NCBI GenBank assembly: GCA_002778455.1
Contig: PFCD01000001.1
Span: 53,445 to 117,444, forward strand
Direction of reading: 5' to 3'
Source of the DNA: Candidatus Micrarchaeota archaeon CG10_big_fil_rev_8_21_14_0_10_45_29
GTDB taxonomy: Archaea > Micrarchaeota > Micrarchaeia > Anstonellales > Anstonellaceae
DNA: 64,000 bases
Shown here: positions 1-64,000 of the stretch, in pieces
Layout of the letters: every line of letters begins with the position of its first letter
How positions within the stretch are numbered: the stretch's first letter is position 1
Program-made: the position numbers and the translations under genes
The notes under the pieces: generated by a model
The model's input: only the letters and a program-made list of their open reading frames with translations
What the model was told of the DNA's origin: nothing
Databases searched by the model: none

Positions 1-451
1 TGCCACCATGCACGCAGACAATGCGCAGGAGACAATAACCCGCCTCACAACTCCGCCAATAAACATACCGCGCGAGACGATAGATTCTCTTGCAGGAATT
101 GTGGTGCAATTCCGGCACAGGCGCCTTAACATCCGCCGCACACTCGAATTTGCGGAAGTGAGAAAAGGAGGGGGCTTAAACGTGCTCTCGCGCTGGGACC
201 TTAAAAAAGACAAAATAATGGATGTGGGGGAAATGGACGTTCTTGCAAGCACCCTAAACCTTTACTCAGGGCTCACAAAAAAGGAAATAGATTCTGACAT
301 TGCCGAAAAATCAGACATACTAAAATGGATGGTAAGGAAAAAATACAGGGGCGTAAATTCTGTCGGCTCAATCGTTTCCCACTATTACATGAATCCGGAA
401 GAAGTGGTTGCCGCCGCCGCAAAGGACGTTAACTGGGCTTTTGAGGCATAA
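1..451 (+). CDS. C-terminal fragment of a FlaI/TadA/GspE-family type IV pilus/archaellum assembly ATPase (5' end lies outside the window)
   Basis: The ORF is open to the window edge. The C-terminal tail ('ETITRLTTPPINIPRETIDSLAGIVVQ...ILKWMVRKKY...SHYYMNPEEVV') resembles FlaI/GspE C-terminal regions. The next gene starts 6 nt downstream. Confidence 0.55.
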   Translation, partial: ATMHADNAQETITRLTTPPINIPRETIDSLAGIVVQFRHRRLNIRRTLEFAEVRKGGGLNVLSRWDLKKDKIMDVGEMDVLASTLNLYSGLTKKEIDSDIAEKSDILKWMVRKKYRGVNSVGSIVSHYYMNPEEVVAAAAKDVNWAFEA

Positions 452-456
452 TCGTT

Positions 457-3045
457 ATGGGTGATGAAGAGGGGGGCGCATTCCCTGAAATCGGGGCTAA
501 TTCAGCCGGAATAAAAAAAGGCAATCTTGATGCAAAGGCAGCCGATGCCGCGCTTGATGACAAGCGACTTGGCAGCTCTATCTCCCTTCCCCTCACCCAG
601 CTCATACGCGAGGCAAAAACAATTGAAAAAAACGCCTTCGCGCCGCAAACTCCCTCTTTTGACTTTCACGCATCCCCTTCTTTGCCGGAGCAGCCATTTG
701 AGCAAATGGAATTTAATTCCGCATTCGCAATCGCAATGCGCATGGAAGGCGCATCAAAAAAGCGCGGCTCAATAATAAGCACCGCCCCGCCCGTAAAAGA
801 GGATAGCGGAATAGAGCAGGAGCTAAAAGTTTTCGGCAAAATGCCTGCAAAAGACGCGGGCAGCGAAATAGGGATGAGCCCGCAGCAGGCATCCCAATAT
901 TCGCCGCAAAAAAAGCCGGGAATGTTTTCCTCCTTTTTGCAAAAATTCAAATTCACAAAAAAGAAAAAGCCAAACATCGCGCCTCCCCCGTTTACTCCTC
1001 TTGCGCCAGCCTCAAAAGCGCAGGCGCACGGCTCGCCACAGCAAACCTCGTGGCAGCCATCCACATCAACCCCATTATCAAAAACCCCTTCAGCCTCTTC
1101 CTCTTCCATGCAGAAAGCCGGTGAAGCTGAAAATTCGCAGCAGATGCCAAAAAAGAAATTATTCGGGCTTTTCGGGGCAAAAAAAACCCCTCCCCAAAAA
1201 CAGGCAGAGCAAAAAGATGCACCACCACCTTCCCCCAGCCCTTCTTACCCTCCCCAAATTCCCCAATATAAAAACATGGGAGAGCCTGCCGCAAAAGGGC
1301 AGCAAAGCGATTTTTCAGAGGAAAAAAACAAATCTCAGCAAGCAGGCGTGCAAGAGAAGCCAGGCTCCCCTCCGCCGCCTCCAGGCATTTATTCTGGCCC
1401 GCATTATTCCCCTTCCCCCGCGCAAATGCCGAAGCCTTCGCAAAAATTAAGAAAAGAGCTTGAGCAGATTGACCCAAAGAAAAAGGCAAAGGCATCAATT
1501 TTCGGAGGGCTTGGCACCCCTCCCAAAAGGAAGATGCCTGAAAAGAAGCAGGATGATGGGGATGATGACACTGGTGATGATGAGGGGGGAATGCGCGAAT
1601 ACGACGAATCAAATGCGGAAAAAGCGCAGAATTCAGGCTTCTCATCCCCGATAATAACCCCCAAGCCTGCAGGGCGCAAAATTTATTCTTCCCAATCAGT
1701 CTCGCAGATGGGAGCAGGCTCTTCACAGGGAGAAGATTCCTCCTTTGCAGAGGCAAGCGGCGGGCAAAAAATGCAGGGCGCAGCCATTAACAGGGAAAGC
1801 GGCTATGAAAAAGAAATCTCCCCCCCTCAAAAAAGCGCGCAAGAAAAAACCAAGCAGGATTTCGGGCTTTCCACCCTCTCAAACGCGCTAAAGGCCGCAA
1901 CAAGCCCTGCAAAAGGGAAAAGCGAAATTTCAGAGCAGCCAAAAACGCCCGCAAGCGCGCAATTAATGCAGCAAAAGAAAACTTCAAAGCCGCGCTTAAG
2001 CGGATATGGGACTCCTTCCGACTCATTTTCTCCCATAAGCGAGATTGAAACCCATTACAGCTCAAGGGAAAGCGCAGCTTCTGCTAAAAAAACGCAAACG
2101 CCTGCCTCAAGCGGCGTTCCGGCTACACCTGAGGCGCGCGAAGAGGGAATTTCCGAAAAAAATAAAGGCACATTAAAATTCTCGCAAAAAAGAAAAATTT
2201 CTCCCCTTCCAAAAAAGAAAACTTTGGAAGCCGAGCAAACGCAAGGCAAGGAAAACATTTCAGAAGCGCCCGAGCCTCCGAAGAAAAAAGCAAAAATTTC
2301 CCCGCCCGCGCAAAAGAGCCAGAAAGCAAAAATTCCCCCCCGCGCAAGCCAAAGCGCCGAAGATGATGAGGGGGGCGCCTCCTCATTGGATGAGCTTGAG
2401 CAGGCGGCAGGCGAGCTTGGGGGAGATGAGAAAAAACAAGCCGCGCCTTCCCCTCAAAAAACAAACAAGGTTTCCCCTCTTGCAAGCAGGCTTGGAATTT
2501 CCCGCACCTCGCAAAAGAAAACTCTTGCGCAGCCGCAGGAGCAAACAGCAAAAAAAGCCGTGCAACCGGGGAAGGAAAACCCCCCTTCCGCAAGAAAAAA
2601 GCCGCAGCAGGAAGATGAGGATGAAGATGAAGGGGATGGCGAAGGCGGAGGGGCTTCCGCCCCCGCAAGAAAAAAAACACTGCGCCCAGCGCAGCAGGAA
2701 GATGAGGATGAAGATGAAGGCGGCGGAGAAGGCGCGCATGCTGTAAGCTCGCGCATCTCGCAAAAGGCGGACGACATCCTCTCTGCCCCGAAAAAAGAAA
2801 AAGAAAAAGAGTCTGCTTCAAAAAACGACGACATCCTCTTTGCATACGCAAAAGAGAGGCACAAATGGATTTATGAAATTTACAAGATGGGCGGGATGAC
2901 TTTGGAGGAATTCCGCTCAAAAATGAATGAGAAAATGTCTCAGGATGAGAGCGGCTCAAAAGGCGATAATGAGAGGGAAGATGAAAAAGACAACTCTGCT
3001 TTTTCAAATCTTGACGCTGCCGCAAACAAGAAGTTTAAAAAATGA
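457..3045 (+). CDS. 862-aa low-complexity K/P/S/E/Q/A-rich protein, predicted intrinsically disordered, with internal acidic DEDEDEG repeats
   Basis: There is one continuous 2.6-kb ORF that starts 6 nt after the upstream ATPase stop. The composition is strongly biased: PPPSPSPSYPP, KKK runs, and two copies of 'PQQEDEDEDEG(D)GEGG'. It has no TM segments and matches no recognisable domain. The opposite-strand ORFs in this span are shadow ORFs. Confidence 0.5.
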   Translation: MGDEEGGAFPEIGANSAGIKKGNLDAKAADAALDDKRLGSSISLPLTQLIREAKTIEKNAFAPQTPSFDFHASPSLPEQPFEQMEFNSAFAIAMRMEGASKKRGSIISTAPPVKEDSGIEQELKVFGKMPAKDAGSEIGMSPQQASQYSPQKKPGMFSSFLQKFKFTKKKKPNIAPPPFTPLAPASKAQAHGSPQQTSWQPSTSTPLSKTPSASSSSMQKAGEAENSQQMPKKKLFGLFGAKKTPPQKQAEQKDAPPPSPSPSYPPQIPQYKNMGEPAAKGQQSDFSEEKNKSQQAGVQEKPGSPPPPPGIYSGPHYSPSPAQMPKPSQKLRKELEQIDPKKKAKASIFGGLGTPPKRKMPEKKQDDGDDDTGDDEGGMREYDESNAEKAQNSGFSSPIITPKPAGRKIYSSQSVSQMGAGSSQGEDSSFAEASGGQKMQGAAINRESGYEKEISPPQKSAQEKTKQDFGLSTLSNALKAATSPAKGKSEISEQPKTPASAQLMQQKKTSKPRLSGYGTPSDSFSPISEIETHYSSRESAASAKKTQTPASSGVPATPEAREEGISEKNKGTLKFSQKRKISPLPKKKTLEAEQTQGKENISEAPEPPKKKAKISPPAQKSQKAKIPPRASQSAEDDEGGASSLDELEQAAGELGGDEKKQAAPSPQKTNKVSPLASRLGISRTSQKKTLAQPQEQTAKKAVQPGKENPPSARKKPQQEDEDEDEGDGEGGGASAPARKKTLRPAQQEDEDEDEGGGEGAHAVSSRISQKADDILSAPKKEKEKESASKNDDILFAYAKERHKWIYEIYKMGGMTLEEFRSKMNEKMSQDESGSKGDNEREDEKDNSAFSNLDAAANKKFKK

Positions 3046-3065
3046 TAAAGGGCTGGTAGAAGGGT

Positions 3066-3995
3066 ATGAAGATGCGAAAAAAAACACAAAAGCAAAAAGA
3101 CGAGGCGCCTGCCCCGTATGTGAGCACGCCGCTAAGGCATTCTTTTTCCGATTCCTCCCCGTTTGCAAACCTTTTCAAGTCAATAGCCTCGCGCCTTCCT
3201 TCCCTGCAGCGCAACCTTGACATGGCGGAAATGGACGCGCATGCGCCAGAGTTTGTAAAAAAGAGCCTCATAAGCGCCCTCTTTTTCACAATAGTGCTTG
3301 AGGCGATAATTCTCTGGGCAGCCATATCTGCCGGAACAAGCGCCCTTTTGCTAATAGGCGCCGCCCTTCTCACAACCGTTGTTATATTTTTGACAATGTT
3401 TAACATGGGCATAAACCAGCCCAAGCTCAAAATAATAAGGCGCGGAAAAGAAATAGACAAGGAAATAGTTTTTTGCGGCCGCCATCTTCTAATAGAATTG
3501 CGCTCGGGGGTAACCCTATTTGACGCCATGCTCGGAGTGTCCGAGGATTACGGGGAGGTAAGCAAGGAATTTAACAAGATAGTTGAAAAAATAACGCTGG
3601 GGGTTCCCTCCTCCGTCGCGTTGCATGATGTCGCCTCCCAGTCTCCCTCCTCCTATTTCAAGCGCGTTGTATTGCAGATAGCAAACTCCATAGCATCCGG
3701 CTCGGACATAGGGGACTCTTTGGAGGCGGTCCTTAACCAGGTTGCAAAAGAGCAGATAATACAGCTAAAGGAATATGGGCAAAAGCTAAACCCGCTTGTT
3801 ATGTTTTACATGCTTTTTGGAATAATTATTCCCTCAATAGGAGTCGCCTTCATGATAATAGTTTTCTCTGTAGTGGGCGCCGGCTTTGAGGCAATCGGAA
3901 CAACTCTTATTGCAGGCGTATTCGCCCTTGTGGCAATAATGCAGTTTCTTTTCCTTACTGTGGCTGAAAACGCAAGGCCCAACTTTGACTTATAG
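3066..3995 (+). CDS. TadC/FlaJ-like membrane protein with a T2SS-F domain (pilus assembly platform subunit)
   Basis: It has N-terminal and C-terminal TM helix clusters flanking a cytoplasmic T2SSF-like helical segment ('GVTLFDAMLGVSEDYGEVSKEFNKIVEKITLGVPSSVALHD'). It sits between a secretion ATPase gene and a pilin gene. Confidence 0.55.
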   Translation: MKMRKKTQKQKDEAPAPYVSTPLRHSFSDSSPFANLFKSIASRLPSLQRNLDMAEMDAHAPEFVKKSLISALFFTIVLEAIILWAAISAGTSALLLIGAALLTTVVIFLTMFNMGINQPKLKIIRRGKEIDKEIVFCGRHLLIELRSGVTLFDAMLGVSEDYGEVSKEFNKIVEKITLGVPSSVALHDVASQSPSSYFKRVVLQIANSIASGSDIGDSLEAVLNQVAKEQIIQLKEYGQKLNPLVMFYMLFGIIIPSIGVAFMIIVFSVVGAGFEAIGTTLIAGVFALVAIMQFLFLTVAENARPNFDL

Positions 3996-4003
3996 GTGCG
4001 ATT

Positions 4004-5074
4004 ATGGCAAACTCATCATACGAAATAATAGGGCGCGGCTTTGGAAGGGAGAAAATAAAGGCTTTCGGAATCTTCCTAAAAAGCGGGGGCTTTAAGGTTG
4101 CCCCTGAAAAATTTGCAGGGCTTTACATTGTGCTCGGCTTTCTTGCCGCACTGCTTGCATCTATTCTTTTCCTTACGCTTGATTCGCTTCGCGCATATAT
4201 ATTCAAGCTGGCGCTCTTTACCATGCGCCCGCTGGCAGTGGATTTCTCATTCACCGTGCCTGCCCTTACCCTAATCTTATGCTTTGCAGGGGTATTCACC
4301 TTTTTCGCCCTTCTCATATATGTGGTGGTAATACTTTCCGCAGATTCTAGGCGCAACAAGGTGGAGGCGGTATTGCCTGACTTTCTTATTTTGGCAGCCG
4401 CCAACTCACGCGCAGGCATGACGGTCGACCAGGCGCTCTGGCATGCGGCAAAGCCAGAATTCGGGCTTCTCTCCGATGAGGTGCAAATAGTTGCAAAAAG
4501 GGCATTCGGAGGAGTCCCATTCGGCGAGGCGATAGACCATCTTGCATACAGCTTTAATTCCAAAATAATAAGGCGCACAGTATCCCTCATAAAACAGGGG
4601 CTTGCCTCAGGCAGCCAAATAGCCGTAATACTTGACCGCACAGCCGCAGACGCGCGCGACATGCAGATAATAAGGCGCGACATTGCCGCCTCCCTCCTTA
4701 TGTATGTAATTTTCATAGTATTTGCAGCCGCAATAGGCACTCCTTTCCTTTTTGCAGTTGCGGCAAAGCTTGTTGCTTTGATGGAAAACGTTTTTGCAGA
4801 CATCCCTACTGCGGATGAGCTCTCCTCATTCGGCGGCTCCACATTTATCCAGCCCCAGCCGCCAATAGTTACAAGCGAGCAATTTTTCATATTCGTGCTT
4901 CTCTCACTTGTGCTCACATCCATTACCGCCTCTCTTCTCATAGGCGTAATACAAAAAGGCAAATCCCGCGAAGGGGTAAAATATTTGCCATTTATACTGG
5001 TGGTGGGGCTTGTGCTTTTCTTTGTGGTAACCGAGCTTGTCACCTCCGTAATGGCAGGGCTTGGCGCGGGGTAG
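4004..5074 (+). CDS. Second TadC/FlaJ-like T2SS-F domain membrane protein
   Basis: It has multiple TM helices and a T2SSF-like segment ('SRAGMTVDQALWHAAKPEFGLLSDEVQIVAKRAFGGVPFGEAIDHLA'). It is tandem with the previous gene. Confidence 0.55.
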   Translation: MANSSYEIIGRGFGREKIKAFGIFLKSGGFKVAPEKFAGLYIVLGFLAALLASILFLTLDSLRAYIFKLALFTMRPLAVDFSFTVPALTLILCFAGVFTFFALLIYVVVILSADSRRNKVEAVLPDFLILAAANSRAGMTVDQALWHAAKPEFGLLSDEVQIVAKRAFGGVPFGEAIDHLAYSFNSKIIRRTVSLIKQGLASGSQIAVILDRTAADARDMQIIRRDIAASLLMYVIFIVFAAAIGTPFLFAVAAKLVALMENVFADIPTADELSSFGGSTFIQPQPPIVTSEQFFIFVLLSLVLTSITASLLIGVIQKGKSREGVKYLPFILVVGLVLFFVVTELVTSVMAGLGAG

Positions 5075-5127
5075 GCATATGTTTTTATACTTCGGCTCGT
5101 TTAACGGGGTTAATATATTGAGGTGGT

Positions 5128-5652
5128 ATGGTGTTTAATTCTCTAAAAGGCCAATCAGCCATGGAATATTTGATGACTTATGGCTGGGCTTTGCTTGTAA
5201 TTGCAATTGTTGTAGCAGTATTGTGGGTAATCTGGCCCGGCGGGGCAATCGACTCCTGCCTTTTCCAGGACCCCGGCTTCACATGCGAGGGGCACAGGAT
5301 AACAAGCGGCGACATTCTTTATGCAAAAATAACTAACGGCAACCACAAGACAATAAAGAATGTGCAGGTTGCATGCATAAAGGGAAGCGCAAGGCCTGAC
5401 AAAACAAGGTATGTCCCGCTTGCAAGCACCACTCTTCCAAACGGAGAATCCTTTAACACTGGCACAGGGGTAGGAACAACAGACGGCGCAATAAAATGCG
5501 TTAATTCTGACGGCACTTCTCTTGATTTGCAGCTTGGAGAGAGCTTCAACGGCAGGCTTTACATAATGTTCAACTATGCCGACGATGACTCTGACATCCC
5601 AGGAAAAGTGGCTGTTGCAAACGTGCTTGGCACAGTGCAGGAAGGCAAGTAA
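5128..5652 (+). CDS. Archaeal type IV pilin-like protein with a class III (prepilin) signal peptide
   Basis: The N-terminus 'MVFNSLKGQS|AMEYLMTYGWALLVIAIVVAVLWVI' has a KGQ-S/A prepilin-peptidase site followed by a hydrophobic helix (the DUF361-type archaeal pilin N-terminus). An SD-like 'gaggtgg' lies 1 nt before the ATG, and a T-rich tract follows the stop. Confidence 0.6.
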   Translation: MVFNSLKGQSAMEYLMTYGWALLVIAIVVAVLWVIWPGGAIDSCLFQDPGFTCEGHRITSGDILYAKITNGNHKTIKNVQVACIKGSARPDKTRYVPLASTTLPNGESFNTGTGVGTTDGAIKCVNSDGTSLDLQLGESFNGRLYIMFNYADDDSDIPGKVAVANVLGTVQEGK

Positions 5653-5828
5653 TTTTTTTCTTTTAATTCTTTTTTTCTTTTGTTTTTTCAGTTACCTTAG
5701 CTTTTTTATTTTATTTCTTTTTTCCAGTTACTTTTCTTTGTTTATTCTTCTTCCCCTAATTTTTTCTCTTTCTACTTTTATTTCAAAACAAGCTTTCTCT
5801 GCCTAGGCTCATCATTTTGCCAAATTAT
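5653..5828 (+). terminator. ~170-bp almost pure polypyrimidine (T/C) tract between convergent genes; likely archaeal oligo-T terminator region
   Basis: The sequence 'taatttttttcttttaattctttttttcttttgttttttc...' contains multiple T5-T8 runs immediately after the pilin stop. Confidence 0.45.
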
Positions 5829-7382
5829 TTATTTTCCTTTTTTCACTTCCTTATAAGTCCTATACTTTCTTATACCCCGCCTCCCATGCCTTCTCTCAAG
5901 CGTGGCGCCTATGAGCAGCACCACCATTATGGAGAGAAGCGTAATTATCATTGTGGGGTTATACCTATAAACAGGAAAAGTGGTTGAGAGCGCCTCAAAC
6001 CCGTCCATTATTGCCGTAATATTAAATATCGAATGAAGCACTATTGCGGTGGCAACCCCTGGGACAAATATTACCGCAGACAATTTGCCCCAGCTGTGAT
6101 GCTCTTTTGCCCACCCCAGCGTCGCTCCCAGCGTTCCGCTAAAGCATGCGTGCGCAATTGAATTGAAAAAGCTTCTATAAATTATTATCCCTGCCCATGC
6201 CCCAATTCCCATTTGCAAAGGGTCTGTTTTTGAGGCAAAATAAAGCCAATTCTCAACAAAGGCAAACCCAAGCCCTGTGGCAAGCCCCAAATGAAGCCCG
6301 TGCAAAGTATCGCAATATTCATGGTGGGTTGAGAGCCCAAGAAGCCCCAGCCCTTTTAGCACCTCTTCAATAACCGGCGCAATTACAGCCGTTGTAAGAA
6401 GTATTGCCCCCGCGCTTCCAAGCCCGAAAAATTCGCTTAGCGCCTGCGCCTGATATGAATTTATAATAAGGGACGCAACTGCGGCGCTTATGCCCCACAC
6501 AAATGCGCCCCCCAAAAACCGCAAAGGCATCTTCTCCACAAGCTCATTATATATCCAAATGAGGGCAAAATACACCACAGGCATGAAAAGCGCGCCCAAA
6601 AACGTCAGCGCCATTATCGCAACATTCTCACCTTGGGCGGATTTTGCTATTATTGCCGCTATTATGATAAGAAGCAAAACCTCAAGCGCCCAAAAAAGAG
6701 GATTTATCAAAACCCCCGCGATTATCTGCCCTATATCTTTTCCCTTAATAACCGGCAAAAAGAAAGTTTTCATAGTATATTCTTTTTTGTATTTTGAGTT
6801 CGCCTTGCTCCTATATGCCCATTCCGAGAGTACAAGAAGCAAAAATATGATAAAGCCTGCCAAAGCAGGTATGATTACCTGCGCCCCTTCAAACAAAATC
6901 CTATTTTGCTCCTTCTCATACTCGCCCCAATTTTCATCAACATCAAAATATTGCCCAAGCGGCACCGCTCCCCCGGTGGCAACAACCGCGTATTGGGTGG
7001 AAGAGCGGCTTTTTCCAGCATAGCTTGCCTCAAAATAAACAATATATTTCTCGCTTCCCCCCGGCTGCACAAGCCCGAGCACTTTTTGCGCCCTCCACTC
7101 TCCGTCATCCTCTTTTTTAAGCAAATAAACTATCAAGTCATTATCATAATAATTTGAAACCCATATGCGCGCAGTTATTTTCGTGGGGGTGTAATTAAGC
7201 GCATTTTGCTCCACTTCAATATTTGCAGGCAATCCGTATGCAAAATCCTCCAAATTTGTAATATTTGCAGCATGCGCAACACTCACCGCCTGCAAAAAAA
7301 GAAAGATAAAAAATAAGGCTGGCAGAAGCGGCGCGCCAGAGCGCCCATTCTTCCCACTTTTCAAAAGCATAATTTCCCTCAT
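5829..7382 (-). CDS. PrsW-family intramembrane metalloprotease-like protein with an N-terminal extracytoplasmic domain
   Basis: It has a signal/TM segment plus about 8 TM helices. PrsW-type motifs are present: 'APVIEEVLKGLG' (EExxK), 'FAFVENWLYF' and 'NSIAHACFSGTLG' (HxxxxxxG). The likely start is the ATG at 7380-7382, which overlaps the upstream stop as ATGA; the ORF track extends it to 7460. Confidence 0.5.
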   Translation of the reverse strand: MREIMLLKSGKNGRSGAPLLPALFFIFLFLQAVSVAHAANITNLEDFAYGLPANIEVEQNALNYTPTKITARIWVSNYYDNDLIVYLLKKEDDGEWRAQKVLGLVQPGGSEKYIVYFEASYAGKSRSSTQYAVVATGGAVPLGQYFDVDENWGEYEKEQNRILFEGAQVIIPALAGFIIFLLLVLSEWAYRSKANSKYKKEYTMKTFFLPVIKGKDIGQIIAGVLINPLFWALEVLLLIIIAAIIAKSAQGENVAIMALTFLGALFMPVVYFALIWIYNELVEKMPLRFLGGAFVWGISAAVASLIINSYQAQALSEFFGLGSAGAILLTTAVIAPVIEEVLKGLGLLGLSTHHEYCDTLHGLHLGLATGLGFAFVENWLYFASKTDPLQMGIGAWAGIIIYRSFFNSIAHACFSGTLGATLGWAKEHHSWGKLSAVIFVPGVATAIVLHSIFNITAIMDGFEALSTTFPVYRYNPTMIITLLSIMVVLLIGATLERRHGRRGIRKYRTYKEVKKGK

Positions 7383-9073
7383 ACGGGAATAAGCCCCCTT
7401 ACCAAAAGCATTGCAAGCCCGGCATATTTCAAGAAATATACTATCCCCTTGTCCCACCACTCATTTTTTCTTTTGATTACTTTTATAAGCGGCTTGAAAG
7501 CATCTCTTTCCGCAACTCCTAATTTGCTGTCGCTGATTTTTGTGTGCTCTTTGCCGTCCACTACTGATTTTTCCTCAATTTTGCCAATCTGCTTGTTTGC
7601 CTGCGCATACCAGGGGGGCAAAGTGGACTGCTTTTTCATAATTGCATTAAAGTAATCCATTGCTGTAATTTTTCTCTGCTTTCCGGTTTTAAACGCAATT
7701 CTCCAGGGAATTGCAGCCGCCTCTTCTGTAAGCGCTTTTAGGTCTGCCGCGGCATACCCCAAAGTGGCAAAAGCCATAAAGCTCCATGGCATCACGCCTG
7801 CCAAAGGAAGTTTTTTTGCATGCAGCTTAAGTATCTCTTTTCTTGAGGTAAAATCCGGCTCGGGAATATAAATGGTTTTTCCAAACCTTCCCGAGCGGCG
7901 CAAAGCAGGGTCAACATCCCACGGAGCGTTTGTGGCTCCGATAACAAGCACATTGGCGTTGTCTGCCTCCATTCCGTCCATCTCGTATAAAAGCTGGTTT
8001 ACCGCCATTTTCATATACTGCGCCGAGCCGCTCATCTCCTCACGCCTTCCCCCCAGCGCCTCAACTTCGTCAAAGAAAATAATGCATGGCGCGTTTTTTC
8101 TCCCAGTCTCAAAAATATTGTGCAAATTTTTCTCAGTCTGCCCAACATACATGTCAACAATGTCCGAGACTTTTGCGTTAATAAAAGCCGACGAGCACTC
8201 CCCCGCCGTCGCCTTTACAATAAATGTTTTTCCGCATCCTGGGGGGCCGTAAAGCAATATTCCCCCTCCTCCCATCTTGCCGTATTTTCTTGCCAGCTCC
8301 GGCTGCACAAGCGGATAAACCGCAGCTTCATTAATTTCCTCTTTCATTTTTCTCATGCCTGCAACATCCTTGAAATTCATTTTCGGCTTTGAGAGTAATT
8401 TCACGGGGTTTATTCCCTGTGGCTGCTGCCCCGGCGCACCGCCTGCGGGGTTTTCAGGCCCGCCCGGCGCCCCCGGAGCCGGCCCTCCTGCGCTTTGCTT
8501 TGCTTTTGCAATTTCAAGATGGTTTTTCGCCTCGTCAAAGCCGGGATTCAGCTCTATCGCCTTCTCATAATCCTTTATCGCATCATCAAGCTTATTCTGG
8601 TAATCAAAGGCAAGCCCGCGAATATGGTATGCTTCTGAAAAAGAGGGATTTATTTCCACTACCTGGGTAAAATCCTCAACCGCCTTCTCATATTCCTGCT
8701 GGCAGGCGTATGCAAGCCCCCTGTTGTAAAATGCTTTCAAATATTTCTTATTTAGCGAGAGCGCCTTGTCATAATCTGATATGGCGTTTGCAAAATCCTG
8801 CTTTCTGTAATACGCATCTCCCCTGTTATTGTAAATTACGGGGTTTTTCGGGTCCAATTCCGCGGACTTTGAATAATCGTCTATGCTTTTGTCAAATCTT
8901 TTTAAATTATAATAGCAAAGCCCCCTGTTGAAATAGCTTTCGCTAAAAGTGGGGTTAAGTATAATAGCCATATTATAATTTTCAATCGCCTTATCATACT
9001 CCCCTTTCTCAAAAAGCTGGTTGCCTTTATGGTAATACGTCCTTGCGTCTGTAGGGTTCGGCTTATCTACCAT
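7379..9073 (-). CDS. TPR-repeat protein fused to a single AAA+ ATPase domain
   Basis: The N-terminal region has repeated TPR motifs ('YYNRGLCYYNLKRFDKSIDDYSKSAELDPKN', 'AYHIRGLAFDYQNKLDDAIKDYEKAIELNP'). Walker A 'LLYGPPGCGKTF' and Walker B 'IIFFDEVEAL' are present, followed by an SRH-like segment. Confidence 0.8.
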   Translation of the reverse strand: MVDKPNPTDARTYYHKGNQLFEKGEYDKAIENYNMAIILNPTFSESYFNRGLCYYNLKRFDKSIDDYSKSAELDPKNPVIYNNRGDAYYRKQDFANAISDYDKALSLNKKYLKAFYNRGLAYACQQEYEKAVEDFTQVVEINPSFSEAYHIRGLAFDYQNKLDDAIKDYEKAIELNPGFDEAKNHLEIAKAKQSAGGPAPGAPGGPENPAGGAPGQQPQGINPVKLLSKPKMNFKDVAGMRKMKEEINEAAVYPLVQPELARKYGKMGGGGILLYGPPGCGKTFIVKATAGECSSAFINAKVSDIVDMYVGQTEKNLHNIFETGRKNAPCIIFFDEVEALGGRREEMSGSAQYMKMAVNQLLYEMDGMEADNANVLVIGATNAPWDVDPALRRSGRFGKTIYIPEPDFTSRKEILKLHAKKLPLAGVMPWSFMAFATLGYAAADLKALTEEAAAIPWRIAFKTGKQRKITAMDYFNAIMKKQSTLPPWYAQANKQIGKIEEKSVVDGKEHTKISDSKLGVAERDAFKPLIKVIKRKNEWWDKGIVYFLKYAGLAMLLVRGLIPV

Positions 9074-9229
9074 AGAATATCACTTAATTTATTACTCCTC
9101 TATCCTCTGAGCATTTAAAAATCTAATCAGTAACCCCCTCGCGGGCTATTCTTATTATAGATATGTCTCATAATAAGCTTAACTCAAAGAAAAAGGGGCG
9201 TTCACCCCAAAGAATTAACTTAATTTCCC

Positions 9230-10336
9230 TTGTTGATGCATATGAAAACAGCCGATATTCATGTAATAGGCGCCGGCCCTTCCGGAATTTTTTCATCCAT
9301 TACGGCGTTAAGGGAAGGAAAAGAGGTTATTTTGAGCGAAGAGCACACATCCGCAGGCGCCCCTGTGCACTGCTCAGGCCTTGTCTCTGCATCAGGGCTT
9401 GAGCAGCTAAAAGACGTTGTTGACTATAAAAAATGCACCCTAAACTCCATAACCAAGGCAAATATGCACGGCAAAGCAGAGAAATTCACCCTCTCATTTC
9501 CATTGCCAAAAGCATATGTAATAGACAGGGGAAAATTCGACTCTCTTGCAATGCAAAAATATGCTGATGAGGGCGGAAAATGCGTTTTTGGCGAGAAAAT
9601 AACCTCTTTTTCCCAATTAAAATCAACAAATATAATAGGCGCAGACGGCCCCATCTCCTCAATAGCCCGCCTCTTTAATTTTCCCCCCATCACCTCTTAT
9701 TGCGGCTGCTGGCAAGGCGAATTCAAATATTCCTGCCCTCAAAAAGACGCGGTAGAGGTGTATTTTAACCCCGAAATTTCCCCCGGCTTTATCGGCTGGG
9801 CAATTCCAATAGATGAGACACACGCAAAAATAGGCTTAGGGGTGGGAAAAAACGAAAACCTCTCACACGCAAAAAAATCCCTTCTCTCCAAGCTGGAAAT
9901 AAAAGATGCCCCAACCCACGAATTTGGCGCCCTTATTCCCCTCTCCCCACGAAAAAAATGCGCACTCTCCCCCATAGTTGCAGGAAAAAAATTCAATATC
10001 TCACTTTGCGGCGACGCCGCCGGGCAGGTAAAAGCCACCTCCGGAGGCGGCATATTCTTTGGCGCCATGTGCGGGCGCCTGGCAGCCATGCACGCGCAAA
10101 ACCCTGCTCTCTATGATAAAGAATGGAGAAAAAAATATGGCATGGATTTGCTTTTGCACCGCTTTTTGCGCCTCGGATTTGACTCCCTTAGCGCGGATGG
10201 CACTGATTTGGGAATAAAGGCGCTAAAACTGATGAAATTCGATTCCCTTCTCATGGAAGCGGGGCAAATGGATGAATATTCCAAAATGCTTTCCTTAAAT
10301 ACCTTAAATGCGTATATGCGTGTGCTCACAAGGTAA
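9230..10336 (+). CDS. FAD-dependent geranylgeranyl reductase family oxidoreductase
   Basis: The N-terminal 'IHVIGAGPSGIFSSITAL' is a GxGxxG Rossmann motif. A 'GDAAGQVKATSGGGI' motif is typical of GGR/digeranylgeranylglycerophospholipid reductases. Confidence 0.75.
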   Translation: MLMHMKTADIHVIGAGPSGIFSSITALREGKEVILSEEHTSAGAPVHCSGLVSASGLEQLKDVVDYKKCTLNSITKANMHGKAEKFTLSFPLPKAYVIDRGKFDSLAMQKYADEGGKCVFGEKITSFSQLKSTNIIGADGPISSIARLFNFPPITSYCGCWQGEFKYSCPQKDAVEVYFNPEISPGFIGWAIPIDETHAKIGLGVGKNENLSHAKKSLLSKLEIKDAPTHEFGALIPLSPRKKCALSPIVAGKKFNISLCGDAAGQVKATSGGGIFFGAMCGRLAAMHAQNPALYDKEWRKKYGMDLLLHRFLRLGFDSLSADGTDLGIKALKLMKFDSLLMEAGQMDEYSKMLSLNTLNAYMRVLTR

Positions 10337-10657
10337 TTTTTATGCGGGCAAATACTTCCAAAATGCTCTCATTAAATACCTTAAATGCGTATATGCGTGT
10401 GCTCACAAGGTAATTTTTATGGCACGAAAATTTGATTTGCACCGAAACCGCGGAGGGGGGCAAACCCCCCTGCTCAAAGCGCCTCGCGCTTTGGCATCCC
10501 AAATCGCAGTGGCGATTTGTAGGATCCCCAGTTTTGAGGTCCTACAAGACGCTCCGCGTCTTGGGATCCCAAAGTGCGTAGCACTTTGTAGGATTCTTTC
10601 CTGCCCCTCCCCCCGTTATACAAGGTAATTTTTATGGCAAGAAAATTTGATTTGCAC
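10280..10657 (+). repeat. Complex local duplication: a 77-bp tandem repeat (10280..10356 / 10357..10433) covering the GGR 3' end plus the PHP-gene start, a 37-bp direct repeat (10406..10442 / 10621..10657), and a 178-bp insert carrying three perfect hairpins
   Basis: Seen directly in the sequence. 'tccaaaatgct(t/c)tc(c/a)ttaaataccttaaatgcgtatatgcgtgtgctcacaaggtaatttttatg' occurs twice. 'caaggtaatttttatggca(c/a)gaaaatttgatttgcac' occurs twice. The hairpins are gggggg-caaa-cccccc, caaatcgc-agtg-gcgatttg and caaagtgc-gta-gcactttg. Confidence 0.8.
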
Positions 10658-11323
10658 ATGCATTCCTCATATTCGCTTGATGCCATAGCCTCGCCCGCCT
10701 CAATTGCAGAGAAATGCTACAATGAGGGGCTTGCCGGCTTTGCAATAACAGACCATGGCAGCATGAAAGGCTATGAAAAAGCAAAAGCATATGTAAAAGA
10801 GGCAAAGCTTCCTATACAGGTAATAGGGGGGTGCGAATTTCTTAGCAATGCGGGAGAGGTAATAGGGCTTTTTATTGAATCAATGCCTCCTGCGCACACA
10901 ATAGCCGACTTTGGCTCTTTATGCGACGCCATACATGATGAAGGAGGCTTTGCAATCCTTCCCCATCCCTTTGATTCTTTTAGAAAACACGTATGCCGCC
11001 CTGACAAGCTTCCATCCGATTTGCTTCGCTTAATAGACGGAATAGAAACATTTAACGCCCGCTCGCGAAAAGTCGAGGACAATTTAAAGGCGCAGGAATG
11101 GGCGCACGGGAAAAATTTGTGCCTCACAGGAGGAAGCGACGCCCACTTCACATTTGAGTGCGCCTCTGCATACACTTGTGTTGAGGGCGATATGCCACTT
11201 GACATTGCTTTGCGCCGAAAAAAAACCTCCCCGGCAGGGGGAAGAACCCCTTTTTATTCGCAAGGGCTGCCAACAATTGCAAAATTCTTGAAAAAGCACG
11301 GCATAATAAAAATGCCAAAATAA
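10634..11323 (+). CDS. PHP (polymerase/histidinol phosphatase) domain metal-dependent phosphoesterase
   Basis: 'DLHMHSSYSLDAIASPASIAEKCYNEGLAGFAITDHGSMKGY' matches the HxH...DH PHP motifs, and the C-terminal 'GGSDAHF' is also PHP-like. Confidence 0.7.
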   Translation: MARKFDLHMHSSYSLDAIASPASIAEKCYNEGLAGFAITDHGSMKGYEKAKAYVKEAKLPIQVIGGCEFLSNAGEVIGLFIESMPPAHTIADFGSLCDAIHDEGGFAILPHPFDSFRKHVCRPDKLPSDLLRLIDGIETFNARSRKVEDNLKAQEWAHGKNLCLTGGSDAHFTFECASAYTCVEGDMPLDIALRRKKTSPAGGRTPFYSQGLPTIAKFLKKHGIIKMPK

Positions 11324-11423
11324 AAATTCTTCAGCCAAAAATATTTCTGCGCATTTTAAAGCACATTTTTCCCTCTTCGTAGTTTTCCCCAGAGTTTTTA
11401 AACAACCTCTCTTTAATTAGCGC

Positions 11424-14400
11424 ATGGGCGTTTTTGCGCAAGCACCCAACAGCCAGAGGGAAGACCATGCTTTTGAGGGCGAGCCGTTGGCAGAAGCTTC
11501 CCCTGCTTTGCGCAATTCTCCAATTTCGCGCACAGACCACACATATGTGAATTTAGAGATGGCATATGCGCGCGCGCAAGCAAAGCAAACCTCTATAGAG
11601 AATAAGCAGCAGGATTTCACAATGCTCTCGCGCCAGCTCTCCCTTTCGCGCTTTTCCCCAGAATCTTCATTTCCCGCGCAGGATGAGAAATCCATAATAG
11701 AGAAAATGAATTTGCTTGCCATCTCCTCAATTTCCAGCACAAATATTCCAGAATTTATTTCCCAATACGCGCAGCCCTTTATAAAAATAGCAAAAGATGC
11801 CGGATTAACCGACATCGCGCAAAAAATTGAAAATTATGCAAAAATTCTTGCAGAAACCACGCGCATAAATATCTCCTCCTCCCCGCGCCTTCAAAACCTT
11901 GGCAATTTGCTCTCTTTCAGGCCCGCCGACGTTTTTGAGGCAATAAAATATTGCACATTTCTCACTTCCGAGAAAAAAGTATCCCTTCTCTCCTCCCTCT
12001 CACAGTTCTCGCCAGAATATCTGCCCCCTTCCCAAAATTTTGCAACAGAGGAGGCGGCGCTAAAGCAAATAGAGCTTGCCTCAAATATCTCAACAGCGCG
12101 CACCTTTGCCCAGGATTACACAATCGCAAGCATAGGCGGCATAAAATCATTGCGCTTTCTTGGCACAGAAATCTGGTTTTCCCCGCAAGAAAAGAATTCC
12201 TTAATAGAGAAAATATGGGATGAAAATAAGCTTGCGCGCGAAGGAAAAGAATTGCAGGAGGAAAACATTCCTGAAAATATTGCCCAATGCTCGCTTGATT
12301 ATTGCAATTCCGCCCTCGCATATGCAAATTACATCTCTGTCACAACCTCAAGCAACGACATATTGGGCTTTGTATCCGACTTTGCAGTTGAGGCAAACGA
12401 TGCCATAAACAATATAGCCAAATTGCAGCTTGAGGGCGCGCCAAAGCTTGAAATAGTGGAAGAGCTGATAAAATTCGAAGAATTTTTCCAAAACTGCCAG
12501 TCCCTTGTGGCAGAGCAGGCGCACTATGAATCCCTTTACAAGCAGGCAGGCAACAACCCATTTCTCAACGCCCTTGTATGGGCAAACAGAAACGGGCACA
12601 CCGCCAACCTGTGGATGGCATTCGGGATGTCACTTTACAATCCTGTATTAGGGCAGGCGGCATTTGGGATGCTTGGTGCGCGCGACATAAAAGAGGGAAT
12701 AGAAACAAAGGATTTTAACCGAATAATATTCGGAACCGCAATGCTTGCAGGCATGTCCCAAAACCCGCTCATATCCGGCGCCTCGCACTCTTACATCCAG
12801 CTCTCAATAGGAAAAGACGCGCTTTACCTGGCAGATGACATAAACATAAACGGGGTAAATCCGCGCAACCTCCAATCTCTCCTTGACCTCTCAATCCTAT
12901 CTTTGGGGGTGCTCAACTCGCGCGCACAGGAAAAATATTCTCCCCATGATTTTCGCTATGGGGGGCCGCGAGCGCAATTCTCCGCCCCCGCGCAGCTGCC
13001 GTGGTTCACAGAGCTTTTTAACCTGGAATATTTTCGCAACAAAAATTTTGCTGCTTTGGCAGACGCAATAAAAAAGAACACCGAAATAAAATCCCCCCAA
13101 AACGACGAGGGAATAGTGCGCCACATTGCAATCCTCTCAAAATCCTTTAATGAACAGGAAATATCTCAAATTTGCTCGCGCATCTCACAAGATAAAAACA
13201 CCTCCTGCCTTATGGATGCGAACTTCCTTCTTTCCGTGGAGCTGAAAACTCAGGGCATGCACTGGGAAAACGCAGGGGGGGTAAATTATTTGCGCCCCGG
13301 CAAAGAGCCCGCCCCCCGCGAGCCGGTAGGCGGCACGGCATTTATCCCGAAAAAAAGCGGCGGCGAGCAAAAGCCCCGCATTGAGGAAAATTCTTCCCTA
13401 CTGCAAGATGAAACTATTGCAAAAAAGCTTGCAGATGCCGGGATAACAGAGAAGGCAATGCAAAGAATAGAATCGCTTGAAGGATACACTCCCGAAGCAA
13501 AAGAAATATTGCGGGAAATTATCTCAAAATCCCCTCAAGAAAGCCTAATGGTAAACTTTTATGCATTTGAATCCATCCTTGGGAAAGGCCCGCTTCCCGA
13601 AAATGTAATTTCTGCCCTAAAGACACAAATCTCAATCTGCCCTGCAGAAAATCTCCTAAACTTTCTTGTTATGGTTGAGAAGGCGCACCCTCTTCTCATA
13701 GATGAATACGGCTCAGAGCTTTCCTTCCCCATCATGGAGATGCTCCAAAACCCGAACCTATCCTCATATCCGCTCTGGAGGGATTTCCTCTTCTCCCTAA
13801 AACAGGGGGAATCATACCTCTCTCATGCCTCTGCTTTTCTTACGCTCAGTTCTATCCTAAAGAGCAGTTATTTCAAGCCCGAACACTGGAGTTTGCTTCA
13901 CAAACTGCACAATAAAACCGACATCAAGCAAAATGCAGATGTTCTCAAAGAGTTTTTCAAACTGCTTGAGGGGGGGCATCTCTCGCCAGAAAATATTCAA
14001 AATTTAAATTCTTTTCTGGATTTTATGCCCCGCATCAATAAGCTCTCTATGATAGAATTCAGGGAAAGGGCGGAAAGGAGCGGATATGACTTTGACAACT
14101 CCTTCCAATTGGCGCAAAGCTACAGGGAGCGTTTTTCTTTGGGAAAAGATGTGTGGGGGGACTGGGCATTAAACCTTCTATCTAATGTGGATGCCATCAA
14201 GCAGCTTGATGCTCTGAACCTGAAGGCAGCCGACTTTCTTTGCAAAAACCAGGGAATCCGCTTTTTTGGAAGGTATGATGCAGGCGTTCTTTTGAGGCAG
14301 TATGAAAATTACGGAAAACGCGATTCCTCAAAGCCGCTGATGCTTGCCATCAATGCCCTTTCGGATTACAGCGGAGCCATTTCCCTTGTCAGAAACAACA

Positions 14401-17400
14401 TAAGCTACCTTGACCAAAACCTTGACATTAAAATTTATGAGGCAAGCTCGCCTTTTTCAGCCGCAAGAAGCATTGTTGATACATACAACAACTACGGCCC
14501 TATATCTACTCTCTGGGTAGGCGGGCACGGAGATGTGGGAAGCATAAGGTTTGGGCACGCCTGGCCTGCCGGGCTCATAACCGCGCAGCAAATCGCAAGC
14601 GGATCAGATCTTGGGCGCTATTTCATCTCCCATCCCTCGGTTATTTTTGTGAGCTGCAGCACAGGCATTGATTTACCGGGAGGATTTGCAAATACAGCCA
14701 GTGGCAGGTATAATGGAATTTTCTATGCGCCACAGGGAGAAACCCTTCTTGACAACATAACCTACAAAGGGTTAGATGAAAATTCTACTCCCCTATTTGA
14801 CATAAGATGGTCAGTTTCTCCAGGATCAATATTTTCCGAAGGAAAGCCCTCTTCCCCAAAAACACAAAATCCAAACATCCAATTCCCTGTAGGCGGCACG
14901 GCATTTGTGCCCGCCCCGCCAAAAAGAATTTCCGCCCCGATAGATTTTGAGCGCACTTTAGCCCCAAAAAGCGCGGACGACATAAAATTTGAGCTTAATA
15001 CCCTTCTTTCCAATTTGCGCTCGCTTGAGCAAACGGCAAAAGATTTTTCAGATGATTTTAAAATGGGGCAATTAAACCAAAACATGCTCAATTCCCTTCA
15101 AAAGCAGCTAAAAGCCCTTGAGCAGGACGCAAAATTCGTACAAGAGCCGGCAGAATCCGCCCTTATCGCATCCAAAATAGCCAACGCAAAGCTGCTAATC
15201 GCAAATACGCAATACCATCTCTCACATGAGCCTGTCGGCGGAGTTGCAAAAAAGCCCCCCTCGGCAATTGAAATAGGTTTAGACGGAAAGCCTACTGGCA
15301 GAAATATAAATTTAGAAACTACTTATACTCCAGAATATTTTGAAGGAAGATTGGCAATAGACCAAACCACTCCATACATAGAGCTTGCAGAAGGAAAAGC
15401 GTTAGAAATATACAGGCGAAGCGACTTTAACGATTATTTTCTTTTGCAAAGAAAAGGAAATGAGCTTGAAATAAGCTGCATCTCGCAAAATTTCAGCCCA
15501 GAGCAATATATGGAAAACCTTGGCTACCAAAAAACATCGATATATGTATACAGGGCGCAAGAGCCGTCTGTACGACAAGTAATTGATGGCGCAACAACTC
15601 TAAAAAAAGGCGACAGAGTAGTATTTAGCTTCGGAGCCCCGGAAGGACAATCCCCCTCATTTATATTTGACGGCAAAAAGCTTGTAAATTCTGCAGAGCA
15701 GGGCTGGAAAGCAAGCCAGCCTGTCGGCGGAGTTGCACACAAGCAGAATGTGCAGCCAACAAAAATAATCCCTCTACAGGCAAAAATGGAAAATTTCTCA
15801 AACAGCCAGGAAAAGCTAAAACTTCACCTCCATGACTGGAAAAGCTCTGCATATAATGCATATAACTCCAGCAAGTTAATTCTTGATGACATATCCCGCC
15901 TAAAAAACTCCGGGGTAATGGATGCGCGCCTTGATTTGCTTGAGCAAAAATTCAAATCCCATTTGCAGGTGCTTGATGCCCCCTCAAACACCATAAAAAA
16001 CGAATTTGAGTCAAGAATGCGAGAGCCGACACAGGAGGGCACGCAGGAGCTTTTGGGCATAATGAAAAAAAACACCTCCCAAATCCTTGATTATATCAGC
16101 AACTCAACCCTTAAGGCAGACATAAAAGAGCTTGAGTTAATATTGCGCGACAATTCCAAAACAAGCGCAGAGGCAAAAACAATCCTTGAGGAAACCGTGC
16201 AAAAGAGCAAAAATACAAACCTCTCCGCAATTGATGAGATGGGCTCAACCCTTCCATCCTACCTTGAGCCAACATACGACGTTTCTCAAATATCTTTCGG
16301 AGGGGTAAGCCAACTCTCGCTTGAGAGCACGCAACTCTCCCCGCTTGTAGAGAAAGCAATAGCTTCCCAGAGTGCATCCTATCCCAAAATAAAAATAAGT
16401 GTGGAGGGGCTCTCCCCCGAAATTTATGCGATGGTTGATGCGCAGGCATTCTCCTCAATTGTGGGAAACATGCTTGCAAATTCCCTCAAATACACCGCAG
16501 AATATGCCTCCAAAAACCCGGGCGCATTTCCCGATGGGCAGGAAATAAAACTTTCCTTGCGGCAAAACGATTATGGAAGCGGCTTTCGCACCCTTGAGAT
16601 AACTGTTGAGGATTTTGCCTCCGGCATGACTTATGAGCAGGCGGCAAGCGCATTTGAGGGCAAGCCAAGCACAAACGCGGTCGGCTCCTCAACAGGGCTT
16701 GCGATGAGCACTTCGCAGAAGCTTGCGCAAATGATGGAAGGGGATTTGCGCATCGACTCGCGGGGGCGAGCTTCAGGGGAGCCCTCAACAAAATTCACTT
16801 TTGAGATTCCGCTCAAATCCCAAGAAGCCCTCAACATAGAATCTGACATGGGCATAAGCATTGAGCCGTCCCAAAAACCCGGAAAATTTGATATTTATAT
16901 CGGAGAAGGGCAATCAAAGGCGTATGCCGGCTCTTTTTCGCAAGAGCGCGCCGCCCTTTTCAAATCCCAGTTCCTCATATACCAGCAAAACTTTCCAGAT
17001 ATTCTTCTCCCGGAAATATCTCATAGCATACAAAGCATTGACGGGCTAATGTCTGCCTTTGGAAAATGGAGGGTAAAGCAGAGCAGCGGGGACATGGCGA
17101 ATTACCTCGAATACCTTAATTCCAATTCCCTGCACCACTCTTTTGAGCCGTATTTTGAGCAAATAAAATCAACTCTCAATTCCATGGGATACGAATACAC
17201 TAATGGGCAGATTCCTGTCCGCTACCAGGGAAGCGCCCCAGTCTTTATGTTTAGCACGGATGGAAAGCTTGGAAAGAAAGAGTTTGTCCTAAAAATAAAA
17301 GACGGGCTGGAGGAGGAGATTGCCTCTAAAGTTCTAAACCTTTTCGGGAGAAATACCCATGCCATTTACTCCCCTTCAAAAGATTTTTGCATAATGGAAA

Positions 17401-17972
17401 AGCTTGACATATCCACCCCTGAGGAGGTATTTCTCTCAGGAAGGCCAGCAGAACTGTCCGGCTTGCTCTCCGAAGGGGAGGAAAAATCAGAATACCTAAA
17501 GCAAAGGGGCTCATGGGCGGCAGATGAACTCTTCTTTGCCCTTGGCGACGGGCACACGAGAAATTACATGCTTCTGGATTCAAAAGGCACTCTTGCAAGG
17601 ATAGACTTTCAGGCATTCGGATATTCAAATCCCTCTCCCCTGCATTCCATGGAGCTTAATCACCTGTGGGGATATTTTCGTTCTGAGGGCTCTATACGCC
17701 CAGAGCTTAAAGGAGCCTTCATGGAACGTTGGACAGAGTTGCAGCTCATGCTCTCAGAACCTTCTGTCCGACAGGAGCTTCTCTCAATATATGAGGGATA
17801 TTTCTCAAATCCGAATTACAAGCAGCGCCTTCTGAGCATAGCACCCGAAAACGCCTACTCGCGGCCTTTTTATAATCTAACTCCAAAACAAATAGTGGAC
17901 AACCTCTCCAAAAACCTGCAGTTTGATGCAGAGATTGCATGGGAGAGATTTTCAGGTGAATATGCAAGATGA
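11424..17972 (+). CDS. Giant (2182 aa) multidomain protein with four PVGG(T/V)A motifs, a putative clan-CD (caspase/CHAT-like) His-Cys dyad, a GHKL/HATPase_c domain and a possible kinase-like C-terminus
   Basis: It is a single uninterrupted 6.5-kb ORF. The HATPase_c N-box is 'IVGNMLANSLKYT', the G1-like motif is 'EDFASGM' and the G2 motif is 'GSSTGLAMS'. 'WVGGHGDVGS...VIFVSCSTG' looks like a His/Cys protease dyad. The C-terminal 'LGDGHTRNYMLLDSKGTLARIDFQAFG' is reminiscent of kinase catalytic and DFG loops. No H-box was found. Confidence 0.65.
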   Translation: MGVFAQAPNSQREDHAFEGEPLAEASPALRNSPISRTDHTYVNLEMAYARAQAKQTSIENKQQDFTMLSRQLSLSRFSPESSFPAQDEKSIIEKMNLLAISSISSTNIPEFISQYAQPFIKIAKDAGLTDIAQKIENYAKILAETTRINISSSPRLQNLGNLLSFRPADVFEAIKYCTFLTSEKKVSLLSSLSQFSPEYLPPSQNFATEEAALKQIELASNISTARTFAQDYTIASIGGIKSLRFLGTEIWFSPQEKNSLIEKIWDENKLAREGKELQEENIPENIAQCSLDYCNSALAYANYISVTTSSNDILGFVSDFAVEANDAINNIAKLQLEGAPKLEIVEELIKFEEFFQNCQSLVAEQAHYESLYKQAGNNPFLNALVWANRNGHTANLWMAFGMSLYNPVLGQAAFGMLGARDIKEGIETKDFNRIIFGTAMLAGMSQNPLISGASHSYIQLSIGKDALYLADDININGVNPRNLQSLLDLSILSLGVLNSRAQEKYSPHDFRYGGPRAQFSAPAQLPWFTELFNLEYFRNKNFAALADAIKKNTEIKSPQNDEGIVRHIAILSKSFNEQEISQICSRISQDKNTSCLMDANFLLSVELKTQGMHWENAGGVNYLRPGKEPAPREPVGGTAFIPKKSGGEQKPRIEENSSLLQDETIAKKLADAGITEKAMQRIESLEGYTPEAKEILREIISKSPQESLMVNFYAFESILGKGPLPENVISALKTQISICPAENLLNFLVMVEKAHPLLIDEYGSELSFPIMEMLQNPNLSSYPLWRDFLFSLKQGESYLSHASAFLTLSSILKSSYFKPEHWSLLHKLHNKTDIKQNADVLKEFFKLLEGGHLSPENIQNLNSFLDFMPRINKLSMIEFRERAERSGYDFDNSFQLAQSYRERFSLGKDVWGDWALNLLSNVDAIKQLDALNLKAADFLCKNQGIRFFGRYDAGVLLRQYENYGKRDSSKPLMLAINALSDYSGAISLVRNNISYLDQNLDIKIYEASSPFSAARSIVDTYNNYGPISTLWVGGHGDVGSIRFGHAWPAGLITAQQIASGSDLGRYFISHPSVIFVSCSTGIDLPGGFANTASGRYNGIFYAPQGETLLDNITYKGLDENSTPLFDIRWSVSPGSIFSEGKPSSPKTQNPNIQFPVGGTAFVPAPPKRISAPIDFERTLAPKSADDIKFELNTLLSNLRSLEQTAKDFSDDFKMGQLNQNMLNSLQKQLKALEQDAKFVQEPAESALIASKIANAKLLIANTQYHLSHEPVGGVAKKPPSAIEIGLDGKPTGRNINLETTYTPEYFEGRLAIDQTTPYIELAEGKALEIYRRSDFNDYFLLQRKGNELEISCISQNFSPEQYMENLGYQKTSIYVYRAQEPSVRQVIDGATTLKKGDRVVFSFGAPEGQSPSFIFDGKKLVNSAEQGWKASQPVGGVAHKQNVQPTKIIPLQAKMENFSNSQEKLKLHLHDWKSSAYNAYNSSKLILDDISRLKNSGVMDARLDLLEQKFKSHLQVLDAPSNTIKNEFESRMREPTQEGTQELLGIMKKNTSQILDYISNSTLKADIKELELILRDNSKTSAEAKTILEETVQKSKNTNLSAIDEMGSTLPSYLEPTYDVSQISFGGVSQLSLESTQLSPLVEKAIASQSASYPKIKISVEGLSPEIYAMVDAQAFSSIVGNMLANSLKYTAEYASKNPGAFPDGQEIKLSLRQNDYGSGFRTLEITVEDFASGMTYEQAASAFEGKPSTNAVGSSTGLAMSTSQKLAQMMEGDLRIDSRGRASGEPSTKFTFEIPLKSQEALNIESDMGISIEPSQKPGKFDIYIGEGQSKAYAGSFSQERAALFKSQFLIYQQNFPDILLPEISHSIQSIDGLMSAFGKWRVKQSSGDMANYLEYLNSNSLHHSFEPYFEQIKSTLNSMGYEYTNGQIPVRYQGSAPVFMFSTDGKLGKKEFVLKIKDGLEEEIASKVLNLFGRNTHAIYSPSKDFCIMEKLDISTPEEVFLSGRPAELSGLLSEGEEKSEYLKQRGSWAADELFFALGDGHTRNYMLLDSKGTLARIDFQAFGYSNPSPLHSMELNHLWGYFRSEGSIRPELKGAFMERWTELQLMLSEPSVRQELLSIYEGYFSNPNYKQRLLSIAPENAYSRPFYNLTPKQIVDNLSKNLQFDAEIAWERFSGEYAR

Positions 17973-18673
17973 CAAGCAAACATCCAATACGAGCAATAAA
18001 TTCGGACCTTGTGCATACAATAGTTTCTCATATGCCTGCAATAACAAATTTGGGCAAAGCATTTGAAAAACTGGGGCCGCTGGAGCACAAGGTAAGCAAT
18101 CGGGGCTGGACCCAGCTGCGCACCGACTTTCTGCTTCATCAGGGGCCGTATCCATGGCAAGGGGAGCAAAAAGCCCAAGGCATAGAGGAGGCCGATCTTG
18201 CCTCCAGCATCAAAACACTGGCAAAATCCCTTGACATGAAAGAAATTATTATAGGAAAAACTCTTGCATATAATAATGAAAAAAATTCATTGCTTCTCTC
18301 CCCTGACGGGGCAGCCGCAGCCGCAATAATGCAATATTACATGGGAGAAGAAATCTCCCTTGCAAAGTCTCTCATAAAAAGCATAGTAAAAGGAAATACG
18401 GGATATCTCCTCCTACAAGAGCCAAGAAGGGCAGCCGCTGCGTATTTCTTTTTGCACATAGCCGCCAACGGAATAGACGGCGCCCTTTGTGATTTGCGGG
18501 TTTCTCAAGCATACTCTGCAGAGCTGCACTCAAAATCTCTTTACCTTCCAAAGAATTTCTATTTTGAGTTAAATCGCATCCACCTAAACTTTTTGGAATC
18601 CCTGCTGCGCGGGGACGGGGCAACCTTTTATGAATACCTAACCTCTACCTCAAGCCCCTCTTTCAAATCATAA
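17969..18673 (+). CDS. Hypothetical protein, translationally coupled (ATGA overlap) to the giant gene
   Basis: It is a 234-aa ORF with no recognisable domain. Its start overlaps the upstream stop by 4 nt. Confidence 0.4.
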   Translation: MTSKHPIRAINSDLVHTIVSHMPAITNLGKAFEKLGPLEHKVSNRGWTQLRTDFLLHQGPYPWQGEQKAQGIEEADLASSIKTLAKSLDMKEIIIGKTLAYNNEKNSLLLSPDGAAAAAIMQYYMGEEISLAKSLIKSIVKGNTGYLLLQEPRRAAAAYFFLHIAANGIDGALCDLRVSQAYSAELHSKSLYLPKNFYFELNRIHLNFLESLLRGDGATFYEYLTSTSSPSFKS

Positions 18674-18797
18674 AACGCAAACCCTCAGCAAGGGCATAAC
18701 TATCCTCGTTTCCATATGTACCTTCTCCATTAAACTCCGCACCCTTCAGCGGATTTCCGCCCCACCTCTTTTAAATCTGGTTTTCCATTATCCCCTT

Positions 18798-19496
18798 ATG
18801 CAAAAGTCTCTCTCCCACATAGCATTTATACCTGACGGCAACCGCAGGTGGGCAAAAAAGCACGGGTTAAATATATTGCGCGGGCATGAGAAGGGAATAG
18901 ACAGGATGGGAGACGTGCTCACATGGTGCCGCGAGGAGGGCATAAAAATGGCCTCCTTCTGGGCTTTTTCCACCGAAAATTTCAAAAGAGACACGCAGGA
19001 AGTAAGCGGGCTTTTCGAGGCATTTGAAACCCGCCTCTCAAAAGTTTTAAGGGAAGCCGAATTTCAAAAACACAAAGTAAGGGTGCGCTTTATAGGAAAC
19101 ACCTCCCTTTTTCCCAAAAAAATACAATTGGGAATAAAAAAAGTGGAGGACGAGACAAAAAAGTATGACAAATACTTCCTTAACTTCTTTATAGGCTACG
19201 GAGGGCGAGCCGAATTAATAGCAGCGGCGCAAAAACTGGCAAAGGATTTTCCAGGCAACAACGCTTCCAAAATAGGGGAAAAAGAATTTGAGTCCTGCCT
19301 CTGGACGGCAGGGCTGCCCGACCCTGAGCTGATAATCCGCACCTCCGGAGAATCGCGCATATCCGGCTTCATGCCTTTTCAATCCACCTATTCCGAGCTA
19401 TTATTTTGCAAAAAGCTCTGGCCGGATTTTTCGCGCGCCGATTTTAACAAGGCAATAGACGAATTTGCAAAAAGAAAAAGAAGATGGGGAAAATAA
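18798..19496 (+). CDS. uppS: Undecaprenyl/dolichyl-diphosphate synthase (cis-prenyltransferase, UppS family)
   Basis: 'HIAFIPDGNRRWAKKHGL' is the hallmark UPPS motif. 'IRTSGESRISGFMPFQSTYSELLF' is the C-terminal RxG region. Confidence 0.85.
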   Translation: MQKSLSHIAFIPDGNRRWAKKHGLNILRGHEKGIDRMGDVLTWCREEGIKMASFWAFSTENFKRDTQEVSGLFEAFETRLSKVLREAEFQKHKVRVRFIGNTSLFPKKIQLGIKKVEDETKKYDKYFLNFFIGYGGRAELIAAAQKLAKDFPGNNASKIGEKEFESCLWTAGLPDPELIIRTSGESRISGFMPFQSTYSELLFCKKLWPDFSRADFNKAIDEFAKRKRRWGK

Positions 19497-19910
19497 ATGG
19501 AAAAAAACATTTCCAAAATATTAAATTTATCAACTTCAAAGTCTATTGAAATTAATTTGGAAATCTGCAACACTCCCTCCTCGCGCACAAGAGGGTTGAT
19601 GTTTCGCAAAAAATGCATCCCTCTCCTCTTTACGTTTGATAAGGAAGGCATTTATCCCATCCACTCGTTTTTTGTCTCCTTTTTATTTGACGCAATTTAT
19701 CTTGATGAAAATTTTATAATAACTGATATTTTCCGGCAAATAAAGCCATTTACAAAATATGTTGCAAACACCAAGCCCGCAAAATATTTGCTTGAGCTTC
19801 CCTGCGATTTTCCGCTTCAAATGAAAATAGATGAGAGGATAAAAATAGATTTGCCTGCAAAAAGCCGGGAGATGCAAAATAAGAAAAATCATAGCGGGTT
19901 ATTCCCATAG
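19497..19910 (+). CDS. DUF192 (COG1430)-like small protein
   Basis: 'CNTPSSRTRGLMFRKKCIPLLFTF ... DAIYLDENFII' matches the DUF192 'RxxGLMxR...GMLFxF...D..F.D' pattern. Its start abuts the UppS stop. Confidence 0.45.
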   Translation: MEKNISKILNLSTSKSIEINLEICNTPSSRTRGLMFRKKCIPLLFTFDKEGIYPIHSFFVSFLFDAIYLDENFIITDIFRQIKPFTKYVANTKPAKYLLELPCDFPLQMKIDERIKIDLPAKSREMQNKKNHSGLFP

Positions 19911-19940
19911 CCGCGTGGGATTGAAAAAAATTTAGCGCTT

Positions 19941-21323
19941 ATGGATGAAAAATTGCTTGGCTGGGAAGCAAAAAGGCAAAAAGGCGCCTACAACTGCCAG
20001 CTTTCCCCCTTAAGCGAGGAGGAGCAAAAATTCCTCTCCCTTTTATGCGCCGAATTCTCTGAATTTAGCAAAACAAGCGAAATCTCCTCCGAGGCGCAGG
20101 CAAAAGAGGCGATAGAGAAAATATTTCTCAAATTAACTAAAAAAGAGGGAATAGACGCCGACGAGGAGCAAAAGGAATATCTGCAAAAGGCGGCCCTCTC
20201 GCATTTGCACGGCTTTGCGCCCCTTGATGCCATGCTCTCAGACAATGAAATAGAGGAAATAGCCGCCATAGCAATAAACGAGCCGATTCGCGTGTATATA
20301 AGAAAAAAGGGCTGGCAAGACACAAACGCATATTTCACAACGCATGAACATTTAATCCACCTGATAAACAAGATGTCCCGCCCGCTAGGCAGAAGAATCA
20401 CAAGCCAGAGCCCGCGCATAAACGCGCTGATGCCCAACGGCTCGCGCCTTCACGCGACAATTCCCCCTCTCTCTGCAGGGGAGCTTACCATCCGGCTTCA
20501 TGGCGCAAAAAAATGGGGCGTTTGCGACTTATTGCAAAGCCAGTGCATAAGCGCCGACGCGCTCGCATTTCTCTGGCTAGCATTTCAGTCCGACTCCTCT
20601 GTCCTTATTTGCGGCAACACCTCATCAGGCAAAACAACTTTGCTAAATTGCCTTCTCTCCTTTGTGCCCCTGCGCGAGCGGCTCATAATAATAGAGGAAA
20701 CGCCAGAAATAACCCCTCCCCACCCCCACCGCGCCTCCCTTGTATCAAACGACGATTTGAAAATAAATATGTGCGATTTGGTGCGCGACTCTTTGCGCAT
20801 GCGCCCGGACAGGGTGATAGTGGGGGAGGTGCGCACCCCTCCCGAAGTTGAGGCATATGTTGAAACCCTTCTCTCAGGGCACGCGCGCGGCTCATATGCG
20901 ACTTTTCACTCAAATTCCGCTTCCGAGGCAATAAGGCGCATGTGCAATTTGGGCGCAATGCCCGACGATTTGGCATCCCTTGATTTTTTAATATTGCAAA
21001 GGCGCATCTCCCGCTACTGCCCCTCCTCAAAAAAGCAAACAGAGGCAAGGCGCATGATAGGAATTTTTATGCCAAAAAGGCATGAGAGGGGGGAGCTTTT
21101 TGGCTTTGATTTGCTTCCAATATTTGAATACAGTGAAAAATCCGATTCTTTGCAAAAAGCCCGCGGCTTTGAGGATGCGATGCAAAAAATATCGCAAAAG
21201 CTCGCAATTCCCTCCGCAGAGGCAAGAAAAATATTTGTTGAGAGGGAGAAATTCCTCGCCTCCTTGACATGCAAGGACGCGGCAGAGGAATGCAAAAAAA
21301 TCCAGAAATTCGCATATGGGTGA
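19941..21323 (+). CDS. Type II/IV secretion system ATPase (FlaI/TadA/CpaF family)
   Basis: Walker A is 'LICGNTSSGKTTLLNCLL'. 'RMRPDRVIVGEVR' is the Asp box/Walker B region. 'GHARGSYATFHSNSASEAIRRM' is the His box. Confidence 0.8.
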   Translation: MDEKLLGWEAKRQKGAYNCQLSPLSEEEQKFLSLLCAEFSEFSKTSEISSEAQAKEAIEKIFLKLTKKEGIDADEEQKEYLQKAALSHLHGFAPLDAMLSDNEIEEIAAIAINEPIRVYIRKKGWQDTNAYFTTHEHLIHLINKMSRPLGRRITSQSPRINALMPNGSRLHATIPPLSAGELTIRLHGAKKWGVCDLLQSQCISADALAFLWLAFQSDSSVLICGNTSSGKTTLLNCLLSFVPLRERLIIIEETPEITPPHPHRASLVSNDDLKINMCDLVRDSLRMRPDRVIVGEVRTPPEVEAYVETLLSGHARGSYATFHSNSASEAIRRMCNLGAMPDDLASLDFLILQRRISRYCPSSKKQTEARRMIGIFMPKRHERGELFGFDLLPIFEYSEKSDSLQKARGFEDAMQKISQKLAIPSAEARKIFVEREKFLASLTCKDAAEECKKIQKFAYG

Positions 21324-21326
21324 ATT

Positions 21327-23048
21327 ATGCTGCAAAAAATAATCTTATTTATTGAAACCCTCCCCTTTCACCGCATTTACAAAGGGGAGAGAAGAATTCA
21401 AATAAATGAAAATTTGCAAAAATCCCAAGCCCCCCTCCCCCCAAGCGCATTTCTTAACATAATTGCCCTTCTCTCGCTTGCCTCTCTCCCCCTCTCATTT
21501 TTTGCAGGGCTTTTCCTTTTCCCCTCATTTGAGGGCGCGGCAGGCATCTCTCTCATAATTTTTTCCCTCTGCCTTTATTGCGGCTTTCTTATTCCCAAAC
21601 TGCTCTCAACCCGCCAAGCGCAACTTGCTGAAGCTGATTTGCCGCTTGCATTGCGCGCAATCTCGCTTCATTTGCGAATAGGCGTTTCTTTTGAAAAAGC
21701 CATCGAGCATGTTGCCATCTCAAATTACTCATGCTCCAAAATATTTGCGGATGCCATGCGCCAAATAGGTTCCGGCGCATCTGTTCCTTCCGCCCTCTCA
21801 AAAGCCGCCGCAAGCATCTCATCAGTTCCAATAATGCGCGCCTTTCACCAGCTTTGCGCGGTATATGAGAGCGGCGCAAAGCCGGACGCCCTTGACTCCC
21901 TTGCGCAGGAGCTTATTTCCCGCCAGCACACGCAAATAAAATTGCAGGCATCGCGGGCGGCAATTTTTTCCCTTCTCTTTGTTGCCGCCTCCTCCCTTCT
22001 CCCCGCCTTTTTCCTTATCCTCAACATCTCGGCCGGCCCGCTGCTTGGCTTTAAGGGCGAGCCATTTCAAATATGGGCATTTTACCTTCTTCTTCTCCCT
22101 GCAATAAACATCCTTGCCCTCGCGCTTGTAATCGCCTCCGCCCCCTCCCTCGCCTCATCGCAGAAGCAAAAGCAAATATTAAATGAGGCAAAAATTTTGT
22201 GCGAGAAGGCCGGCTTTCCTCCCTTTAGCACAACCCACCTTATTCTCTCAAGCATTTTGCTCTGCGCCGCCGGCTTTATCCTCCCCTCTTTGCTCGGGGT
22301 TTCCTCCCTCTCCCCCCTTTTTGCCCTTCTCTTTGCATCCCTTCCCTCCCTCTCAAAAGCATATTTTGAGGGAAAAGCAACAGCAGACGCCTCCTCAATA
22401 GAGCAGGAGCTTCCAGGCATGCTTTTTTCAGGCGCAACAAGCCAGAGTTTCTCTTTGGAGAAAATGCTCTCCTCCGCGCGCGCCGGCTCTCCTTTGGCAG
22501 AGCAGTCAAAAAAGGCATTGCGCCAAATAAATGCAGGCGCCAACCCATTATTCGTGCTTGAAAAATGGGCAAATTCAACCTCTTCCCCCTCACTTGGGCG
22601 CGCCCTTCTTTTGCTGATGATTGGCTACAAAACAGGGGGAAGCATGCAAAAGGCGCTCTCTTGCGCGGCAGATGATTTGCTCTCCTCACTTGCGCTTGTG
22701 AGGGAGAGGGCGGCGCTTCTTTCTATTCAAAATTACACAATCTTAGCCGCTTCCGCCTTCCTCATCCCGGCAATTTTGGCGGTTTCCCTCTCATTTTCCT
22801 CCCAAATATCGCAAATAAGCGCGCCTTCGGCAACAGGGGAAAATTCCATTTATTCTATTTTTGATTTCTCCTCCTCATCCTCCCTCATAGCCGCCGCCCG
22901 CGCCGCCATTCCCGCCTATCTTATTATAAACGCGGCCCTTGCCGCCTTTTTCATCGCCCTCTCGCAGGGCGCCCGCGAGAAATTTTTATATTATTTCTCC
23001 ATTTTGGCAATAGTTTCCCAAATAGTGTGGCTGATAGCATCCGGGTAA
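21327..23048 (+). CDS. FlaJ/TadC-like polytopic membrane protein with two T2SS-F-like domains
   Basis: It has many TM helices. The T2SSF-like segment is 'LALRAISLHLRIGVSFEKAIEHVA ... SALSKAAASISSVPIMRAFHQL'. It lies immediately downstream of the ATPase with a 3-nt gap. Confidence 0.55.
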   Translation: MLQKIILFIETLPFHRIYKGERRIQINENLQKSQAPLPPSAFLNIIALLSLASLPLSFFAGLFLFPSFEGAAGISLIIFSLCLYCGFLIPKLLSTRQAQLAEADLPLALRAISLHLRIGVSFEKAIEHVAISNYSCSKIFADAMRQIGSGASVPSALSKAAASISSVPIMRAFHQLCAVYESGAKPDALDSLAQELISRQHTQIKLQASRAAIFSLLFVAASSLLPAFFLILNISAGPLLGFKGEPFQIWAFYLLLLPAINILALALVIASAPSLASSQKQKQILNEAKILCEKAGFPPFSTTHLILSSILLCAAGFILPSLLGVSSLSPLFALLFASLPSLSKAYFEGKATADASSIEQELPGMLFSGATSQSFSLEKMLSSARAGSPLAEQSKKALRQINAGANPLFVLEKWANSTSSPSLGRALLLLMIGYKTGGSMQKALSCAADDLLSSLALVRERAALLSIQNYTILAASAFLIPAILAVSLSFSSQISQISAPSATGENSIYSIFDFSSSSSLIAAARAAIPAYLIINAALAAFFIALSQGAREKFLYYFSILAIVSQIVWLIASG

Positions 23049-23203
23049 CGCCAACCCCCTCTCGAAAGATTAGGCGGTTTTCTCTCCCCTTTTTTCTAAT
23101 CAAAATGGCAAATGGCCCAAAATAAGCATATTCAACATGGGCATAGCGGCGGATTAACCGAAAGTCCCAAAGCCTTATAACTTTCCTGCACCCTACACTT
23201 TTC

Positions 23204-23422
23204 ATGAAGACATATAGCGCCATCATACTAAAAGATGAGGACATGTATGTGGCAAAATGCCCGGAAGTCGGCACAGTCAGCCAAGGCAGTACAATAGAGG
23301 AGGCGCTTGCCAACCTCAGGGAAGCCACCGAGCTCTATCTTGAGGAATTCCCGGCACAATCCTTTTTCCGCCCGCTTATGACTACCTTCGAGGTGCGCGA
23401 GCATGCCCCCTCCCCTTCTTAA
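23204..23422 (+). CDS. hicB: HicB-like antitoxin (UPF0150 family)
   Basis: 'MKTYSAIILKDEDMYVAKCPEVGTVSQGSTIEEALANLREATELYLEE' matches the HicB N-terminal domain consensus. Confidence 0.6.
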   Translation: MKTYSAIILKDEDMYVAKCPEVGTVSQGSTIEEALANLREATELYLEEFPAQSFFRPLMTTFEVREHAPSPS

Positions 23423-23639
23423 GAAAATCTCAGGGATGGAATGCGCCAAGATACTTTGCAAGCACTTCGGTTTCCAAATCGTGCGCCAGAGGGGCAGCCA
23501 CATAATTCTTGCAAAAGGATACGGAGCTGAGCGCAAAGGGACGGTCGTCCCGGCGCATCGCGAACTCAAAATAGGCACCCTCAAGGGCGCCCTGGAGCTT
23601 GCCGGAGTGGACGAGGAGGAATTCTCAAAGCACCAATAG
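23403..23639 (+). CDS. hicA: HicA-like mRNA interferase toxin (YcfA family)
   Basis: 'CAKILCKHFGFQIVRQRGSHIILAKGYGAERKGTVVPAHRELKIGTLKGALELAGV' fits the YcfA/HicA fold motif (GSH...P.H). It overlaps hicB by 20 nt. Confidence 0.65.
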   Translation: MPPPLLKKISGMECAKILCKHFGFQIVRQRGSHIILAKGYGAERKGTVVPAHRELKIGTLKGALELAGVDEEEFSKHQ

Positions 23640-23659
23640 ACTCAGCAAGGGGCGAATGA

Positions 23660-24418
23660 ATGGACATAAACGACGCGTGGAAAGACACGTGCAAAATAGT
23701 CCTTGGCGGAGAAATAGGCGATTTGCAAAAATATGAAAAATATCTTCAAACCTATGTCGAGCCAATATATGAGAAAAACTCCTCCCTAAGCCAAAAGAAA
23801 GTAATAATCTCACGTCCGGACTTTTGCAAAAATGCAAAATTCATCTCATTTGACGAGCAGGAAAAATACAACAAGCAAATTTCGGATATAAAACTAAACT
23901 TAAACCAGATAAAAGACATAGATTCAATTCTCTCCTCAATAAGCGAGCAATTTTATTATGCAGGCAACCAGATAACCGGCAACTGCTCAAACATAGAAAA
24001 TTCGGACAATGTGATGGATTCGCATTATGTAATAAATTCAATAGAAATCGCGGGGGGAAAATTTATCGCCTACTCCTCAATGGCGCGCTTTGACGAATAT
24101 TTATTCGGAGTAAACTGGTCGGGGCAGGCAAAATACTGCATAAAATGCTTTGAAACATACAAGCAAAGCCGCTGCTTTGAGACTTTGAGCGTCTGGACAT
24201 CCTCCGACTGCTATTATTCTGCCCGCCTTGAGGGATGCGGCGACTGCATATTCTCATTTAACCAAAAGCACAAAAACAACCTTATAGGCAACCTGCAATT
24301 TCCAAAAGAAGAATATGCAAAACGCAAAAAAGCGCTTCTTGATCAGATAAGAAGCACTCTTGAGAGCAAGAAAAGAATACGCTCAATACTTGAGATAATG
24401 GGGGGTGTCAATGGGTGA
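23660..24418 (+). CDS. Cys-rich paralogue, A-module only (252 aa), unit 1 of the array; unknown family
   Basis: The N-terminus is 'WKDTCKIVLGGEIGDL..YEKYL', followed by 'KSSLSQK', 'IKDIDSI' and 'FYYAGNQITGNCSNIENSD'. Then come Cys ladders ('SSDCYYSARLEGCGDCIFSFN') and an 'IGNLQFPKEEY' tail. It is homologous to the other seven genes. Confidence 0.7.
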   Translation: MDINDAWKDTCKIVLGGEIGDLQKYEKYLQTYVEPIYEKNSSLSQKKVIISRPDFCKNAKFISFDEQEKYNKQISDIKLNLNQIKDIDSILSSISEQFYYAGNQITGNCSNIENSDNVMDSHYVINSIEIAGGKFIAYSSMARFDEYLFGVNWSGQAKYCIKCFETYKQSRCFETLSVWTSSDCYYSARLEGCGDCIFSFNQKHKNNLIGNLQFPKEEYAKRKKALLDQIRSTLESKKRIRSILEIMGGVNG

Positions 24419-25175
24419 GCAAATAGAGGGCGCATTCTCCTCGGTCACTTCAATTCTTTTCGGCAAAGCCCTCCAAAAAATTGACGACTACGGGGATTGG
24501 CTTTTGAAAAATCGAAGAAAGATAAGAACCGTAAAATCCACAATAAGCGGCAAAGAGGAGCTGATACCTCCGCTGGAGTTTCACCACGCAATCGACAGGG
24601 TATATGTTACAAACGAAGAGGCATTCAAACTCGGGGAAACAAAAGCAAAAAAAGAGGACATAGAAAAAACCACCATCCAAAACGCGGACAAAACACTCAA
24701 AAACATCCTTTATTACTCTCCCGACGTGCAAATGGGAAAAAATCAGGAAATGGAATTTTGCGCCCACTACATTGACTGCCAATTTTGCTACAAATCCGTC
24801 TCCATGGGGCATGTAAAATATGCTGCTTACTCTTTTTGGCCCCGCGACTCGGAATACATGTTTGGAGTGGACACCGTATTCTCCTCAAAATTCTGCATAA
24901 AATGCTACAATTCGGTAAATTTAACCCGCTGTTTTGAAACCTCCCACTCCTCCCATTGCTCTGACTGCTATTTCTGCCACAACTGCGACGGCTGTTCCGA
25001 GTGCATGTTTTGCACAAACGCAAAAAGCCTTCGCTATGCAATATTCAACAAACAATATCCAAAAGAGGAATACTTAAAACTCAAAAAGAAAATACAGGAA
25101 GAAATCTTCGCAAAATTGGAAAAAGATAAAAAATTAGACTTAAACATATTCAATTTAGGGTGCTATAAAAAATGA
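24405..25175 (+). CDS. Cys-rich paralogue, B-module only (256 aa), partner of 23660..24418
   Basis: 'FGKALQKIDDYGDWLL', 'YSFWPRDSEYMFG' and 'HCSDCYFCHNCDGCSECMFC' (7 Cys spaced CxxC) are present. The tail is 'YPKEEYLKLKKKIQEEIFAKLEKDKKLDLNIFNLGC'. It overlaps the upstream gene by 14 nt. Confidence 0.7.
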   Translation: MSMGEQIEGAFSSVTSILFGKALQKIDDYGDWLLKNRRKIRTVKSTISGKEELIPPLEFHHAIDRVYVTNEEAFKLGETKAKKEDIEKTTIQNADKTLKNILYYSPDVQMGKNQEMEFCAHYIDCQFCYKSVSMGHVKYAAYSFWPRDSEYMFGVDTVFSSKFCIKCYNSVNLTRCFETSHSSHCSDCYFCHNCDGCSECMFCTNAKSLRYAIFNKQYPKEEYLKLKKKIQEEIFAKLEKDKKLDLNIFNLGCYKK

Positions 25176-26767
25176 AATACTCGCAAGCCTACGAAGGGCT
25201 CAGCAAGGAATGGAAAAACACCTGCCGAATCCTGCTAAAAGAAGAGATAGGGGAGCTTAGCGACTTCAGTGGCTATCTCCAAAAATATATAGAGCCAGTA
25301 AGGGCGCAGAAATCATCGTTAAGCCAAAAGAGCATTACTCTCTCCAATGACGCCGCCTGTCCCCCAAAGAGAGTCATCGGAATGGAAGAGCTTGGCGTTT
25401 ATGCCAAAAAAACAGAAAAAATAAAGCTGGATATTAACCAAATCAAAGACATAGACTCCATTATCTCTTCTTTAGAGGAGAAATTTTATTATTGCGGAAA
25501 CGTCGTGCTCGGAAACTCAAGCAACGTGGAGAATTCCCACAGATGCACAAACACCAATTACGCACTAGCATCCCACGAAGTCGCGGATTGCCAGTATATC
25601 TCAAATTCAACAATGGCGAGATATTGCGAGTACATATTCGGTTCAAGCATTATGGGTGAGACAAAATACCTCATAAACGTCCTCTATTCTACAAAATCCG
25701 TGCGCTGCATGGAATGCACCCACCCCCTCCGTTCTTCCGACTGCTATTTCGGGGCAAACCTTGAGGACTGCTCCGACTGCATGTTCAGTTTCAATCTCAA
25801 GAATAAGAACAATTCCATCGGCAATCTGCCTCTTGAGAAAAGTAAATATATGCAAATAAAACAGAAGCTCTTATCCGAAATCGCCCGGAAGCTAAAAAAG
25901 GAGAAAAACATGCGTGGAATAATCGAGCTTATTGCCGGAATTCCAAGCCCTTCAACGCCAAAAGAGCGCCCCGAATACGTTTTCAAAACACAACACCCGC
26001 CTTCCAAGGAGGTGGAGGAGGCATTTCAAGCCACAACCAAGGTGCTTTTGGGAAAGCCCCTTTCAAATCTCCAGACATATGAGAAATATTTGCTTGCAAA
26101 CACGAAAAAACCCATCTCAGCCAAATCAGCCATAAGTTCAAAGCCCCTGCACGCAATCCCCATGCTCTTTAACCGGGAGCTGAAAAACTCCTTTGTAAGC
26201 CGGGATGAAGCTGCAGAGCTGTCCTCAAGGCGCATAAGCCCGCAATCCGCCGATGAACTAAGCCTTGAAAACATGGATAAAATCCTTCATGAGATCAAAT
26301 ACACTTGCCCTCAGGTAATTCTTGGAGAAAATGAGGATGTTGAAGAAAGCGTGGTTTACAACACATCAAGGCACTGCTACGGGGGCTCGGTGTATTATTT
26401 TGCAAAATATTGCGCCTATTGTTTCTGGCCGCGCAATTCCGAATACATCTTTGGTTCCACCTCCGTATTCTCATCAAAATTCTGCCTCGCTTGCCACTAT
26501 TCAAGCTCCCTTACCCGATGTTTTGAGCTTAGCGACTGCAACAACTGCTCCGACTGCTATTTCTGCCACAACGTGGAAAATTGCACAGAATGCATGTTCT
26601 GCTTCAATACAAAAGCCAAAAGATACGCAATCGGGAACGTGGAATATCCAAAGGAGGTATACTTAAAACTCAAAAAGAAAATACAGGAAGAAATCTTCGC
26701 AAAATTGGAAAAAGATAAAAAATTAGACTTAAACATATTCAATTTAGGGTGCAAAAAAAATGGATAA
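25172..26767 (+). CDS. Cys-rich paralogue, fused A+B form (531 aa)
   Basis: The N-half matches 23660 ('WKNTCRILLKEEIGEL', 'IKDIDSI', 'FYYCGN'). The C-half matches 24405, and its last 31 aa are encoded by 93 bp identical to 25071..25163. There is an ATGA overlap with the upstream gene. Confidence 0.75.
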   Translation: MKYSQAYEGLSKEWKNTCRILLKEEIGELSDFSGYLQKYIEPVRAQKSSLSQKSITLSNDAACPPKRVIGMEELGVYAKKTEKIKLDINQIKDIDSIISSLEEKFYYCGNVVLGNSSNVENSHRCTNTNYALASHEVADCQYISNSTMARYCEYIFGSSIMGETKYLINVLYSTKSVRCMECTHPLRSSDCYFGANLEDCSDCMFSFNLKNKNNSIGNLPLEKSKYMQIKQKLLSEIARKLKKEKNMRGIIELIAGIPSPSTPKERPEYVFKTQHPPSKEVEEAFQATTKVLLGKPLSNLQTYEKYLLANTKKPISAKSAISSKPLHAIPMLFNRELKNSFVSRDEAAELSSRRISPQSADELSLENMDKILHEIKYTCPQVILGENEDVEESVVYNTSRHCYGGSVYYFAKYCAYCFWPRNSEYIFGSTSVFSSKFCLACHYSSSLTRCFELSDCNNCSDCYFCHNVENCTECMFCFNTKAKRYAIGNVEYPKEVYLKLKKKIQEEIFAKLEKDKKLDLNIFNLGCKKNG

Positions 26768-27518
26768 CCTAAATGGCGTATTCAAGCAAACCTGCAAAAC
26801 AATCTTCGGCAAGGAGATAGGCGATTTGAAAAACTATGAATCCTACTTCAAGGAGGCAGTTCCCGGCATGGAGGTAAAATCCGCCTTCTCAGGGGAAACC
26901 GCCTTCGCGGCGGCAGACGACTACGCAAAGGGCTCAAAATTCTACAACTACCAAAAGGAAATAGATAAAATCTCAACCCTAAACAAGCCCTTTAACATAA
27001 ATGAAATAAAAGACATAGACTCCCTCATAAACGCCACCCGCGAGCGCTACGTCTATTCCTCAAACAAGATTTTGGGGAAATTTGAGAATGTGTCTGCATC
27101 GGATGTAATAATTGACTCCATAAACATTGTCGGAAGCGCAAACCTCTCAAAATGCAAAAACGCAGCCTTTTGCTTTCTGGCAAGAGAATCTCAAAACGTA
27201 TTTGGGTGCGCTTCATTCGGCTTTGATACAAATGTGATTCGCAGCTGCTACCACAAAAACAACGCACGAACTTTTGAGTGCGCGGTTGAGGAATACTTAA
27301 GCGACTCCCTTTTTTGCTACAATGTGTTCAATTCGTCCGATTGCATATTCTGTTTCAACCTAAAAAACAAGAAAAACATGGTAGCGAATATACAGCTTAC
27401 AAAAGAGCAATACTCGTCCAAAAAGGCGGACTTAATTGAGCAAATCACCTCTGAATTGGAGTCAAAGGGCAGGCTTGACTTTAGCATAATGGGTTTGAGC
27501 GGGCGTTTGCATGGATGA
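26760..27518 (+). CDS. Cys-rich paralogue, divergent A-module (252 aa)
   Basis: 'FKQTCKTIFGKEIGDLKNYESY', 'INEIKDIDSLI' and 'SSDCIFCFNLKNKKN' are present. It overlaps the upstream gene by 8 nt. Confidence 0.65.
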   Translation: MDNLNGVFKQTCKTIFGKEIGDLKNYESYFKEAVPGMEVKSAFSGETAFAAADDYAKGSKFYNYQKEIDKISTLNKPFNINEIKDIDSLINATRERYVYSSNKILGKFENVSASDVIIDSINIVGSANLSKCKNAAFCFLARESQNVFGCASFGFDTNVIRSCYHKNNARTFECAVEEYLSDSLFCYNVFNSSDCIFCFNLKNKKNMVANIQLTKEQYSSKKADLIEQITSELESKGRLDFSIMGLSGRLHG

Positions 27519-28284
27519 ATTTGAGAAATCATTTGCACAAACGACAAAAATTCTTCTTGGGGCAGAGCTTGGCTCTTTTTATGATTATTCAAAGTGGCTT
27601 TCTGAGCATGTGTTTTTACCTTATTGCGCAAAATCAAAAAAATCGGGAAAAGAAGTGTGGCTTGCACCCTCGCGGGACTTTCTTGGAAAAAAGTTTGACG
27701 CCGCCCGCATTGTCTCAATGGAGGAGGGGGAAATAAACAAAGAGAACTCCTACTCTTACGAGGACATAAAAGATGCGGATTTGAACTCATTTAGAACTAA
27801 ATTCTGCGAGCCAATAGCCCTGTATCTTGGGAACTTTCGCTACAAAACACATCAAAATGCTCTCAAATCTTCGGGAACAGGAGATTGTGTGAATGTGTAT
27901 ATGGGGGAAGATGTTTATCACGGTGCGCGCAACATCGGCTTTTGCAAAAGCATGCTATACTGCGAAAACATATTCGGATGCCGCGAGGGCACAAACTGCA
28001 AATACTGCATAAACTGCTACGGCTCAACCTACCTCACCAGATGCTTTGAGATGGATTCATGCACAAAATGCTCTGACTCATACTTCTGCCACAACTGCGA
28101 AAATTTGGAAAACTGCCTCTTCTGCTTCAACTCAAAAGGATTGCACTACGCAATAGCAAACATAGAAGTGGGAAAAGAAAAATACATGGAAATAAAAAAG
28201 AAAATCCTCACAGAAATTTCCCAAAAGCTTGAAAAAAACAAAAAACTTGACATAAGCATATTCAACATAGGTGCAAGAAAATGA
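27511..28284 (+). CDS. Cys-rich paralogue, B-module (257 aa)
   Basis: The core is 'TNCKYCINCYGSTYLTRCFEMDSCTKCSDSYFCHNCENLENCLFCFNSKGLHYAIANIEVGKEKY', and the tail is '..KLEKNKKLDISIFNIG'. It overlaps the upstream gene by 8 nt. Confidence 0.7.
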   Translation: MDEFEKSFAQTTKILLGAELGSFYDYSKWLSEHVFLPYCAKSKKSGKEVWLAPSRDFLGKKFDAARIVSMEEGEINKENSYSYEDIKDADLNSFRTKFCEPIALYLGNFRYKTHQNALKSSGTGDCVNVYMGEDVYHGARNIGFCKSMLYCENIFGCREGTNCKYCINCYGSTYLTRCFEMDSCTKCSDSYFCHNCENLENCLFCFNSKGLHYAIANIEVGKEKYMEIKKKILTEISQKLEKNKKLDISIFNIGARK

Positions 28285-29846
28285 GCCAAATAGCAGACGA
28301 GATAAACAAATCCTGGCACGAGACATTCAGGATTCTCTTTGGAACCGATTGCAAGCACAACCTTGAAGAACTCTCTGAATGGCTCTTTCGCGACCATTAT
28401 CCGCCCATGTACGTAAAATCCTCAATTTCCGGCAAACCAGTTACCCTCTGCTCCACAAGATACTCGAAAACTTCAAAATTCATCTCGCAGGAGGAAATAA
28501 GCTATTCCAGAAAGCACCGGCTAGACATAAACAAAATCAAGGATATTGACTCAATTCTTGAGGCAATAGAAGATCGCGCATATTATGCCGGAAACAAAAT
28601 ATTCGGCTCCACAACCAACAGCGAGTCCTGCGACAACATAACCGATTGCCACTATGCATACCATAGCTCTGTATGCTCCCAGTCAAAGCAGCTGGGCTAC
28701 TCTTCATACGCGCGCGACAACAGCGAATACTCCTTCGGCTCTGAAATACACAGCAAAGGCAAATACCTAATCCGGGTTTTGGGGGCCGCCGGCCTGGCCC
28801 GCTGTTTCGAGTCATACATAATAACCAATTCCTCTGACCTTTTCTATACTTTCGACTGCTCTGGCTGCGACAACGCAATGTTTTCCTTCGGCCTGCGCTC
28901 CAAACGATATTGCATAGGCAACCTGCCCCTCGAAAAATCCAAATACCTGCCCCTGAAGAAAAAACTCACCCAAGAAGCGGCAGAATACATAAACAAGCAC
29001 AAAACCTTCCCATCAGTATATGATTTTCCACCCCCAGACAAGTCCAAAATAAAGCCGCTTTCCATAACGCCTACTCTTGCCCCAAAAATGGATTTCAAGC
29101 CCATTGACGAGGCTTTTGAAACCGCCACCAAAGTAATCCTTGGAAAGCCCCTCTCCCCTGTAAAAAATTACCGGAAATTCCTCACAAAGCGCTCGGATGC
29201 CGTGCAGATAATAAAAACTATATTCGGAAGCGAGGGCCTCTACTCCAAGTACTCATGGTATCGCGCCGTCCCCCACGAGCGCGCAATAACCATGGCAGAG
29301 GCGCGCGAGATGGAAAGCCGCCACATAACTTTGAGCGAATCCGAAAATCTGGGCTCAATACTTAAAAAATGCGAAGCCATCGCCTTTTACGCAGTGGATT
29401 TCAAGGAGGGGCAGAACACAAACAACTCATACACCCAGGTGGAATTCAATGCCATAAACTCATACATGTGCGGGGATGTTACCTACTCAAAAAACGCGGC
29501 ATTTGACACAATGGCCTTCCACAGCGAGGCGGTGTTCGGCTGCTTTAGGGCAATACACTCCAAATATTCAATCCGCTGCCATGACTGCTTCCAATTAACC
29601 GCCTGCATGGACATGGACTCATGCTCCTACTGCTCAAATTCAATGTTTTGCCACAACTGCGAAAACCTTGAGAACTGCATGTTCTGCTTCAATGCAAAAA
29701 GCCTCAAATACGCCATAGGCAACGTGGAAGTAGGGAAAGAAAAATACGCCGAGATAAAAAAGAAAATCTGCGATGAAATATTAGCCCAAATAGAAAAAAA
29801 CGGGGATTTGGGCTTTGACATATGCGATTTAGGGTGCAAAAAATGA
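28281..29846 (+). CDS. Cys-rich paralogue, fused A+B form (521 aa)
   Basis: There is an ATGA overlap with the upstream gene. The A-half has 'WHETFRILFGTDC', 'INKIKDIDSI' and 'YYAGNKIFGSTTNSESCDN'. The B-half has 'FETATKVILGKPL' and 'CSNSMFCHNCENLENCMFCFNAKSLKYAIGNVEVGKEKY'. Confidence 0.75.
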   Translation: MSQIADEINKSWHETFRILFGTDCKHNLEELSEWLFRDHYPPMYVKSSISGKPVTLCSTRYSKTSKFISQEEISYSRKHRLDINKIKDIDSILEAIEDRAYYAGNKIFGSTTNSESCDNITDCHYAYHSSVCSQSKQLGYSSYARDNSEYSFGSEIHSKGKYLIRVLGAAGLARCFESYIITNSSDLFYTFDCSGCDNAMFSFGLRSKRYCIGNLPLEKSKYLPLKKKLTQEAAEYINKHKTFPSVYDFPPPDKSKIKPLSITPTLAPKMDFKPIDEAFETATKVILGKPLSPVKNYRKFLTKRSDAVQIIKTIFGSEGLYSKYSWYRAVPHERAITMAEAREMESRHITLSESENLGSILKKCEAIAFYAVDFKEGQNTNNSYTQVEFNAINSYMCGDVTYSKNAAFDTMAFHSEAVFGCFRAIHSKYSIRCHDCFQLTACMDMDSCSYCSNSMFCHNCENLENCMFCFNAKSLKYAIGNVEVGKEKYAEIKKKICDEILAQIEKNGDLGFDICDLGCKK

Positions 29847-31426
29847 GCGAACCCCTGCAAACCCTAGAGCGCAAATTCAAGGAGACCTGCAAAATAGTCC
29901 TCGGGGAGCCAGTAGGCGATTTGCAGGAATTTCTCCCATGGCTTTCAATCCATCCGGGCCAAATCAGCGCCAAAAAATCAAGCGTATCCGGAAAGCAGGT
30001 GGTATTTACCCGGATGGAATACGAAGGCAACCGCTTTATCAGCCTAGATGAGGTTGATTTCAGCAAAAAATACCCAAAAATTAATCCGGCCAGCATGGCA
30101 GGAATTGTTTCACTGGCAAAAACTCTTTCAGACCGTTTTTATTATGCAGGAAACCTGATTCTGGGCAATTCAAATTTTGTGGAGAGCAGCACAAACATAT
30201 CTGATTGCCATTATGCCTATGAAGCAATACAGGCAACCAATTCAAAATACATATTCAAGTGCAACCACGGGCGCGAGGACGATTCCCTATTCGGGGTTTA
30301 CGGCTCCGGGGAATCCTCATTCTGCCTAAGCTGCAGCCAGCTTGTGAGGGTAAAGCGCAGCATGGAAACATGGGTGAGCAACAACAGCTCGGATTGCTAT
30401 TATTGCTACGGGCTAGACAGCTGCAGCAACTGCATCTTTTGCTTCCATCTCAAAAACCGGCGCTATTGCGTTGGAAACGTGCAGCTTGAGCCAGAGGAAT
30501 ACGACCGGATAAAGCAAAGGCTATTATCCGAAATCAGGGGAATTCTAAAAAAGGAAAAAAAGATTCCCAGCCTTGTAGACGTTGCAAGAAAATGCAGGCT
30601 TTCAATACCCCCCCTATCCCAAACACGCCGGGACGAGAATTCAACTGAAGTTACAAACAAGAGGAGAATCGAGAACGAATTCGCGCTAACCTTTCTGGTA
30701 TTGTTTGGGCATGCCCCGGAAAGCATAGACAAATACGAGCAATTCCTCAGGCGCCACGTGAGGCTCAGCCAAACATGCAAGTCGGCGGCAAGCGGCAAGA
30801 GCATTGAGATGTGCACCCATGCCCTATTCAGGATAAACCTCCCGCCAGAGAGAATCCTCTGCATGGCAGAGGCGGAAGAACTGGGGGAGAAATACGACAT
30901 TGGCAAGGATGCGGCGCAAACCATATCAATGCAAAATGCTCATGAGAAAATATCCAAAATCGCCTTTTTCGACGCCGATTTCTGGGAGGGGCAAAATTCA
31001 AACATAATAGACTGTGTAGTGCCAGTAGAATCCTCCGACTGCTACAAATCCGTAGCCATGGTATATTCCAAAAACTGCGCATACACCTTCTGGCCTGTAA
31101 ATTCCTCAAACTGCTTTGGCTGCGACACCATCTTCCATTCCTCCAGCTGCATAAACTGCTACCACTCCGTAAAACTCTCCCGCTGCTTCGAGCTGGACTC
31201 CTGCCGCGACTGCTCAGACTCCCTTTTCTGCCACAACATAGAAAACTGCTCAAACTGTCTTTTTTGCTTTAACGTAAAAGCCAAAAGATACGCAATAGGC
31301 AACGTGGAATACCCCAAAGAAGAATACCTAAAACTCAAAAAGAAAATACTCATGGAACTTTCCCAAAAGCTTGAAAAGGATAAGAATCTCGATATATCCA
31401 TATTCAACATAGGGTGCAAAAAATGA
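29843..31426 (+). CDS. Cys-rich paralogue, fused A+B form (about 527 aa from the ATG at 29843)
   Basis: The likely start is 'MSEPLQTLERKFKETCKIVLGEPVGDLQEF', which overlaps the upstream stop as ATGA; the ORF track extends it to 29822. The B-half has 'YTFWPVNSSNCFGCDTIFHSSSCINCYHSVKLSRCFELDSCRDCSDSLFCHNIENCSNCLFCFNVKAKRY'. Confidence 0.75.
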   Translation: MSEPLQTLERKFKETCKIVLGEPVGDLQEFLPWLSIHPGQISAKKSSVSGKQVVFTRMEYEGNRFISLDEVDFSKKYPKINPASMAGIVSLAKTLSDRFYYAGNLILGNSNFVESSTNISDCHYAYEAIQATNSKYIFKCNHGREDDSLFGVYGSGESSFCLSCSQLVRVKRSMETWVSNNSSDCYYCYGLDSCSNCIFCFHLKNRRYCVGNVQLEPEEYDRIKQRLLSEIRGILKKEKKIPSLVDVARKCRLSIPPLSQTRRDENSTEVTNKRRIENEFALTFLVLFGHAPESIDKYEQFLRRHVRLSQTCKSAASGKSIEMCTHALFRINLPPERILCMAEAEELGEKYDIGKDAAQTISMQNAHEKISKIAFFDADFWEGQNSNIIDCVVPVESSDCYKSVAMVYSKNCAYTFWPVNSSNCFGCDTIFHSSSCINCYHSVKLSRCFELDSCRDCSDSLFCHNIENCSNCLFCFNVKAKRYAIGNVEYPKEEYLKLKKKILMELSQKLEKDKNLDISIFNIGCKK

Positions 31427-32148
31427 AAAAAAAGAAACAGCCCCAAGAAATTCAAAAAACCGACTCAAAGCTCAAAGCCGCAACCATTGGCTTCTACCAC
31501 CAAAACTGCCAGACAAGCATAAGCACCGAAAAATTCCCCCACATCACTTTGGAGCAGGTAAGCCCGGTGGTATATTTCAGAAGGGAAAAGGACTGGATGG
31601 ACTACAGCCTCATATGGAACGTAAAGGCCGAAAAAGAGTCCGAATTAGAAGAATACTTAAATTATATAAAAAAGCGAAACGACACAAAGCGCCTCTCCAT
31701 ACTGAACAAATCAGGCACAGAAGCCCTCATCCTCCTGCGCTTCAAATCCCCCTCCTCAAGCTATGAAAAAGTCCTTGAGAGCGGCACAATCCCCACCTCC
31801 CCTGTAATAGCAAAAGAGGGCTTTGAGACATATAATTTGCTTGCAATAAATCCGAAGGGAATCAAAAACCTCTCAAAAGAGCTTGACGCCATAGGGGACG
31901 TGAAAATGATGCGCGTGGGCGAATACAAAAATTCCGGCGACTTGCCATCCCTTACCCACAAGCAAAAAGACGCGCTCATAATGGCGATGATAAACGGCTA
32001 TTACAAATGGCCGAAAAGCACAAATCTTGAAAAGCTCTCAGAGCTTGCAAACATATCCAGAAGAAGCATGCAGGAGAGGCTGCGCCGCGCCGAATCCAAG
32101 CTTTTTCCCCATTTAATCAAAAAACACGTAAAAAAGGGCGAAAAATAG
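31423..32148 (+). CDS. HTH_10 (bacterio-opsin-activator/Bat-type) helix-turn-helix transcriptional regulator embedded in the Cys-rich gene array
   Basis: The C-terminal 'LTHKQKDALIMAMINGYYKWPKSTNLEKLSELANISRRSMQERLRRAESKLF' matches HTH_10 strongly. The probable ATG at 31423 overlaps the upstream stop (ATGA). The ORF track start at 31414 would require a GTG start. Confidence 0.7.
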   Translation: MKKKKQPQEIQKTDSKLKAATIGFYHQNCQTSISTEKFPHITLEQVSPVVYFRREKDWMDYSLIWNVKAEKESELEEYLNYIKKRNDTKRLSILNKSGTEALILLRFKSPSSSYEKVLESGTIPTSPVIAKEGFETYNLLAINPKGIKNLSKELDAIGDVKMMRVGEYKNSGDLPSLTHKQKDALIMAMINGYYKWPKSTNLEKLSELANISRRSMQERLRRAESKLFPHLIKKHVKKGEK

Positions 32149-32160
32149 GGCATATGCCCT

Positions 32161-33783
32161 ATGCAAGTTTATTACATTAAACTCCCTTATCCATATATGC
32201 CTGAACCCCTAGACACGCTGCAACAAAGATGGGATGCCACATGCAAAATATTGCTAGGCGAGCCGATAGGCGCTTTGCAGGATTACAGGGAATGGCTTCT
32301 GGAGCTCACCGAACCCCTCCACCACACCGCCTCCTCAATTTCCGGCAAAAAAACCACATACTACGTAACCAAATACGAAAAAAATTCAAAAAGAATCTCA
32401 TTTGAAGAGATAGATTTTGCCAAAAATTACCCTGCCCCAAATATGGATGCAAAAAATATACAAGAGCTTCTTAACTCAATCTCCGGCCGTTTCCACTACG
32501 CTGGAAACATAATTCTTGGAAAATGCGGCGCAATAGAAAAATCCTCAAATTTGCAAAACTCGTTTTACATGCTTGAGTCCGGCAACTACGACGGCTGCAA
32601 ATACACGGCATACTCTACGGTGGGCAGATTCTCCGAGGACTCATACGGGGGAAACGGCATAGGAAACTCATCCATAGTGCTAAAGTGCAAAGAAACTTTT
32701 GAGAATAAACGCTGCCTTGAGGCATGGATGAGCCAATATGTATCTGACTGCTACTACTCGTACGCTCTTGCAAACTGCTCTGACTGCATGTTTTGCTTCC
32801 ACCTAAAGGGCAAAAAGCACTGCATAGGCAACCTGCAATTAACTCCTGAGCAATACAAGCAAATTAAGAAAAAACTCCTCTCCCAAATGCTCTCCTACTT
32901 AAAAGAGCACAAGCGCCTTCCCTCTTTGGCGGAAATTGCCAGAAATTCAAAATTGGACAAATCCATAATAGAAAAAATAAAATTGCCAGAGTCAAAAAAA
33001 GAGAAAAAAGATTTGCAGGAAATAGAATCTGCCTTCAAAAAAGCCTGCAAACTCATTTTCGGAAAAGAGCTTCCTGGCAAAATAGACGATTATGGCAAAT
33101 GGCTCTCCACAAACAAGAGGGAAATAAAATCATACAAATCCGCAATTTCGGGAAAGCCAGTATTCATTGGTGACTACTGCGCCCTCTTTGATTTGCCAAA
33201 AGACCGCCTCCTAGGGGCGGATGAAGCCCCAGCATTCGCGCAGGCGGCGCATCTCTCTTTAGAAGAAGTGCAAAGCCTTGAATTTTCCAAAATAACCCAA
33301 ATACTTGGGAAAATCGCCTATTTCTCCCCAGAATATTACGAGGGCGCAAGCGCGAACATAATAGACACTCCAACGGCAATGGATTCCTCCAACTGCTACA
33401 AAACATTTGCAACCGTATGGGCAAAATATTGCGCCTATGGCTTCTGGCCGCGAAGCTCCGAATACATTTTCGGCTTTGACACCTGCCTCTCCTCCTCCTT
33501 TTGCATAAACTGCTACAATTCCACCAGCCTCACCCGCTGCTTTGAGATGGACGGGTGTGCAAACTGCTCGGATTCATACTTCTGCCACAACTCAGAATCA
33601 CTCTCAAACTGCCTCTTCTGCTTCAACGTAAAGGCAAAGCACTATGCAATTGGAAACGTAGAGGTGGGAAAAGAAAAATACGAAAAAATAAAAAAAATGG
33701 TTTTGGAAGAAATTGCGAAAAAGCTTGAAAAAGAGAAAAAGCTAGAATTAAATATCTACAACATCGGCTCTTTAAAAAAATAA
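32161..33783 (+). CDS. Cys-rich paralogue, fused A+B form (about 528-540 aa)
   Basis: The N-terminus is 'LQQRWDATCKILLGEPIGALQDYREWLL'. The B-half has 'FKKACKLIFGKELPGKIDDYGKWL', 'YGFWPRSSEYIFG', 'CANCSDSYFCHNSESLSNCLFCFNVKAKHYAIGNVEVGKEKY' and the tail 'KLEKEKKLELNIYNIG'. The true start may be the ATG at 32197. Confidence 0.75.
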   Translation: MQVYYIKLPYPYMPEPLDTLQQRWDATCKILLGEPIGALQDYREWLLELTEPLHHTASSISGKKTTYYVTKYEKNSKRISFEEIDFAKNYPAPNMDAKNIQELLNSISGRFHYAGNIILGKCGAIEKSSNLQNSFYMLESGNYDGCKYTAYSTVGRFSEDSYGGNGIGNSSIVLKCKETFENKRCLEAWMSQYVSDCYYSYALANCSDCMFCFHLKGKKHCIGNLQLTPEQYKQIKKKLLSQMLSYLKEHKRLPSLAEIARNSKLDKSIIEKIKLPESKKEKKDLQEIESAFKKACKLIFGKELPGKIDDYGKWLSTNKREIKSYKSAISGKPVFIGDYCALFDLPKDRLLGADEAPAFAQAAHLSLEEVQSLEFSKITQILGKIAYFSPEYYEGASANIIDTPTAMDSSNCYKTFATVWAKYCAYGFWPRSSEYIFGFDTCLSSSFCINCYNSTSLTRCFEMDGCANCSDSYFCHNSESLSNCLFCFNVKAKHYAIGNVEVGKEKYEKIKKMVLEEIAKKLEKEKKLELNIYNIGSLKK

Positions 33784-33792
33784 GAAAAAAAA

Positions 33793-35538
33793 CTACTCCA
33801 GCGGCCCCCTGCCCTTAAAATACGTCTTCTCGCCGGTATAAGGGTCATGCTTTATGCCCAAATCAACATTTATCCAATCCTGCGTATCAACCGTGCGGGT
33901 TATCATGGGGATAATATATTTTTTGCCGTCATATAGGCGGGCAATGCATTCGCGGGTATGCAATTTCACAAACATTTCCCTCTTGGAGGCATCAAGCTCG
34001 GAAGGACTGACGCTTCGCTTGAAAAATTCCTCCACCTTTATATCCATCATGGATGAGAGAAGGCGCGCATCCTCTTTTGTAACGCGAAAAGCGAATATGT
34101 TGCGCGCATTTGAAATAAGGGCATCAAGCACCTCTTTTGAGAGTTGCCCCAAATACTGGGCGGCGGCATAAGTGTATAAATTAAACTTGCGCGTCTCTGC
34201 CAAAATGTCTTTTACAACCTTTGTCTCAACAGTGGGAAATTCATCCACTATAAGCATGGTTTGCATTTTTAGCTTCTCGCTAATCGCCATCATATACATC
34301 TGATTCACTATGGCGCCAGCAAAAAATTTGATTATCCTGCGCCCGAAAAAGTGGGGGTTGAAAGAGACGATTGTAAGCCTCTCGTTTTGCACTATTTTTC
34401 CCAAATCTTCCAAATGCTTTGCCTTTCCCAAATAAAGCATGTATTCGCCTATGAAATTTGTGACGGGCAATATGGCGTCGTTGAAATGGTGCATATAAAT
34501 GTCCTGAAATTCCTTGTCAAAAAACCGCTTTACCTCGTCATTTTGGCTCATGGCGGTGAATTCCATTCTTTTTGAAGAGTCGGTAAGAAGCAAATTAATA
34601 TTCTCAAGGTTCAAATCGTTGATGTCTGCCAAAAGGTGCACAGAGTAAAACACCACTCTCTCCGCGTATTTTGACTCCTGCGCTATTGTGGAGGTAATAA
34701 GCTGAGCAACCAATTGGGTGATAAGCGGGCTTTTTCCTGTGCCCACGTCAAAGGGCTCCACATAATTGTTGCGAAAGTCAATTATTTTCGCGTCAGGGAA
34801 ATATTTTGCAAATTCTCCGTGCGGGTCCACAACAACTATTCGCACATCTTTGTATTTTTGCAAAACCGCTTTTATGAGTATTTGTATAAATTTGGATTTT
34901 CCGCTTCCCGAAGTGCCTACAATGATGCCGTGCTGGAAAACGTCAAAATTATTTACCCCTATGCGCGCGCTGTCGCTCACAAGCACGGGGTTTGGCGACT
35001 CCAAATAAACCGCCTTGGGAATAGGGTCAAGCAATTCTATGTAAAAGAGGGGGTTGTTCTCAAGGTCTATCTCCAAAAATTTCATGGGGTTTGTAAGCGC
35101 AAGCATCCCGCGCCTCCCCCCGTAATCCACAAAATTTCCAAAGCCGTAGTAAATGCCAAAGAATTTTATGACTCTAATCCTTATCTCCTCAACATTTTCC
35201 TTTATCAAAAAGTTGAAGAAATTTGTGCCGCCTACAACTTTTGTTCCAAGGGAAAATTTGCTTTTTGAGAGCTCGAGGGGCGCCGGGTCGTTTATCCTGA
35301 AAGGAAACATCAATGCCGACTGCCCGTATATGTTGTCTTTGTCCTTGATAAACATCTTTATGGTGTTGTTATACCTTTTTATTACAAATTCCACTCCGCG
35401 AAAAGAGAAAGCGCGCGATAGGTCTATTGCCTCCAGGAGCGGTATATGCTTTTTTGTAAGCATGTCAAATGTGCGCTTGTAATCCTCCGAAGTTATTTTT
35501 GGAGCGTAAATGGAGAGCTCTGCGTATTTTTTTGCCAT
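33793..35538 (-). CDS. HerA/VirB4-like (DUF87/AAA_10-type) P-loop NTPase
   Basis: Walker A is 'GIIVGTSGSGKSKFIQIL'. 'VVVDPHGEFAKYF' is a HerA/VirB4-type motif and Walker B is 'MLIVDEFPTV'. 'RKFNLYTYAAAQ' is an arginine-finger/Q motif. No NurA partner is seen nearby. Confidence 0.65.
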   Translation of the reverse strand: MAKKYAELSIYAPKITSEDYKRTFDMLTKKHIPLLEAIDLSRAFSFRGVEFVIKRYNNTIKMFIKDKDNIYGQSALMFPFRINDPAPLELSKSKFSLGTKVVGGTNFFNFLIKENVEEIRIRVIKFFGIYYGFGNFVDYGGRRGMLALTNPMKFLEIDLENNPLFYIELLDPIPKAVYLESPNPVLVSDSARIGVNNFDVFQHGIIVGTSGSGKSKFIQILIKAVLQKYKDVRIVVVDPHGEFAKYFPDAKIIDFRNNYVEPFDVGTGKSPLITQLVAQLITSTIAQESKYAERVVFYSVHLLADINDLNLENINLLLTDSSKRMEFTAMSQNDEVKRFFDKEFQDIYMHHFNDAILPVTNFIGEYMLYLGKAKHLEDLGKIVQNERLTIVSFNPHFFGRRIIKFFAGAIVNQMYMMAISEKLKMQTMLIVDEFPTVETKVVKDILAETRKFNLYTYAAAQYLGQLSKEVLDALISNARNIFAFRVTKEDARLLSSMMDIKVEEFFKRSVSPSELDASKREMFVKLHTRECIARLYDGKKYIIPMITRTVDTQDWINVDLGIKHDPYTGEKTYFKGRGPLE

Positions 35539-35725
35539 TTTCTTTACCTTATGCGGTTGTATTTATTTCCCCAACGTTTTTATTTAAGCTTAACAATGCT
35601 AATTTTACATTATCGCCTATATATTAACACTTCTAATCCTTAAAAATCTTATCAAAGCATGCAAAACCCCTGTTGCGTTGGCAGCAATGTTAATGCCTTA
35701 AATATTATGCCATTTATATATTCCT

Positions 35726-36862
35726 ATGGGACAAACAACACAAAACGCAAAAGAGGCGGCTTCAAATTATTCCAATCCCACACTTAGCGTGCTGGGCTCC
35801 CATTCCGCGCTCGACATCTGCCACGGCGCAAAAGCGCACGAGATTCCAAACCTTGTAGTATGCCAAAAGGGGCGGGAAAAAACATATTCCCAGCATTACA
35901 AGGCGCGCGAAAACGCCATAGGAAGCCAGGGATGCGTTGATGAGATTCTTCTTCTTGAGAAATTCAAAGACATTGCAAACTCGGACTCGCTGGAATTTTT
36001 GAAAAAAAAGCAGGCAATATTTGTGCCTCACCGCTCTTTTTCCGTATATGTGGGGTATGATAAAATAGAGAATGAATTTGAAATCCCTATATTTGGCAAC
36101 CGCTATTTATTGCGCGCAGAAGAGAGGGGTGAGAAAAACAACCAGCGCGATTTGCTTATAAAAGCCGGAATAAAGGTGCCAAAAACCCTCGCCTCGCACG
36201 GGGAAATAAACTCTCTTTGCATAATAAAGGCAAGCGAGGCAAAGCGAAGCTATGAGCGGGCATTCTTTTTTGCATCCACTCCTGCGCAATACGAGGAAAA
36301 ATCAAAAAAAATGGTAGAAAAAGGAATAATTACAAAAGAGGGGCTTGAAGGGGCGCTAATAGAGGAATTTGCACTGGGCGCACCCTTTAACTTCAATTAC
36401 TTTCTCTCTCCCCTCACAGGCGAGCTTGAATTATTGGGAATAGACACGCGGCGCCAGACAAATTTGGACGGCTGGCTTCATCTGCCTGCAGAACAGCAGC
36501 TTGAAATCTCCAAAATGGCAAAAGTAAACAATATAGAGGCAGGGCACATCGCCTGCACAATAAGGGAATCTTTGCTTGAGCAGGTATTTGAAATAGGCGA
36601 GAAATTTGCAAAAACATGCAAAGAAGAATATTCTCCGGGCCTAATAGGGCCCTTTGCATTGCAGGGCGCGCTCGTGCCGGGCGAGAAGGGCGAGGAAATT
36701 ACAATATTTGACGTATCCTTCAGGGTGCCCGGCTCACCGGGCACAAGATTCACTCCATATACCGAATATTTATTCGGCAAATCCGCCTCCGTGGGCTCGC
36801 GCATAGCACTGGAAGTTTCCCAAGCGCTAAAAACCGGCAAAATAGAGAGAATAATAACATAA
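35726..36862 (+). CDS. PurP paralogue (ATP-grasp, FAICAR synthetase-like, DUF1246/DUF1297)
   Basis: It aligns along its whole length with PurP-type proteins: 'LSVLGSHSALDICHGAK', 'VPHRSFSVYVGYD', 'IFGNRYLLRAEER', 'IDTRRQTNLDG', 'IRESLLEQVFEIG', 'IGPFALQ' and 'SFRVPGSPGT'. Confidence 0.7.
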   Translation: MGQTTQNAKEAASNYSNPTLSVLGSHSALDICHGAKAHEIPNLVVCQKGREKTYSQHYKARENAIGSQGCVDEILLLEKFKDIANSDSLEFLKKKQAIFVPHRSFSVYVGYDKIENEFEIPIFGNRYLLRAEERGEKNNQRDLLIKAGIKVPKTLASHGEINSLCIIKASEAKRSYERAFFFASTPAQYEEKSKKMVEKGIITKEGLEGALIEEFALGAPFNFNYFLSPLTGELELLGIDTRRQTNLDGWLHLPAEQQLEISKMAKVNNIEAGHIACTIRESLLEQVFEIGEKFAKTCKEEYSPGLIGPFALQGALVPGEKGEEITIFDVSFRVPGSPGTRFTPYTEYLFGKSASVGSRIALEVSQALKTGKIERIIT

Positions 36863-36983
36863 GAAAAGGCAATGGGCAGCAAATAAAGAAAAAAGCGATT
36901 GCTTAATATAGCGCAAAAGCGCAAGAAAATATAAAAAATAAAAAGCAGGCGCAAAAAATTCAAGGCAAGATTGGTGCATTATA

Positions 36984-38036
36984 ATGATAAGCAGAAAAGA
37001 AATAGAAAAAGTGCTTAAAAGCTATGACAAGAAAAACCTCTCGCTCGCAACTTTGTGCTCACACTCCTCCTTGCAAATTTTTTACGGCGCAAGAAAAGAG
37101 AAGGTGCACACAATAGGGCTAGTTACAAATGAGGCGCAAAAAAAGCTTTATGACGCATTTCCAAAGGCAAAGCCGGATGAATTTATAGAAGTGGAGGATG
37201 CAGAGGATTTTCCTGAAAGCGAGCTTCTCTCAAAAAACGCGCTTATCATCCCGCACGGCTCAATAGTGGAATACACCGGCGACCTTTTGGATGGGCTAAA
37301 GGTGCCTGTGCTTGGAAACCGATTGTCTTTGCTATGGGAAAAAGACCGCACAAAAATGTTTGAATGGATGAAAAAGGCAGGATTGCGCACCCCTCTAATA
37401 TTTAACCCCGATAAAATAGACCGCCCATGCGTTGTAAAGCATTTGGGGGCAAAAGGGGGGCGCGGATACGCCATAGTGCACTCGAGCGAGGAATTTCATT
37501 CAAAATTTGAAAATGTAAAAGGGGTAATGGTGCAGGAATACCTCACAGGGGTGAGAGTATATCCGCATTATTTCTACTCCCCTCTCTCAAAAAAAGGATA
37601 CAGGGCATCCGGCGGGCATCTTGAGATGATGTCAATTGACAGGCGCTTTGAGTCAAACATTGATGAGAGCTACCGCACCATGATGGCGGGGGTGCCCATA
37701 AAGGCATCCTTCACCGTAGTAGGAAACGAGCCGCTTGTGTTGCGCGAATCCTTATTGCCTGAAGTGCTTGAAATGGGAAAAAACACTGTTGAGGCGGCAG
37801 ACAAATTATTTGGCGGCATACCCGGGCCCTTCTGCCTTGAGCTGATAGTGGACGAGACTTTGCAATTTTATGCCTTTGAAATAAGCGCGCGAATAGTTGC
37901 AGGCACCAACATATATCCCGAAGGCTCGCCCTATTCCGTGTATTCGTTTGATGAGAATATGAGCACTGCGCGAAGAATTGCAAAAGAAGTAAAAGATGCT
38001 GCCAAAAAAGATATGCTTGAAAAAATTGCCTACTGA
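36984..38036 (+). CDS. purP: 5-formaminoimidazole-4-carboxamide ribonucleotide (FAICAR) synthetase PurP
   Basis: It is similar to archaeal PurP throughout: 'ATLCSHSSLQIFYGA', 'GNRLSLLWEKDR', 'GAKGGRGYAIV', 'YPHYFYSPL', 'IDRRFESNID', 'LRESLLPEVLEMG', 'PGPFCLE', 'EISARIVAGTN' and 'SPYS'. Confidence 0.85.
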   Translation: MISRKEIEKVLKSYDKKNLSLATLCSHSSLQIFYGARKEKVHTIGLVTNEAQKKLYDAFPKAKPDEFIEVEDAEDFPESELLSKNALIIPHGSIVEYTGDLLDGLKVPVLGNRLSLLWEKDRTKMFEWMKKAGLRTPLIFNPDKIDRPCVVKHLGAKGGRGYAIVHSSEEFHSKFENVKGVMVQEYLTGVRVYPHYFYSPLSKKGYRASGGHLEMMSIDRRFESNIDESYRTMMAGVPIKASFTVVGNEPLVLRESLLPEVLEMGKNTVEAADKLFGGIPGPFCLELIVDETLQFYAFEISARIVAGTNIYPEGSPYSVYSFDENMSTARRIAKEVKDAAKKDMLEKIAY

Positions 38037-38452
38037 GTTTCTTGCGAAACCGATGCCCTTGCATTTCCCAATATCTTTTTTTGCGCCTCAAAGAAAAATT
38101 CGGTGTTGTTAAGGCTGCGGGCAATAACTATATATTGTTCCATCTCGCTCTCAGGGCGCCTGTTGTTTATGCACTCATCTACCTTTTTCACTACCCATCT
38201 TCCAACCGTTGTTTCTGTTTGAAGCTTTATGCTGGGGAGAATATCTTTCTCTCCCATTATTTTAGAATAATATTGCAAAACATTATTTGCATCTCCTGCA
38301 TTAAGCGTCTGTGCAAGCTGGCTTAGCATATCCTTTGGGCAGATTCTCACAATGCAGGCATCCTGCCCATTGCCGTTGCCTGAGAATTCTTTTGCCACGC
38401 CGTTCTTTGTTTGCGGCTTCCACCTAGCAAATACTTTAAATATGTTATTCAT
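38030..38452 (-). CDS. Hypothetical small protein (140 aa)
   Basis: This ORF fills the gap between purP and the PLP enzyme gene. It has no recognisable motif, and its coding status is uncertain. Confidence 0.3.
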   Translation of the reverse strand: MNNIFKVFARWKPQTKNGVAKEFSGNGNGQDACIVRICPKDMLSQLAQTLNAGDANNVLQYYSKIMGEKDILPSIKLQTETTVGRWVVKKVDECINNRRPESEMEQYIVIARSLNNTEFFFEAQKKILGNARASVSQETQ

Positions 38453-38487
38453 AATCTAATTATGTGTATTTATATTTATAAACTTGC

Positions 38488-39687
38488 CTATTTTACCAAC
38501 CCAATATTTTTGCCCACTTTTTCAATGGCTTCAAGCGCAAAATCCAAATCCTCTTTTGAAAAATCTGCCCTTATCTGGGTGCGCACGCGCGCTTTGTCCT
38601 TTGCCACCATGGGGAATACGATTGGCACAGCAAACACTCCCTCCTCATAAAGCCCTGCAGAGAGCTGTTTTGCCTTTGTTGAATCCCCTGTCATTATAGG
38701 CACAATGGGCGTCTGCGAATTTCCTGTATCCAGCCCCATTTTCGAGAGCTTTTCTTTGAAATATTCTGTGTTTTCCCACAATTTCTTGACAAGCGAATCG
38801 TCTTTCTCAAGTATTTCAAGCGCTTTTGTGCATGCCGCAACAGTTGCGGGGGGTGCGCTTCCGGAGAGCAAATAAGTCCTTGCTTTGTTGTGCATATATT
38901 CCTTCATCACGGATGAGCATGAGACAAGCCCGCCAACAACGCCGAATGCTTTTGAAAATGTGCCCATTTCCGCCTCAATTTTCCCGTGCAAATTAAAATG
39001 GTCCACTATTCCTCTTCCATGGCTTCCAAGCACCCCGTCGCCATGCGCATCATCCACCCAAATATATGCGCCATATTTTGAGCAGACTTCCTGTATCTTG
39101 CCAAGGGGCGCAATATCCCCGTCCATTGAAAATACTCCATCTGTAATTACCCAAATTTTCTTGTGTTTTCCGCTTTTTTGCGCCTCTTCCAATTTAGCCG
39201 CCAAATCCTGCACCTCACAGTGCTTGTAAATTCCCTTTTCAGCTTTTGAAAGCCTTACTCCGTCAATTATTGAGCCGTGGTTTAATTCATCAGAGAGTAC
39301 AAGCGTTTCCTTGTCAAGCAATTGCGGAATTCCCCCCGCGTTTGCGGCAAAGCCTGTCTGAAAATACACTGCAGCCTCTGATTTTTTGAACCTTGCAATC
39401 GTCTCCTCAAGCTTTATATGCAAATCCATGGTGCCTGCAATAGGGCGCACCGCGCCCGAGCCTGCGCCGTATTTTTTAGTTGCCTCAATTGCCGCCTCCA
39501 CCATTTCAGGGTGGTTTGAGAGCCCCAAATAATTGTTTGTGCCAAACATCAGCACTTTTTTGCCGTTAACCACTCCGTGCGCACCGGAGTTTGACTCCAA
39601 TTTATAGGTTTTCCAGTAAATATCCTTTGCCTTCAAATCATCAATCACTGGTTTTAAAATAGAATCAAGGGATGCCATATATCTCAC
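38488..39687 (-). CDS. PLP-dependent alpha-oxoamine synthase (2-amino-3-ketobutyrate CoA ligase / 8-amino-7-oxononanoate synthase family)
   Basis: 'KKVLMFGTNNYLGLSNHPEMVEAAIEA', 'GTMDLHIKLEETIARF', 'FQTGFAANAG', 'SDELNHGSIIDG', 'WVDDAHGDGVLG' and 'GTFSKAFGVVGG' (PLP-binding lysine) are diagnostic of the Kbl/BioF family. Confidence 0.85.
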   Translation of the reverse strand: MRYMASLDSILKPVIDDLKAKDIYWKTYKLESNSGAHGVVNGKKVLMFGTNNYLGLSNHPEMVEAAIEATKKYGAGSGAVRPIAGTMDLHIKLEETIARFKKSEAAVYFQTGFAANAGGIPQLLDKETLVLSDELNHGSIIDGVRLSKAEKGIYKHCEVQDLAAKLEEAQKSGKHKKIWVITDGVFSMDGDIAPLGKIQEVCSKYGAYIWVDDAHGDGVLGSHGRGIVDHFNLHGKIEAEMGTFSKAFGVVGGLVSCSSVMKEYMHNKARTYLLSGSAPPATVAACTKALEILEKDDSLVKKLWENTEYFKEKLSKMGLDTGNSQTPIVPIMTGDSTKAKQLSAGLYEEGVFAVPIVFPMVAKDKARVRTQIRADFSKEDLDFALEAIEKVGKNIGLVK

Positions 39688-39834
39688 CAGCCCCTCTCAT
39701 GTTTGCCGACATTTATAATATTTGCCAGCCAAACTGCATTATATTCGCTAAAAAGCGTAAAAATCAAGCAACTTTGCCCACGAGGCTAAAGAATTGATTT
39801 AAATCACGCGGAAAAACACCCCTTAGGTAAATTT

Positions 39835-40677
39835 ATGCAAAATAACAGCGACATAGAGAATATGCAGCATATATTGCAATTCTCCTCATCAGAGGACACC
39901 CCTATAATGCTTTTGCGCGAAAAGGGGGAAATAACCTCCCGCCCCCTAAAAGGAGAGCAGAATTTTTCCTTCTCTCCCATCAAAGCCTGCGTAGGCTACA
40001 AAAAAATGGGGGAAAAATGGGAAAAATGCACCCACGGCTCGCTAAATGTGCGCCAATGCCCCCAATGCCAATTCAAGGATATTGCCCGCTGCTACACAGT
40101 AGGCGACTTTTCCCTCTATCCGGAATTAAAAGAAGAGCTTGATTCCCACAAATACATAATATATTTGGCGCAATTTGGCGAGGACATCACAAAAGTGGGA
40201 TTAACGCGGCGCAGCCGCTATATGCAAAGATGGCGGGAGCAGGGGGCGGATTTTGCAATAGCATTGCTTGAATTTGACGGGCCTGACCAGGCATACCCCG
40301 CAGAGCAGTTTATCTCATATAAATTTCATTTCACTTCGGCGGTGCGCGCATCTCAGAAAATAAAAAGAATTAATTTTGATTCCAAAAAAGCAAAAGAAAA
40401 ATTGCAACAGGCAGCCGACGAGGTTCTCTGCGCCCCCCAGACAGAGCAATTTCGCACAGATGAGAAAATAGTTGACCTGTCAGAATTTTACCCGAAAATA
40501 AAAAGCCTTGAAAAATCCGATTTTGTGGGCGGCAAAATTTTGGGCGCAAAAGGGCAATGGCTTTTTTATGAAAATCCCTCAGGGCAGCATTATGCATCCA
40601 ACATAAACTCGCAAATTTCCCGCTTTTTGCAGGAGAGGGAAAATAGCGGCGATTTATTTAGGCAAGCAGGGCTTTAA
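39835..40677 (+). CDS. Hypothetical protein with a CxxC pair; possibly a T5orf172/GIY-YIG-like domain
   Basis: 'YIIYLAQFGEDITKVGLTRRSRYMQRWREQGADFAIALLEF' loosely resembles T5orf172-type domains; 'CPQCQ' is also present. The domain assignment is weak. Confidence 0.35.
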   Translation: MQNNSDIENMQHILQFSSSEDTPIMLLREKGEITSRPLKGEQNFSFSPIKACVGYKKMGEKWEKCTHGSLNVRQCPQCQFKDIARCYTVGDFSLYPELKEELDSHKYIIYLAQFGEDITKVGLTRRSRYMQRWREQGADFAIALLEFDGPDQAYPAEQFISYKFHFTSAVRASQKIKRINFDSKKAKEKLQQAADEVLCAPQTEQFRTDEKIVDLSEFYPKIKSLEKSDFVGGKILGAKGQWLFYENPSGQHYASNINSQISRFLQERENSGDLFRQAGL

Positions 40678-40694
40678 CCGCCAAAAAACACACA

Positions 40695-41078
40695 TTATTT
40701 TTTCTCAAATTTTAAGCTAACCGAATTTATGCAAAACCTTTTTCCGGCAGGCGCCGGCCCGTCATCAAACACATGCCCCAAATGAGAGCCGCACTTTGCG
40801 CACAACACTTCAACGCGGCGCATGCCGCCGCTGTTATCCTGCTCCAGCCTCACTCTATTTTCAGAGAGCGCCGCGTTAAATGAGGGCCAGCCGCAATGGG
40901 AGTCAAATTTGGCACTTGAGGCGAACAATTCATTGCCGCATGCGGCGCATTTGTAAATTCCCTTCTCTTTATGCGAATTGTATTTTCCTGAAAAAGGCAA
41001 TTCCGTCCCCTTCTCTCGCAGCACATGATACTGCTCTTCTGTAAGCTCTTTTTTCCACTCTTTATCCGATTTTTGCAT
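40695..41078 (-). CDS. msrB: Peptide-methionine (R)-S-oxide reductase MsrB
   Basis: 'GIYKCAACGNELFASSAKFDSHCGWPSF' and 'VLCAKCGSHLGHVFDDGP...RFCINS' carry the two CxxC zinc sites and the catalytic Cys of SelR/MsrB. Confidence 0.9.
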   Translation of the reverse strand: MQKSDKEWKKELTEEQYHVLREKGTELPFSGKYNSHKEKGIYKCAACGNELFASSAKFDSHCGWPSFNAALSENRVRLEQDNSGGMRRVEVLCAKCGSHLGHVFDDGPAPAGKRFCINSVSLKFEKK

Positions 41079-41262
41079 ATAAACGCCCCCAAGCCATTTA
41101 TAAAAAAACTCTTTTGCCCTTTATTTGCTTTTGCCCAAATTCTGCCCCCATCTGCCCAAAAACCTTTTTTGCTGTTTTGCACCAGCGCCCCAGAATCTTG
41201 TTCTCCCTTATTCTGCCGGTTTTTTCTTTATTGCCTTTTTGCGCATTATATAATTGCTTTTC

Positions 41263-41850
41263 TTATTTTGTCCCCTTCTCCTTAACCCCTGCCCTCTTAT
41301 TCTCAAGCCGGGCGCGCACAAAAAAGTAAGAGGATAGCCTGTTTAAATAAATCAAAACGTTTGCAAGCCCCCCCTCATCCAATTCCTGCACCCTTCTTTC
41401 AGCGCGCCTTGCAACCGCGCGCGCCAAATGCAAATAAGAGGCGCCAACGCTTCCCCCCGGCAAAATAAATTCATGAAGCGGCTCAAGGGAAGCGTCAATT
41501 TTTTTTATGCTCTCCTCAAGCTCCTCCACCTTTTGCTTAAATTCCGCATCTTTTAGCTTTGAATTATACCCGCTTATTATGGAATTTGCAAAAAACAAAT
41601 TTTTCTGCACTCCCTCAATTTCATTATCCTCTTTTTCCAAATGCGCCCTCACAACCCCAAGCAGCGAGCACAGCTCGTCAACCGCGCCGACCGCCTTGAA
41701 AACTTTGTCGCTTTTGGGGCGGCGGCTCCCGTCTCCAAGGGAGGAGTGCCCGTCATCCCCTTTTCTTGTAAATGAGCAATGCTCCATATATTTATTTTCG
41801 CTTTTCCCCCTTTTAACCCTAACTTCATGAATCACCGCCCAAGCTTGCAA
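41263..41850 (-). CDS. ATP:cob(I)alamin adenosyltransferase, PduO/MMAB type
   Basis: 'FTRKGDDGHSSLGDGSRRPKSDKVFKAVGAVDELCSLLGV' matches the PduO N-terminal 'TxxGDxGxTxL...S...VEAxGxxDELN' motif. Confidence 0.8.
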   Translation of the reverse strand: MQAWAVIHEVRVKRGKSENKYMEHCSFTRKGDDGHSSLGDGSRRPKSDKVFKAVGAVDELCSLLGVVRAHLEKEDNEIEGVQKNLFFANSIISGYNSKLKDAEFKQKVEELEESIKKIDASLEPLHEFILPGGSVGASYLHLARAVARRAERRVQELDEGGLANVLIYLNRLSSYFFVRARLENKRAGVKEKGTK

Positions 41851-41893
41851 ACCCGCCGATAGCTTCTCTCCCCGCAGTTCAAAGAGCTTATGC

Positions 41894-42829
41894 TTGTTTT
41901 TTATTCCTATTCACCCAAAACAATTCATGAAAAGATTGCCATTATTTCAAAATCCTATCCTTATGATAACCCTCATGTTTGCAATAACGCAAATAATCGG
42001 GCTAATTTCGGGCATTCTGCTAATTTCCTCCGCGCGCGGAAACGAATATGTAAATATGATGAGCATCTCGGTAGTTGATGATTCCAACAGCATATTAAAC
42101 GCATTTTTGCTGATTTTCTACGTGCTTATCGGCGCAGGAATTGCACTTTTAATAATGAAATTTTTCAGGACAAAAATTCTTTTCCGCCTTATGGAGCTTG
42201 CGGTGGTGGGCGGCACGGTATCGGTGCTTCTCTTCTCATTTATATTCGCACTCTCCGGATTTGGATTTTTTGAATCCCTTTTCTCCTCCATTTTGGCGGG
42301 GGGCGCATTCTCGATTATAAAATTCTTTACCCCCTCCCTGAAAAATCCTGCCGCTATCCTCTCATCCGCAGGGGTTGCCGCCCTTTTCGGCTTCTCATTA
42401 GGCTTTATACCCGCCCTTGCATTCATACTCCTTCTCTCGCTCTATGACTATATCGCGGTATTCAAAACACGCCATATGCTAACTTTGGCAAAAGGGCTTG
42501 GCACGCATGACATGTCATTTACAATTACCGCAAAGGCAAAGCCTCCCTCAAAAGCAAATATAAAAATCGAGAAAATTCCTGAAAAAGAATTAATGCGCCT
42601 TGATTTGGGAAGCGGGGATTTGGCGGTTCCGGCAGTATTGGCTGTTTCTACTTATTCCTCTTTCGGGCTTGAGGGCGCAATAGCGGTAGCAGTTGGCGCA
42701 ATAATCTCAATTTACTTTACCCTTGAATTTGTTATAAAAAGGCATGTGGTTTTGCCGGCTCTTCCTCCAATTTGCTTAGGAAGCCTAATAGCCTTATTTT
42801 TAGCGGAATTAATAAAACTGGCAATTTAG
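41894..42829 (+). CDS. Presenilin/signal-peptide-peptidase-like (A22 family) intramembrane aspartyl protease homologue
   Basis: It has about 8-9 TM helices carrying the three family signatures in the correct order: 'LSLYDYIAVF' (YD), 'LDLGSGDLAVPAVLAV' (GxGD) and 'VVLPALPPICLG' (PAL). Confidence 0.55.
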   Translation: MFFIPIHPKQFMKRLPLFQNPILMITLMFAITQIIGLISGILLISSARGNEYVNMMSISVVDDSNSILNAFLLIFYVLIGAGIALLIMKFFRTKILFRLMELAVVGGTVSVLLFSFIFALSGFGFFESLFSSILAGGAFSIIKFFTPSLKNPAAILSSAGVAALFGFSLGFIPALAFILLLSLYDYIAVFKTRHMLTLAKGLGTHDMSFTITAKAKPPSKANIKIEKIPEKELMRLDLGSGDLAVPAVLAVSTYSSFGLEGAIAVAVGAIISIYFTLEFVIKRHVVLPALPPICLGSLIALFLAELIKLAI

Positions 42830-42913
42830 GCAAAGCCGAAAAAGTAATTTAGAAAAAGAATTAAAATAAGAAAATAAAGAAAAATAAAAAGAGAAAAAAG
42901 TTAAGCTATTCGC

Positions 42914-43225
42914 TTAACCAAAGAGTGATGCAAGCCCTTCAGCCGCAGCCTCTTCTTTCTTTGCAGAGTCCTCTTCCTTCTTCTCCTCTTTCTTTCCCTC
43001 TGCAGGGGCAGCAGCCGCCGGTGCCGCAGCAGCAACAGGCGCCGCAGCGGCTTTTAGCACTTCTTCAAAGTCAACGTTTTTGAGAGCCTCTGCCAATACT
43101 TTGGCTTTAGCCGGGTCAACATCAGCGCCGGATGCTTTCACAACTGACGAAATGTTTGCCTCGTTTATCTCCTTGTCCGCACCTTTTAGCAAAAGCGCGG
43201 CATGCAAATACGGGTCTATTTTCAT
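42914..43225 (-). CDS. rpl12: 50S ribosomal stalk protein L12 (aL12/P1)
   Basis: 'YLHAALLLKGADKEINEANISSVVKASGADVDPAKAKVLAEALKNVDFEEVL', an Ala/Pro hinge, an acidic 'EEKKEEDSAKKEE' tail and a C-terminal 'GLASLFG' are all present. Confidence 0.85.
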   Translation of the reverse strand: MKIDPYLHAALLLKGADKEINEANISSVVKASGADVDPAKAKVLAEALKNVDFEEVLKAAAAPVAAAAPAAAAPAEGKKEEKKEEDSAKKEEAAAEGLASLFG

Positions 43226-43245
43226 ATATCTCTCCTCCTAAAATA

Positions 43246-44250
43246 TTATTTTCTCTCTCCCTCGCCATCTGGCGATTTTTCCTCAGGCTTTCCCGCATCG
43301 GCTTGGGCCTCTGAACTCCCTTCCGATGCCTCCGCGGATGCGGAGCTGCCTGCCAAATTTCCCACGCGCGCTTCAAGCGCATCCTGCATTCTCATCGCCG
43401 GCGCCAGCACAAGCTGGATGTGGGATTCCGAGTATGCGCCGCTCTCTCTCACAAGCCCGACTGCCTGCATAATGGAGCCTGAGAGGAGATGAGAAATATT
43501 CATCTCTGTCGGGTAAATGCAATTTACCGAACAATTGTAGCATTGTGCGCAGCTTGACACCAAGTCATCAAACAGCTGCTTCTCATCAATGTCCAGAACT
43601 TCCGCCATATAAAGGGTGCTCTCGCGCACTCCCGCTACCATGCTAATTCCTGCCATAAAGGGCAGAATGTTGAGCTTTTGCAAAGCCTTGCAAACATTTC
43701 CGCTTATCTTCTCTCCCTTTTTGGCAACAGTCGAATCCTTTGCAACGGCTATTTTTCCGCCTGCAATTCTTGCGTTTATTCCTGCCAGCTTTAATTCCGA
43801 GAGCGCAGGGCCAGGAGGCAAATCAGTCTCGCCTGCAGGCACAATGATGTCGCTCTCTGCCATCTGCCCGGGCTTTGCCGCAACTTTTTGCTTGTTAAGC
43901 TTGAAATGCCTGAATATGTCATACGGGCTCAAATCCTGTGAAATCACAACTACTGAAGGCGTCTTCATAAGCTCTGCAATTCTTTTGCCGTCTGCGCCGG
44001 ATGCCTCAAGCGCCCTTTTCAAAACGCTGTTTTTGCTCATCAAGAATTTGGTATTCTTGCCTCGCAGCTGCTTTCTTGCAGCCTGCAAAAGCCTGTCAGG
44101 CAAATTCCTGACATCAAGCAACACAACTGTTTTGGCGCTCTTTATCTCGGCTGAAAGTTCCTGCACAAGCATTTTCTTCTTCTCTTTTGCAGGGCGCTCT
44201 TTTGGCTTTTGATTTTTCTTAAATCCTTTTATTTTCGTCATAAATACCAA
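43246..44250 (-). CDS. rpl10: 50S ribosomal protein L10 (uL10/P0)
   Basis: 'VVLLDVRNLPDRLLQAARKQLRGKNTKFLMSKNSVLKRALE' is the L10 N-domain. The C-terminal Ala/Glu/Ser-rich stalk tail 'AGSSASAEASEGSSEAQADAGKPEEKSPDGEGE' is present. It lies between L1 and L12. Confidence 0.85.
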   Translation of the reverse strand: MVFMTKIKGFKKNQKPKERPAKEKKKMLVQELSAEIKSAKTVVLLDVRNLPDRLLQAARKQLRGKNTKFLMSKNSVLKRALEASGADGKRIAELMKTPSVVVISQDLSPYDIFRHFKLNKQKVAAKPGQMAESDIIVPAGETDLPPGPALSELKLAGINARIAGGKIAVAKDSTVAKKGEKISGNVCKALQKLNILPFMAGISMVAGVRESTLYMAEVLDIDEKQLFDDLVSSCAQCYNCSVNCIYPTEMNISHLLSGSIMQAVGLVRESGAYSESHIQLVLAPAMRMQDALEARVGNLAGSSASAEASEGSSEAQADAGKPEEKSPDGEGERK

Positions 44251-44907
44251 CTAGTTTTTCTCCTTCTTCGGAGGAGCTGTTATTTTCACCGCAGGGCTCA
44301 TGGTCATCTTCAGATAAACCGATGCAATGGAGGGCTCGCCAACTTTGCCTTTTATTTTCTCATACACTGCATCAAAATTCTCAAGCAAATCCTTCTCTTC
44401 CATCTTCTCGGTGCCTATGGCGCACTGCACGGTCGGCAAATACTTGCCGCGGGTCATTATCCTCACCCTGCTTTTTGCCTGCGCTATTGCAGGCTCTATT
44501 TCGCCGGCAATGGGTTTTGGAAGCCTTCCTGCAGAGCCGAGCACCTGCCCCAAATTTTTTCCAACCTCAATCATAAGCTGGGGGGAGGCGATAAACTCGC
44601 AAGCTTTTGCAAGCTTTTTGAGCTTTTTGGGATTGCTCTTTAGCCCCTCAATTTCAGCTTTGCCGAAAATATCCTTAATTCCGGCCTTTTTGGCGTCGAG
44701 TGCAAGCTTTTGCTCTGCAAACACCACGACAGGCACTTCCCGCCCGCGCCCCTTTGGCAACTGAACGTCAAGGTTAATCCTGTTCTCCGGCTTTGAGACA
44801 TCAACTCCCCTGAAGTTGAATATTGCCTCTACGCTTTGGGTAAACTTTTTTGTTCCCTTGCTTTCAAGCACTTTTTGCAATGCCTGTTTTATTTGATTTT
44901 TATCCAT
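44251..44907 (-). CDS. rpl1: 50S ribosomal protein L1 (uL1)
   Basis: 'FTQSVEAIFNFRGVDVSKPENRINLDVQLPKGRGREVPVVVFAE' and 'VRIMTRGKYLPTVQCAIGTEKM' are typical of L1. It sits in the conserved position upstream of L10. Confidence 0.9.
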   Translation of the reverse strand: MDKNQIKQALQKVLESKGTKKFTQSVEAIFNFRGVDVSKPENRINLDVQLPKGRGREVPVVVFAEQKLALDAKKAGIKDIFGKAEIEGLKSNPKKLKKLAKACEFIASPQLMIEVGKNLGQVLGSAGRLPKPIAGEIEPAIAQAKSRVRIMTRGKYLPTVQCAIGTEKMEEKDLLENFDAVYEKIKGKVGEPSIASVYLKMTMSPAVKITAPPKKEKN

Positions 44908-44985
44908 TTAAGAATCCCTCCTGCAACTTTGCAGTAATACGGGAAAATCCGCTATTTACCTTATGCTATATTCCCCTTTATAAAA

Positions 44986-45300
44986 TTAACCTTTTGCCTT
45001 GCTAAATTTTATCGAGCCCACCCTGTCCATATCGCTTATGCTAAAAACCGTCCCGCCCTTTTCATCTGCCGGAATAGCGCGAAACGCATGCAATTCTGCG
45101 CGCACCTCATTAATGTTTCCGCCCAAAAAAGCCGCATGTACTCCCTCCTCAATGCCGTTGCCTTTTATTCCCTTCTCTCCCATAAGCTTTTTGGAAAACA
45201 CTCCCGTGCCACCCGCAGCATCCGTTCCTCCCGCCCTGCCTTTTTTATTCTTCTTGTTTTCCGGGGGCGCAAGCATAATTCCAAGTTTCATAATTGTCAT
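44986..45300 (-). CDS. Hypothetical Gly-rich small protein occupying the position where L11 is expected
   Basis: It is a 104-aa ORF ('...GRAGGTDAAGGTGVFSKKLMGEKGIKGNGIEEG...') with no similarity to L11 (no 'PGPPLGPALG' motif). Its coding status is uncertain. Confidence 0.3.
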   Translation of the reverse strand: MTIMKLGIMLAPPENKKNKKGRAGGTDAAGGTGVFSKKLMGEKGIKGNGIEEGVHAAFLGGNINEVRAELHAFRAIPADEKGGTVFSISDMDRVGSIKFSKAKG

Positions 45301-45381
45301 CTCAAGTTATACTAACTACTTATTTATGTATATCCTGCCTCTGCCTGTTGTTTTTATAGTTTATCTTATTTTCTCTATTAT

Positions 45382-46243
45382 GGCATCCGGAAGTTATAAA
45401 GCAAATGCATTTTTCTCCCTTCTTCTGGCAATGTTGATTCTTTTTTCGGGATGTGTAAACATAGACACTCACGAGCAGTTTTATCCCAACGGGCGCTCGC
45501 GCGTCGTAACCCAGATTTATACAAAAAACCTTATCAGCACATTAAACCGCTCCGGCTTCCCCCTGCCGCAAAATTACACAAGCTCTGATTGGGAAACTTA
45601 TTTTAATGACGAGTGCAACTCCCTCTCCTCCCGCGCCCCGGGAGAATACTGCCACATGAGCCAGGGATGGGCAATAATAGACAAGGGAAGGGTTTCAGGC
45701 GACGGGTATGCGCTAAACTCTTATGAGGCGTTTCCATACACAATATACGAACTCTCGATTTTTGAGGTGCCTGTGCCGCACATGGAGGGGTTTGGGAGTG
45801 TCGGAAATTTCAGGGTGCCAAAAACAATAGACTTCTCAATAGCAAACCGCACCTACCTCTCCCAAATAAAGGCGGCAGGGATAAAATATGATTACACAAT
45901 ATCGGTTCCCGGGGAAATACTGGAATACAATGCAGGAGTGCAGGCGGACGGCAACATCAAAGTGGATGCAATAAGGTGGTCCTCAAGAGCCGAGGCAATA
46001 AAAGTAAAAAGCCGCGAGCTTAATTTGCAGCAGATAGCTCTCATAGCAATAAGCGCGATTTTAATATTTCTTTTTGTAGACTTCGTGCTGCTCTGGATTT
46101 ACCATGAATGGTCAAGAAGAAGAAGAAGCGCAAGAAAGCGCAAAATCCTTGAAGAGGCAAAGAAGGCAAGAAAAAGGGTGTTTAGAAAAGACGAGCGGCT
46201 AAAGGGGAGCGAAGTTTACAAGGCGCCCGGCTTCTTTGATTAG
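45382..46243 (+). CDS. Hypothetical exported or membrane-anchored protein (N-terminal signal-like helix with 'LFSGC', C-terminal TM helix plus a long basic tail)
   Basis: The ATG at 45382 gives 'MASGSYKANAFFSLLLAMLILFSGCVNID...'. The C-terminus is 'IALIAISAILIFLFVDFVLLWIY' followed by an Arg/Lys-rich tail. The N-terminal extension of this ORF in the track is rejected. Confidence 0.4.
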
Positions 46244-46355
46244 CAGCAATAACCGCAATCTTTCAGGCGCTTCTTCCTGCCCAGGCGGCAAGGGCACGCA
46301 AGGCATCAGGGGCTTCTTTGGCTAAAAAATAATTATATTTATAAGCGTAGTTTGC

Positions 46356-48563
46356 ATGCTTATGGGCGTGGAAAAAAAGCTATTCGCATCATTTGCGCTG
46401 CTGCAGTTTCTGCTCTTAATTTCCAACGCGGCCTTTTCTCAGGAAATAACTCCGCTTCTCGTGGAATCCGCGCAATACTCATTTATTGATTCACATACGA
46501 TAAGCTCCTCCTCAGGCGGGATGAGCGAGCTTCGCATAAACCTCTCAATTCCTGAGGAAATGCTTATTTCCGATTCCTCCCACTATTATACAATAGAGAG
46601 AAATTTGGAAGGCAACCGCTACCTTATAGTGGAGGCAAAAAACCCTCCGTCCCCGTTTATTTATTCGCTTAACGCGACAATACTCGCAGAAGAGCAGGTT
46701 CTCACCTCGCTTGAGGCAGACTGGCAGGTGGGCCCCAGCATGCAAAAATACGCCCGCGCCGCAGGCGCTGTAAAATCCGACGACCCGTTTTTTGCAAGCC
46801 TTGCAAAAAACATCACCAAGGGCGCGCATAGCGACTTTGAGAAAATCTCAGCTTTGGCAGAATGGGTAAACGCATATGTCGAATACGACCTCTCATATAT
46901 TGACAAGAATGCGGGGGTATATGAAATACTTGAATCAAAGCGGGGGGTTTGCGGGGATTATTCCCTTCTTTTCATAACCCTTGCGCGCTCGCTTGGCTAT
47001 CCCGCGCGCTTTGCAAACGGCTATGCGTATTCGGATGAGCAGCACATCTGGATAGGGCACGCGTGGGCAGAGGTTTATCTTGGAAAATGGGTGGGAGTTG
47101 ACCCTACATGGCTTGAGGTGGGGCACATAGACGCAACTCACATCACATTCTCGCGCACGGCAACAAACGAGTATAGCACCGCTGAAGTATCTGCCAAAGT
47201 ATCTGCGCAAGGGGCGCAACTTTTATGGGATAAATCCGGCGAGGTGAATTTGCCTGCAGAAAACCTTTTTCCAAAAAAAATAAACATGCGCGAGAAAATA
47301 TCCGGCTTCGAGCTTGAGCCATCCGCATACAATTTGCAGAAAGGGGATAAATTCATCGCCTACCTAAAATACCCTGCAGGAGATTATAGGCTTTTGCGCC
47401 TCTCCCTTCTGCCATGCAAAACAGAAGGCGAGCCCATAGTGCGCCTTGAGAGGGAAATCACCACTATCACAACCTCCCCCGCCCAGCCCTCTTATGCGAT
47501 ATGGGAAGGGGAGATATTGCAAAACATTGATTCAAACACAATATACAAATGCCCCCTCTCCCTTGGCGCGGATTATTTGCAGCCCTCCGCCATTTACCTT
47601 AACATAACAGAGAAGCAGGAGGGGAGGCTTTTGCTTGATGCAGGAACATACAAATCCCTCATACGCCCCGGCGAGATGCAGAAAATAAGCGCCACCTTAA
47701 GCCCATTCGGAGCAGGGGAGCGGGTGTTTGTAATTGAGAAAAACATGAAAATAAGCGCATTGGCAGACGCTTCCGGCTCCGTTGAATTTGAATTTGAAGC
47801 CGGCGAGAGCGGCACTCATACCGCATACGTATTTTCAAGAAATTCAAATCTTGCCACCCTTACCTACGAAGTTGATGCCGGCGCAGGAGCAGGCGAGATT
47901 GAAATAATCCCCCAAGCCCCGCTCTTTGAAGGCGAGGGCGGCAGCGTGCTTATACGCGCGCCCGATAGCTATGGCGCATCCTCCCTAAAATGGAGCTGGG
48001 ACGGGCAGAGCGGAACCTCCCAATTCTTCGGCTCAACCGCGCAGGCAAATTTCACCCCTTCCACTTACGGCACCCACCTCTTTCGCGCGGTTTTGCTTGA
48101 TAAGGGAAATGGGGAAATATACAGGCAAAGCATCCCTCTTGAGGCGATGCAAAAATCTTATGCAACAGTTGAGGGCATCCGGGTGATAAATTACAACAAC
48201 GAGAAAACCCTTGTGCTTTTGGCAGTATCTGCAACAGGCCAAATAGAAAAACTCTGGCTTGAGATAAACGGGAGCGAATTTGAGCTTATTGCCGGAACCG
48301 AAAACGAATTAATTTTGCCACTGGCAGAGCATCAGGGAACCATCTACTGGGAAGGCAAATACGGCATGAAAGGCAGCCTCCCCGTTATTGTGCGCGCGCC
48401 GGGCAAAGACGACAAGCTTGTAATAGAGCCGGGGCTTATGCAAGCGCAGGAGAAATACCCTCTCGCCCAGCTTTTCATGCAATCCATTGCCGCGCTCATA
48501 ATTCTTACAATAGCATATTTTCTTGCAAGAAAAAAATTCGGGCACAAATCCCATTTTGAATAG
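46356..48563 (+). CDS. Large secreted/membrane-anchored transglutaminase-like (Cys-His-Asp) domain protein
   Basis: It has a signal peptide, 'MLMGVEKKLFASFALLQFLLLISNAAFSQE'. The transglutaminase-like core is 'RGVCGDYSLLFITLARSLGYPARFANGY...HAWAEVYLGKWVGVDPT'. The C-terminus has a TM helix. Confidence 0.75.
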   Translation: MLMGVEKKLFASFALLQFLLLISNAAFSQEITPLLVESAQYSFIDSHTISSSSGGMSELRINLSIPEEMLISDSSHYYTIERNLEGNRYLIVEAKNPPSPFIYSLNATILAEEQVLTSLEADWQVGPSMQKYARAAGAVKSDDPFFASLAKNITKGAHSDFEKISALAEWVNAYVEYDLSYIDKNAGVYEILESKRGVCGDYSLLFITLARSLGYPARFANGYAYSDEQHIWIGHAWAEVYLGKWVGVDPTWLEVGHIDATHITFSRTATNEYSTAEVSAKVSAQGAQLLWDKSGEVNLPAENLFPKKINMREKISGFELEPSAYNLQKGDKFIAYLKYPAGDYRLLRLSLLPCKTEGEPIVRLEREITTITTSPAQPSYAIWEGEILQNIDSNTIYKCPLSLGADYLQPSAIYLNITEKQEGRLLLDAGTYKSLIRPGEMQKISATLSPFGAGERVFVIEKNMKISALADASGSVEFEFEAGESGTHTAYVFSRNSNLATLTYEVDAGAGAGEIEIIPQAPLFEGEGGSVLIRAPDSYGASSLKWSWDGQSGTSQFFGSTAQANFTPSTYGTHLFRAVLLDKGNGEIYRQSIPLEAMQKSYATVEGIRVINYNNEKTLVLLAVSATGQIEKLWLEINGSEFELIAGTENELILPLAEHQGTIYWEGKYGMKGSLPVIVRAPGKDDKLVIEPGLMQAQEKYPLAQLFMQSIAALIILTIAYFLARKKFGHKSHFE

Positions 48564-48573
48564 TTGTTTTTTC

Positions 48574-49434
48574 ATGGCAAACATAATATTTTTGGGAACC
48601 GGCGGGGGAAGATTAAACCTTTTGCGCCAAATCCGCCGCACAGGTGGCTTTTTAATAGAAATAAATTCGCTTCGCATCGCGGTGGACCCCGGCCCCGGCG
48701 CCCTCTCCTCCCTCAACGAGCTTCAGATAAATCCAATGTCAATAGACGCCATAATAATAACTCACAACCACATCGACCACATGCTTGAAGCCCCTCTTCT
48801 AATAGAAGCGATGTCCTCCTATATGCTAAAAAAAGGAGGCACTCTTATCAGCGCAAAATCGGTAGTAAAAGGGGACAAAAAAGGGGACAGGTGCATAACA
48901 TTATACCACCAAAGCAAGCTTTCGCAAAACATTATCTTTGGCGCCGGAACTGGCAAAAAAATATTAATAGAGAAAAAAGGCAAAAAAATTTCCTTTCGGT
49001 TAACAGGGGTAAAAGTAAAGCATGATGATGAGGACGGCTTCGGCTTTGTGCTGGAGGCGGGCGGAAAAAGAATAGGCTACACCTCAGATACCGAATACAT
49101 CCCTTCTTTCCATGATGCTGCTTATGAAAAAGCCGATTTGCTTATAGCAAATGTAATACGCCCAATAACAGATATTATTCCCGGGCACCTCTACGGAAAT
49201 GATGCAATAAAGCTTTTGCGCGCGGCAAAGCCAAAGCTTTGCATAATGACGCACCTTGGCTTGAAATTTTTGCAAAAAAGCCCTGAGCTTGAAGCCGCGC
49301 GAATAGAAAAAGAGAGCGCAGTGCGCACAATTGCCGCGCGCGATTTGTTTTCCTATAATTTAAATTCAGGCAAATGGGGCAAATACAAAAAAGAGAAAAC
49401 AAAAAAAGATTTGCAAAAAAAGCTAGCCGAATAG
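48574..49434 (+). CDS. Metallo-beta-lactamase fold hydrolase
   Basis: 'IIFLGTGGG' and 'IIITHNHIDHM' (the HxHxDH motif) are present. The start is taken at the ATG 48574, just after the upstream stop; the ORF track begins at 48523. Confidence 0.7.
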   Translation: MANIIFLGTGGGRLNLLRQIRRTGGFLIEINSLRIAVDPGPGALSSLNELQINPMSIDAIIITHNHIDHMLEAPLLIEAMSSYMLKKGGTLISAKSVVKGDKKGDRCITLYHQSKLSQNIIFGAGTGKKILIEKKGKKISFRLTGVKVKHDDEDGFGFVLEAGGKRIGYTSDTEYIPSFHDAAYEKADLLIANVIRPITDIIPGHLYGNDAIKLLRAAKPKLCIMTHLGLKFLQKSPELEAARIEKESAVRTIAARDLFSYNLNSGKWGKYKKEKTKKDLQKKLAE

Positions 49435-49489
49435 CATTTTATACCCTTGCCCCCCATTCTATTCATACAAACCCCAAAGCGGTATTTAT

Positions 49490-51901
49490 ATGGCAGAATT
49501 GGCACAACGGCTGGATTGCAAATGCGAGGAAAAATGGCAGGCTTTTTGGGAAAAAAACAAATGCTTCTCATTTGATGAAAAAGGCTCCTCTCTCCCAGTG
49601 TATTCAATAGACACCCCTCCCCCCTTCACATCCGGGGATTTGCATATGGGGCATGTTCTCTCCTACTCTTACTTTGACTTTGTTGCAAGATACAAAAGAA
49701 TGCAGGGGTATAACGTATATTTTCCCCAAGGGTGGGACTGCCAGGGCTTTCCAACAGAGGTGAGGGTGGAAAAAAAGCACGGGCGCAAACCCCCTGAGGA
49801 ATTTCGCGCCCTTTGCAGGCAATGGACAGAGCAATGCATTTCAAACATGAAATCCCAGATGCAGAGGATGGGCTTTTCCGCCGACTGGAAATACGAATAC
49901 CGCACAATGGACCCCTCATACCACAAAAAAGTGCAGCTCTCAATTCTTAAAATGCATTCAGCGGGGCAGGTGTACCGCGCAAAGCATCCCGTATTCTGGT
50001 GCCCGAATTGCCGCTCCGCGCTTGCAAAAACCGACACAGACGAGATGGAGCGAAGCTCAACTTTGCATGACATAAAATTCGAACTGCAAACTGGCAAGGG
50101 GGAGAAAAAAGAAGCAATAATTTCCACCACCCGCCCGGAATTGATGCACGCATGCGTTGCGGTGCTATTCAACCCCAAAGATTCTCGCTACACAAAATAT
50201 TCGGGCGCAAATGCAATTACCGCGCTAGGGAAAGTTGTGCCCCTTCTTCCTGACAATGATGTTGACATTGAATTTGGCAGCGGGCTTGTAATGGTGTGCA
50301 CATTCGGAGACAAGCAGGATGTTGTATGGATGTACCGCCACAAGCTTCCGCACATCGAGGCAATGGATGATGCAGGGCGCCTCAAAAATGCAGGCGAATT
50401 CGACGGGCTAAAATGCGAGGAGGCAAAGAAAAAAATCCTTGAAAAATTCAAAAACGAGGGAAAGCTTCTCTCTTCCAGGCCAATTGCACAGGCAGTAAAA
50501 GTGCATGATAGGTGCGGCAAAGCAGTAGAGCTTGCAAACTCATGGCAATGGTTTGCCAAAATAACCGATAAGCGCGCCCGGATAGTTGATGCGGCAAAAA
50601 AAATGAAATGGATTCCCTCTTTTGCAATTTCCCACCTTGAGAATTGGGCAGAATTTGTGGAATGGGACTGGGTAATTTCGCGCCAGAGGATATTCGGCAC
50701 CCCAATCCCTTTCTGGGTATGCGAGAAATGCTCAAAAATAATTCCTGCAAAAGAGGAAGAATTGCCGGCAAACCCCCCAACGCAAAAAAAGAAATGTTTA
50801 TGCGGAGGCGATGCAAAAGGGGAAACCTCAGTCTTTGACTGCTGGGTGGATTCCTCAATAACTCCGCTTATAATTTCCAAATGGGAGGAGGATGAGAAAT
50901 TTTTCAAGCGCACTTATCCCTCTTCGCTTCGCCCGCAGGGGGTGGAAATAATTCGCACCTGGGCATTTTACACAATTTACCGCTGCCTTGAATTGACGGG
51001 AAAGCCCCCCTTCACCGAGCTTCTGCTTAACGGAAACGTGCTTGCGCCTGACGGCAAAAAAATGTCAAAGTCTTTGGGAAACATAATAGCGCCAGATAAA
51101 TTAATTGATGAGAGCGGCGCGGATTCTGTGCGCATATGGGCCGCACTCTCGGGCGCAATGGCAAAGGACCGCCCGTTTTCCCATCAGGACATAAAATACG
51201 CAAAAAGCTTTCTTAACAAATTTTTAAATGCCGGAAAATTCGTGCAAAAAGCAAACGCGGGCTACACTTCTTCACAGGAGGATGCAAAAAATTTGCGCAC
51301 AATAGACAAATACTTCTTGCACAGGCTCAACGAGGTTATCACAACATGCGCATCTGCTTGGGAAAACTACGAATTTCACCACATAATAAAAGCATCGCAT
51401 GACTTTTTCTGGCACGAATTTTGCGACTATTATTTGGAATACGTGAAAAACCGCATCTATTCCAAAGAAGACAGCCCTGACAAGCGCGCGGCTCAATATT
51501 GTTTGCACACAATATATTCGCAAATAATTTTGCTTCTTGCGCCTATTACCCCTCACGCATGCGAAGAAGTTTGGCAAATTTTCAAAAATAAGGAAAATTC
51601 CTCGGTGCAACTTGAAAAATACCCGCAAGCATCCAAAATTTTCAGCCACCCCTCGACAGCGGGCGCCGGAAAGCTTCTTGAGACGCTTGTCTCGCAAATA
51701 AGGCAGGAGAAGGCAAACAAAAAATTATCCCTAAATTCTCCGGTGCAAAAGCTCTCCCTCGCCCTGCCAAAAGAGCAAATGCATTTCTTTGAAAAAGTGG
51801 AAGATGAATTAAAATCGGTGTGCAACATAGAAGAAATTGAGAAAAAAGACGGAAGCGAGCTTTCCATTAAACTTTCTATCCCAGAGCCCGACGCCGGCTA
51901 A
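49490..51901 (+). CDS. valS: Class Ia aminoacyl-tRNA synthetase, most likely valyl-tRNA synthetase (short form, 803 aa)
   Basis: 'IDTPPPFTSGDLHMGHVLSYSYFDFVARYKRMQGYNVYFPQGWDCQGFPTE' is the HIGH region, and 'GKKMSKSLGNII' is the KMSKS motif. The Val versus Ile assignment is tentative. Confidence 0.55.
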   Translation: MAELAQRLDCKCEEKWQAFWEKNKCFSFDEKGSSLPVYSIDTPPPFTSGDLHMGHVLSYSYFDFVARYKRMQGYNVYFPQGWDCQGFPTEVRVEKKHGRKPPEEFRALCRQWTEQCISNMKSQMQRMGFSADWKYEYRTMDPSYHKKVQLSILKMHSAGQVYRAKHPVFWCPNCRSALAKTDTDEMERSSTLHDIKFELQTGKGEKKEAIISTTRPELMHACVAVLFNPKDSRYTKYSGANAITALGKVVPLLPDNDVDIEFGSGLVMVCTFGDKQDVVWMYRHKLPHIEAMDDAGRLKNAGEFDGLKCEEAKKKILEKFKNEGKLLSSRPIAQAVKVHDRCGKAVELANSWQWFAKITDKRARIVDAAKKMKWIPSFAISHLENWAEFVEWDWVISRQRIFGTPIPFWVCEKCSKIIPAKEEELPANPPTQKKKCLCGGDAKGETSVFDCWVDSSITPLIISKWEEDEKFFKRTYPSSLRPQGVEIIRTWAFYTIYRCLELTGKPPFTELLLNGNVLAPDGKKMSKSLGNIIAPDKLIDESGADSVRIWAALSGAMAKDRPFSHQDIKYAKSFLNKFLNAGKFVQKANAGYTSSQEDAKNLRTIDKYFLHRLNEVITTCASAWENYEFHHIIKASHDFFWHEFCDYYLEYVKNRIYSKEDSPDKRAAQYCLHTIYSQIILLLAPITPHACEEVWQIFKNKENSSVQLEKYPQASKIFSHPSTAGAGKLLETLVSQIRQEKANKKLSLNSPVQKLSLALPKEQMHFFEKVEDELKSVCNIEEIEKKDGSELSIKLSIPEPDAG

Positions 51902-51946
51902 TATTTTATTTGAATTTTTTTATCAGGCAATTTAGTTTATTATGGT

Positions 51947-52215
51947 GTTTTCTATGAATGAAATTTTATTCCTAACTTCCAACAAGCACAAAATCGCAGA
52001 GGCACAAACCATTTTAACCAGAAACGCAGGGGGGAACCATCCCAAGTCCTCTGTCCCCCCTTCATTTCCTAGGTTACCTTCTGATTCCCCCCTAAACTTT
52101 AGAAAAGTGCCTCTCTTCCTCCCATTATTTTTCGGCAAGGTCGTTTTCTATGAATGAAATTTTATTCCTAACTTCCAACAAGCACAAAATAACCGAAGCA
52201 CAAACCATTTTAAAC
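51947..52215 (+). repeat. About 70-bp direct repeat duplicating the 5' end of the ITPase gene (51947..52018 and 52143..52215), flanking a 124-bp C-rich insert
   Basis: 'gttttctatgaatgaaattttattcctaacttccaacaagcacaaaat..gcacaaaccattttaa' is present twice, with about 5 mismatches. The upstream copy would encode 'MNEILFLTSNKHKIAEAQTIL' fused to unrelated sequence, so it is a pseudo-start. Confidence 0.8.
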
Positions 52216-52707
52216 AAGTATAATCTAAAGTTAGTAAGCTTCCCCGGCAAGGGAGAGGAGATACAATCCGACTCTTTGCAGGAAGTTGCAAGAATTTGCG
52301 CCAAAAGAGCATACCTGCGCATCAAAAAGCCCCTCTTTGTAGAGGATTCGGGGCTTTTCATAGACGCGCTAAACGGCTTTCCCGGGGCATATTCTGCATT
52401 TGCATTAGATAAAATCGGCTGCGAGGGAATTCTTCGCCTGCTGGGCCAAGAGCGTCTGAGAGGCGCCCGTTTCGAGTGCGCGGTTGCGTACGCGGATAAA
52501 AACGGCACCCGTATTTTCACGGGCGCCGTGTTGGGAAGCATCTCAACTCAAATATTTGAGGGAGAAGGCTTTGGTTATGACCCCATTTTCATTCCAGAGG
52601 GGCATAAGCAAACTTTTTCTAAAAATTTTGAAGTGAAAGAGAAAATTTCACACCGCTCCATTGCGCTTGAGAAGCTGGCAAAATTCCTAACAGAGAAAAA
52701 AGAGTGA
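52150..52707 (+). CDS. Non-canonical purine NTP pyrophosphatase (Ham1/RdgB/ITPase family)
   Basis: 'ILFLTSNKHKITEAQ', 'FVEDSGLFIDALNGFPGAYSA', 'FGYDPIFIPEGHKQTFS' and 'KEKISHRSIALEKL' are canonical ITPase motifs. Confidence 0.85.
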   Translation: MNEILFLTSNKHKITEAQTILNKYNLKLVSFPGKGEEIQSDSLQEVARICAKRAYLRIKKPLFVEDSGLFIDALNGFPGAYSAFALDKIGCEGILRLLGQERLRGARFECAVAYADKNGTRIFTGAVLGSISTQIFEGEGFGYDPIFIPEGHKQTFSKNFEVKEKISHRSIALEKLAKFLTEKKE

Positions 52708-52711
52708 AAAT

Positions 52712-53167
52712 ATGGCAAAACTGCATTCAAGAAAAAGAGGCACATCCGGCTCAAAGCGCCCGACGCTAAAGGTTGTGCCGGAGTGGGTGGAATACTCCCC
52801 CCACGAGGTTGAGGATTTGGTTGTAAAGCTCTCAAAACAGGGCAACAACGCAACCACAATAGGGCGCATCCTGCGGGACCAGCACGGCATTCCCCAGGTA
52901 AGGACAATATGCAACAAGCGCATCTCTGAAATTTTGGAAGAGAACGGCGTAAAAGTGCAATACCCGGACGATTTGCTTGCCCTCATAAAAAGGGCGGTTG
53001 GGATGATAAACCACCTCCAGAAGCACAAATCTGATGGCACAAACACAACAAAACTTCTTCATGTTGAATCCAAAATAAAAAGGCTTGCAAAATATTACAT
53101 AAGAAAGGGAACCCTTCCTGTAGATTGGAAGTATAAGCGCGAGAGTGCTGCCCTTATTGTGAAGTGA
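52712..53167 (+). CDS. rps15: 30S ribosomal protein S15 (uS15, archaeal/eukaryotic S13e type)
   Basis: 'MAKLHSRKRGTSGSKRP', 'PEWVEYSPHEVEDLVVKLSKQG', 'IGRILRDQHGIPQV' and 'LLALIKRAVGMINHLQKHKSD' match the family. Confidence 0.85.
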   Translation: MAKLHSRKRGTSGSKRPTLKVVPEWVEYSPHEVEDLVVKLSKQGNNATTIGRILRDQHGIPQVRTICNKRISEILEENGVKVQYPDDLLALIKRAVGMINHLQKHKSDGTNTTKLLHVESKIKRLAKYYIRKGTLPVDWKYKRESAALIVK

Positions 53168-53784
53168 TTATTATGGCTGATAACAAGCAACAACAACCAA
53201 AGAAAAAGGCGCGCGTGGTGGATAAGTGGAAGCTAAAAAACTGGTACACCATAAAGGCGCCTGAAATATTTGAAGGAAAAGAAATAGGGCAGGTTGTGGC
53301 TATTGAGGAGGATTCGCTCAAAAACCGCGTCATCCGCCTCGGGTTAGGCGAAGTCACCGGCTCATTCGGGCAGGGAGCCGCTTTCACCGCCGTCTCTTTT
53401 CGCATTACCGGAATTAGCGGCAAAACCGTTTCCACAAAATTCATAGGGCACGAACTCTCTCCCAGCTACATAAAGACGCTTTTGCGCCGCCGCCGCTCCA
53501 TAATATACAATGTGGAGAATGTGAAAACAACCGACGGGCACACCTTGCGCCTAAAATCGGTTGCAATAACCGCATTCAAAGTATCTGAGAATATCCGCCA
53601 TGATTTGCGCAAAGCAATAGGCGAGAATATCCGCACTTTGGGCGGAGAGCTTAACCTCTCGGCATTAAGCCAAGAGGTAATATTCGGCAAATTCTCCGCA
53701 AAAGTATTTGGGAAGATAAAAAACATTACTCCCATGAGGCGCCTTGAGATAAAAAAGAGCGAACTTGCCGAAAGCTTTGAATAA
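53164..53784 (+). CDS. rps3ae: 30S ribosomal protein S3Ae (eS1)
   Basis: 'KKKARVVDKWKLKNWYTIKAPEIFEGKEIGQVVA' and 'NRVIRLGLGEVTG' match S3Ae. There is an ATGA overlap with rps15, and a T-rich terminator lies downstream. Confidence 0.85.
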   Translation: MIIMADNKQQQPKKKARVVDKWKLKNWYTIKAPEIFEGKEIGQVVAIEEDSLKNRVIRLGLGEVTGSFGQGAAFTAVSFRITGISGKTVSTKFIGHELSPSYIKTLLRRRRSIIYNVENVKTTDGHTLRLKSVAITAFKVSENIRHDLRKAIGENIRTLGGELNLSALSQEVIFGKFSAKVFGKIKNITPMRRLEIKKSELAESFE

Positions 53785-53862
53785 CCGCTTTTTTTATTTT
53801 AATTTTCTTTCTATTTTTTTTAATAAGTTTTTTCTATTTTTTTATTCAGCGATGCCTATTTA
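53785..53862 (+). terminator. T-rich tract downstream of rps3ae (archaeal oligo-T terminator-like)
   Basis: 'ccgctttttttattttaattttctttctatttttttttaataagttttttctatttttttatt' contains several T6-T9 runs. Confidence 0.4.
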
Positions 53863-55290
53863 ATGCTTACAGCGGTATCTGCATTTATGCCGGCCCAAAA
53901 AAATAAGCAGGACGCTCAAAAAGGCATTTTAACAGAGGCTCAGAGTGCCTCCAAAACTGGAGGAAAGCTAAGCCAAATTATTCCGGTGCGCACCCTTCCG
54001 CAGAAAGCTTCGAAAAAAAAATATGATATAGAAAACATCCTTCCCTCCAGCGAGGCAACTTTGGGCGAATGCGAGGATGCAATAAAAAAAATAGCCCAAT
54101 CCCGTAATCTCTCATTTCTGATTCTTCTTGACACTTCGGGCAGCTTTTACAAATTTCTTGGAAAAATATCCAAAGCCGCCCGCAGTTTCAGCGGGCTTTC
54201 CCAAGAGAGCAGAAATATTGAGGGCGAGCTGGAGCTGTTTCCAAAAGACAAAGACAATGCCGACCTTGATGACAACATCTCCGCAATAGAGGAGGCGTGC
54301 GACCCCTCCTTAAAATTTCAAAATTATGTTTTTGTAACCGACGGGGGAAACCTAAATATCAGGCCCGGTTGGATTTATGAGCAGGCGCAGATTCTAAACA
54401 AGCAGGGAAAAGCAGTGCATTTTCTTTATGCAGAAGAGAACAAGTATGCAAAACGCAGCAGCAACCTCTGGGCAGTCATTTACTTATGCTATCTTACCGG
54501 CGGCTCAGCCGCGCCTCTTAACGGCGCAACAAATAACGACATTGCAAAAATGATAACTCAGGACGGAAAGGCGCAATATGAAAGCGCGGCGGACTTTGCC
54601 GCAAAAAACGGGCTTGCTGAAGGAAACTTGCTGCAAATTGCGACTTTGATAGATTCTGGCGAGCTTGAGCTCTTATACCGCGAGGGCCTGCTCCATGAGA
54701 TGCGGGACCTGCTGTTCGGCTCATATATCAATTTGGTCAGGCCAGAATATGTAGAATTTTTGTTTGAGAAGCAATTCTTAAGGTCAACCGACCGGTGGTA
54801 TCTGGGCGAACTCTTATACAACATATCCAATGCAGGAAATTCCGGAGTTGTGAAAGTTTTTGCCAGGAACGGTGCGAATATTGAATGGGAAGATGGCAGG
54901 GGGGATAGCGCCCTCAATAAAAAAGCCGCGGAAGGGAACCTGGGCATGGCAAAAACCCTTGTGAAGTGCGGTGCAAATATTCACCATAAAAACATGCATG
55001 GGGATGATGCCCTTCACATAGCCGCCATAAACGGGAATCTCGAGGTCCTGAAGTTCTTCCTTGATACTAAAAAGGCAGACATAAATGCAAAAGATAATAA
55101 CGGCAATACCATTCTTCATATAGCTGCCAAGGCGGACAATCTGGAGCTGGCGAAGATTGCCCATGAGCGCGGGGCAGGCATTAACATATTAAACGAGTTT
55201 AGTGCCACTCCTCTTGACTGGTGCAAGCGCGGCGGGCAGGTTGAGGCTTATCTGCGCTCAATAGGGGCAAAAAAGAACCTTCCCTATTGA
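53863..55290 (+). CDS. Ankyrin-repeat protein (at least 4 ANK repeats C-terminal, uncharacterised N-terminal domain)
   Basis: 'GDSALNKKAAEGNLGMAKTLVKCGANIHHKNMHGDDALHIAAINGNLEVLKFFLDTKKADINAKDNNGNTILHIAAKADNLELAKIAHERGAGIN' carries the classic ANK signature (G-TpLH-AA..G......LL..GA). Confidence 0.7.
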   Translation: MLTAVSAFMPAQKNKQDAQKGILTEAQSASKTGGKLSQIIPVRTLPQKASKKKYDIENILPSSEATLGECEDAIKKIAQSRNLSFLILLDTSGSFYKFLGKISKAARSFSGLSQESRNIEGELELFPKDKDNADLDDNISAIEEACDPSLKFQNYVFVTDGGNLNIRPGWIYEQAQILNKQGKAVHFLYAEENKYAKRSSNLWAVIYLCYLTGGSAAPLNGATNNDIAKMITQDGKAQYESAADFAAKNGLAEGNLLQIATLIDSGELELLYREGLLHEMRDLLFGSYINLVRPEYVEFLFEKQFLRSTDRWYLGELLYNISNAGNSGVVKVFARNGANIEWEDGRGDSALNKKAAEGNLGMAKTLVKCGANIHHKNMHGDDALHIAAINGNLEVLKFFLDTKKADINAKDNNGNTILHIAAKADNLELAKIAHERGAGINILNEFSATPLDWCKRGGQVEAYLRSIGAKKNLPY

Positions 55291-55318
55291 TTATCGGGCG
55301 CAAAATAATTCTTCCACT

Positions 55319-55834
55319 TTAATTCTTATGCCCGCACCTCGGGCACCTTTTCGCGTCAGGGCGAATATCTGAATTGCAAACAGGGCATTGCACCCACTGC
55401 TTTCGGCTTTTAAGAAGCCCCTCGCTTTGCCCGTTTTTTGCAAATTTATCAGGAACTTTATGGGTTTCTTCTTTTCCGGCATCCACGCCCTCGCCGCTAT
55501 CAGCGTTTCCTGCGCCTCCACCATGTGCAGGCATCCCTTGCATATTCTCTCCCATGCCTGAAAATCCTGCGCCATATCCGCCGCCATGGCTATTTTCCCC
55601 GCCTGCAAATCCTGCCCTTCCCTCATTATTTGAAAATTTGCCCTGCTCCTCGCCAACTCCCCTCGCCCCGCTAACGCTTCCAAAAGGCATTTTCCCCTTA
55701 TTCGCCTCCCCTCCCCGTCTCTCAAACCTAAACCCGCATTTGCCGCAGCTTTTCTGGGAAGTCAAATTCGAAGCCCCGCATTTGGGGCATTTTATGGTAG
55801 GGCTTTTCTCTTTTTTGTGAATATGGGTTTGCAT
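55319..55834 (-). CDS. Double zinc-ribbon protein with a central Gly/Ala-rich low-complexity region
   Basis: The N-terminus has 'CPKCGASNLTSQKSCGKCG'. The C-terminus has 'CPVCNSDIRPDAKRCPRCG'. The middle has 'GGGYGAGFSGMGENMQGMPAHGGGAGNADSGEG'. Confidence 0.5.
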   Translation of the reverse strand: MQTHIHKKEKSPTIKCPKCGASNLTSQKSCGKCGFRFERRGGEANKGKMPFGSVSGARGVGEEQGKFSNNEGRAGFAGGENSHGGGYGAGFSGMGENMQGMPAHGGGAGNADSGEGVDAGKEETHKVPDKFAKNGQSEGLLKSRKQWVQCPVCNSDIRPDAKRCPRCGHKN

Positions 55835-55847
55835 ACCTATTTTATTA

Positions 55848-56225
55848 TTGCCCCCTATTTATATTGCATTAGGTGATTTGATGATTCCGGGAATGGGAGG
55901 CATGGACCCAAAGCAAATGGCAAAAATGATGAAGCAGATGGGTATAGACACCTCGACAATAAACGCAAAAAAAGTGATAATAGAATTGGAGGAAAAAACC
56001 CTTGAAATTGCAAACCCGCAGGTGGTAAAGGTAAGTATGCAGGGGCAGGACACCTTTCAGGTTTCTGGCACAATAACCGAAGTTGCCAAAATAAGCGCAG
56101 AAGACGTGAAAATGGTTGCCGAGCAGGCGGGCGTGCCAGAGGATGAGGCAAAAAAGGCATTAGAGGGCGCAGGCGGCGACATCGCGCAGGCAATACTCAA
56201 TTTGCAAAATGAGAACACAGAATAA
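55848..56225 (+). CDS. nac: Nascent polypeptide-associated complex protein (archaeal NAC alpha) with a C-terminal UBA domain
   Basis: 'MIPGMGGMDPKQMAKMMKQMGIDT', 'VIIELEEKTLEIANPQVVKVSMQGQDTFQVSG' and 'DVKMVAEQAGVPEDEAKKALEGAGGDIAQAI' are present. The real start is probably the ATG encoding 'MIPGMGG', about 33 nt into the ORF. Confidence 0.85.
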   Translation: MPPIYIALGDLMIPGMGGMDPKQMAKMMKQMGIDTSTINAKKVIIELEEKTLEIANPQVVKVSMQGQDTFQVSGTITEVAKISAEDVKMVAEQAGVPEDEAKKALEGAGGDIAQAILNLQNENTE

Positions 56226-56435
56226 CCTCTCAACATTTGAAATTCTAACACAAAATTCCCCCCTTCTTTTAAACTTGTGTCCTCAATCCTATATTCCCCT
56301 TTATGGGGAATGTGGGAGGTGCGGGAATGGAGCCTTTATGGTGTACCACTCCCCCCTCTTTTAAAAAATTCTTTTTTAGCGAAAGCGCCATTGCAAAAAA
56401 CTCATCTTAATTAACCCCGCCTTCCCTCTCTTTTT

Positions 56436-57101
56436 ATGAAAAACTTCAAGGAAGCAAAAGCAATCCTCTTTGACATAGACGACACGCTTTTCCCCTCCTC
56501 GCGCTTCTCCTCTTTGGCAAGAAAAAAAGCAATTAACGCGATGATTAAGGCAGGCATGAGTGCAACTTATGCAAACGCATCTGCCGCCCTCTTAAAAATA
56601 ATAAAAAAGCATGGCTCAAATTCCCCGCATCACTTTGATTTTTTGGCAAAAAAATTTAAATGCAAAAATAAAGCCCGCTGCATCGCGGCTGGGGTGCATG
56701 CATACCATTGCGCCAAATCCTCATTTCATCCGTTTCCAGGCACTAAAAAAACCCTCTCTCTTTTGCGCAAAAAATACATAATATGCGCCGCATCCGAAGG
56801 AAAAGCGCTAAAGCAATGGGATAAATTAATACGCCTGCGCCTTGAGGCCCTTTTCTTGCAAGTATTTGTAAGCGAATTGCGCCACGGGGGCAAAACCCCT
56901 GCTTTTTACAAAAAAATATCAAAAAAGCTCAAAATTCCCCCCAAAAAAATAATAATGTTAGGAAACAGCCCGCAAAAAGACATTCGCGCCGCCAAGGCGG
57001 CAGGCATGATAACAATTCACATCTTGCATGGAAAAAATAAGCAAAAATGCGGCTCAAACGCAAGAATTTCAAAAATTTCCCAATTAAGCCGCCTTCTCTA
57101 A
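56436..57101 (+). CDS. HAD-superfamily hydrolase
   Basis: The N-terminal 'AILFDIDDTLF' is the DxDxT motif I. 'LGNSPQKDIRAAKAAGM' fits motif IV. Confidence 0.7.
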   Translation: MKNFKEAKAILFDIDDTLFPSSRFSSLARKKAINAMIKAGMSATYANASAALLKIIKKHGSNSPHHFDFLAKKFKCKNKARCIAAGVHAYHCAKSSFHPFPGTKKTLSLLRKKYIICAASEGKALKQWDKLIRLRLEALFLQVFVSELRHGGKTPAFYKKISKKLKIPPKKIIMLGNSPQKDIRAAKAAGMITIHILHGKNKQKCGSNARISKISQLSRLL

Positions 57102-57216
57102 ACCGCCTTGCCAAAAATCGGCTCCATGTTTTATGCCAAAATACGCCCCCTGCCTCTACTCGCGCCTTTATTAATCTCATTTTCTATATTATATTATCAT
57201 TTTTTGAGGTTATATC

Positions 57217-58176
57217 ATGTCTGTTGTAAGCGACACTTTAAGCAAAGATTTATCAAATGAAGGCGAGGAGAGGGAAAAAATAATAAAAAACTTCTGCGCG
57301 GCCGGAAAAATTGCAGAGGAAATAAGAAAAGACGCCCAAAGCCTAGTGCTTCCCGGCGAATCTCTTTTTGATATTGCAGAAACAATAGAGAAAATGATAT
57401 TTGATGCAAAGGCAGTTCCCGCCTTTCCCACAAACATCTCAATAAACGAATTGGCAGCCCATTACACCCCAAAAATAGGGGACGAATCCCTTATAGGCGA
57501 AACCGATGTTGTAAAAATAGACTTTGGGGTTGCGGTGGATGGGTGCATAGCAGACAATGCATTTACAGTAGATCTCTCGGGGGAGAACGGAAAGCTTTTG
57601 GAAGCTGCCAAATCCGCACTTGATGATGCTGTAGCATCCATAAGGCCCGGAGTTGGAAACGGGGAAATCGGCAAAATAGTTGAGGACAAAATAAAATCCT
57701 ATGGCTTCAAGCCGATAGACAATTTGACCGGGCACATGATAGAGCCATATAATTTGCACGCAGGGGTGGATATTCCCAACGTGGCAATGGATTCAGATTA
57801 CCAATTCAAGGAAGGCGACATATTTGCAATAGAGCCTTTTGCCACCTCGGGAGAGGGGCATGTTGTTGATACTGCAGACATAGAAATATTTAGCGTAGTA
57901 TCTGACGGCAAAATAAGAATGCGCTCATCGCGCGAGCTTCTCCTGAAGCTTGTAAACAAATATGTGACGCTCCCCTTTGCAAAGCGCTGGCTGGTAAATG
58001 AGATAAAAAGCAAGCTTGTGCTCTCCGCCTCCTTGCGCGAGCTTTTCAATGCCGGATGCATCCACCCCTACCCGGTATTGCGGGAGGCGAAAAAAGGGCT
58101 TGTCTCCCAATTTGAGCACACTGTTATAGTGGAAAAAGACGGCGTAAAAATAATTGACGGGGAAATAAAATTCTAA
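57217..58176 (+). CDS. map: Methionine aminopeptidase, type 2 (archaeal MetAP)
   Basis: 'AFPTNISINELAAHYTP', 'DVVKIDFGVAVDGCIADNAFTV', 'IDNLTGHMIEPYNLHAG' and 'FAIEPFATSGEG' carry the metal-ligand motifs of MetAP2. Confidence 0.85.
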   Translation: MSVVSDTLSKDLSNEGEEREKIIKNFCAAGKIAEEIRKDAQSLVLPGESLFDIAETIEKMIFDAKAVPAFPTNISINELAAHYTPKIGDESLIGETDVVKIDFGVAVDGCIADNAFTVDLSGENGKLLEAAKSALDDAVASIRPGVGNGEIGKIVEDKIKSYGFKPIDNLTGHMIEPYNLHAGVDIPNVAMDSDYQFKEGDIFAIEPFATSGEGHVVDTADIEIFSVVSDGKIRMRSSRELLLKLVNKYVTLPFAKRWLVNEIKSKLVLSASLRELFNAGCIHPYPVLREAKKGLVSQFEHTVIVEKDGVKIIDGEIKF

Positions 58177-58185
58177 GGGATAAAA

Positions 58186-58836
58186 ATGGGGGAAAATTTG
58201 TCCCAAAAAAAGGCACGCTCCAAAAAAATAATTTCTCTCTTAAAAAAAGAATACAAGGGCGCCTGGACAACTCTCAATTACTCCACTCCTTTCCAGCTTC
58301 TTATTGCAACAATACTCTCTGCGCAATGCACCGACGCGCGCATAAACAAGATAACTCCCGCGCTTTTTGCAAAATTTCCCGACGCAAAATCCCTTGCCGC
58401 GGCGCCCCTTCCCGAAATAGAATCCCTTATCCGCCCTTCCGGCTTTTATAAAAATAAGGCAAAAAACATCAAAAAAACCGCCCAAATACTTTATGAAAAG
58501 CACGGAGGAAAAGTGCCCAACACAATGGAACATCTTCTTGAATTGGCAGGAGTTGCGCGAAAAACCGCCAATATAGTGCTTTTTCACGCTTTCTCAAAAA
58601 GCGAAGGGATAGCGGTAGACACCCATTGCATGCGCCTCTCGCACCGCCTCGGCTTCACCTCAACGCGGCGCAACCAGCAAAAAATAGAAAAAGAGCTTAT
58701 GGCTCTTTTGGAAAAAAACGAGTGGGGCATGTATACAAACTGGATGGTATTGCACGGGAGAAAATATTGCACCGCCCGCTCGCCAAAATGCGGCAAATGC
58801 CCCCTGCGCTTTCTTTGCCCGAAAAAAGGGGTTTGA
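58186..58836 (+). CDS. nth: Endonuclease III (Nth), HhH-GPD glycosylase with a [4Fe-4S] cluster
   Basis: 'FQLLIATILSAQCTDARINKITPALF', 'LAGVARKTANIVL' and 'IAVDTHCMRLSHRLG' are present. The C-terminal 'C-x6-C-x2-C-x5-C' motif ('CTARSPKCGKCPLRFLC') is present. Confidence 0.9.
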   Translation: MGENLSQKKARSKKIISLLKKEYKGAWTTLNYSTPFQLLIATILSAQCTDARINKITPALFAKFPDAKSLAAAPLPEIESLIRPSGFYKNKAKNIKKTAQILYEKHGGKVPNTMEHLLELAGVARKTANIVLFHAFSKSEGIAVDTHCMRLSHRLGFTSTRRNQQKIEKELMALLEKNEWGMYTNWMVLHGRKYCTARSPKCGKCPLRFLCPKKGV

Positions 58837-58958
58837 AAAGCAGAATTTTTCCCTTTTTGGCGGAATTTCGGCCCATAGATAGCTTTTTATATACCTCCAC
58901 TAATAGTTAATTGAAACTTATTTTGCAGATAGGAAAATAAGTCAAAGAGGTAAGTGAA

Positions 58959-59294
58959 ATGAGCAAGAAACTTTTCGTAGGAAACCTTCCTTACAGTATG
59001 ACTAAGGAAGAGATGGTAGCATTGTTTGCCGACTATGGTCAAATAGACGACGCAGTGCTTATCATGGACAGAATGAGCGGCCGCTCAAAGGGCTTTGGCT
59101 TTGTAACCGTTGCAGATGATGCAATGGCAGACAAGGCAATCGCAGAGCTAAACGGCAGAGAAATGGAGAACAACATGCAGTTAAAGGTTGACGTTGCCAA
59201 GCCCATGGGCGAGAGGCCACCGCGCAGAGGCGGCTTTGGAGGCGGCGGAGGCCGAAGAGAAGGCGGATTTAGCAGGCGCGACGACGACTATTAA
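58959..59294 (+). CDS. RRM-type glycine-rich RNA-binding protein
   Basis: RNP2 is 'KLFVGNL' and RNP1 is 'KGFGFVTV'. The C-terminal tail 'RRGGFGGGGGRREGGFSRRDDDY' is RGG/Gly-rich. Confidence 0.8.
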   Translation: MSKKLFVGNLPYSMTKEEMVALFADYGQIDDAVLIMDRMSGRSKGFGFVTVADDAMADKAIAELNGREMENNMQLKVDVAKPMGERPPRRGGFGGGGGRREGGFSRRDDDY

Positions 59295-59346
59295 TCCGTT
59301 TTTAAAAGCTAGTTTTTCTTTTTCTTATTTTTTATTTTTTTTAACT
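59295..59346 (+). terminator. T-rich terminator-like tract downstream of the RRM gene
   Basis: 'ccgtttttaaaagctagtttttctttttcttattttttatttttttt' has multiple oligo-T runs. Confidence 0.4.
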
Positions 59347-59760
59347 TTAAGTGCAGTCAGGCAAAATATTTGCATCAAGCTTTTTTCCAATGCTTTTTTT
59401 CCAAAAATACACCGAAGTGAGAGGAACTCCGAGCTTTTTTGCCACAAGCTTTGCCCTCTTTCCCTCCATAAGCATTTTTTGCGCGCTTTTTCTAACATCT
59501 CCCCCAAACCTGCTTTTTCTTCCCGCGCGCCTCTCTATGCAAATTACCCGCACGCCCGCGCTTTCCACCGCCCGCACCACTTTCTTTGGCACGGTTGCAA
59601 AAATCCCTTTGCTCATATAAATATTTTTCACGCGTGTATTTTCCAAAAGAGAGAGAAAAATAGTTTTTGATGGCTTTGTTTTTATCCTCACTTCCCCCTC
59701 GCCCGCATGCGCCGCAATTTCGCGCATCATTTTCCCCCTCGCCCCTTCAAGCTCCCACAT
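59347..59760 (-). CDS. Hypothetical protein with a possible C-terminal HTH
   Basis: The ORF is 137 aa. 'KRAKLVAKKLGVPLTSVYFW' is HTH-like. It is coupled to the upstream gene by a 4-nt gap. Confidence 0.35.
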   Translation of the reverse strand: MWELEGARGKMMREIAAHAGEGEVRIKTKPSKTIFLSLLENTRVKNIYMSKGIFATVPKKVVRAVESAGVRVICIERRAGRKSRFGGDVRKSAQKMLMEGKRAKLVAKKLGVPLTSVYFWKKSIGKKLDANILPDCT

Positions 59761-59764
59761 AAAT

Positions 59765-61090
59765 TTACTCCTTTAAATTCTTTAGGAATTTCGCGCCCCT
59801 TCCATGGGGCTTTTCAATAAGCGATTTCACTATCCCGATAGCGCCCTCCACTTCCTCTTTTGGCACATTAAACTCTTTAGCAGCAAAAGAGGCACCCACT
59901 CCCTCTTTTATGCACACCAGCGCGGGCCCCCATGCGGCAGATGAGAGTGGCGGGGCATTCTCCTCCATTTTAATTTTATGCCATATGGTTTTTGCAGGGT
60001 GCGCTATGGCATACTCCGGCGGCACCAAATCCTCCATAATAGAGAGGTGCGCCTCATCAGGCTCTGCCAGCACCGAAGGAAGGGCAGAATATGCCTTTCT
60101 TGCAGCCTCATGCATGCAAACATAATACCATGAGAGAATTTTATACACAAAAAAAGCCGCCATCTGCATGCTGTCTTTTCTTTTTTGCGCGCGCCTTCTG
60201 TGAAGCAGCGCCTCAAATTCCGCATCCATTATCATGTCGGCGCCGATTTTTTGCACAAAGCCCTCCTTTTGCATCCTTTTTTTCACATTTTCAAACCTGT
60301 CTGCATGAGTTATCGTGCAATCGGCGCAAAGCCCCTCCTCCCGCAATATTTGGTTATATTTTGCAAGAGCTTTGTTTTCCCTCTCCTCTCTCAACGCCTC
60401 TTTTTGCGCCTTTTTAGAGGCATAAATGCAGGCGGCGCTAAAAAGCGCAACCTTTGTAGAATAATTTTTTATAAGCCCTGCCGCCTTTCGCATAAGCTGC
60501 ACATCTTTTACTTTTGCGCTTTTGCCAAACATTTTCTCAATTGTTTGCGCGGCATTTTTGCTTGCATCAATTTGCACCGTTCTCTCAACTTCCTCTCCAT
60601 CATGCATAAGAGAAATCAGAGCCGATGCGCTTTTCATGGGATACCTTTTTTGCTCAAAGCGCGAGAGCAGGGATTTATACCCGTCTGCGGCATACTCTCC
60701 CTCCTTTGTTAGCATTTTGCGATATTCCCCTCCGTAGGGAAGAAATTCTTTCATTTCATCCAAATTCGCATCTTCAAGCGCTTGTGCCATTTTATGCGCC
60801 GCAATTGCAACCCTTACCCTGTTTAAGGTGAATTTTTTCAGCTTTGCAACATACCTCATATAAGAGGCATGCTTTTTCTGGTCAGCCACCTCGTCAGCTC
60901 CCGGCTTCTGCGCCTCCTTTGCAGATGCCATAAGCGCCCCAAAGGGCGCATTAAAGCCGTTTGCAATCATGCGCGCCTTAAATTCATTTAATTTTTCCAG
61001 CCTGTTTGCAGCATCTCCCCTCTCCGCGCTAACCGAATCAAGGAAATTATTTGCATCAGAGACAAGGTGCAATGATTCTGACATAAGCAA
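59765..61090 (-). CDS. Hypothetical protein (441 aa, largely alpha-helical, K/E/A-rich)
   Basis: It is a long ORF in the same orientation as, and immediately downstream of, top6A. No motif was recognised. Confidence 0.4.
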   Translation of the reverse strand: MLMSESLHLVSDANNFLDSVSAERGDAANRLEKLNEFKARMIANGFNAPFGALMASAKEAQKPGADEVADQKKHASYMRYVAKLKKFTLNRVRVAIAAHKMAQALEDANLDEMKEFLPYGGEYRKMLTKEGEYAADGYKSLLSRFEQKRYPMKSASALISLMHDGEEVERTVQIDASKNAAQTIEKMFGKSAKVKDVQLMRKAAGLIKNYSTKVALFSAACIYASKKAQKEALREERENKALAKYNQILREEGLCADCTITHADRFENVKKRMQKEGFVQKIGADMIMDAEFEALLHRRRAQKRKDSMQMAAFFVYKILSWYYVCMHEAARKAYSALPSVLAEPDEAHLSIMEDLVPPEYAIAHPAKTIWHKIKMEENAPPLSSAAWGPALVCIKEGVGASFAAKEFNVPKEEVEGAIGIVKSLIEKPHGRGAKFLKNLKE

Positions 61091-61141
61091 AAATAGGGAT
61101 AGAATGAATAAAAAGGGAGGGGAAAGGAAATAAAAAAGATT

Positions 61142-62263
61142 TCAAGGCAAAAACTTCTTTGCTTCCATTTTCTCTTTCAAGTATTTGCCGACGAATGAGA
61201 GAGAGGGCCCCTGCAAAGCATCCTGCTCCAGCTTTTTCTTGGTTTTTAGCACAACTTTTAATTCCTCAACCCATTCCGGGTGCCTTGCAATCCATTCATA
61301 ATTCATCATTTCCTCGGCTCTTTTCAAATCAACTTCTTTTGCCTTAATAGTCATCTGCCCCAAAAACTCATAATCCTTAATGTCCCGCATCGTCACCCCG
61401 ACAAATTTTGCCGAAGGGGTGGCAATATCATTTGCCAAATAAGCCAAATTCATAGAGCCGGTCTTTATTGTCCAGTAAATATACCATCCCCACGCGTCGC
61501 AGTCTGTAAACACTATTACAGGCAATTTTTTTGCAGCCAATTTTGAAATAAGCCTTCTGCAGCCGCGCGATGCCTGCCCCTTGGGAGTAATTAAAATGCA
61601 ATTCTCCTTTTTCCAGAATTTATCCTCATTAAGCCTCTGCCACATAGCGTCTTTCTCCACTACTAAAACATAATCAGCATCCAAATCCTCAATTTCCATC
61701 CCATTATCAACGTCAGATGGCACCATCCAGCCGCTTCTTCCCTGCTTGCGGCAGTCTATGCGCGTCTCCTCCCCCCCAAATTTGTCCCTTAGTATAAGCG
61801 GGCCTGCCACAACCCCCTTTCTATCTGTATTTAAATTCAAATCCTCTCTTTTTACATCCAAAGAAACTTCCAAATCCTCTATAAGCGGGTTTGATTCGCT
61901 CTGCTCTGAAAATAATTCCTCATCCAAATTTTCCCCCAAAGAGAATTTAAGCTGGTAAAAAAGACCTCTGATGGAAGTATGCGCATCCTCTTTTAGAAAT
62001 TTCTTGCACTTATTCGCAATCGCAACAGTCTGCATGAATTTGCGCGCCTGCCCCACATTAACAAAGCTTCGCGTCTCATTCTTCTCCCCCAAATGCAAAC
62101 ATCCAAGCTTTTCATCATAATGCACGTTTCCCTTGCTTCTCAAAGGGGTTTGAAAAGAGGGGGTTTTTCGCGCGTCTATCTCACGAATCATTCCTTGCCC
62201 AAGCTCTTCAAGCTTTTTTATGACAACCCCTGATTCTTGCCGCCCTTTTGCTCTCTTAACCAT
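61142..62263 (-). CDS. top6A: DNA topoisomerase VI subunit A (Spo11-like)
   Basis: 'YVLVVEKDAMWQRL' and 'ILITPKGQASRGCRRLISKL' match Toprim/Spo11 motifs. It lies directly downstream of top6B. Confidence 0.9.
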   Translation of the reverse strand: MVKRAKGRQESGVVIKKLEELGQGMIREIDARKTPSFQTPLRSKGNVHYDEKLGCLHLGEKNETRSFVNVGQARKFMQTVAIANKCKKFLKEDAHTSIRGLFYQLKFSLGENLDEELFSEQSESNPLIEDLEVSLDVKREDLNLNTDRKGVVAGPLILRDKFGGEETRIDCRKQGRSGWMVPSDVDNGMEIEDLDADYVLVVEKDAMWQRLNEDKFWKKENCILITPKGQASRGCRRLISKLAAKKLPVIVFTDCDAWGWYIYWTIKTGSMNLAYLANDIATPSAKFVGVTMRDIKDYEFLGQMTIKAKEVDLKRAEEMMNYEWIARHPEWVEELKVVLKTKKKLEQDALQGPSLSFVGKYLKEKMEAKKFLP

Positions 62264-62272
62264 AAAATCAAC

Positions 62273-63967
62273 TCAAGCATCCTCTCCCATTATATGGGAT
62301 TTATACTTTGTTTCAATCAAATTCTGCAATTTTGCATTAACTTCATCCGCCTTTCCTTTTCCCGCAAGGTCTACAACGTCTTTTGAGAGCTGCTGCACAT
62401 ACCTTAATATCGCGCTTCTTCTGAGCTCCTGATCCCTCTCTTTGTTTATGCCTGAGAGGTGAAGCTGCAACCGCCTTGCCGCCTCCATTACCGCATTTTT
62501 TATTTCCTGATACACTTCCTCCTCCTGCGAGAGAGCCTGCTTTCCTGCGGATGTGTATGGCACATGCACTGATGCAACATTTACAAAAACGCTAATTGCC
62601 TCCTCCTCAAAATTTTTCATTTTATACCTTTTCCAGTCAACATCTTTTACTGCCTGCGTAATAGAGCATCCTGAAGTGTCAAATAAAAGCGGCGCCGCAT
62701 TTGCATAGCGTATAATATCCGAGCCAATTTCATTTGTAGAGCTTCTTCTCCCTGCCTGCCCTCCCCACGCAATAGCAGCTTCCACAAGAAAAGGTATTCC
62801 TCCTTTGTAAATTTTAGGGGGCCTCTCTGTAACCGCAATAAATTCAGGCGCAAGTATGTTTGCAAGCGATGCCTGTATCTGCTCGGCGCCTATGGGGCGG
62901 ATGCAATCCGCAGCCGGAGCAATCCATTTCACCATCGCAAACGCCTTTATGAGCGCCTCTCCCTCGCCCCATGTCATTTCAGGGGGCTTTTTCTCAAAAT
63001 CAATGGGCGCAAGCCCCTCTGTCCTGCCATCAAGCAACCCTTTTAGCTCATCCACCCTTGCAGAAGAAACCCTCTGAAACCCTGACTGCAAAAACTTTGA
63101 TATGCTTCTTGACTTTGCGTCCCTGTGCGCCATTTCCACAATATCGCTAACCCCAAGCCCGAGGGGGTGGGGAAGCACTTCTTTCGGCTTTGCAGGAACA
63201 ATTTCCGAAGAGCGCGTATAAGTGGTAGTTTCCCCGCTTGGCTCTGTTAATGAAATAGTTACATGCGGGTTTGCAAGCGCAATTCTCTTTATATATTCCG
63301 AGGGGCTTTGCGCAGAGCGCTCATATTTGCACTCTCCAAATTCGCCTTCAATAAAAAGCCCGTGCGCTTTTTGCGGATTTTCCTCCTCAATTTCATCAGT
63401 TATGTCCGGGCTGTTTGTTTTTATGTCAACCCCTACCTTGCACATTAAGCGCTTATCCCTGTATTCTGATACCACTTTTACCGGCTTTCCTGTAGTAATT
63501 TGCGCAAACATGGTGCATCCGGCGGCGCCTATTCCCTGCTGCCCCCTCTGCTGCGCATATCTGTGAAATTTTGTGCCTGCAAGCATCTGCCCCAATGCTT
63601 TTCCGAGGTGCTTTTTTGGAATTCCTGGCCCATTATCCTGTATTGCAACCGTATACCTCTCATTTTTGCTAATTTCTGCTATTCTTACAGTAATTTCAGG
63701 CAATATGCCCCCCTCCTCGCAAGCGTCAATTGAATTTGTCACATATTCATGCACAATCGTGGTAAGTGAGCGCACTTTCCCCGCAAAGCCGAGCATTTGC
63801 TTGTTTTTCTTAAAAAACTCTGCAACAGAGTGCTCCTTGAAGTTGGTAAATATTTTGTCTGTTTTGTCAGCCATTAAAATCACATTGCTTTTTTTGGTCG
63901 CATTTTTGTTTTTGTAGATAGAATTTAAGAAGCAATAGGGAAGATAGTTGCAATTAGTTGAACACAT
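62273..63967 (-). CDS. top6B: DNA topoisomerase VI subunit B (GHKL ATPase)
   Basis: 'VAEFFKKNKQMLGF', 'TIVHEYVTNSIDACEEG' (N-box), 'IQDNGPGIP' (G1) and 'GQQGIGAAG' (G2) are present. The transducer domain is 'ISVFVNVASVHVPYTSAGKQAL'. Confidence 0.9.
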   Translation of the reverse strand: MCSTNCNYLPYCFLNSIYKNKNATKKSNVILMADKTDKIFTNFKEHSVAEFFKKNKQMLGFAGKVRSLTTIVHEYVTNSIDACEEGGILPEITVRIAEISKNERYTVAIQDNGPGIPKKHLGKALGQMLAGTKFHRYAQQRGQQGIGAAGCTMFAQITTGKPVKVVSEYRDKRLMCKVGVDIKTNSPDITDEIEEENPQKAHGLFIEGEFGECKYERSAQSPSEYIKRIALANPHVTISLTEPSGETTTYTRSSEIVPAKPKEVLPHPLGLGVSDIVEMAHRDAKSRSISKFLQSGFQRVSSARVDELKGLLDGRTEGLAPIDFEKKPPEMTWGEGEALIKAFAMVKWIAPAADCIRPIGAEQIQASLANILAPEFIAVTERPPKIYKGGIPFLVEAAIAWGGQAGRRSSTNEIGSDIIRYANAAPLLFDTSGCSITQAVKDVDWKRYKMKNFEEEAISVFVNVASVHVPYTSAGKQALSQEEEVYQEIKNAVMEAARRLQLHLSGINKERDQELRRSAILRYVQQLSKDVVDLAGKGKADEVNAKLQNLIETKYKSHIMGEDA

Positions 63968-64000
63968 TATACACGTTTTTACACCACCAATACCCTTAAA

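Follow-up and report, generated by a model that had tools for sequence, protein, structure and literature searches.

Short-patch gene conversion as the probable source of a 94-nt identical tract in two diverged genes of a Micrarchaeota tandem array

How do two neighboring genes with diverged bodies come to carry 3′ ends that are identical at every base? The question is raised by a tandem gene array within the 64-kb stretch of DNA analysed here (64,000 nt, hereafter the window). In the window sequence, positions 25070–25163 (+), at the 3′ end of the gene designated g1B, match positions 26659–26752 (+), at the 3′ end of the gene g2, at 94 of 94 nt, with a spacing of 1589 nt between the two copies. 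The original prediction was of a 93-bp identity at 25071–25163 and 26660–26752; it was correct base for base, but the tract extends one base further to the left. The tract translates as YLKLKKKIQEEIFAKLEKDKKLDLNIFNLGC and codes for residues 221–251 of g1B, with one base of the preceding codon, and for residues 497–527 of g2, all 31/31 codons being identical. It is AT-rich (GC 25.5%), which leaves the conclusion on its identity unchanged. No other exact direct repeat in the array approaches it in length, the second-longest being 22 nt. A third copy was found neither in the 64-kb window nor in the fetched loci, apart from copies of the same locus (L001–L003, L086 and part of L087), and a search of viral contigs for crossover products or other copies of the tract gave no match. 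We consider it probable, at roughly 85%, that the identity is the result of a recent short-patch ectopic gene conversion between g1B and g2, two adjacent and anciently diverged paralogs.

The array consists of genes for two modules, A and B, either split or fused. The split A-module gene g1A (23660–24418, +) encodes 252 aa and scores 332 bits with the module-A HMM; its stop overlaps the start of g1B by 8 nt (ATGGGTGA). The split B-module gene g1B (24411–25175, +) encodes 254 aa from the ATG at 24411, scores 326 bits with the module-B HMM and specifies the same protein as PIT84954.1. The fused A + B gene g2 (25172–26767, +) encodes 531 aa and is 100% identical to P0001 (COU37_00325, Candidatus Micrarchaeota archaeon CG10_big_fil_rev_8_21_14_0_10). 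A second split pair, g3A (26760–27518, +; 252 aa) and g3B (27511–28284, +; 257 aa), was likewise assigned by module HMM. The remaining members are the fused A + B genes g4 (28281–29846, +; 521 aa), g5 (29843–31426, +; 527 aa from the ATG at 29843, with an ATGA overlap with g4) and g6 (32161–33783, +; 540 aa). A transcription regulator with an HTH_10 domain (31423–32148, +; Pfam HTH_10, E = 9.8e-15) lies inside the array, and a HerA/FtsK/VirD4-like P-loop ATPase (33793–35538, −; Pfam DUF87 and TrwB_AAD_bind) adjoins it. The eight ORFs of the family are all complete modules that have a start, and most are translationally coupled to a neighbor.

The array genes are members of an unannotated family that is confined to Micrarchaeota, rich in cysteine and built of two homologous beta-solenoid modules. 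Scans of all array proteins against Pfam, NCBIfam and PADLOC assigned no family, the family profile, searched against PDB sequences, gave a single meaningless match (E = 0.31), and our literature search turned up neither an account of the family nor one of gene conversion in Micrarchaeota. The family is large, with hundreds of 50%-identity clusters, and forms tandem arrays of up to 10 copies, with many copies per genome at several loci. A Kyte-Doolittle hydropathy scan revealed no transmembrane segments in family proteins, and inspection of the N-termini by eye revealed no obvious signal peptide. In the AlphaFold2 model of g2 (pLDDT 89.9, pTM 0.91) each module consists of a beta-solenoid and, C-terminal to it, a long helix. 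Copy 2 of the tract falls on the C-terminal helix and tail of the B module, the helix being placed at residues 494–515 (pLDDT 91–95). The only fold matches were left-handed beta-helix proteins, and these were non-significant (Foldseek E ≥ 0.04, TM 0.1–0.27). The apparent likeness to such proteins (gamma-carbonic anhydrases, GlmU, PglD) is structural only, in the modeled beta-solenoid with a C-terminal helix. Unlike them, the family has no Pfam Hexapep match, its repeat is Cys/Ser at a 3-residue spacing, and it has a two-module architecture with additional N-terminal helical parts.

Identity within the tract is significantly above that of both flanks, as is characteristic of a conversion tract. 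Outside the tract the B modules of g1B and g2 are 52% identical in DNA; the 300 nt upstream of it are 61% identical, and downstream the two sequences are unrelated. Around the tract, exact matches reach at most 21 nt. When the remaining 14 B-module pairs are compared across the 94 columns of the tract, identity is 51–77%. The run of identity spanned 57 polymorphic sites, whereas a Sawyer-type permutation test gave a maximum of 21 in 10,000 permutations; the 94-nt identity is far beyond chance. Third-position identity between g1B and g2 in the 300 nt upstream is 52%, which is saturation, so that synonymous sites are homogenised within the tract and saturated outside it. At the protein level, identity outside the tract is 44% for module A (unit 1 versus unit 2) and 42% for module B, lower than the 50–60% originally estimated.

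These values bear on whether the two genes are simply young duplicates, produced by tandem duplication or unequal crossover, that have diverged rapidly everywhere except in the tail. Units 1 and 2 are adjacent and, at the protein identities just given, are mutually the most similar paralogs in the window, as such an origin would have it. However, third positions are already saturated immediately upstream of the tract, and the body of g1B is closest, with 57% aa identity, to a split B gene of another genome (L018, 605–1411) and is only 42% identical to the B module of g2. The body of g1B thus groups with the split B genes of other genomes and its tail with g2, a phylogenetic incongruence. A crossover junction would also leave long identity on one side, whereas identity falls on both sides of the tract; neither long one-sided identity nor young duplicates were found. 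We therefore regard recent duplication as extremely improbable. The original prediction had offered gene conversion and unequal crossover as alternatives, and it is the former that the data support. The flanks on either side are unique to each copy, and four assemblies agree in an intact gene order, the outcome of a non-crossover event: since both copies kept their own flanks, no crossover occurred and gene architecture was unchanged.

The direction of transfer may have been either. Orthologue tails of g1B and g2 match the tract about equally (16–21/31 residues), so that donor and recipient are indistinguishable by their tails, and no allele predating the conversion was found in the 90%-identity clusters, where the only other member is an N-terminal fragment. 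In addition, g2 looks mosaic: it is g5-like just upstream of the tract, where the 3′ region of g5 is ∼85% identical to g2 over ∼85 nt abutting and overlapping the 5′ end of the tract, and identical to g1B within it. This mosaic look, together with the number of family copies in each genome, would suit independent conversion of both genes by a donor that has escaped sampling, a third copy at another genomic locus or in a different strain. Such a donor would, however, require two events with identical end points, and no third copy of the tract appeared in the window or, same-locus copies aside, in the fetched loci. We judge it improbable.

Could selection instead of recombination have kept the two sequences the same? 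The tract lies directly upstream of the start of the next gene in both cases, where a promoter, a small RNA or another DNA or RNA element might constrain it, and a protein docking motif could do so as well; across the family, protein sequences of B-module tails resemble one another slightly more within arrays, and co-adaptation to a shared partner could contribute. However, the ends of the other B modules that precede gene starts show only the 51–77% identity given above. An Rfam scan of 23–34 kb gave no match, folding of the tract as RNA revealed no unusual structure (z-score 0.01), and a scan for promoters and terminators gave nothing above shuffled expectation. The lack of an Rfam match and of an unusual fold, together with the divergence of the other four B-module 3′ ends, means that constraint at the nucleotide level does not explain the identity, and constraint at the protein level cannot preserve identity at all synonymous sites. 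Selection may account for retention of the patch but is hardly credible as the origin of the identity.

The source is a short-read metagenome-assembled genome, and an assembler might have threaded one tail into both places when the tails truly differ. Other assemblies do fragment in or near g1B (L003, L087, L088, L089 and L090): L003 starts 36 nt before copy 1, and L088, L089 and L090 break or diverge in g1B near 24710–24760, from which we infer that the locus is heterogeneous in the population. L088 carries a variant at 24761, and the 3′ half of g1B is replaced there by 164 nt of foreign sequence with no DNA or protein match anywhere. Against an artefact, both copies, each with its own distinct flanks, are present not only in the window contig but also in L001, L002 and L003. 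L002 is a MEGAHIT k141 contig, from a population with 2 SNPs elsewhere, and by the logic of de Bruijn assemblers a k-mer longer than 94 should cross the tract only if reads span it. The Logan k = 31 unitig L087 stops inside copy 1 at exactly 25099 (25069 + 30), the signature of a genuine two-context repeat. Because this end falls exactly where such a repeat forces a stop, and because three further assemblies agree, an assembly artefact is very improbable; similar patches also occur in unrelated MAGs from different pipelines.

Gene conversion between g1B and g2 would then have proceeded as follows. Homologous-recombination repair or heteroduplex formation would have begun towards the 3′ end of the B module, where the sequence is relatively conserved, and ∼94 nt encoding the C-terminal helix and tail would have been copied from one gene into the other. 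Copying would have ended at the last Cys codon, where the two sequences turn unrelated. The patch may have been tolerated, and possibly favored, the helix and tail being among the more conserved parts of the family and slightly homogenised within arrays. Flank identity is low for classical RecA/RadA-type recombination, and the mechanism of initiation is one that we only infer.

The repeat had also been proposed to provide the homology for interconverting split and fused genes. The position of the repeat does not support this proposal: in g1B as in g2 it lies at the 3′ terminus of the B module, and to judge from the map, crossing over at that point would only cause loss or duplication of the 1589-nt fused unit, with no effect on the boundary between split A and B. 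Nor does the age of the split forms support it. Split modules form conserved clades across many genomes (g3A falls in a clade of 10 split A modules from many genomes, g3B in one of 13 split B modules), with only ∼8–13 state changes on trees of ∼190 tips, and the split state is therefore old and inherited. Nor do poly-A tracts of A6–A8 mark every gene junction as a special signal: there are none at the two A/B split junctions and only A4 at the g3B/g4 junction, and such runs, of A6 or more, are frequent, with 48 in 10.2 kb. Those present at junctions are mainly Lys-Lys codons (AAA AAA) from the conserved C-terminal ...GCKK, after which come the ATGA stop/start overlaps.

Similar exchanges are found elsewhere in the family. 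Paralogs of other Micrarchaeota arrays share exact patches of 40–71 nt within flanks of 50–80% identity (L032, L081, L048, L056, L037 and L082). Across 40 loci other than the present window, the last 50 residues of the B module had a within-array excess identity of +4.8 points versus +0.6 for the body (Wilcoxon p = 0.0014), and the excess was confined to these residues. At sites with the same amino acid in the last 25 B-module columns, codon identity was 0.512 within arrays versus 0.397 between genomes. Throughout the family, the B-module tails of an array are slightly homogenised.

Gene conversion of short segments is the basis of antigenic variation in Neisseria pilE/pilS and Borrelia vlsE. 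As in those systems, the patches described here are short, lie between tandem or related cassettes and are bounded by conserved sequence. Here, however, the genes are full-length ORFs with their own starts, not an expression site with silent cassettes, and the array proteins are without obvious signal peptides or predicted transmembrane segments. A cassette-type locus for antigenic or phase variation was rejected for these reasons and since there is no sign of programmed or high-frequency switching. Classical cases of concerted evolution are tufA/tufB in Salmonella and the archaeal chaperonin subunits. In both the known cases and the present array, gene conversion makes paralogs of one genome more similar than their age predicts. 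The known cases homogenise whole genes over the long term, whereas here the effect is ∼94 nt plus a weak family-wide excess in the last ∼50 codons. Concerted evolution of prokaryotic paralogs has been treated by Wang & Chen (2018, PMC6053082). Ectopic recombination among tandem paralogs is also known from the lpl cluster of Staphylococcus aureus (Tsuru & Kobayashi 2008, PMC2568036). Both loci are tandem arrays of diverged paralogs in which a conserved stretch of each ORF is the site of exchange, the exchanged units adjoin gene junctions, and copies are mosaic. In lpl, however, the site is in the middle of the ORF and crossing over recombines 5′ with 3′ halves among strains, compared with one short non-crossover patch at the extreme 3′ end here; furthermore, lpl genes encode lipoproteins, and the present ones cytoplasmic beta-solenoids of a DPANN archaeon.

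The neighborhood of the family is recurrent. Homologues of the ATPase lie within 500 nt of family genes in 26/78 loci, and in 19/32 arrays versus 0/18 fully flanked singletons; homologues of the HTH_10 regulator adjoin family genes in 20/78 loci. The ATPase is soluble, with no transmembrane segment predicted in it. Its best match was CedD, at 52 bits versus a cut-off of 600; models of HerA antiphage systems gave 26–28 bits versus cut-offs of 800–850, and PADLOC returned only weak mad8 and HerA matches. With scores below the cut-offs, and with an unannotated family as partner genes, the known HerA/FtsK-type systems (Ced DNA import, conjugation, HerA defence) were rejected as an identity for this locus. 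One speculative reading, which we consider unlikely, is that the C-terminal helix and tail of the B module are a ‘constant’ docking element, kept uniform within each array by repeated conversion and by selection for one shared partner, the ATPase being the obvious candidate, as the other parts diversify. Arrays, ATPase and HTH_10 regulator might then belong to one system, specific to Micrarchaeota and hitherto undescribed, with a role such as interaction with a host, handling of nucleic acids or defence; the split forms would be an A + B heterodimer, and the 94-nt patch the latest homogenisation event.

The tract itself is an ordinary, textbook footprint of ectopic gene conversion, an event common in tandem gene families, and it leaves the view of such arrays unchanged. 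It does provide a clean example, from the reduced genome of a DPANN archaeon, of homologous exchange between paralogs only ∼50–60% identical in DNA. More interesting than the tract is the gene family, which is wholly unannotated, restricted to Micrarchaeota, conserved in split and fused forms, and whose arrays show a specific link with a HerA/FtsK-like ATPase. Its genes will be encountered by whoever annotates DPANN genomes.

The array contains eight family ORFs, all on the + strand, which belong to an unannotated Cys-rich Micrarchaeota family and encode A and B modules in split or fused form. The split pair g1A (23660-24418) and g1B (24411-25175) is followed by the fused gene g2 (25172-26767), the split pair g3A (26760-27518) and g3B (27511-28284), and the fused genes g4 (28281-29846), g5 (29843-31426) and g6 (32161-33783). 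An HTH_10 regulator gene (31423-32148) breaks the series. g2 is a 100% match to COU37_00325 of Candidatus Micrarchaeota archaeon CG10_big_fil_rev_8_21_14_0_10. Upstream of the array lie genes for an archaeal type IV pilus-type ATPase and a membrane protein, as well as an unannotated 72-aa ORF followed by a HicA toxin gene. Downstream come a HerA/FtsK/VirD4-like ATPase gene on the opposite strand (33793-35538, -) and then two PurP genes. Elsewhere in the window, a giant ORF at 11424-17972 encodes 2182 aa, in which a histidine-kinase-type HATPase_c domain (residues ~1672-1798) is the sole recognisable domain. A 50-nt exact direct repeat (10295-10344 and 10372-10421, 77 nt apart, ending ...CAAGGTAATTTTTATG) resembles a promoter or start region that has been duplicated; 20 nt of it occur once more, upstream of the ORF at 10634 (10405/10620), with a GC-rich palindromic segment between these copies. 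At 51947-51994 there is a 48-nt exact duplicate of 52143-52190, the 5′ end of the ORF starting at 52150 (MNEILFLTSNKHK...), 196 nt upstream of it; this looks like a partially duplicated gene start.

g1B and g2 share a direct repeat of 94 nt (25070-25163 and 26659-26752, spacing 1589 nt) that is equal base for base. The original prediction of a 93-bp identity at the 3′ ends of two array members was borne out, the identity reaching one base further left. The reading frame of the tract is kept in both genes, with the product YLKLKKKIQEEIFAKLEKDKKLDLNIFNLGC. No other exact direct repeat in the 10-kb array exceeds 22 nt, and none in the 64-kb window is longer than this one. Outside the tract, DNA identity between the two B modules is 52% (61% in the 300 nt upstream), and third-position identity upstream of the tract is 52%. 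In protein, the parts outside the tract are 42% (module B) and 44% (module A) identical, lower than the 50-60% first estimated for the rest of these genes. The remaining 14 B-module pairs are 51-77% identical across the 94 alignment columns of the tract, and even with an identity of 0.77 per site the chance of a 94-nt run is ~2e-11. In a Sawyer-type test the observed run was 57 polymorphic sites, compared with a maximum of 21 among 10,000 permutations.

An assembly artefact could also produce such identity. However, both copies, each with its own distinct flanks, are present in three more assemblies: a JGI 76-kb contig (L001), an ENA contig from MEGAHIT (k141) that differs by two SNPs elsewhere (L002), and another JGI contig (L003). 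In addition, the Logan k=31 unitig L087 stops at 25099 (25069+30), precisely the point at which a unitig has to break off once it runs into sequence with two left contexts in the reads. Only reads that span the tract would allow a k-mer longer than 94 to cross it. Some small doubt remains. Separately, contig ends cluster inside g1B: two JGI contigs (L089 and L090) stop at 24710 and 24726, and L002 begins at 24752. Another contig, L088 (ENA ERZ27293414), matches the window exactly through 24760, beyond which 164 nt of unrelated sequence cut off g1B after residue 116. Searches for DNA and protein matches to this 164-nt piece across all searchable collections found none. The breaks at 24710-24761 suggest a population structural variant, insertion or chimeric join.

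Identity falls sharply on either side of the tract. Without its tail, the C-terminal end of the B module, g1B is nearest to a split B gene of another Micrarchaeota genome (L018 605-1411, 57% aa), with which it has the motif YAIFN in common; its identity to g2 is 42% aa. Neighbour-joining trees grouped g1B with split B modules in a small clade. Since g1B has nearer split-B kin elsewhere and groups with them, g1B and g2 are old paralog lineages, and the history of the tail differs from that of the body. Duplication or crossover as the source was rejected because identity drops on both sides and g1B is closer to L018 than to g2. The tails of orthologues of the g1B and g2 lineages alike match the tract at 16-21 of 31 residues. 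We also rejected a nucleotide-level element, as other B ends preceding gene starts lack such conservation; an Rfam search for an RNA element gave no match, and the RNA fold z-score of the tract was 0.01, indicating no unusual fold. The tract showed every testable feature of an interparalog gene-conversion patch and, judged from sequence, is a fresh example of this known process. Of the original interpretation, gene conversion is retained, while a crossover origin, interconversion of split and fused forms and a poly-A junction signal are not. The closest parallel described comes from tandem paralog clusters of bacteria, such as the Staphylococcus aureus lpl genes (PMC2568036), where conserved segments serve as sites of recombination; prokaryotic concerted evolution in general offers a second parallel (PMC6053082). 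The array does not fit a cassette-type variation locus. g2 may be a mosaic, since its positions 26611-26695 are ~85% identical over ~85 nt to g5 31276-31360 (coding KAKRYAIGNVEYPKE.YLKLKKKI), a stretch that runs up to and into the 5′ end of the tract and could be an earlier conversion patch that has partly decayed.

Exact paralog patches of 40-71 nt within 50-80% identical flanks were found in other arrays from other groups' assemblies. At locus L032 a 71-nt patch is shared by a split B gene and the fused gene that follows it, close to the 3′ end, as in g1B/g2; the others are at L081 (64 and 45 nt), L048 (59 nt), L056 (59 and 56 nt), L037 (54 nt) and L082 (48 nt). Among 40 array-bearing loci, this window excluded and some loci sharing a genome, the last 50 residues of B were more alike within arrays than between loci by 4.8 points (p = 0.003). 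The excess was limited to these residues, that of the body being 0.6 points and not significant (paired Wilcoxon test, p = 0.0014). Where the amino acid is the same, codon identity had its peak within-array excess in the last 25 B columns (0.512 within arrays versus 0.397 between genomes). The protein-level signal could come partly from co-adaptation to a shared partner.

The repeat had also been proposed as a route between split and fused genes. From the map, a crossover between the copies would only delete or duplicate the 1589-nt g2 unit; g1A/g1B would stay split, so one architecture cannot be converted into the other in this way. Split pairs are common across Micrarchaeota: the count in 77 loci of species-representative genomes is about 35 A+B pairs to 166 fused ORFs, and in the pairs A always sits directly before B, with stop and start codons overlapping (for example, at L010, L032, L048, L059, L070, L076 and L082). 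Split-module clades have up to 13 members from different genomes, and trees of ~190 tips show as few as 8 state changes for B and 13 for A. This pattern indicates that fission is old, inherited and conserved, and that the split genes are not pseudogenes. At the A/B junctions of the two split pairs here, the stop of one gene overlaps the start of the next cleanly by 8 nt (ATGGGTGA and ATGGATGA), and the ~25-residue linker of the fused forms is missing; these junctions are not frameshifts. Poly-A tracts, predicted at every gene junction, are absent from the A/B junctions, and g3B/g4 has only A4. The runs are mainly AAA AAA codons of a conserved ...GCKK end ahead of ATGA overlaps; runs of A6 or longer number 48 in 10.2 kb. 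At the g2/g3A junction there is an A8 run (26753-26760, TGCAAAAAAAATGGATAA), from which loss of one A would fuse g2 and g3A in frame.

Full-length proteins pair two ~250-aa modules, A and B, that are homologous to each other: their HMMs cross-match at 130-200 bits. Pfam, NCBIfam and PADLOC scans of family proteins gave no match, and none of the 120 homologues listed has a precomputed Pfam domain. All named relatives are Micrarchaeota, and 354 clusters pass E <= 1e-30 in an exhaustive HMM search. The AlphaFold2 model of g2 (pLDDT 89.9, pTM 0.91) shows the same layout in both modules: helices at the N-terminus, then a beta-solenoid of successive short strands, then a long helix at the C-terminus. 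On this model the tract encodes the last of these helices in module B (residues 494-515) plus the tail. The high pTM implies fixed A/B packing, so that a split A protein and its B partner probably pair into a heterodimer matching the fused protein. Foldseek matched only left-handed beta-helix proteins, none significantly. Cys content is 3.6-5.5% compared with 0.2-0.4% in neighbour proteins. Many Cys residues are spaced by three, as in CNNCSDCYFCHN...CTECMFCFN (g2 residues 440-480), and Cys and Ser are swapped among paralogs. Model confidence is at its minimum (67-78) in this Cys-rich part of B (residues ~440-480). We infer that the Cys positions form a solenoid core rather than a fixed metal site; the Cys-rich part could possibly bind a metal or cluster.

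No TM segments were found in family proteins, and the 33793-35538 ATPase is also soluble. The latter reached no curated family threshold, its top match being CedD (52 bits, cut-off 600). Across 78 loci, neither the pilus genes nor PurP show conserved linkage to family genes. In 26 of these loci an ATPase homologue is found no more than 500 nt from a family gene, and in 20 an HTH_10 homologue adjoins one. ATPase adjacency was seen in 19 of 32 arrays (three or more family ORFs) versus 0 of 18 singletons with complete flanks. Family arrays, ATPase and HTH_10 regulator look like a conserved, undescribed gene module; our best guess, held with low confidence, is that the family is a cytoplasmic multi-paralog partner set for the ATPase.

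Follow-up and report, generated by a model that had tools for sequence, protein, structure and literature searches.

The regulator gene described here, REG, lies in a 64-kb stretch of the genome of a Micrarchaeota archaeon (the window, meaning the whole stretch of DNA that was analysed), within an array of genes termed A, B and AB, of which the AB genes encode fused Cys-rich proteins. The features that the argument requires are as follows.

23660-24418, forward strand: array gene A (ORF list).
24405-25175, forward strand: array gene B (ORF list).
25172-26767, forward strand: array gene AB (ORF list).
26760-27518, forward strand: second array gene A (ORF list).
27511-28284, forward strand: second array gene B (ORF list).
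28281-29846, forward strand: second array gene AB (ORF list).
23660-29846, forward strand: the six genes above taken together, with overlaps of 4-25 nt and no palindrome before any of them (ORF list).
29822-31426, forward strand: upstream AB paralogue, whose stop overlaps the REG start; its real start is likely the ATG at 29843.
31423-32148, forward strand: REG, 241 aa plus stop (ORF, ATGA overlap, Pfam, homologues).
31465-31932, forward strand: N-terminal domain of REG, aa 15-170, a putative sensor (model secondary structure, profile search).
31951-32106, forward strand: HTH_10 DNA-binding domain of REG, aa 177-228 (Pfam PF04967; invariant helix).
32146-32161, no strand: candidate operator, the perfect 16-bp palindrome TAGGGCATATGCCCTA, which spans the REG stop TAG at 32146-32148 (sequence).
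32162-32167, forward strand: 6-nt spacer TGCAAG at the BRE position, preceding the TATA-like box (sequence).
32168-32174, forward strand: TATA-like box TTTATTA, a putative promoter element centred 26 nt upstream of the ATG at 32197 (sequence).
32161-33783, forward strand: downstream AB gene, the conserved partner, of a family of ~530-aa proteins; its start is probably the ATG at 32197, Met13 of the ORF.
33793-35538, reverse strand: HerA/FtsK-superfamily P-loop ATPase (DUF87 + TrwB_AAD_bind; Pfam, NCBIfam), convergent with the last AB gene.

The initial annotation had placed REG on the same strand as, and between, the third (29822-31426) and fourth (32161-33783) fused Cys-rich genes, with an ATGA start/stop overlap, and we found both to be correct: the REG ATG (31423-31425) overlaps the TGA (31424-31426) of the 534-aa Cys-rich ORF at 29822-31426. 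The only alternative in-frame start upstream, a GTG at 31414, likewise lies inside that Cys-rich gene. The ORF assigned to REG also stands, and its length of 242 aa includes the stop codon; the protein has 241 aa. We recovered 67 full-length homologues with 41-73% identity, each of which carries the annotation Micrarchaeota, Micrarchaeia or Anstonellaceae, and an AlphaFold2 model of REG (mean pLDDT 87) combines an alpha/beta N-terminal domain with a helical HTH. REG is a real gene, its product a conserved DNA-binding regulator, and the archaeon itself is tiny and symbiotic (Micrarchaeota). The REG family is one of Micrarchaeota/DPANN. Co-transcription with the upstream genes, proposed from the overlap, appears plausible given how tightly REG is packed with them; because all junctions overlap, REG and the upstream array are probably transcribed together in this genome. 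At loci that lack the upstream array, REG carries its own TATA-like box, with no palindrome.

The C-terminal domain of REG matches HTH_10 (PF04967) over profile positions 1-52 of 53 (E=9.5e-15, 54.6 bits vs a gathering score of 23.1), in agreement with its earlier identification. HTH_10 was matched in all 31 aligned REG homologues, and the SRRS-QERLRRAE helix, in the recognition-helix region, is invariant in alignment A2 of REG homologues. The description of REG as 'Bat-type' applies to the HTH and not to the rest of the protein: PAS, GAF and BAT domains are absent, and Pfam found none of them among the 31 members at E<=1. Bat (bacterio-opsin activator) of Halobacterium, the archetype of HTH_10 proteins, is ~670 aa long and contains PAS/PAC, GAF and BAT domains, whereas the 241-aa REG contains none of these. 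The two proteins have the C-terminal HTH_10 in common, and Bat, as REG appears to be, is a local regulator whose gene adjoins those that it controls; the host of Bat is a haloarchaeon, whereas that of REG is a DPANN archaeon.

Residues 1-176 of REG matched nothing in Pfam or NCBIfam, the REG sequence profile matched no PDB chain, and a Foldseek search of the N-domain against the PDB gave only weak matches (TM 0.23-0.37). The predicted fold of this alpha/beta domain (aa ~17-170) consists of two beta-alpha-beta-beta halves, that is, a tandem ferredoxin-like alpha/beta sandwich. His26 and Cys29 (His-x-x-Cys) are invariant in 31 Micrarchaeota REG sequences. The N-domain had been suggested to be specific to this system, which it is not: its profile finds ~94 clusters of 210-250-aa proteins, and HTH_10 was present in 10 of 10 sampled. 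Small (~210-250 aa) COG3413-type archaeal HTH_10 regulators, which have the same two-domain layout and length as REG, are retrieved by this profile at E down to 1e-4 and mostly keep the H-x-x-C. The motif sits where the first beta strand ends, and most of the distant matches read retain it, for example P0245, P0256, P0265 and P0280. Distant members match HVO_2525_N (PF24279) or HVO_A0563_N (PF24280) below threshold (17.8-22 bits vs 27). One member of the Micrarchaeota REG clade has a sub-threshold Pfam N-domain match (E=0.028), PF24279 is precomputed, again below threshold, for P0062, and no member of the clade reaches the gathering score for either domain. A literature search on HVO_2525, HVO_A0563 and COG3413 found nothing. 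By sequence, the REG N-domain is probably a divergent variant of the one carried by other small HTH_10 regulators.

A further likeness is to NarO and DmsR of Haloferax and Halobacterium, Bat-like regulators of anaerobic respiration genes that reportedly combine a C-terminal HTH_10 with Cys residues conserved in the N-terminal part, for which a role in sensing oxygen or redox state was proposed. These, too, are small local regulators, encoded beside the operon that each activates; the gene for NarO is upstream of the nar operon, its target for activation (PMC10062603). Their targets are respiratory enzymes, whereas the partner of REG encodes a Cys-rich protein, and the likeness is one of layout. 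REG itself is an ordinary type of regulator; the value of the locus lies in its pairing and in the candidate operator.

Among the Cys-rich genes, A and B are homologous to each other (29% identity, E=3e-26), and the AB family comprises >454 database clusters, with several copies per genome. The AB family has no relative in Pfam, NCBIfam, PADLOC, the PDB (by sequence or fold) or the viral folds of BFVD; its profile against PDB chains returned only noise at E>0.5. The AB sequence contains a Cys ladder with a 9-residue period. Only 3 Cys are invariant in the alignment and many Cys columns alternate with Ser, and a structural Cys/Ser ladder is, from the alignment, at least as likely as a metal-binding site. 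Our literature search on the REG and AB families found nothing; the one co-mention of 'Micrarchaeota' and 'cysteine-rich' concerned unrelated eukaryotic repeats. The downstream AB protein is 100% identical to the NCBI hypothetical protein COU37_00355. Its orthologues, which follow REG elsewhere, have 37-50% identity and a Met that aligns with Met13, so ATG 32197 is probably the real AB start. In a rough neighbour-joining tree, the AB gene at 29822-31426 groups with the AB genes that immediately precede REG in loci L007, L010 and L011; the same group holds L035_8001, the last gene of the L035 array, with no REG adjoining. The paralogues are old, intact and partly positional orthologues between genomes, and therefore the array is not junk.

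The initial annotation had linked REG to the Cys-rich genes and called for a search for their co-occurrence in other genomes. We found this link to be conserved. Of 24 species-level DPANN loci, 19 have an AB homologue beside REG: in 15 it comes directly after REG, in 3 it is divergent and in 1 it lies upstream at a contig end. This adjacency spans 39-73% identity, and AB lies beside REG in 15 of the 15 metagenome loci with REG. Chromosomal neighbours vary between genomes while the REG-AB pair is retained, and L003, L005, L015, L019 and L029 keep the pair without the upstream array. In one REG subclade, represented by three loci, a B12-binding radical SAM gene takes the place of the Cys-rich partner. 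Gene order, with AB next to REG at 19 of the 24 species-level loci and mostly just downstream of it, makes REG plus a single adjoining ~530-aa AB gene, linked by a conserved palindromic site, the conserved unit; the array of paralogues is an add-on of some lineages.

Could the position of REG be incidental, REG being a transcription factor of general or unrelated function or having come with a mobile insertion? REG is absent near long AB arrays or single AB genes in L036/L068, L037, L061 and others, and a hicBA toxin-antitoxin pair flanks the array. The absence of REG from homologous arrays had been named in advance as evidence against the association, and it holds for some arrays; the pairing, however, persists at 19 of 24 loci. 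A mobile insertion, the other outcome so named, was not seen: the region's GC (0.43-0.46) falls inside the range seen across the window, no tRNA gene lies in the window, and IMG/VR holds no relatives of REG or AB. The single copy of the motif in the window also speaks against an incidental position, which synteny appears to have largely refuted already and to which we give next to no credence.

The new element at this locus is, on the sequence, the 16-bp palindrome, a candidate operator at a fixed distance from a putative promoter. Its family consensus is TTGGRCRTATGYCCAA, of which the window copy, TAGGGCATATGCCCTA, has no second occurrence in the 64 kb. In related loci it likewise occurs once per locus, always beside REG in the species-level loci examined: the co-directional clade has it in the spacer between REG and AB, and the divergent and REG-only clades have it ahead of REG. 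In total, 38 palindrome matches were found in 1.40 Mb, at most one per source, whereas shuffles gave 4-10, scattered. Variants of the motif (GGGCATATGCCC, TTGGACATATGTCCAA and TGACATATGTCA) track the REG clades. The order in 22 aligned promoters is palindrome, 5-7 nt, AT-rich box, ~22-24 nt and ATG, with 35-38 nt between the motif end and the ATG in most loci (30-45 nt overall); the ATG is that of AB or, in other lineages, that of REG.

We also considered that the palindrome might form a hairpin, in RNA or DNA, that terminates the REG transcript or lends stability to its 3' end. The site is self-complementary and, in the co-directional clade, lies 0-270 nt past the REG stop codon, as such an element would. 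However, its fixed distance is to the downstream ATG and not to the upstream stop; at L058 and L059, where ~2 kb separates REG from AB, it stays at the AB promoter; and at L020, L024, L026, L021, L022 and L025 it precedes REG in the space between two divergent genes, a place with no 3' end. Moreover, the sequence itself is conserved beyond pairing, the stem is only 4-6 bp, and no T run follows. A hairpin of this kind is thus highly improbable. A known RNA at the palindrome was ruled out, as an Rfam scan of the window gave no match.

The strict pairing, in two families that appear confined to the same lineage, might instead reflect a physical complex, rather than or besides a relation of regulator and target: AB would be a redox or metal sensor or co-regulator acting through the REG N-domain. 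The invariant His/Cys of REG and the 9-residue-period Cys ladder of AB are in keeping with such a protein pair. Yet an operator before AB already explains the linkage, and in three loci the partner is an enzyme gene; we consider a complex very unlikely.

Our preferred interpretation, held with moderate confidence, is that REG is a one-component archaeal HTH_10 transcription factor, confined to Micrarchaeota and related DPANN archaea, that binds TTGGRCRTATGYCCAA to activate the adjoining AB gene, its N-domain taking the signal. The C-terminal HTH_10 of REG, presumably as a dimer, would bind the 16-bp palindrome, as suggested by co-location and co-variation. The site at 32146-32161 would then sit directly upstream of the BRE/TATA region of the AB gene, as far as start, TATA and BRE can be read from the sequence, and the AB mRNA would probably be leaderless, starting at ~32197. 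This puts the site at about -51 to -36, a position most likely to serve activation, like an upstream activating site; archaeal activators typically bind just upstream of BRE/TATA. The Bat-controlled bop gene has an upstream activating sequence (UAS) 5' of the gene (PMC1447603). The candidate site at the REG locus differs from it in being a perfect palindrome. The position of the bop UAS is reportedly about -52 to -39. The signal received by the N-domain, with its invariant His-x-x-Cys, might be redox state or a metal, either of which is a guess. In this genome, the array and REG would come on together, and REG would then switch the last, ancestral AB gene. Since the window holds one copy of the palindrome, the downstream AB gene (32197-33783), rather than the array in its entirety, is probably the direct target of REG. 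No motif precedes the upstream array genes, and therefore REG may not control them at all. The argument of the initial annotation that the array is a regulated system and not junk duplication is borne out as regards junk; REG as regulator of the whole array was ruled out as the primary reading, the sole operator copy preceding the downstream gene.

Another factor could bind the palindrome, and a site abutting the BRE could repress instead of activate. As a repressor or roadblock, REG would block the access of TFB/TBP, or array read-through into the last AB gene, and would repress its own gene in lineages of the divergent or REG-only type. The end of the motif is 5-7 nt from the TATA-like box and abuts the BRE position; six lineages have the site before REG itself, and negative autoregulation is the commonest logic for local regulators. 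In the window, moreover, the site is at the 3' end of an 8.5-kb run of overlapping genes and overlaps the REG stop codon. Archaeal repressor sites, though, usually overlap the TATA box or transcription start or sit downstream of them, and at every locus this site is wholly upstream of the AT-rich box, with the fixed spacing to the TATA-like box that is expected for recruitment of TFB/TBP. Repression is therefore the less probable mode of action, unlikely overall yet deserving real weight beside activation.

Orthologues of the convergent ATPase, with 49-59% identity, occupy the same convergent position in L001, L007, L008, L011, L013, L014, L023, L032, L035 and L036 and in several metagenome loci. 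The ATPase is a recurrent neighbour and, from its placement, a candidate part of the system. PADLOC defence models gave no match for REG, AB, A or B, and NCBIfam none for REG; in PADLOC only the adjoining ATPase was matched, as a generic HerA/mad8 P-loop protein. REG, the palindrome, AB and the convergent ATPase might together constitute an undescribed Micrarchaeota-wide system, in which AB would have a new fold, the ATPase would assemble or export the AB proteins, and REG would sense via His-x-x-Cys and switch on the ancestral copy. This proposal is speculative and, in our judgement, improbable. If true, AB would consist of a duplicated alpha/beta domain together with a solenoid bearing a Cys/Ser ladder of 9-residue period, and the ancient, positionally conserved arrays would be a diversified repertoire, for example for metal/redox handling or host-cell interaction.

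Few of the Micrarchaeota and other DPANN archaea have been cultured, and no function is known for the majority of their lineage-specific genes. REG and its candidate operator offer a first experimental handle on the AB protein family, as the 16-bp site allows a simple in vitro binding test, and their layout may provide a route to the conditions under which the family is expressed. The candidate operator would also join the very few cis-regulatory elements that have been predicted for DPANN archaea.

The regulator gene (31423-32148, + strand) encodes 241 amino acids and has the third of the fused Cys-rich genes before it and the fourth after it, all on the same strand. Residues 177-228 match Pfam HTH_10 (PF04967; E=9.5e-15, 54.6 bits vs a gathering score of 23.1), and residues 1-176 matched nothing in Pfam or NCBIfam; the protein is a genuine member of the HTH_10 group. 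The start codon (ATG, 31423-31425) shares bases with the stop codon (TGA, 31424-31426) of the 534-amino acid Cys-rich ORF that precedes it (29822-31426), in the form ATGA. The initial annotation had described both this overlap and a C-terminal HTH_10 protein between fused units 3 and 4; the sequence bears out the former, and PF04967 and the ORF map the latter. The Cys-rich proteins occur in two homologous forms, A (~252 amino acids) and B (~256 amino acids; 29% identical, E=3e-26); these are encoded by distinct genes that overlap, or as an AB fusion of ~520-540 amino acids.

Array and surrounding genes
11424-17972, + strand: giant ORF (2182 amino acids) with a single Pfam match, HATPase_c (residues 1672-1798); a 234-amino acid ORF without matches follows
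19941-21323, + strand: T2SSE type IV pilus/archaellum-type assembly ATPase, upstream of the hicBA pair
21327-23048, + strand: T2SSF platform protein, likewise upstream of hicBA
23204-23422, + strand: hicB-like antitoxin
23403-23639, + strand: hicA toxin, immediately upstream of the first array gene, its stop 20 nt ahead of ATG 23660
23660 to 33783, + strand: array in the order A, B, AB, A, B, AB, AB, regulator, AB (ORF list)
33793-35538, - strand: HerA/FtsK-superfamily ATPase (DUF87 + TrwB_AAD_bind), convergent with the last AB gene
35726-36862, + strand: PurP-like paralogue (archaeal purine synthesis; DUF1246 + DUF1297)
36984-38036, + strand: second PurP-like paralogue, recognised by eye from sequence

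The T2SSE/T2SSF pair is not conserved beside the array in the other genomes compared, and both PurP-like genes are consistent with an archaeal chromosome. At all junctions from 23660 to 32148 neighbouring genes share 4-25 nt, a figure that would drop if translation of the ORF at 29822 in fact starts at Met8; ATG 29843 (Met8) is the likely start and creates a further ATGA overlap. Because the junctions overlap, regulator and upstream array probably share a transcript in this genome. The sole gap in the run lies between the regulator and the last AB gene.

It had been suggested that the N-terminal region of the regulator might be a system-specific sensor or ligand-binding domain. A profile of this domain alone, searched against 1.84 billion representatives, retrieved just 94 clusters, nearly all of 210-250 amino acids, and HTH_10 was present at the C-terminus in all 10 of the clusters sampled. 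Since the profile finds other small HTH_10 proteins, the domain is best regarded as a divergent member of the N-terminal domain of such regulators, and the proposal of system specificity falls. A few relatives match Pfam HVO_2525_N and HVO_A0563_N, all below threshold; one relative is a Diapherotrites archaeon, and two have an acidic composition that we read as haloarchaeon-like. Most of the relatives read retain H-x-x-C in the first strand, and H26, C29, S32, E36, P39, W65, E74, Y114 and E135, among others, are invariant in the alignment of the regulator family. As a guess, the His/Cys pair might serve in metal or redox sensing.

A homologue search yielded 67 full-length relatives of the regulator (41-73% identity), and those with names are all Micrarchaeota, Micrarchaeia or Anstonellaceae. 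For each of three distant homologues, the next gene downstream, in the same orientation, encodes a ~530-amino acid protein without Pfam matches; all three proteins are homologous to that encoded at 32161-33783 (37-45% identity). A one-genome-per-species scan gave 28 loci; at the 24 from DPANN archaea that retain the regulator, nearly full-length or as a remnant, we counted adjacency by tblastn, contig ends limiting several neighbourhood calls.

Position of AB relative to the regulator at the 24 DPANN loci
15 of 24: AB directly downstream, same strand
1 of 24: AB directly upstream, contig ending after the regulator
3 of 24: AB divergent, directly upstream
5 of 24: no adjacent AB

The two genes are thus adjacent at 19 of 24 DPANN loci, but arrays also exist without the regulator: none lay within reach of a ten-gene array (L068/L036) or of many single AB genes, and 15 of 79 AB-anchored metagenome loci carry one. 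Among the loci without AB next to the regulator, L021 (3021-4547, - strand), L025 (7413-8894, - strand) and probably L022 (1-~55, - strand) have a B12-binding radical SAM gene divergent from the regulator; the remaining two are short Woesearchaeota contigs. The regulators paired with radical SAM form a more distant clade (39-42% identity), and the family appears to have switched partners there.

AB paralogues upstream of the regulator are limited to some lineages (the window, L001, L007, L010, L011, L014 and L032). In a rough neighbour-joining tree, without support values, AB genes directly downstream of the regulator group together across genomes, and those directly upstream cluster for the window, L007, L010 and L011. 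As this grouping follows position, the paralogues are read as old and partly positionally orthologous, not recent junk. The earlier argument that the array is a regulated system thus survives in its rejection of junk duplication, but not as an array-wide unit: the comparison identifies the regulator plus one AB gene as the conserved core, and the array as a lineage-specific elaboration. In Ca. Bilamarchaeum (L035, CABMJJ010000009.1 275204-292769), the regulator heads a nine-gene AB/A/B array, and a second regulator-AB pair, with a variant palindrome (CTGACATATGTCAG), is encoded on the other strand past the ATPase; the module has two PALP genes (cysteine synthase-type fold) as its flanking neighbours.

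The initial annotation had also raised a mobile insertion, as an origin that would tell against the link. That the regulator's placement is incidental or mobile is the least probable of the explanations considered, as it is contradicted by the regulator-AB synteny; in addition, array GC (0.43-0.46) is within the range of the window, tRNA and Rfam scans of the 64 kb found none, and neither regulator nor AB has IMG/VR relatives.

The spacer between the regulator and the last AB gene contains a perfect 16-bp palindrome, TAGGGCATATGCCCTA, which includes the regulator's stop codon.

Predicted promoter region of the last AB gene
32146-32161: palindrome, candidate operator (sequence)
32162-32167: TGCAAG, BRE position (by eye)
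32168-32174: TTTATTA, TATA-like (by eye)
32197, + strand: ATG of the downstream AB gene (orthologue alignment)

The consensus, TTGGRCRTATGYCCAA, is present in this spacer at every co-directional locus examined, and lies in front of the regulator at divergent loci (L020, L024, L026) and regulator-only loci (L021, L022, L025). A TGACATATGTCA variant occurs in two distant cases, the second L035 pair and a Woesearchaeota locus (L027); the radical SAM clade carries TTGGACGATCGTCCAA or TTGGAACTATGTCCAA in the shared divergent spacer. L020, L022 and L024-L026 carry a further GTCCAA half-site, 8 nt ahead of the palindrome. The motif has 38 matches in 1.40 Mb from 117 sources, whereas shuffled sequence gave 4-10 scattered ones; no source has more than one copy, the 64-kb window having exactly one, and every match except one (L034, Acidiplasma) is at a regulator or AB promoter. 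The palindrome could instead form a hairpin or terminator, but this is very improbable, given that at divergent loci it lies upstream of both genes.

Promoter elements were read by eye with general archaeal rules as a guide. Their spacing is fixed: an AT-rich, TATA-like 7-8-mer begins 5-7 nt past the palindrome, and the downstream ATG follows the palindrome by 35-38 nt in most loci (30-45 nt overall; 35-45 at four loci where we measured to the homologous Met, not an earlier in-frame ATG). The longest-ORF start of the last AB gene, ATG 32161, falls within the palindrome; ATG 32197 (Met13) aligns with the start Met of orthologues, so the annotated start is probably wrong, and promoter geometry also favours 32197. 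With the TATA centre 26 nt before this ATG, the AB mRNA is predicted to be leaderless, which would put the palindrome at about -51 to -36, immediately upstream of the BRE. At loci without an upstream array, a separate TATA-like box but no palindrome precedes the regulator. Where ~2 kb is inserted between the two genes (L058 518-3200, L059 4460-7142), the palindrome remains with AB, ~65 nt upstream. The two tandem regulator paralogues of L020 (4914-6284), which are 39% and 43% identical to that of the window, lie downstream of a single palindrome, divergent from AB. At L032 (10001-10229), the regulator survives as a remnant, frameshifted and internally deleted (only residues 16-46 and 193-238 match, in different frames), and the palindrome, downstream AB and ATPase are kept. 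A second short conserved element, CCATAWT / CATAAT, precedes the AB start codon by ~8-14 nt (32183-32196 in the window; equivalents in L001, L003, L005, L007, L008, L011 and L019). It is similar to the palindrome centre, GCATAT, and might act as an additional half-site or as a proximal element of the promoter.

Every functional statement on the regulator, palindrome and AB is a comparative inference. We favour, with some reservation, a local one-component transcription factor whose HTH_10 dimer would bind the palindrome just upstream of the BRE/TATA of the AB gene and control that adjacent gene, most likely by activation. A site upstream of the BRE is typical of archaeal activators. Bat, the archetype of HTH_10, controls bop, a gene with a UAS on its 5' side (PMC1447603). 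Repression or roadblocking at the same palindrome is a distinctly less likely mode of action, and a sensor pair formed by protein-protein contact between regulator and AB is improbable.

The product of the downstream Cys-rich gene matches NCBI hypothetical protein COU37_00355 (Candidatus Micrarchaeota archaeon) with full identity, so the window is of DPANN origin. Its family comprises >454 database clusters; among the best 120, those with names are Micrarchaeota, bar one labelled Marsarchaeota, and all are 'hypothetical'. Searches of Pfam, NCBIfam, PADLOC, PDB sequences, and PDB and BFVD folds gave no matches. In the predicted model (pLDDT 81.6, pTM 0.83), each half begins with an alpha/beta region and ends in a long helix, and between them runs a Cys-rich segment with scant regular secondary structure (pLDDT about 70). 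Intervals of 3 and 9 residues separate the conserved Cys columns, which often hold Ser instead, and only three Cys are invariant; a metal site would explain this pattern no better than a solenoid-like Cys/Ser ladder. No N-terminal hydrophobic signal was seen in sequences read by eye. The convergent ATPase, which also weakly matches CedD, VirB4 and HerA models, has orthologues (49-59% identity) after the last AB in at least 10 other genomes, including the regulator-less array L036. This ATPase is a possible third component.

Bat carries PAS, GAF and BAT domains. The regulator shares HTH_10 with Bat, but a Pfam scan found none of these three domains, and because they are absent it is not a Bat orthologue. 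It resembles small COG3413-like regulators and, by analogy, may function like NarO, a local activator (PMC10062603). A literature search found no publication on the Micrarchaeota regulator family, its operator or the AB family. The regulator itself is ordinary in kind, and the conserved candidate operator is the main new result. The conserved regulator-operator-AB module offers a useful, testable point from which to approach a large orphan family in DPANN archaea.

Follow-up and report, generated by a model that had tools for sequence, protein, structure and literature searches.

The Ham1/ITPase gene (ham1) of this archaeon lies between a valS-like gene and rps15 in the window analysed here, which is the whole 64-kb stretch of DNA (GC 45.7%), and archaeal ribosomal protein genes are among its neighbours. 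The encoded ITPase matches an NCBI entry from Candidatus Micrarchaeota (DPANN archaea) at 100% identity. In the space between valS and ham1, the 5′ end of ham1 is present a second time, separated from the true start by a short insert. The features of this locus (locus A) are as follows.

49490 to 51901, plus strand: valS-like class I aminoacyl-tRNA synthetase gene (Pfam tRNA-synt_1 and Anticodon_1), syntenic in relatives L004, L005/6 and L008.
51947 to 52020, plus strand: repeat copy 1, a pseudo 5′ end of ham1 (7-nt leader, ATG at 51954, 22 codons).
51954 to 52157, plus strand: pseudo-ORF A, 67 aa, running from the duplicated ATG through insert A; NCBI hypothetical protein PIT84980.1.
52021 to 52142, plus strand: insert A, 122 nt, C-rich, with no homologue found.
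52021 to 52040, plus strand: left-terminal motif GAAACGCAGGGGGGAACC of insert A, common to the left end of the 10.4-kb insert (10444–10466).
52028 to 52039 and 52082 to 52093, no strand: imperfect inverted repeat AGGGGGGAACCA / TGATTCCCCCCT, 12 nt, 11/12 matching, enclosing 42 nt.
52143 to 52216, plus strand: repeat copy 2, the true ham1 start, with the outgroup state at two informative sites (GAA, AAC).
52150 to 52707, plus strand: intact Ham1/ITPase gene (Pfam Ham1p_like, E=5e-46), followed by rps15 and rps3Ae.

The two copies form a 74-nt direct repeat (51947–52020 and 52143–52216), recovered by both a repeat search and self-BLAST, in which 69 of 74 positions are identical at a spacing of 196 nt. 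It takes in the initial 22 codons of ham1 together with 7 nt of leader, close to the original prediction, made from the letters alone, that about 70 bp and about 19 codons are repeated about 196 bp upstream. The C-rich segment between the copies, put at 124 bp in that prediction, measures 122 nt and begins as described, with (ca)GAAACGCAGGGGGGAACC. Its composition is C 34% and G 16%, against C 25% and G 21% for the window, and the G6/C6 tracts reported in it are indeed there, as one G6 and two C6. Such tracts number about 60 in the 64-kb window, or roughly 1 per kb, and three in 122 nt exceed that density some 25-fold.

Differences between the copies are concentrated next to the insert: the first 48 nt contain none and the last 26 nt contain all five, an arrangement with a probability of (26/74)^5 = 0.005 under an even spread. 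They are in part synonymous third-position changes (ATC/ATA, GAG/GAA, CGA/AGA, CTT/CTC and TCC/TCA). Counted together with those of the companion locus at 10.4 kb (locus B, described below), five of six repeat differences pair an A in the functional copy with a C or G in the pseudo-copy. With so few sites, neither this base bias nor the synonymous changes can be interpreted or called significant. At the two informative sites the downstream copy of ham1 appears to keep the ancestral state, a weak indication with relatives this distant. Because the sequence upstream of copy 1 shows no homology to the 3′ part of insert A, the duplication is no longer than measured.

Locus A is base-for-base identical in three further assemblies from three samples (L001–L003) and is fixed in the population. 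The structure at 10.4 kb is likewise identical in the independent assembly L009, and neither structure is therefore an assembly accident. The first 60 nt of the L009 contig (ENA contig k141_1130727, positions 1–60) are Illumina adapter (CAAGCAGAAGACGGCATACGAGAT...GTGCTCTTCCGATCT) fused to genome sequence.

Both loci, at 52 kb and at 10.4 kb, are derived relative to related genomes. Three related Micrarchaeota lineages (L004, L005/6 and L008), whose ITPases are 71–76% identical to the ham1 product, keep the gene order lactamase-B, valS, ham1, rps15, rps3Ae, and in all three the valS–ham1 junction has no repeat and no insert. The gap at this junction is 4, 10 and 44 nt in the three relatives and 249 nt here, indicating that 196 nt were added in this lineage; the absence of insert and duplication that the original prediction proposed to look for in related strains is found in these three relatives. 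At 10.4 kb, the gap from the GGR-like gene to the PHP gene is 17 nt, or a 4-nt overlap, in relatives, compared with 298 nt here. The closest other ITPase in the protein collection is 76% identical, so no close insert-free strain is represented, and no strain with an empty site was found in the collections. The protein cluster of the pseudo-ORF (PIT84980.1) has members from this population alone.

The window contains no tRNA genes, and no transposase, integrase or reverse transcriptase was found among its ORFs scanned against Pfam. Rfam returns 0 matches across the whole window at gathering score, and only chance-level matches at E<=10 in 51900–52250 and 10250–10700. On the 3′ side of rps3Ae is a 475-aa ankyrin-repeat gene (53863–55834), preceded by an extremely AT-rich stretch (53790–53862); relatives L005/L006 have no ankyrin gene at this position, and the zinc-ribbon gene beside it is inverted in orientation relative to L006. 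Elsewhere in the window, a cassette occurs three times in tandem at 23660–33783, in diverged copies that are in places 72–78% identical at the DNA level. Its ORFs, of about 250, 256 and 530 aa, have no Pfam match, and the array is flanked on one side by type II/IV secretion ATPase and platform genes (19941–23048) and on the other by a HerA/FtsK-like ATPase gene (33796–35538, minus strand).

The companion locus has the same architecture, as the original prediction had it: a 38-nt repeat (10405–10442 and 10620–10657, 37/38 identical) surrounds a 177-nt insert at the start of the PHP gene, and a tandem duplication lies immediately alongside.

10262 to 10421, plus strand: insert-free tandem duplication (event 1), period 77 nt, with 70–77-nt copies at 10275 and 10352.
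10405 to 10442, plus strand: copy 1 of the 38-nt repeat (14 nt of leader and 8 codons of the PHP gene).
10419 to 10628, plus strand: pseudo-ORF B, 69 aa, opened by the duplicated PHP start and crossing the whole of insert B.
10443 to 10619, no strand: insert B, a 177-nt palindromic hairpin cluster between G-rich and C-rich arms.
10469 to 10498, 10495 to 10526, 10538 to 10568 and 10565 to 10595: the four GTAG-tagged hairpin units of insert B.
10620 to 10657, plus strand: copy 2 of the 38-nt repeat, the true PHP gene start (PHP gene, 10634 to 11323).

Event 1 spans from the 3′ end of the FAD-oxidoreductase (GGR-like) gene to the ATG of the PHP gene and is joined at a shared GCAA(A/G). Its copies differ within the first ~35 nt of the second copy and by a small indel, at the junction. 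A local-repeat scan of the whole window recovers three events (locus A, locus B and event 1), with nothing comparable outside coding repeats, and all three duplications lie on gene boundaries. One of the coding repeats is an in-frame 45-nt pair (2603–2647 and 2690–2734, 91% identical, spacing 87) that encodes an acidic EDEDEDEG stretch in an 862-aa ORF without a Pfam match and is unrelated to the arrangement at ham1.

The PHP protein in the collection (P0125, 221 aa) is called from 10658 rather than 10634, eight codons short and just past the repeat, and thereby lacks the first His of the conserved DLHMHS metal-binding motif; the gene caller was probably misled by the duplication. Downstream, 11424–18673 holds a 2,182-aa ORF, whose sole Pfam match is one HATPase_c domain, and a 234-aa ORF, both between the PHP gene and an undecaprenyl-diphosphate synthase gene. 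The latter two genes are adjacent in another Micrarchaeota genome, the MAG JBDRNY01 (L029), which makes the intervening block, about 7 kb long, a lineage-specific insertion.

The two inserts had been taken to be a related small element, and the comparison bears this out only in part, since they are not detectably the same element. Insert B is strongly palindromic (fold z −7.3 and −9.2), with imperfect subterminal G-rich and C-rich arms, whereas folding of insert A is not significant (z −0.4 on both strands; best sub-hairpin z −1.5). In local alignment they score no better than chance: 338 of 500 shuffles that preserve homopolymer runs equal the best score. Similarity between them is seen at the ends. 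Both inserts open with GAAAC(C)GC(GG)AGGGGGG(C)AAACC within 1 nt of the left junction, and the score of 13 for a junction-anchored alignment is reached in 2 of 5,000 shuffles and 22 of 21,712 rotations. The arms of insert B, taken without the hairpins, are collinear with the first ~80 nt of insert A (13/1000 shuffles). The right ends, comparing a 77-nt core of A with B, match weakly (96/3000) across a boundary chosen after looking. A further resemblance links the left end of insert A to the left arm of a hairpin array in a second genome (L028, below; 36/3000). All of these end-similarity tests were designed after the pattern had been noticed and so are suggestive only. Insert A could be a relative of B that lacks the hairpin units and is followed by 45 nt of unexplained sequence. 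Thus, of the proposal that gene starts were duplicated around a related element at two loci, the twofold, derived architecture stands; relatedness of the inserts, which is partly supported, would be confined to their ends, with mobility unproven.

The hairpin units of insert B belong to a family that also occurs in other contexts. Each unit has conserved flanks (ATCCCAA ... TTGTAGGA) around a variable stem, and is modelled as a 4-bp AUCC/GGAU helix, a UA bulge and an 8-bp variable stem with GTAG at the end; orientations alternate. A degenerate pattern of the unit finds two further sites in JBDRNY01 (L022 and L028).

L022, 2594 to 2772, minus strand: B-family units in a tRNA-Gly(CCC) gene, within its ~110-nt intron.
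L028, 2203 to 2395: B-family hairpin array of ~190 nt, directly 3′ of tRNA-Pro (fold z −7.3).

Across seven units, compensatory changes occur in 5 of 12 base pairs and 94% of cells pair; the covariation score is reached by 0 of 500 shuffles. A covariance model (R1) built from these seven units recovers four in insert B and, searched against 52021–52142 with filters off at E<=10, none in insert A. The copies in L022 and L028 have flanking repeats of at most 7–11 nt. The presence of the family in these other contexts indicates that Micrarchaeota have small elements that move or are copied. Sequences from Flavobacteriaceae (L020 7181–7209, L023 3651–3679, L024 2100–2420) carry a separate repeated hairpin, AAATCCCAATGYGC-loop-GCRCATTGTAGGATTT, whose conserved flanks are those of the Micrarchaeota unit and which is arrayed together with a GGATTACTTCGTGATCCC repeat; this represents either convergence on the GTAG tag or something shared.

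For insert A, no source or second copy was found. BLAST against the window and the relatives' loci, down to 7-nt words, gives no match, and shared k-mers between inserts A and B and their flanks of 1, 5 and 64 kb show no excess on either strand. Phage records and IMG/VR viral contigs match neither insert. Among 1.84 billion representatives, the minus-frame peptide of insert A, chosen as its more protein-like frame, has no match apart from itself and a single spurious translation of a repeat. No second copy is present in the 64-kb window, the relatives' loci, the phage and viral collections or the proteins. A metagenome scan with the left-end motif returned 10 chance matches, none extending beyond the pattern, in a collection that lacks the source locus, and accordingly says nothing about further copies in the genome. 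Within the 2,182-aa ORF, 13268–13317 contains GAAAACGCAGGGGGGG followed by C6 about 30 nt on; one 13-mer of it (AAACGCAGGGGGG) recurs at the left end of insert A, a match in the range that chance gives for 12-mers, and the layout of a G run then a C run is the same. The inverted repeat within insert A (52028–52093) is set back from both junctions, by 7 nt on the left and 49 nt on the right, and there are no terminal inverted repeats at the actual ends; it is possible that this inverted repeat is the core of an element.

Each insert can be read through in exactly one of its three frames, the one set by the duplicated start codon. Pseudo-ORF A ends at a TGA (52155–52157) that overlaps the true ham1 start (ATG 52150; ATGAATGA), pseudo-ORF B at a TAA (10626–10628) 5 nt before the true PHP ATG at 10634, so that both terminate within 8 nt of the true start. 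In dinucleotide shuffles an open frame arises with probability 0.24 and 0.17, jointly about 0.04. The open frames would fit, and do not prove, selection for translation across the insert followed by re-initiation at the true start. An archaeal bulge-helix-bulge intron was considered as well, given the B-family units inside a tRNA-Gly intron, but splicing out insert A alone would leave the duplicated copy in place.

Since the insert lies exactly at the join at both loci, duplication and insertion are most likely one event. We rejected a two-step history, tandem duplication with a later insertion, which needs two exact coincidences; in addition, the right part of the insert is not homologous to downstream ham1.

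The reading we tentatively favour, at somewhat less than even probability, is that insert A records an old insertion of a small non-autonomous element that made a long target duplication and rebuilt the gene start. A single old event would have struck the once tight valS–ham1 junction, and insert A would be its fixed and partly decayed scar. As a small non-coding segment entered, 74 nt of target would have been duplicated on both sides, as by staggered cuts and fill-in, and the first ~77 nt of the entering segment would have carried G-rich and C-rich arms resembling those of the 10.4-kb hairpin element. DPANN archaeal genomes have almost no spacer DNA. Such an insertion would survive in a spacer-poor genome only if the duplicated stretch held the gene boundary, the downstream copy then restoring the ham1 start. 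Transcription would presumably still begin at the old promoter upstream of copy 1; ribosomes would initiate at ATG 51954, cross the insert and stop at the true ATG (ATGAATGA), where they may re-initiate. Entry of an element is favoured by the repeats that directly flank the insert at both loci, by the derived state and its identity across assemblies, by the motif at both left junctions, by the B-family units in other contexts, by the in-phase open frames and by inserts that are not templated by nearby sequence; the long direct repeats documented for IS1549 and IS1634 also speak for it. Against it, insert A has no inverted repeats at its ends, no second copy and no hairpin of the B family, the scanned ORFs of the window encode no transposase, integrase or reverse transcriptase, and the B-family copies in L022 and L028 have short flanking repeats, not long ones.

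A broader claim, which we regard as unlikely, is that Micrarchaeota harbour a family of small non-coding elements, all with G-rich and C-rich arms and some with GTAG-tagged hairpins as well, that enter tight gene junctions, make duplications of 38–79 nt starting near the transcription start of the downstream gene, and leave a bridging frame to the true start. Insertions of this type would rescue their own damage. The position at gene starts is best explained by survivorship in every model that survives: with spacers of 4–50 nt, only events that rebuild the boundary are tolerated.

Nearly as likely as a mobile element, if still on the improbable side, is a replication or repair accident in which template switching or end joining at the boundary captured filler DNA and selection spared the outcomes with intact starts. 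The window itself provides a precedent in the insert-free tandem duplication of the same size class with a scarred junction (10262–10421), and the copy differences lie beside the junctions, 0 in 48 nt then 5 in 26 nt at locus A and similarly in event 1, a placement that fits error-prone repair better than clean fill-in. A repair accident explains both of these observations better than entry of an element does. It would also suit insert A, an orphan without element features, and insert B, which is a strong palindrome; strong palindromes are known to stall replication forks. What it has to contend with is that no template for either insert was found on either strand of the surrounding 64 kb, that no microhomology can be read at the A or B junctions, and that the ~20-nt motif common to both left junctions is left unexplained.

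We consider it improbable that the upstream copy derives from the ham1 of another lineage, with the insert as remains of the incoming DNA, whether through a small integrating DNA with an att-like site or through one homologous and one illegitimate crossover. Several of the repeat differences are synonymous at third positions, their count being too small for significance, and the variant specified by the upstream copy, IAEAQTIL, is plausible for the family (compare P0009 and P0014). An identity of 93–97% between repeats is typical of att sites. Recombination with a diverged copy does not readily account for the first 48 nt being identical and the differences being confined beside the insert; there is no integrase nearby or elsewhere in the window, the supposed elements are merely 122–177 nt long, and the relatives whose upstream region can be read (L004, L005/6 and L008) have nothing insert-like upstream of ham1.

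Still less probable is an RNA-mediated route, in which template jumping joined the ham1 mRNA 5′ end to a second RNA in a chimeric cDNA, which then entered at the transcription start of the gene, so that the repeat would begin where the mRNA begins. The repeats do begin close to the ATG (7 and 14 nt 5′ of it), where a purine follows a pyrimidine, and about 25 nt 3′ of AT-rich, TATA-like stretches (T7AT at 51915–51923; TTAAAT boxes at 10296–10312), but the fit is loose, as several AT-rich boxes are available and the transcription starts are putative. Units of the B family are found inside a tRNA intron and so exist as RNA, and the base bias of the repeat copies described above (five of six differences) points the same way; set against these points, the window contains no reverse transcriptase and the insert-free duplication starts at no plausible transcript start. 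A diversity-generating retroelement was rejected: the window has no reverse transcriptase, the repeat is the 5′ rather than the 3′ end of the gene, one of five differences does not have A in the downstream copy (the other four do), and only a small minority of adenines differ.

Very improbable, finally, is an assembly artefact joining two strain variants of the gene start in tandem, for although the copies differ by a few bases, as strain variants do, the arrangement recurs without a difference in four assemblies, which come from three or more samples and were built with two or more pipelines, 122 nt of unique sequence separate the copies, and the same pseudo-ORF is annotated in the NCBI record.

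How insertions are tolerated in spacer-poor DPANN genomes is the practical question that these loci address. If they are scars left by elements, as we tentatively prefer, they offer a small model, readable from sequence, for long target duplications (40–80 nt) such as those of IS1634/IS1549, and the pseudo-ORF bridge would illustrate in a simple way how a gene in a compact genome can stay expressed once an insertion has occurred. If they are repair accidents, the finding is an ordinary one, and still a warning that gene callers annotate a pseudo-ORF (PIT84980.1) and mis-start the PHP gene.

Among known systems, insert A falls outside every family that could be tested. An element integrated at an att site differs in that only 122 nt lie between the repeats here and the window encodes no integrase domain. 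Template switching by FoSTeS/MMBIR resembles these loci in having extra sequence at the join, point changes by the breakpoint and an insert-free duplication nearby. Junctional inserts of FoSTeS/MMBIR usually copy nearby sequence, with microhomology at the joins, whereas at loci A and B neither local templating nor microhomology was found. A MITE is likewise a small, non-coding, AT- or GC-skewed insert with repeat flanks at a gene boundary, and insert B has imperfect G-rich and C-rich arms. MITEs make short target duplications of fixed length (2–10 bp) and occur in many copies; insert A, in the available sequence, has neither a short fixed duplication nor many copies.

To our knowledge, the spread of REP and REPIN sequences is not associated with flanking duplications. 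The likeness to REP/BIME/REPIN elements, which are linked to RAYT or to IS200/IS605 Y1, concerns insert B only, with its short hairpins of alternating orientation, compensating variable stems and GTAG by the stem; they differ in that the GTAG tag is 3′ of the hairpin in insert B, and insert A has no such hairpin. REPs 'terminate at one end with GTAG' and, in the same survey, GTAG repeats are listed from bacterial phyla only (PMC3733652). IS200/IS605 elements are reported from more than 65% of Micrarchaeota genomes (PMC13343696).

The inserts also differ from IS1634 and IS1549, which are 1.5–2 kb long and have a DDE transposase and terminal inverted repeats, in measuring 122–177 nt, in the absence of a transposase and of further copies from the window, and in the lack of end inverted repeats in insert A. 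The long duplications made by IS1634 and IS1549 have been known since the 1990s. Direct repeats of 8–514 bp are generated by these two elements, whose family is diverse in archaea, and a 2008 review notes that there is no mechanistic model for duplications of this length (PMC2266710). They are the only described precedent for such long and variable duplications, and they share with the loci described here an insert that is directly flanked by long target repeats of varying length (38 and 74 nt here). If insert A is an element, it would count as a new variant among the small insertion elements that duplicate long stretches of target.
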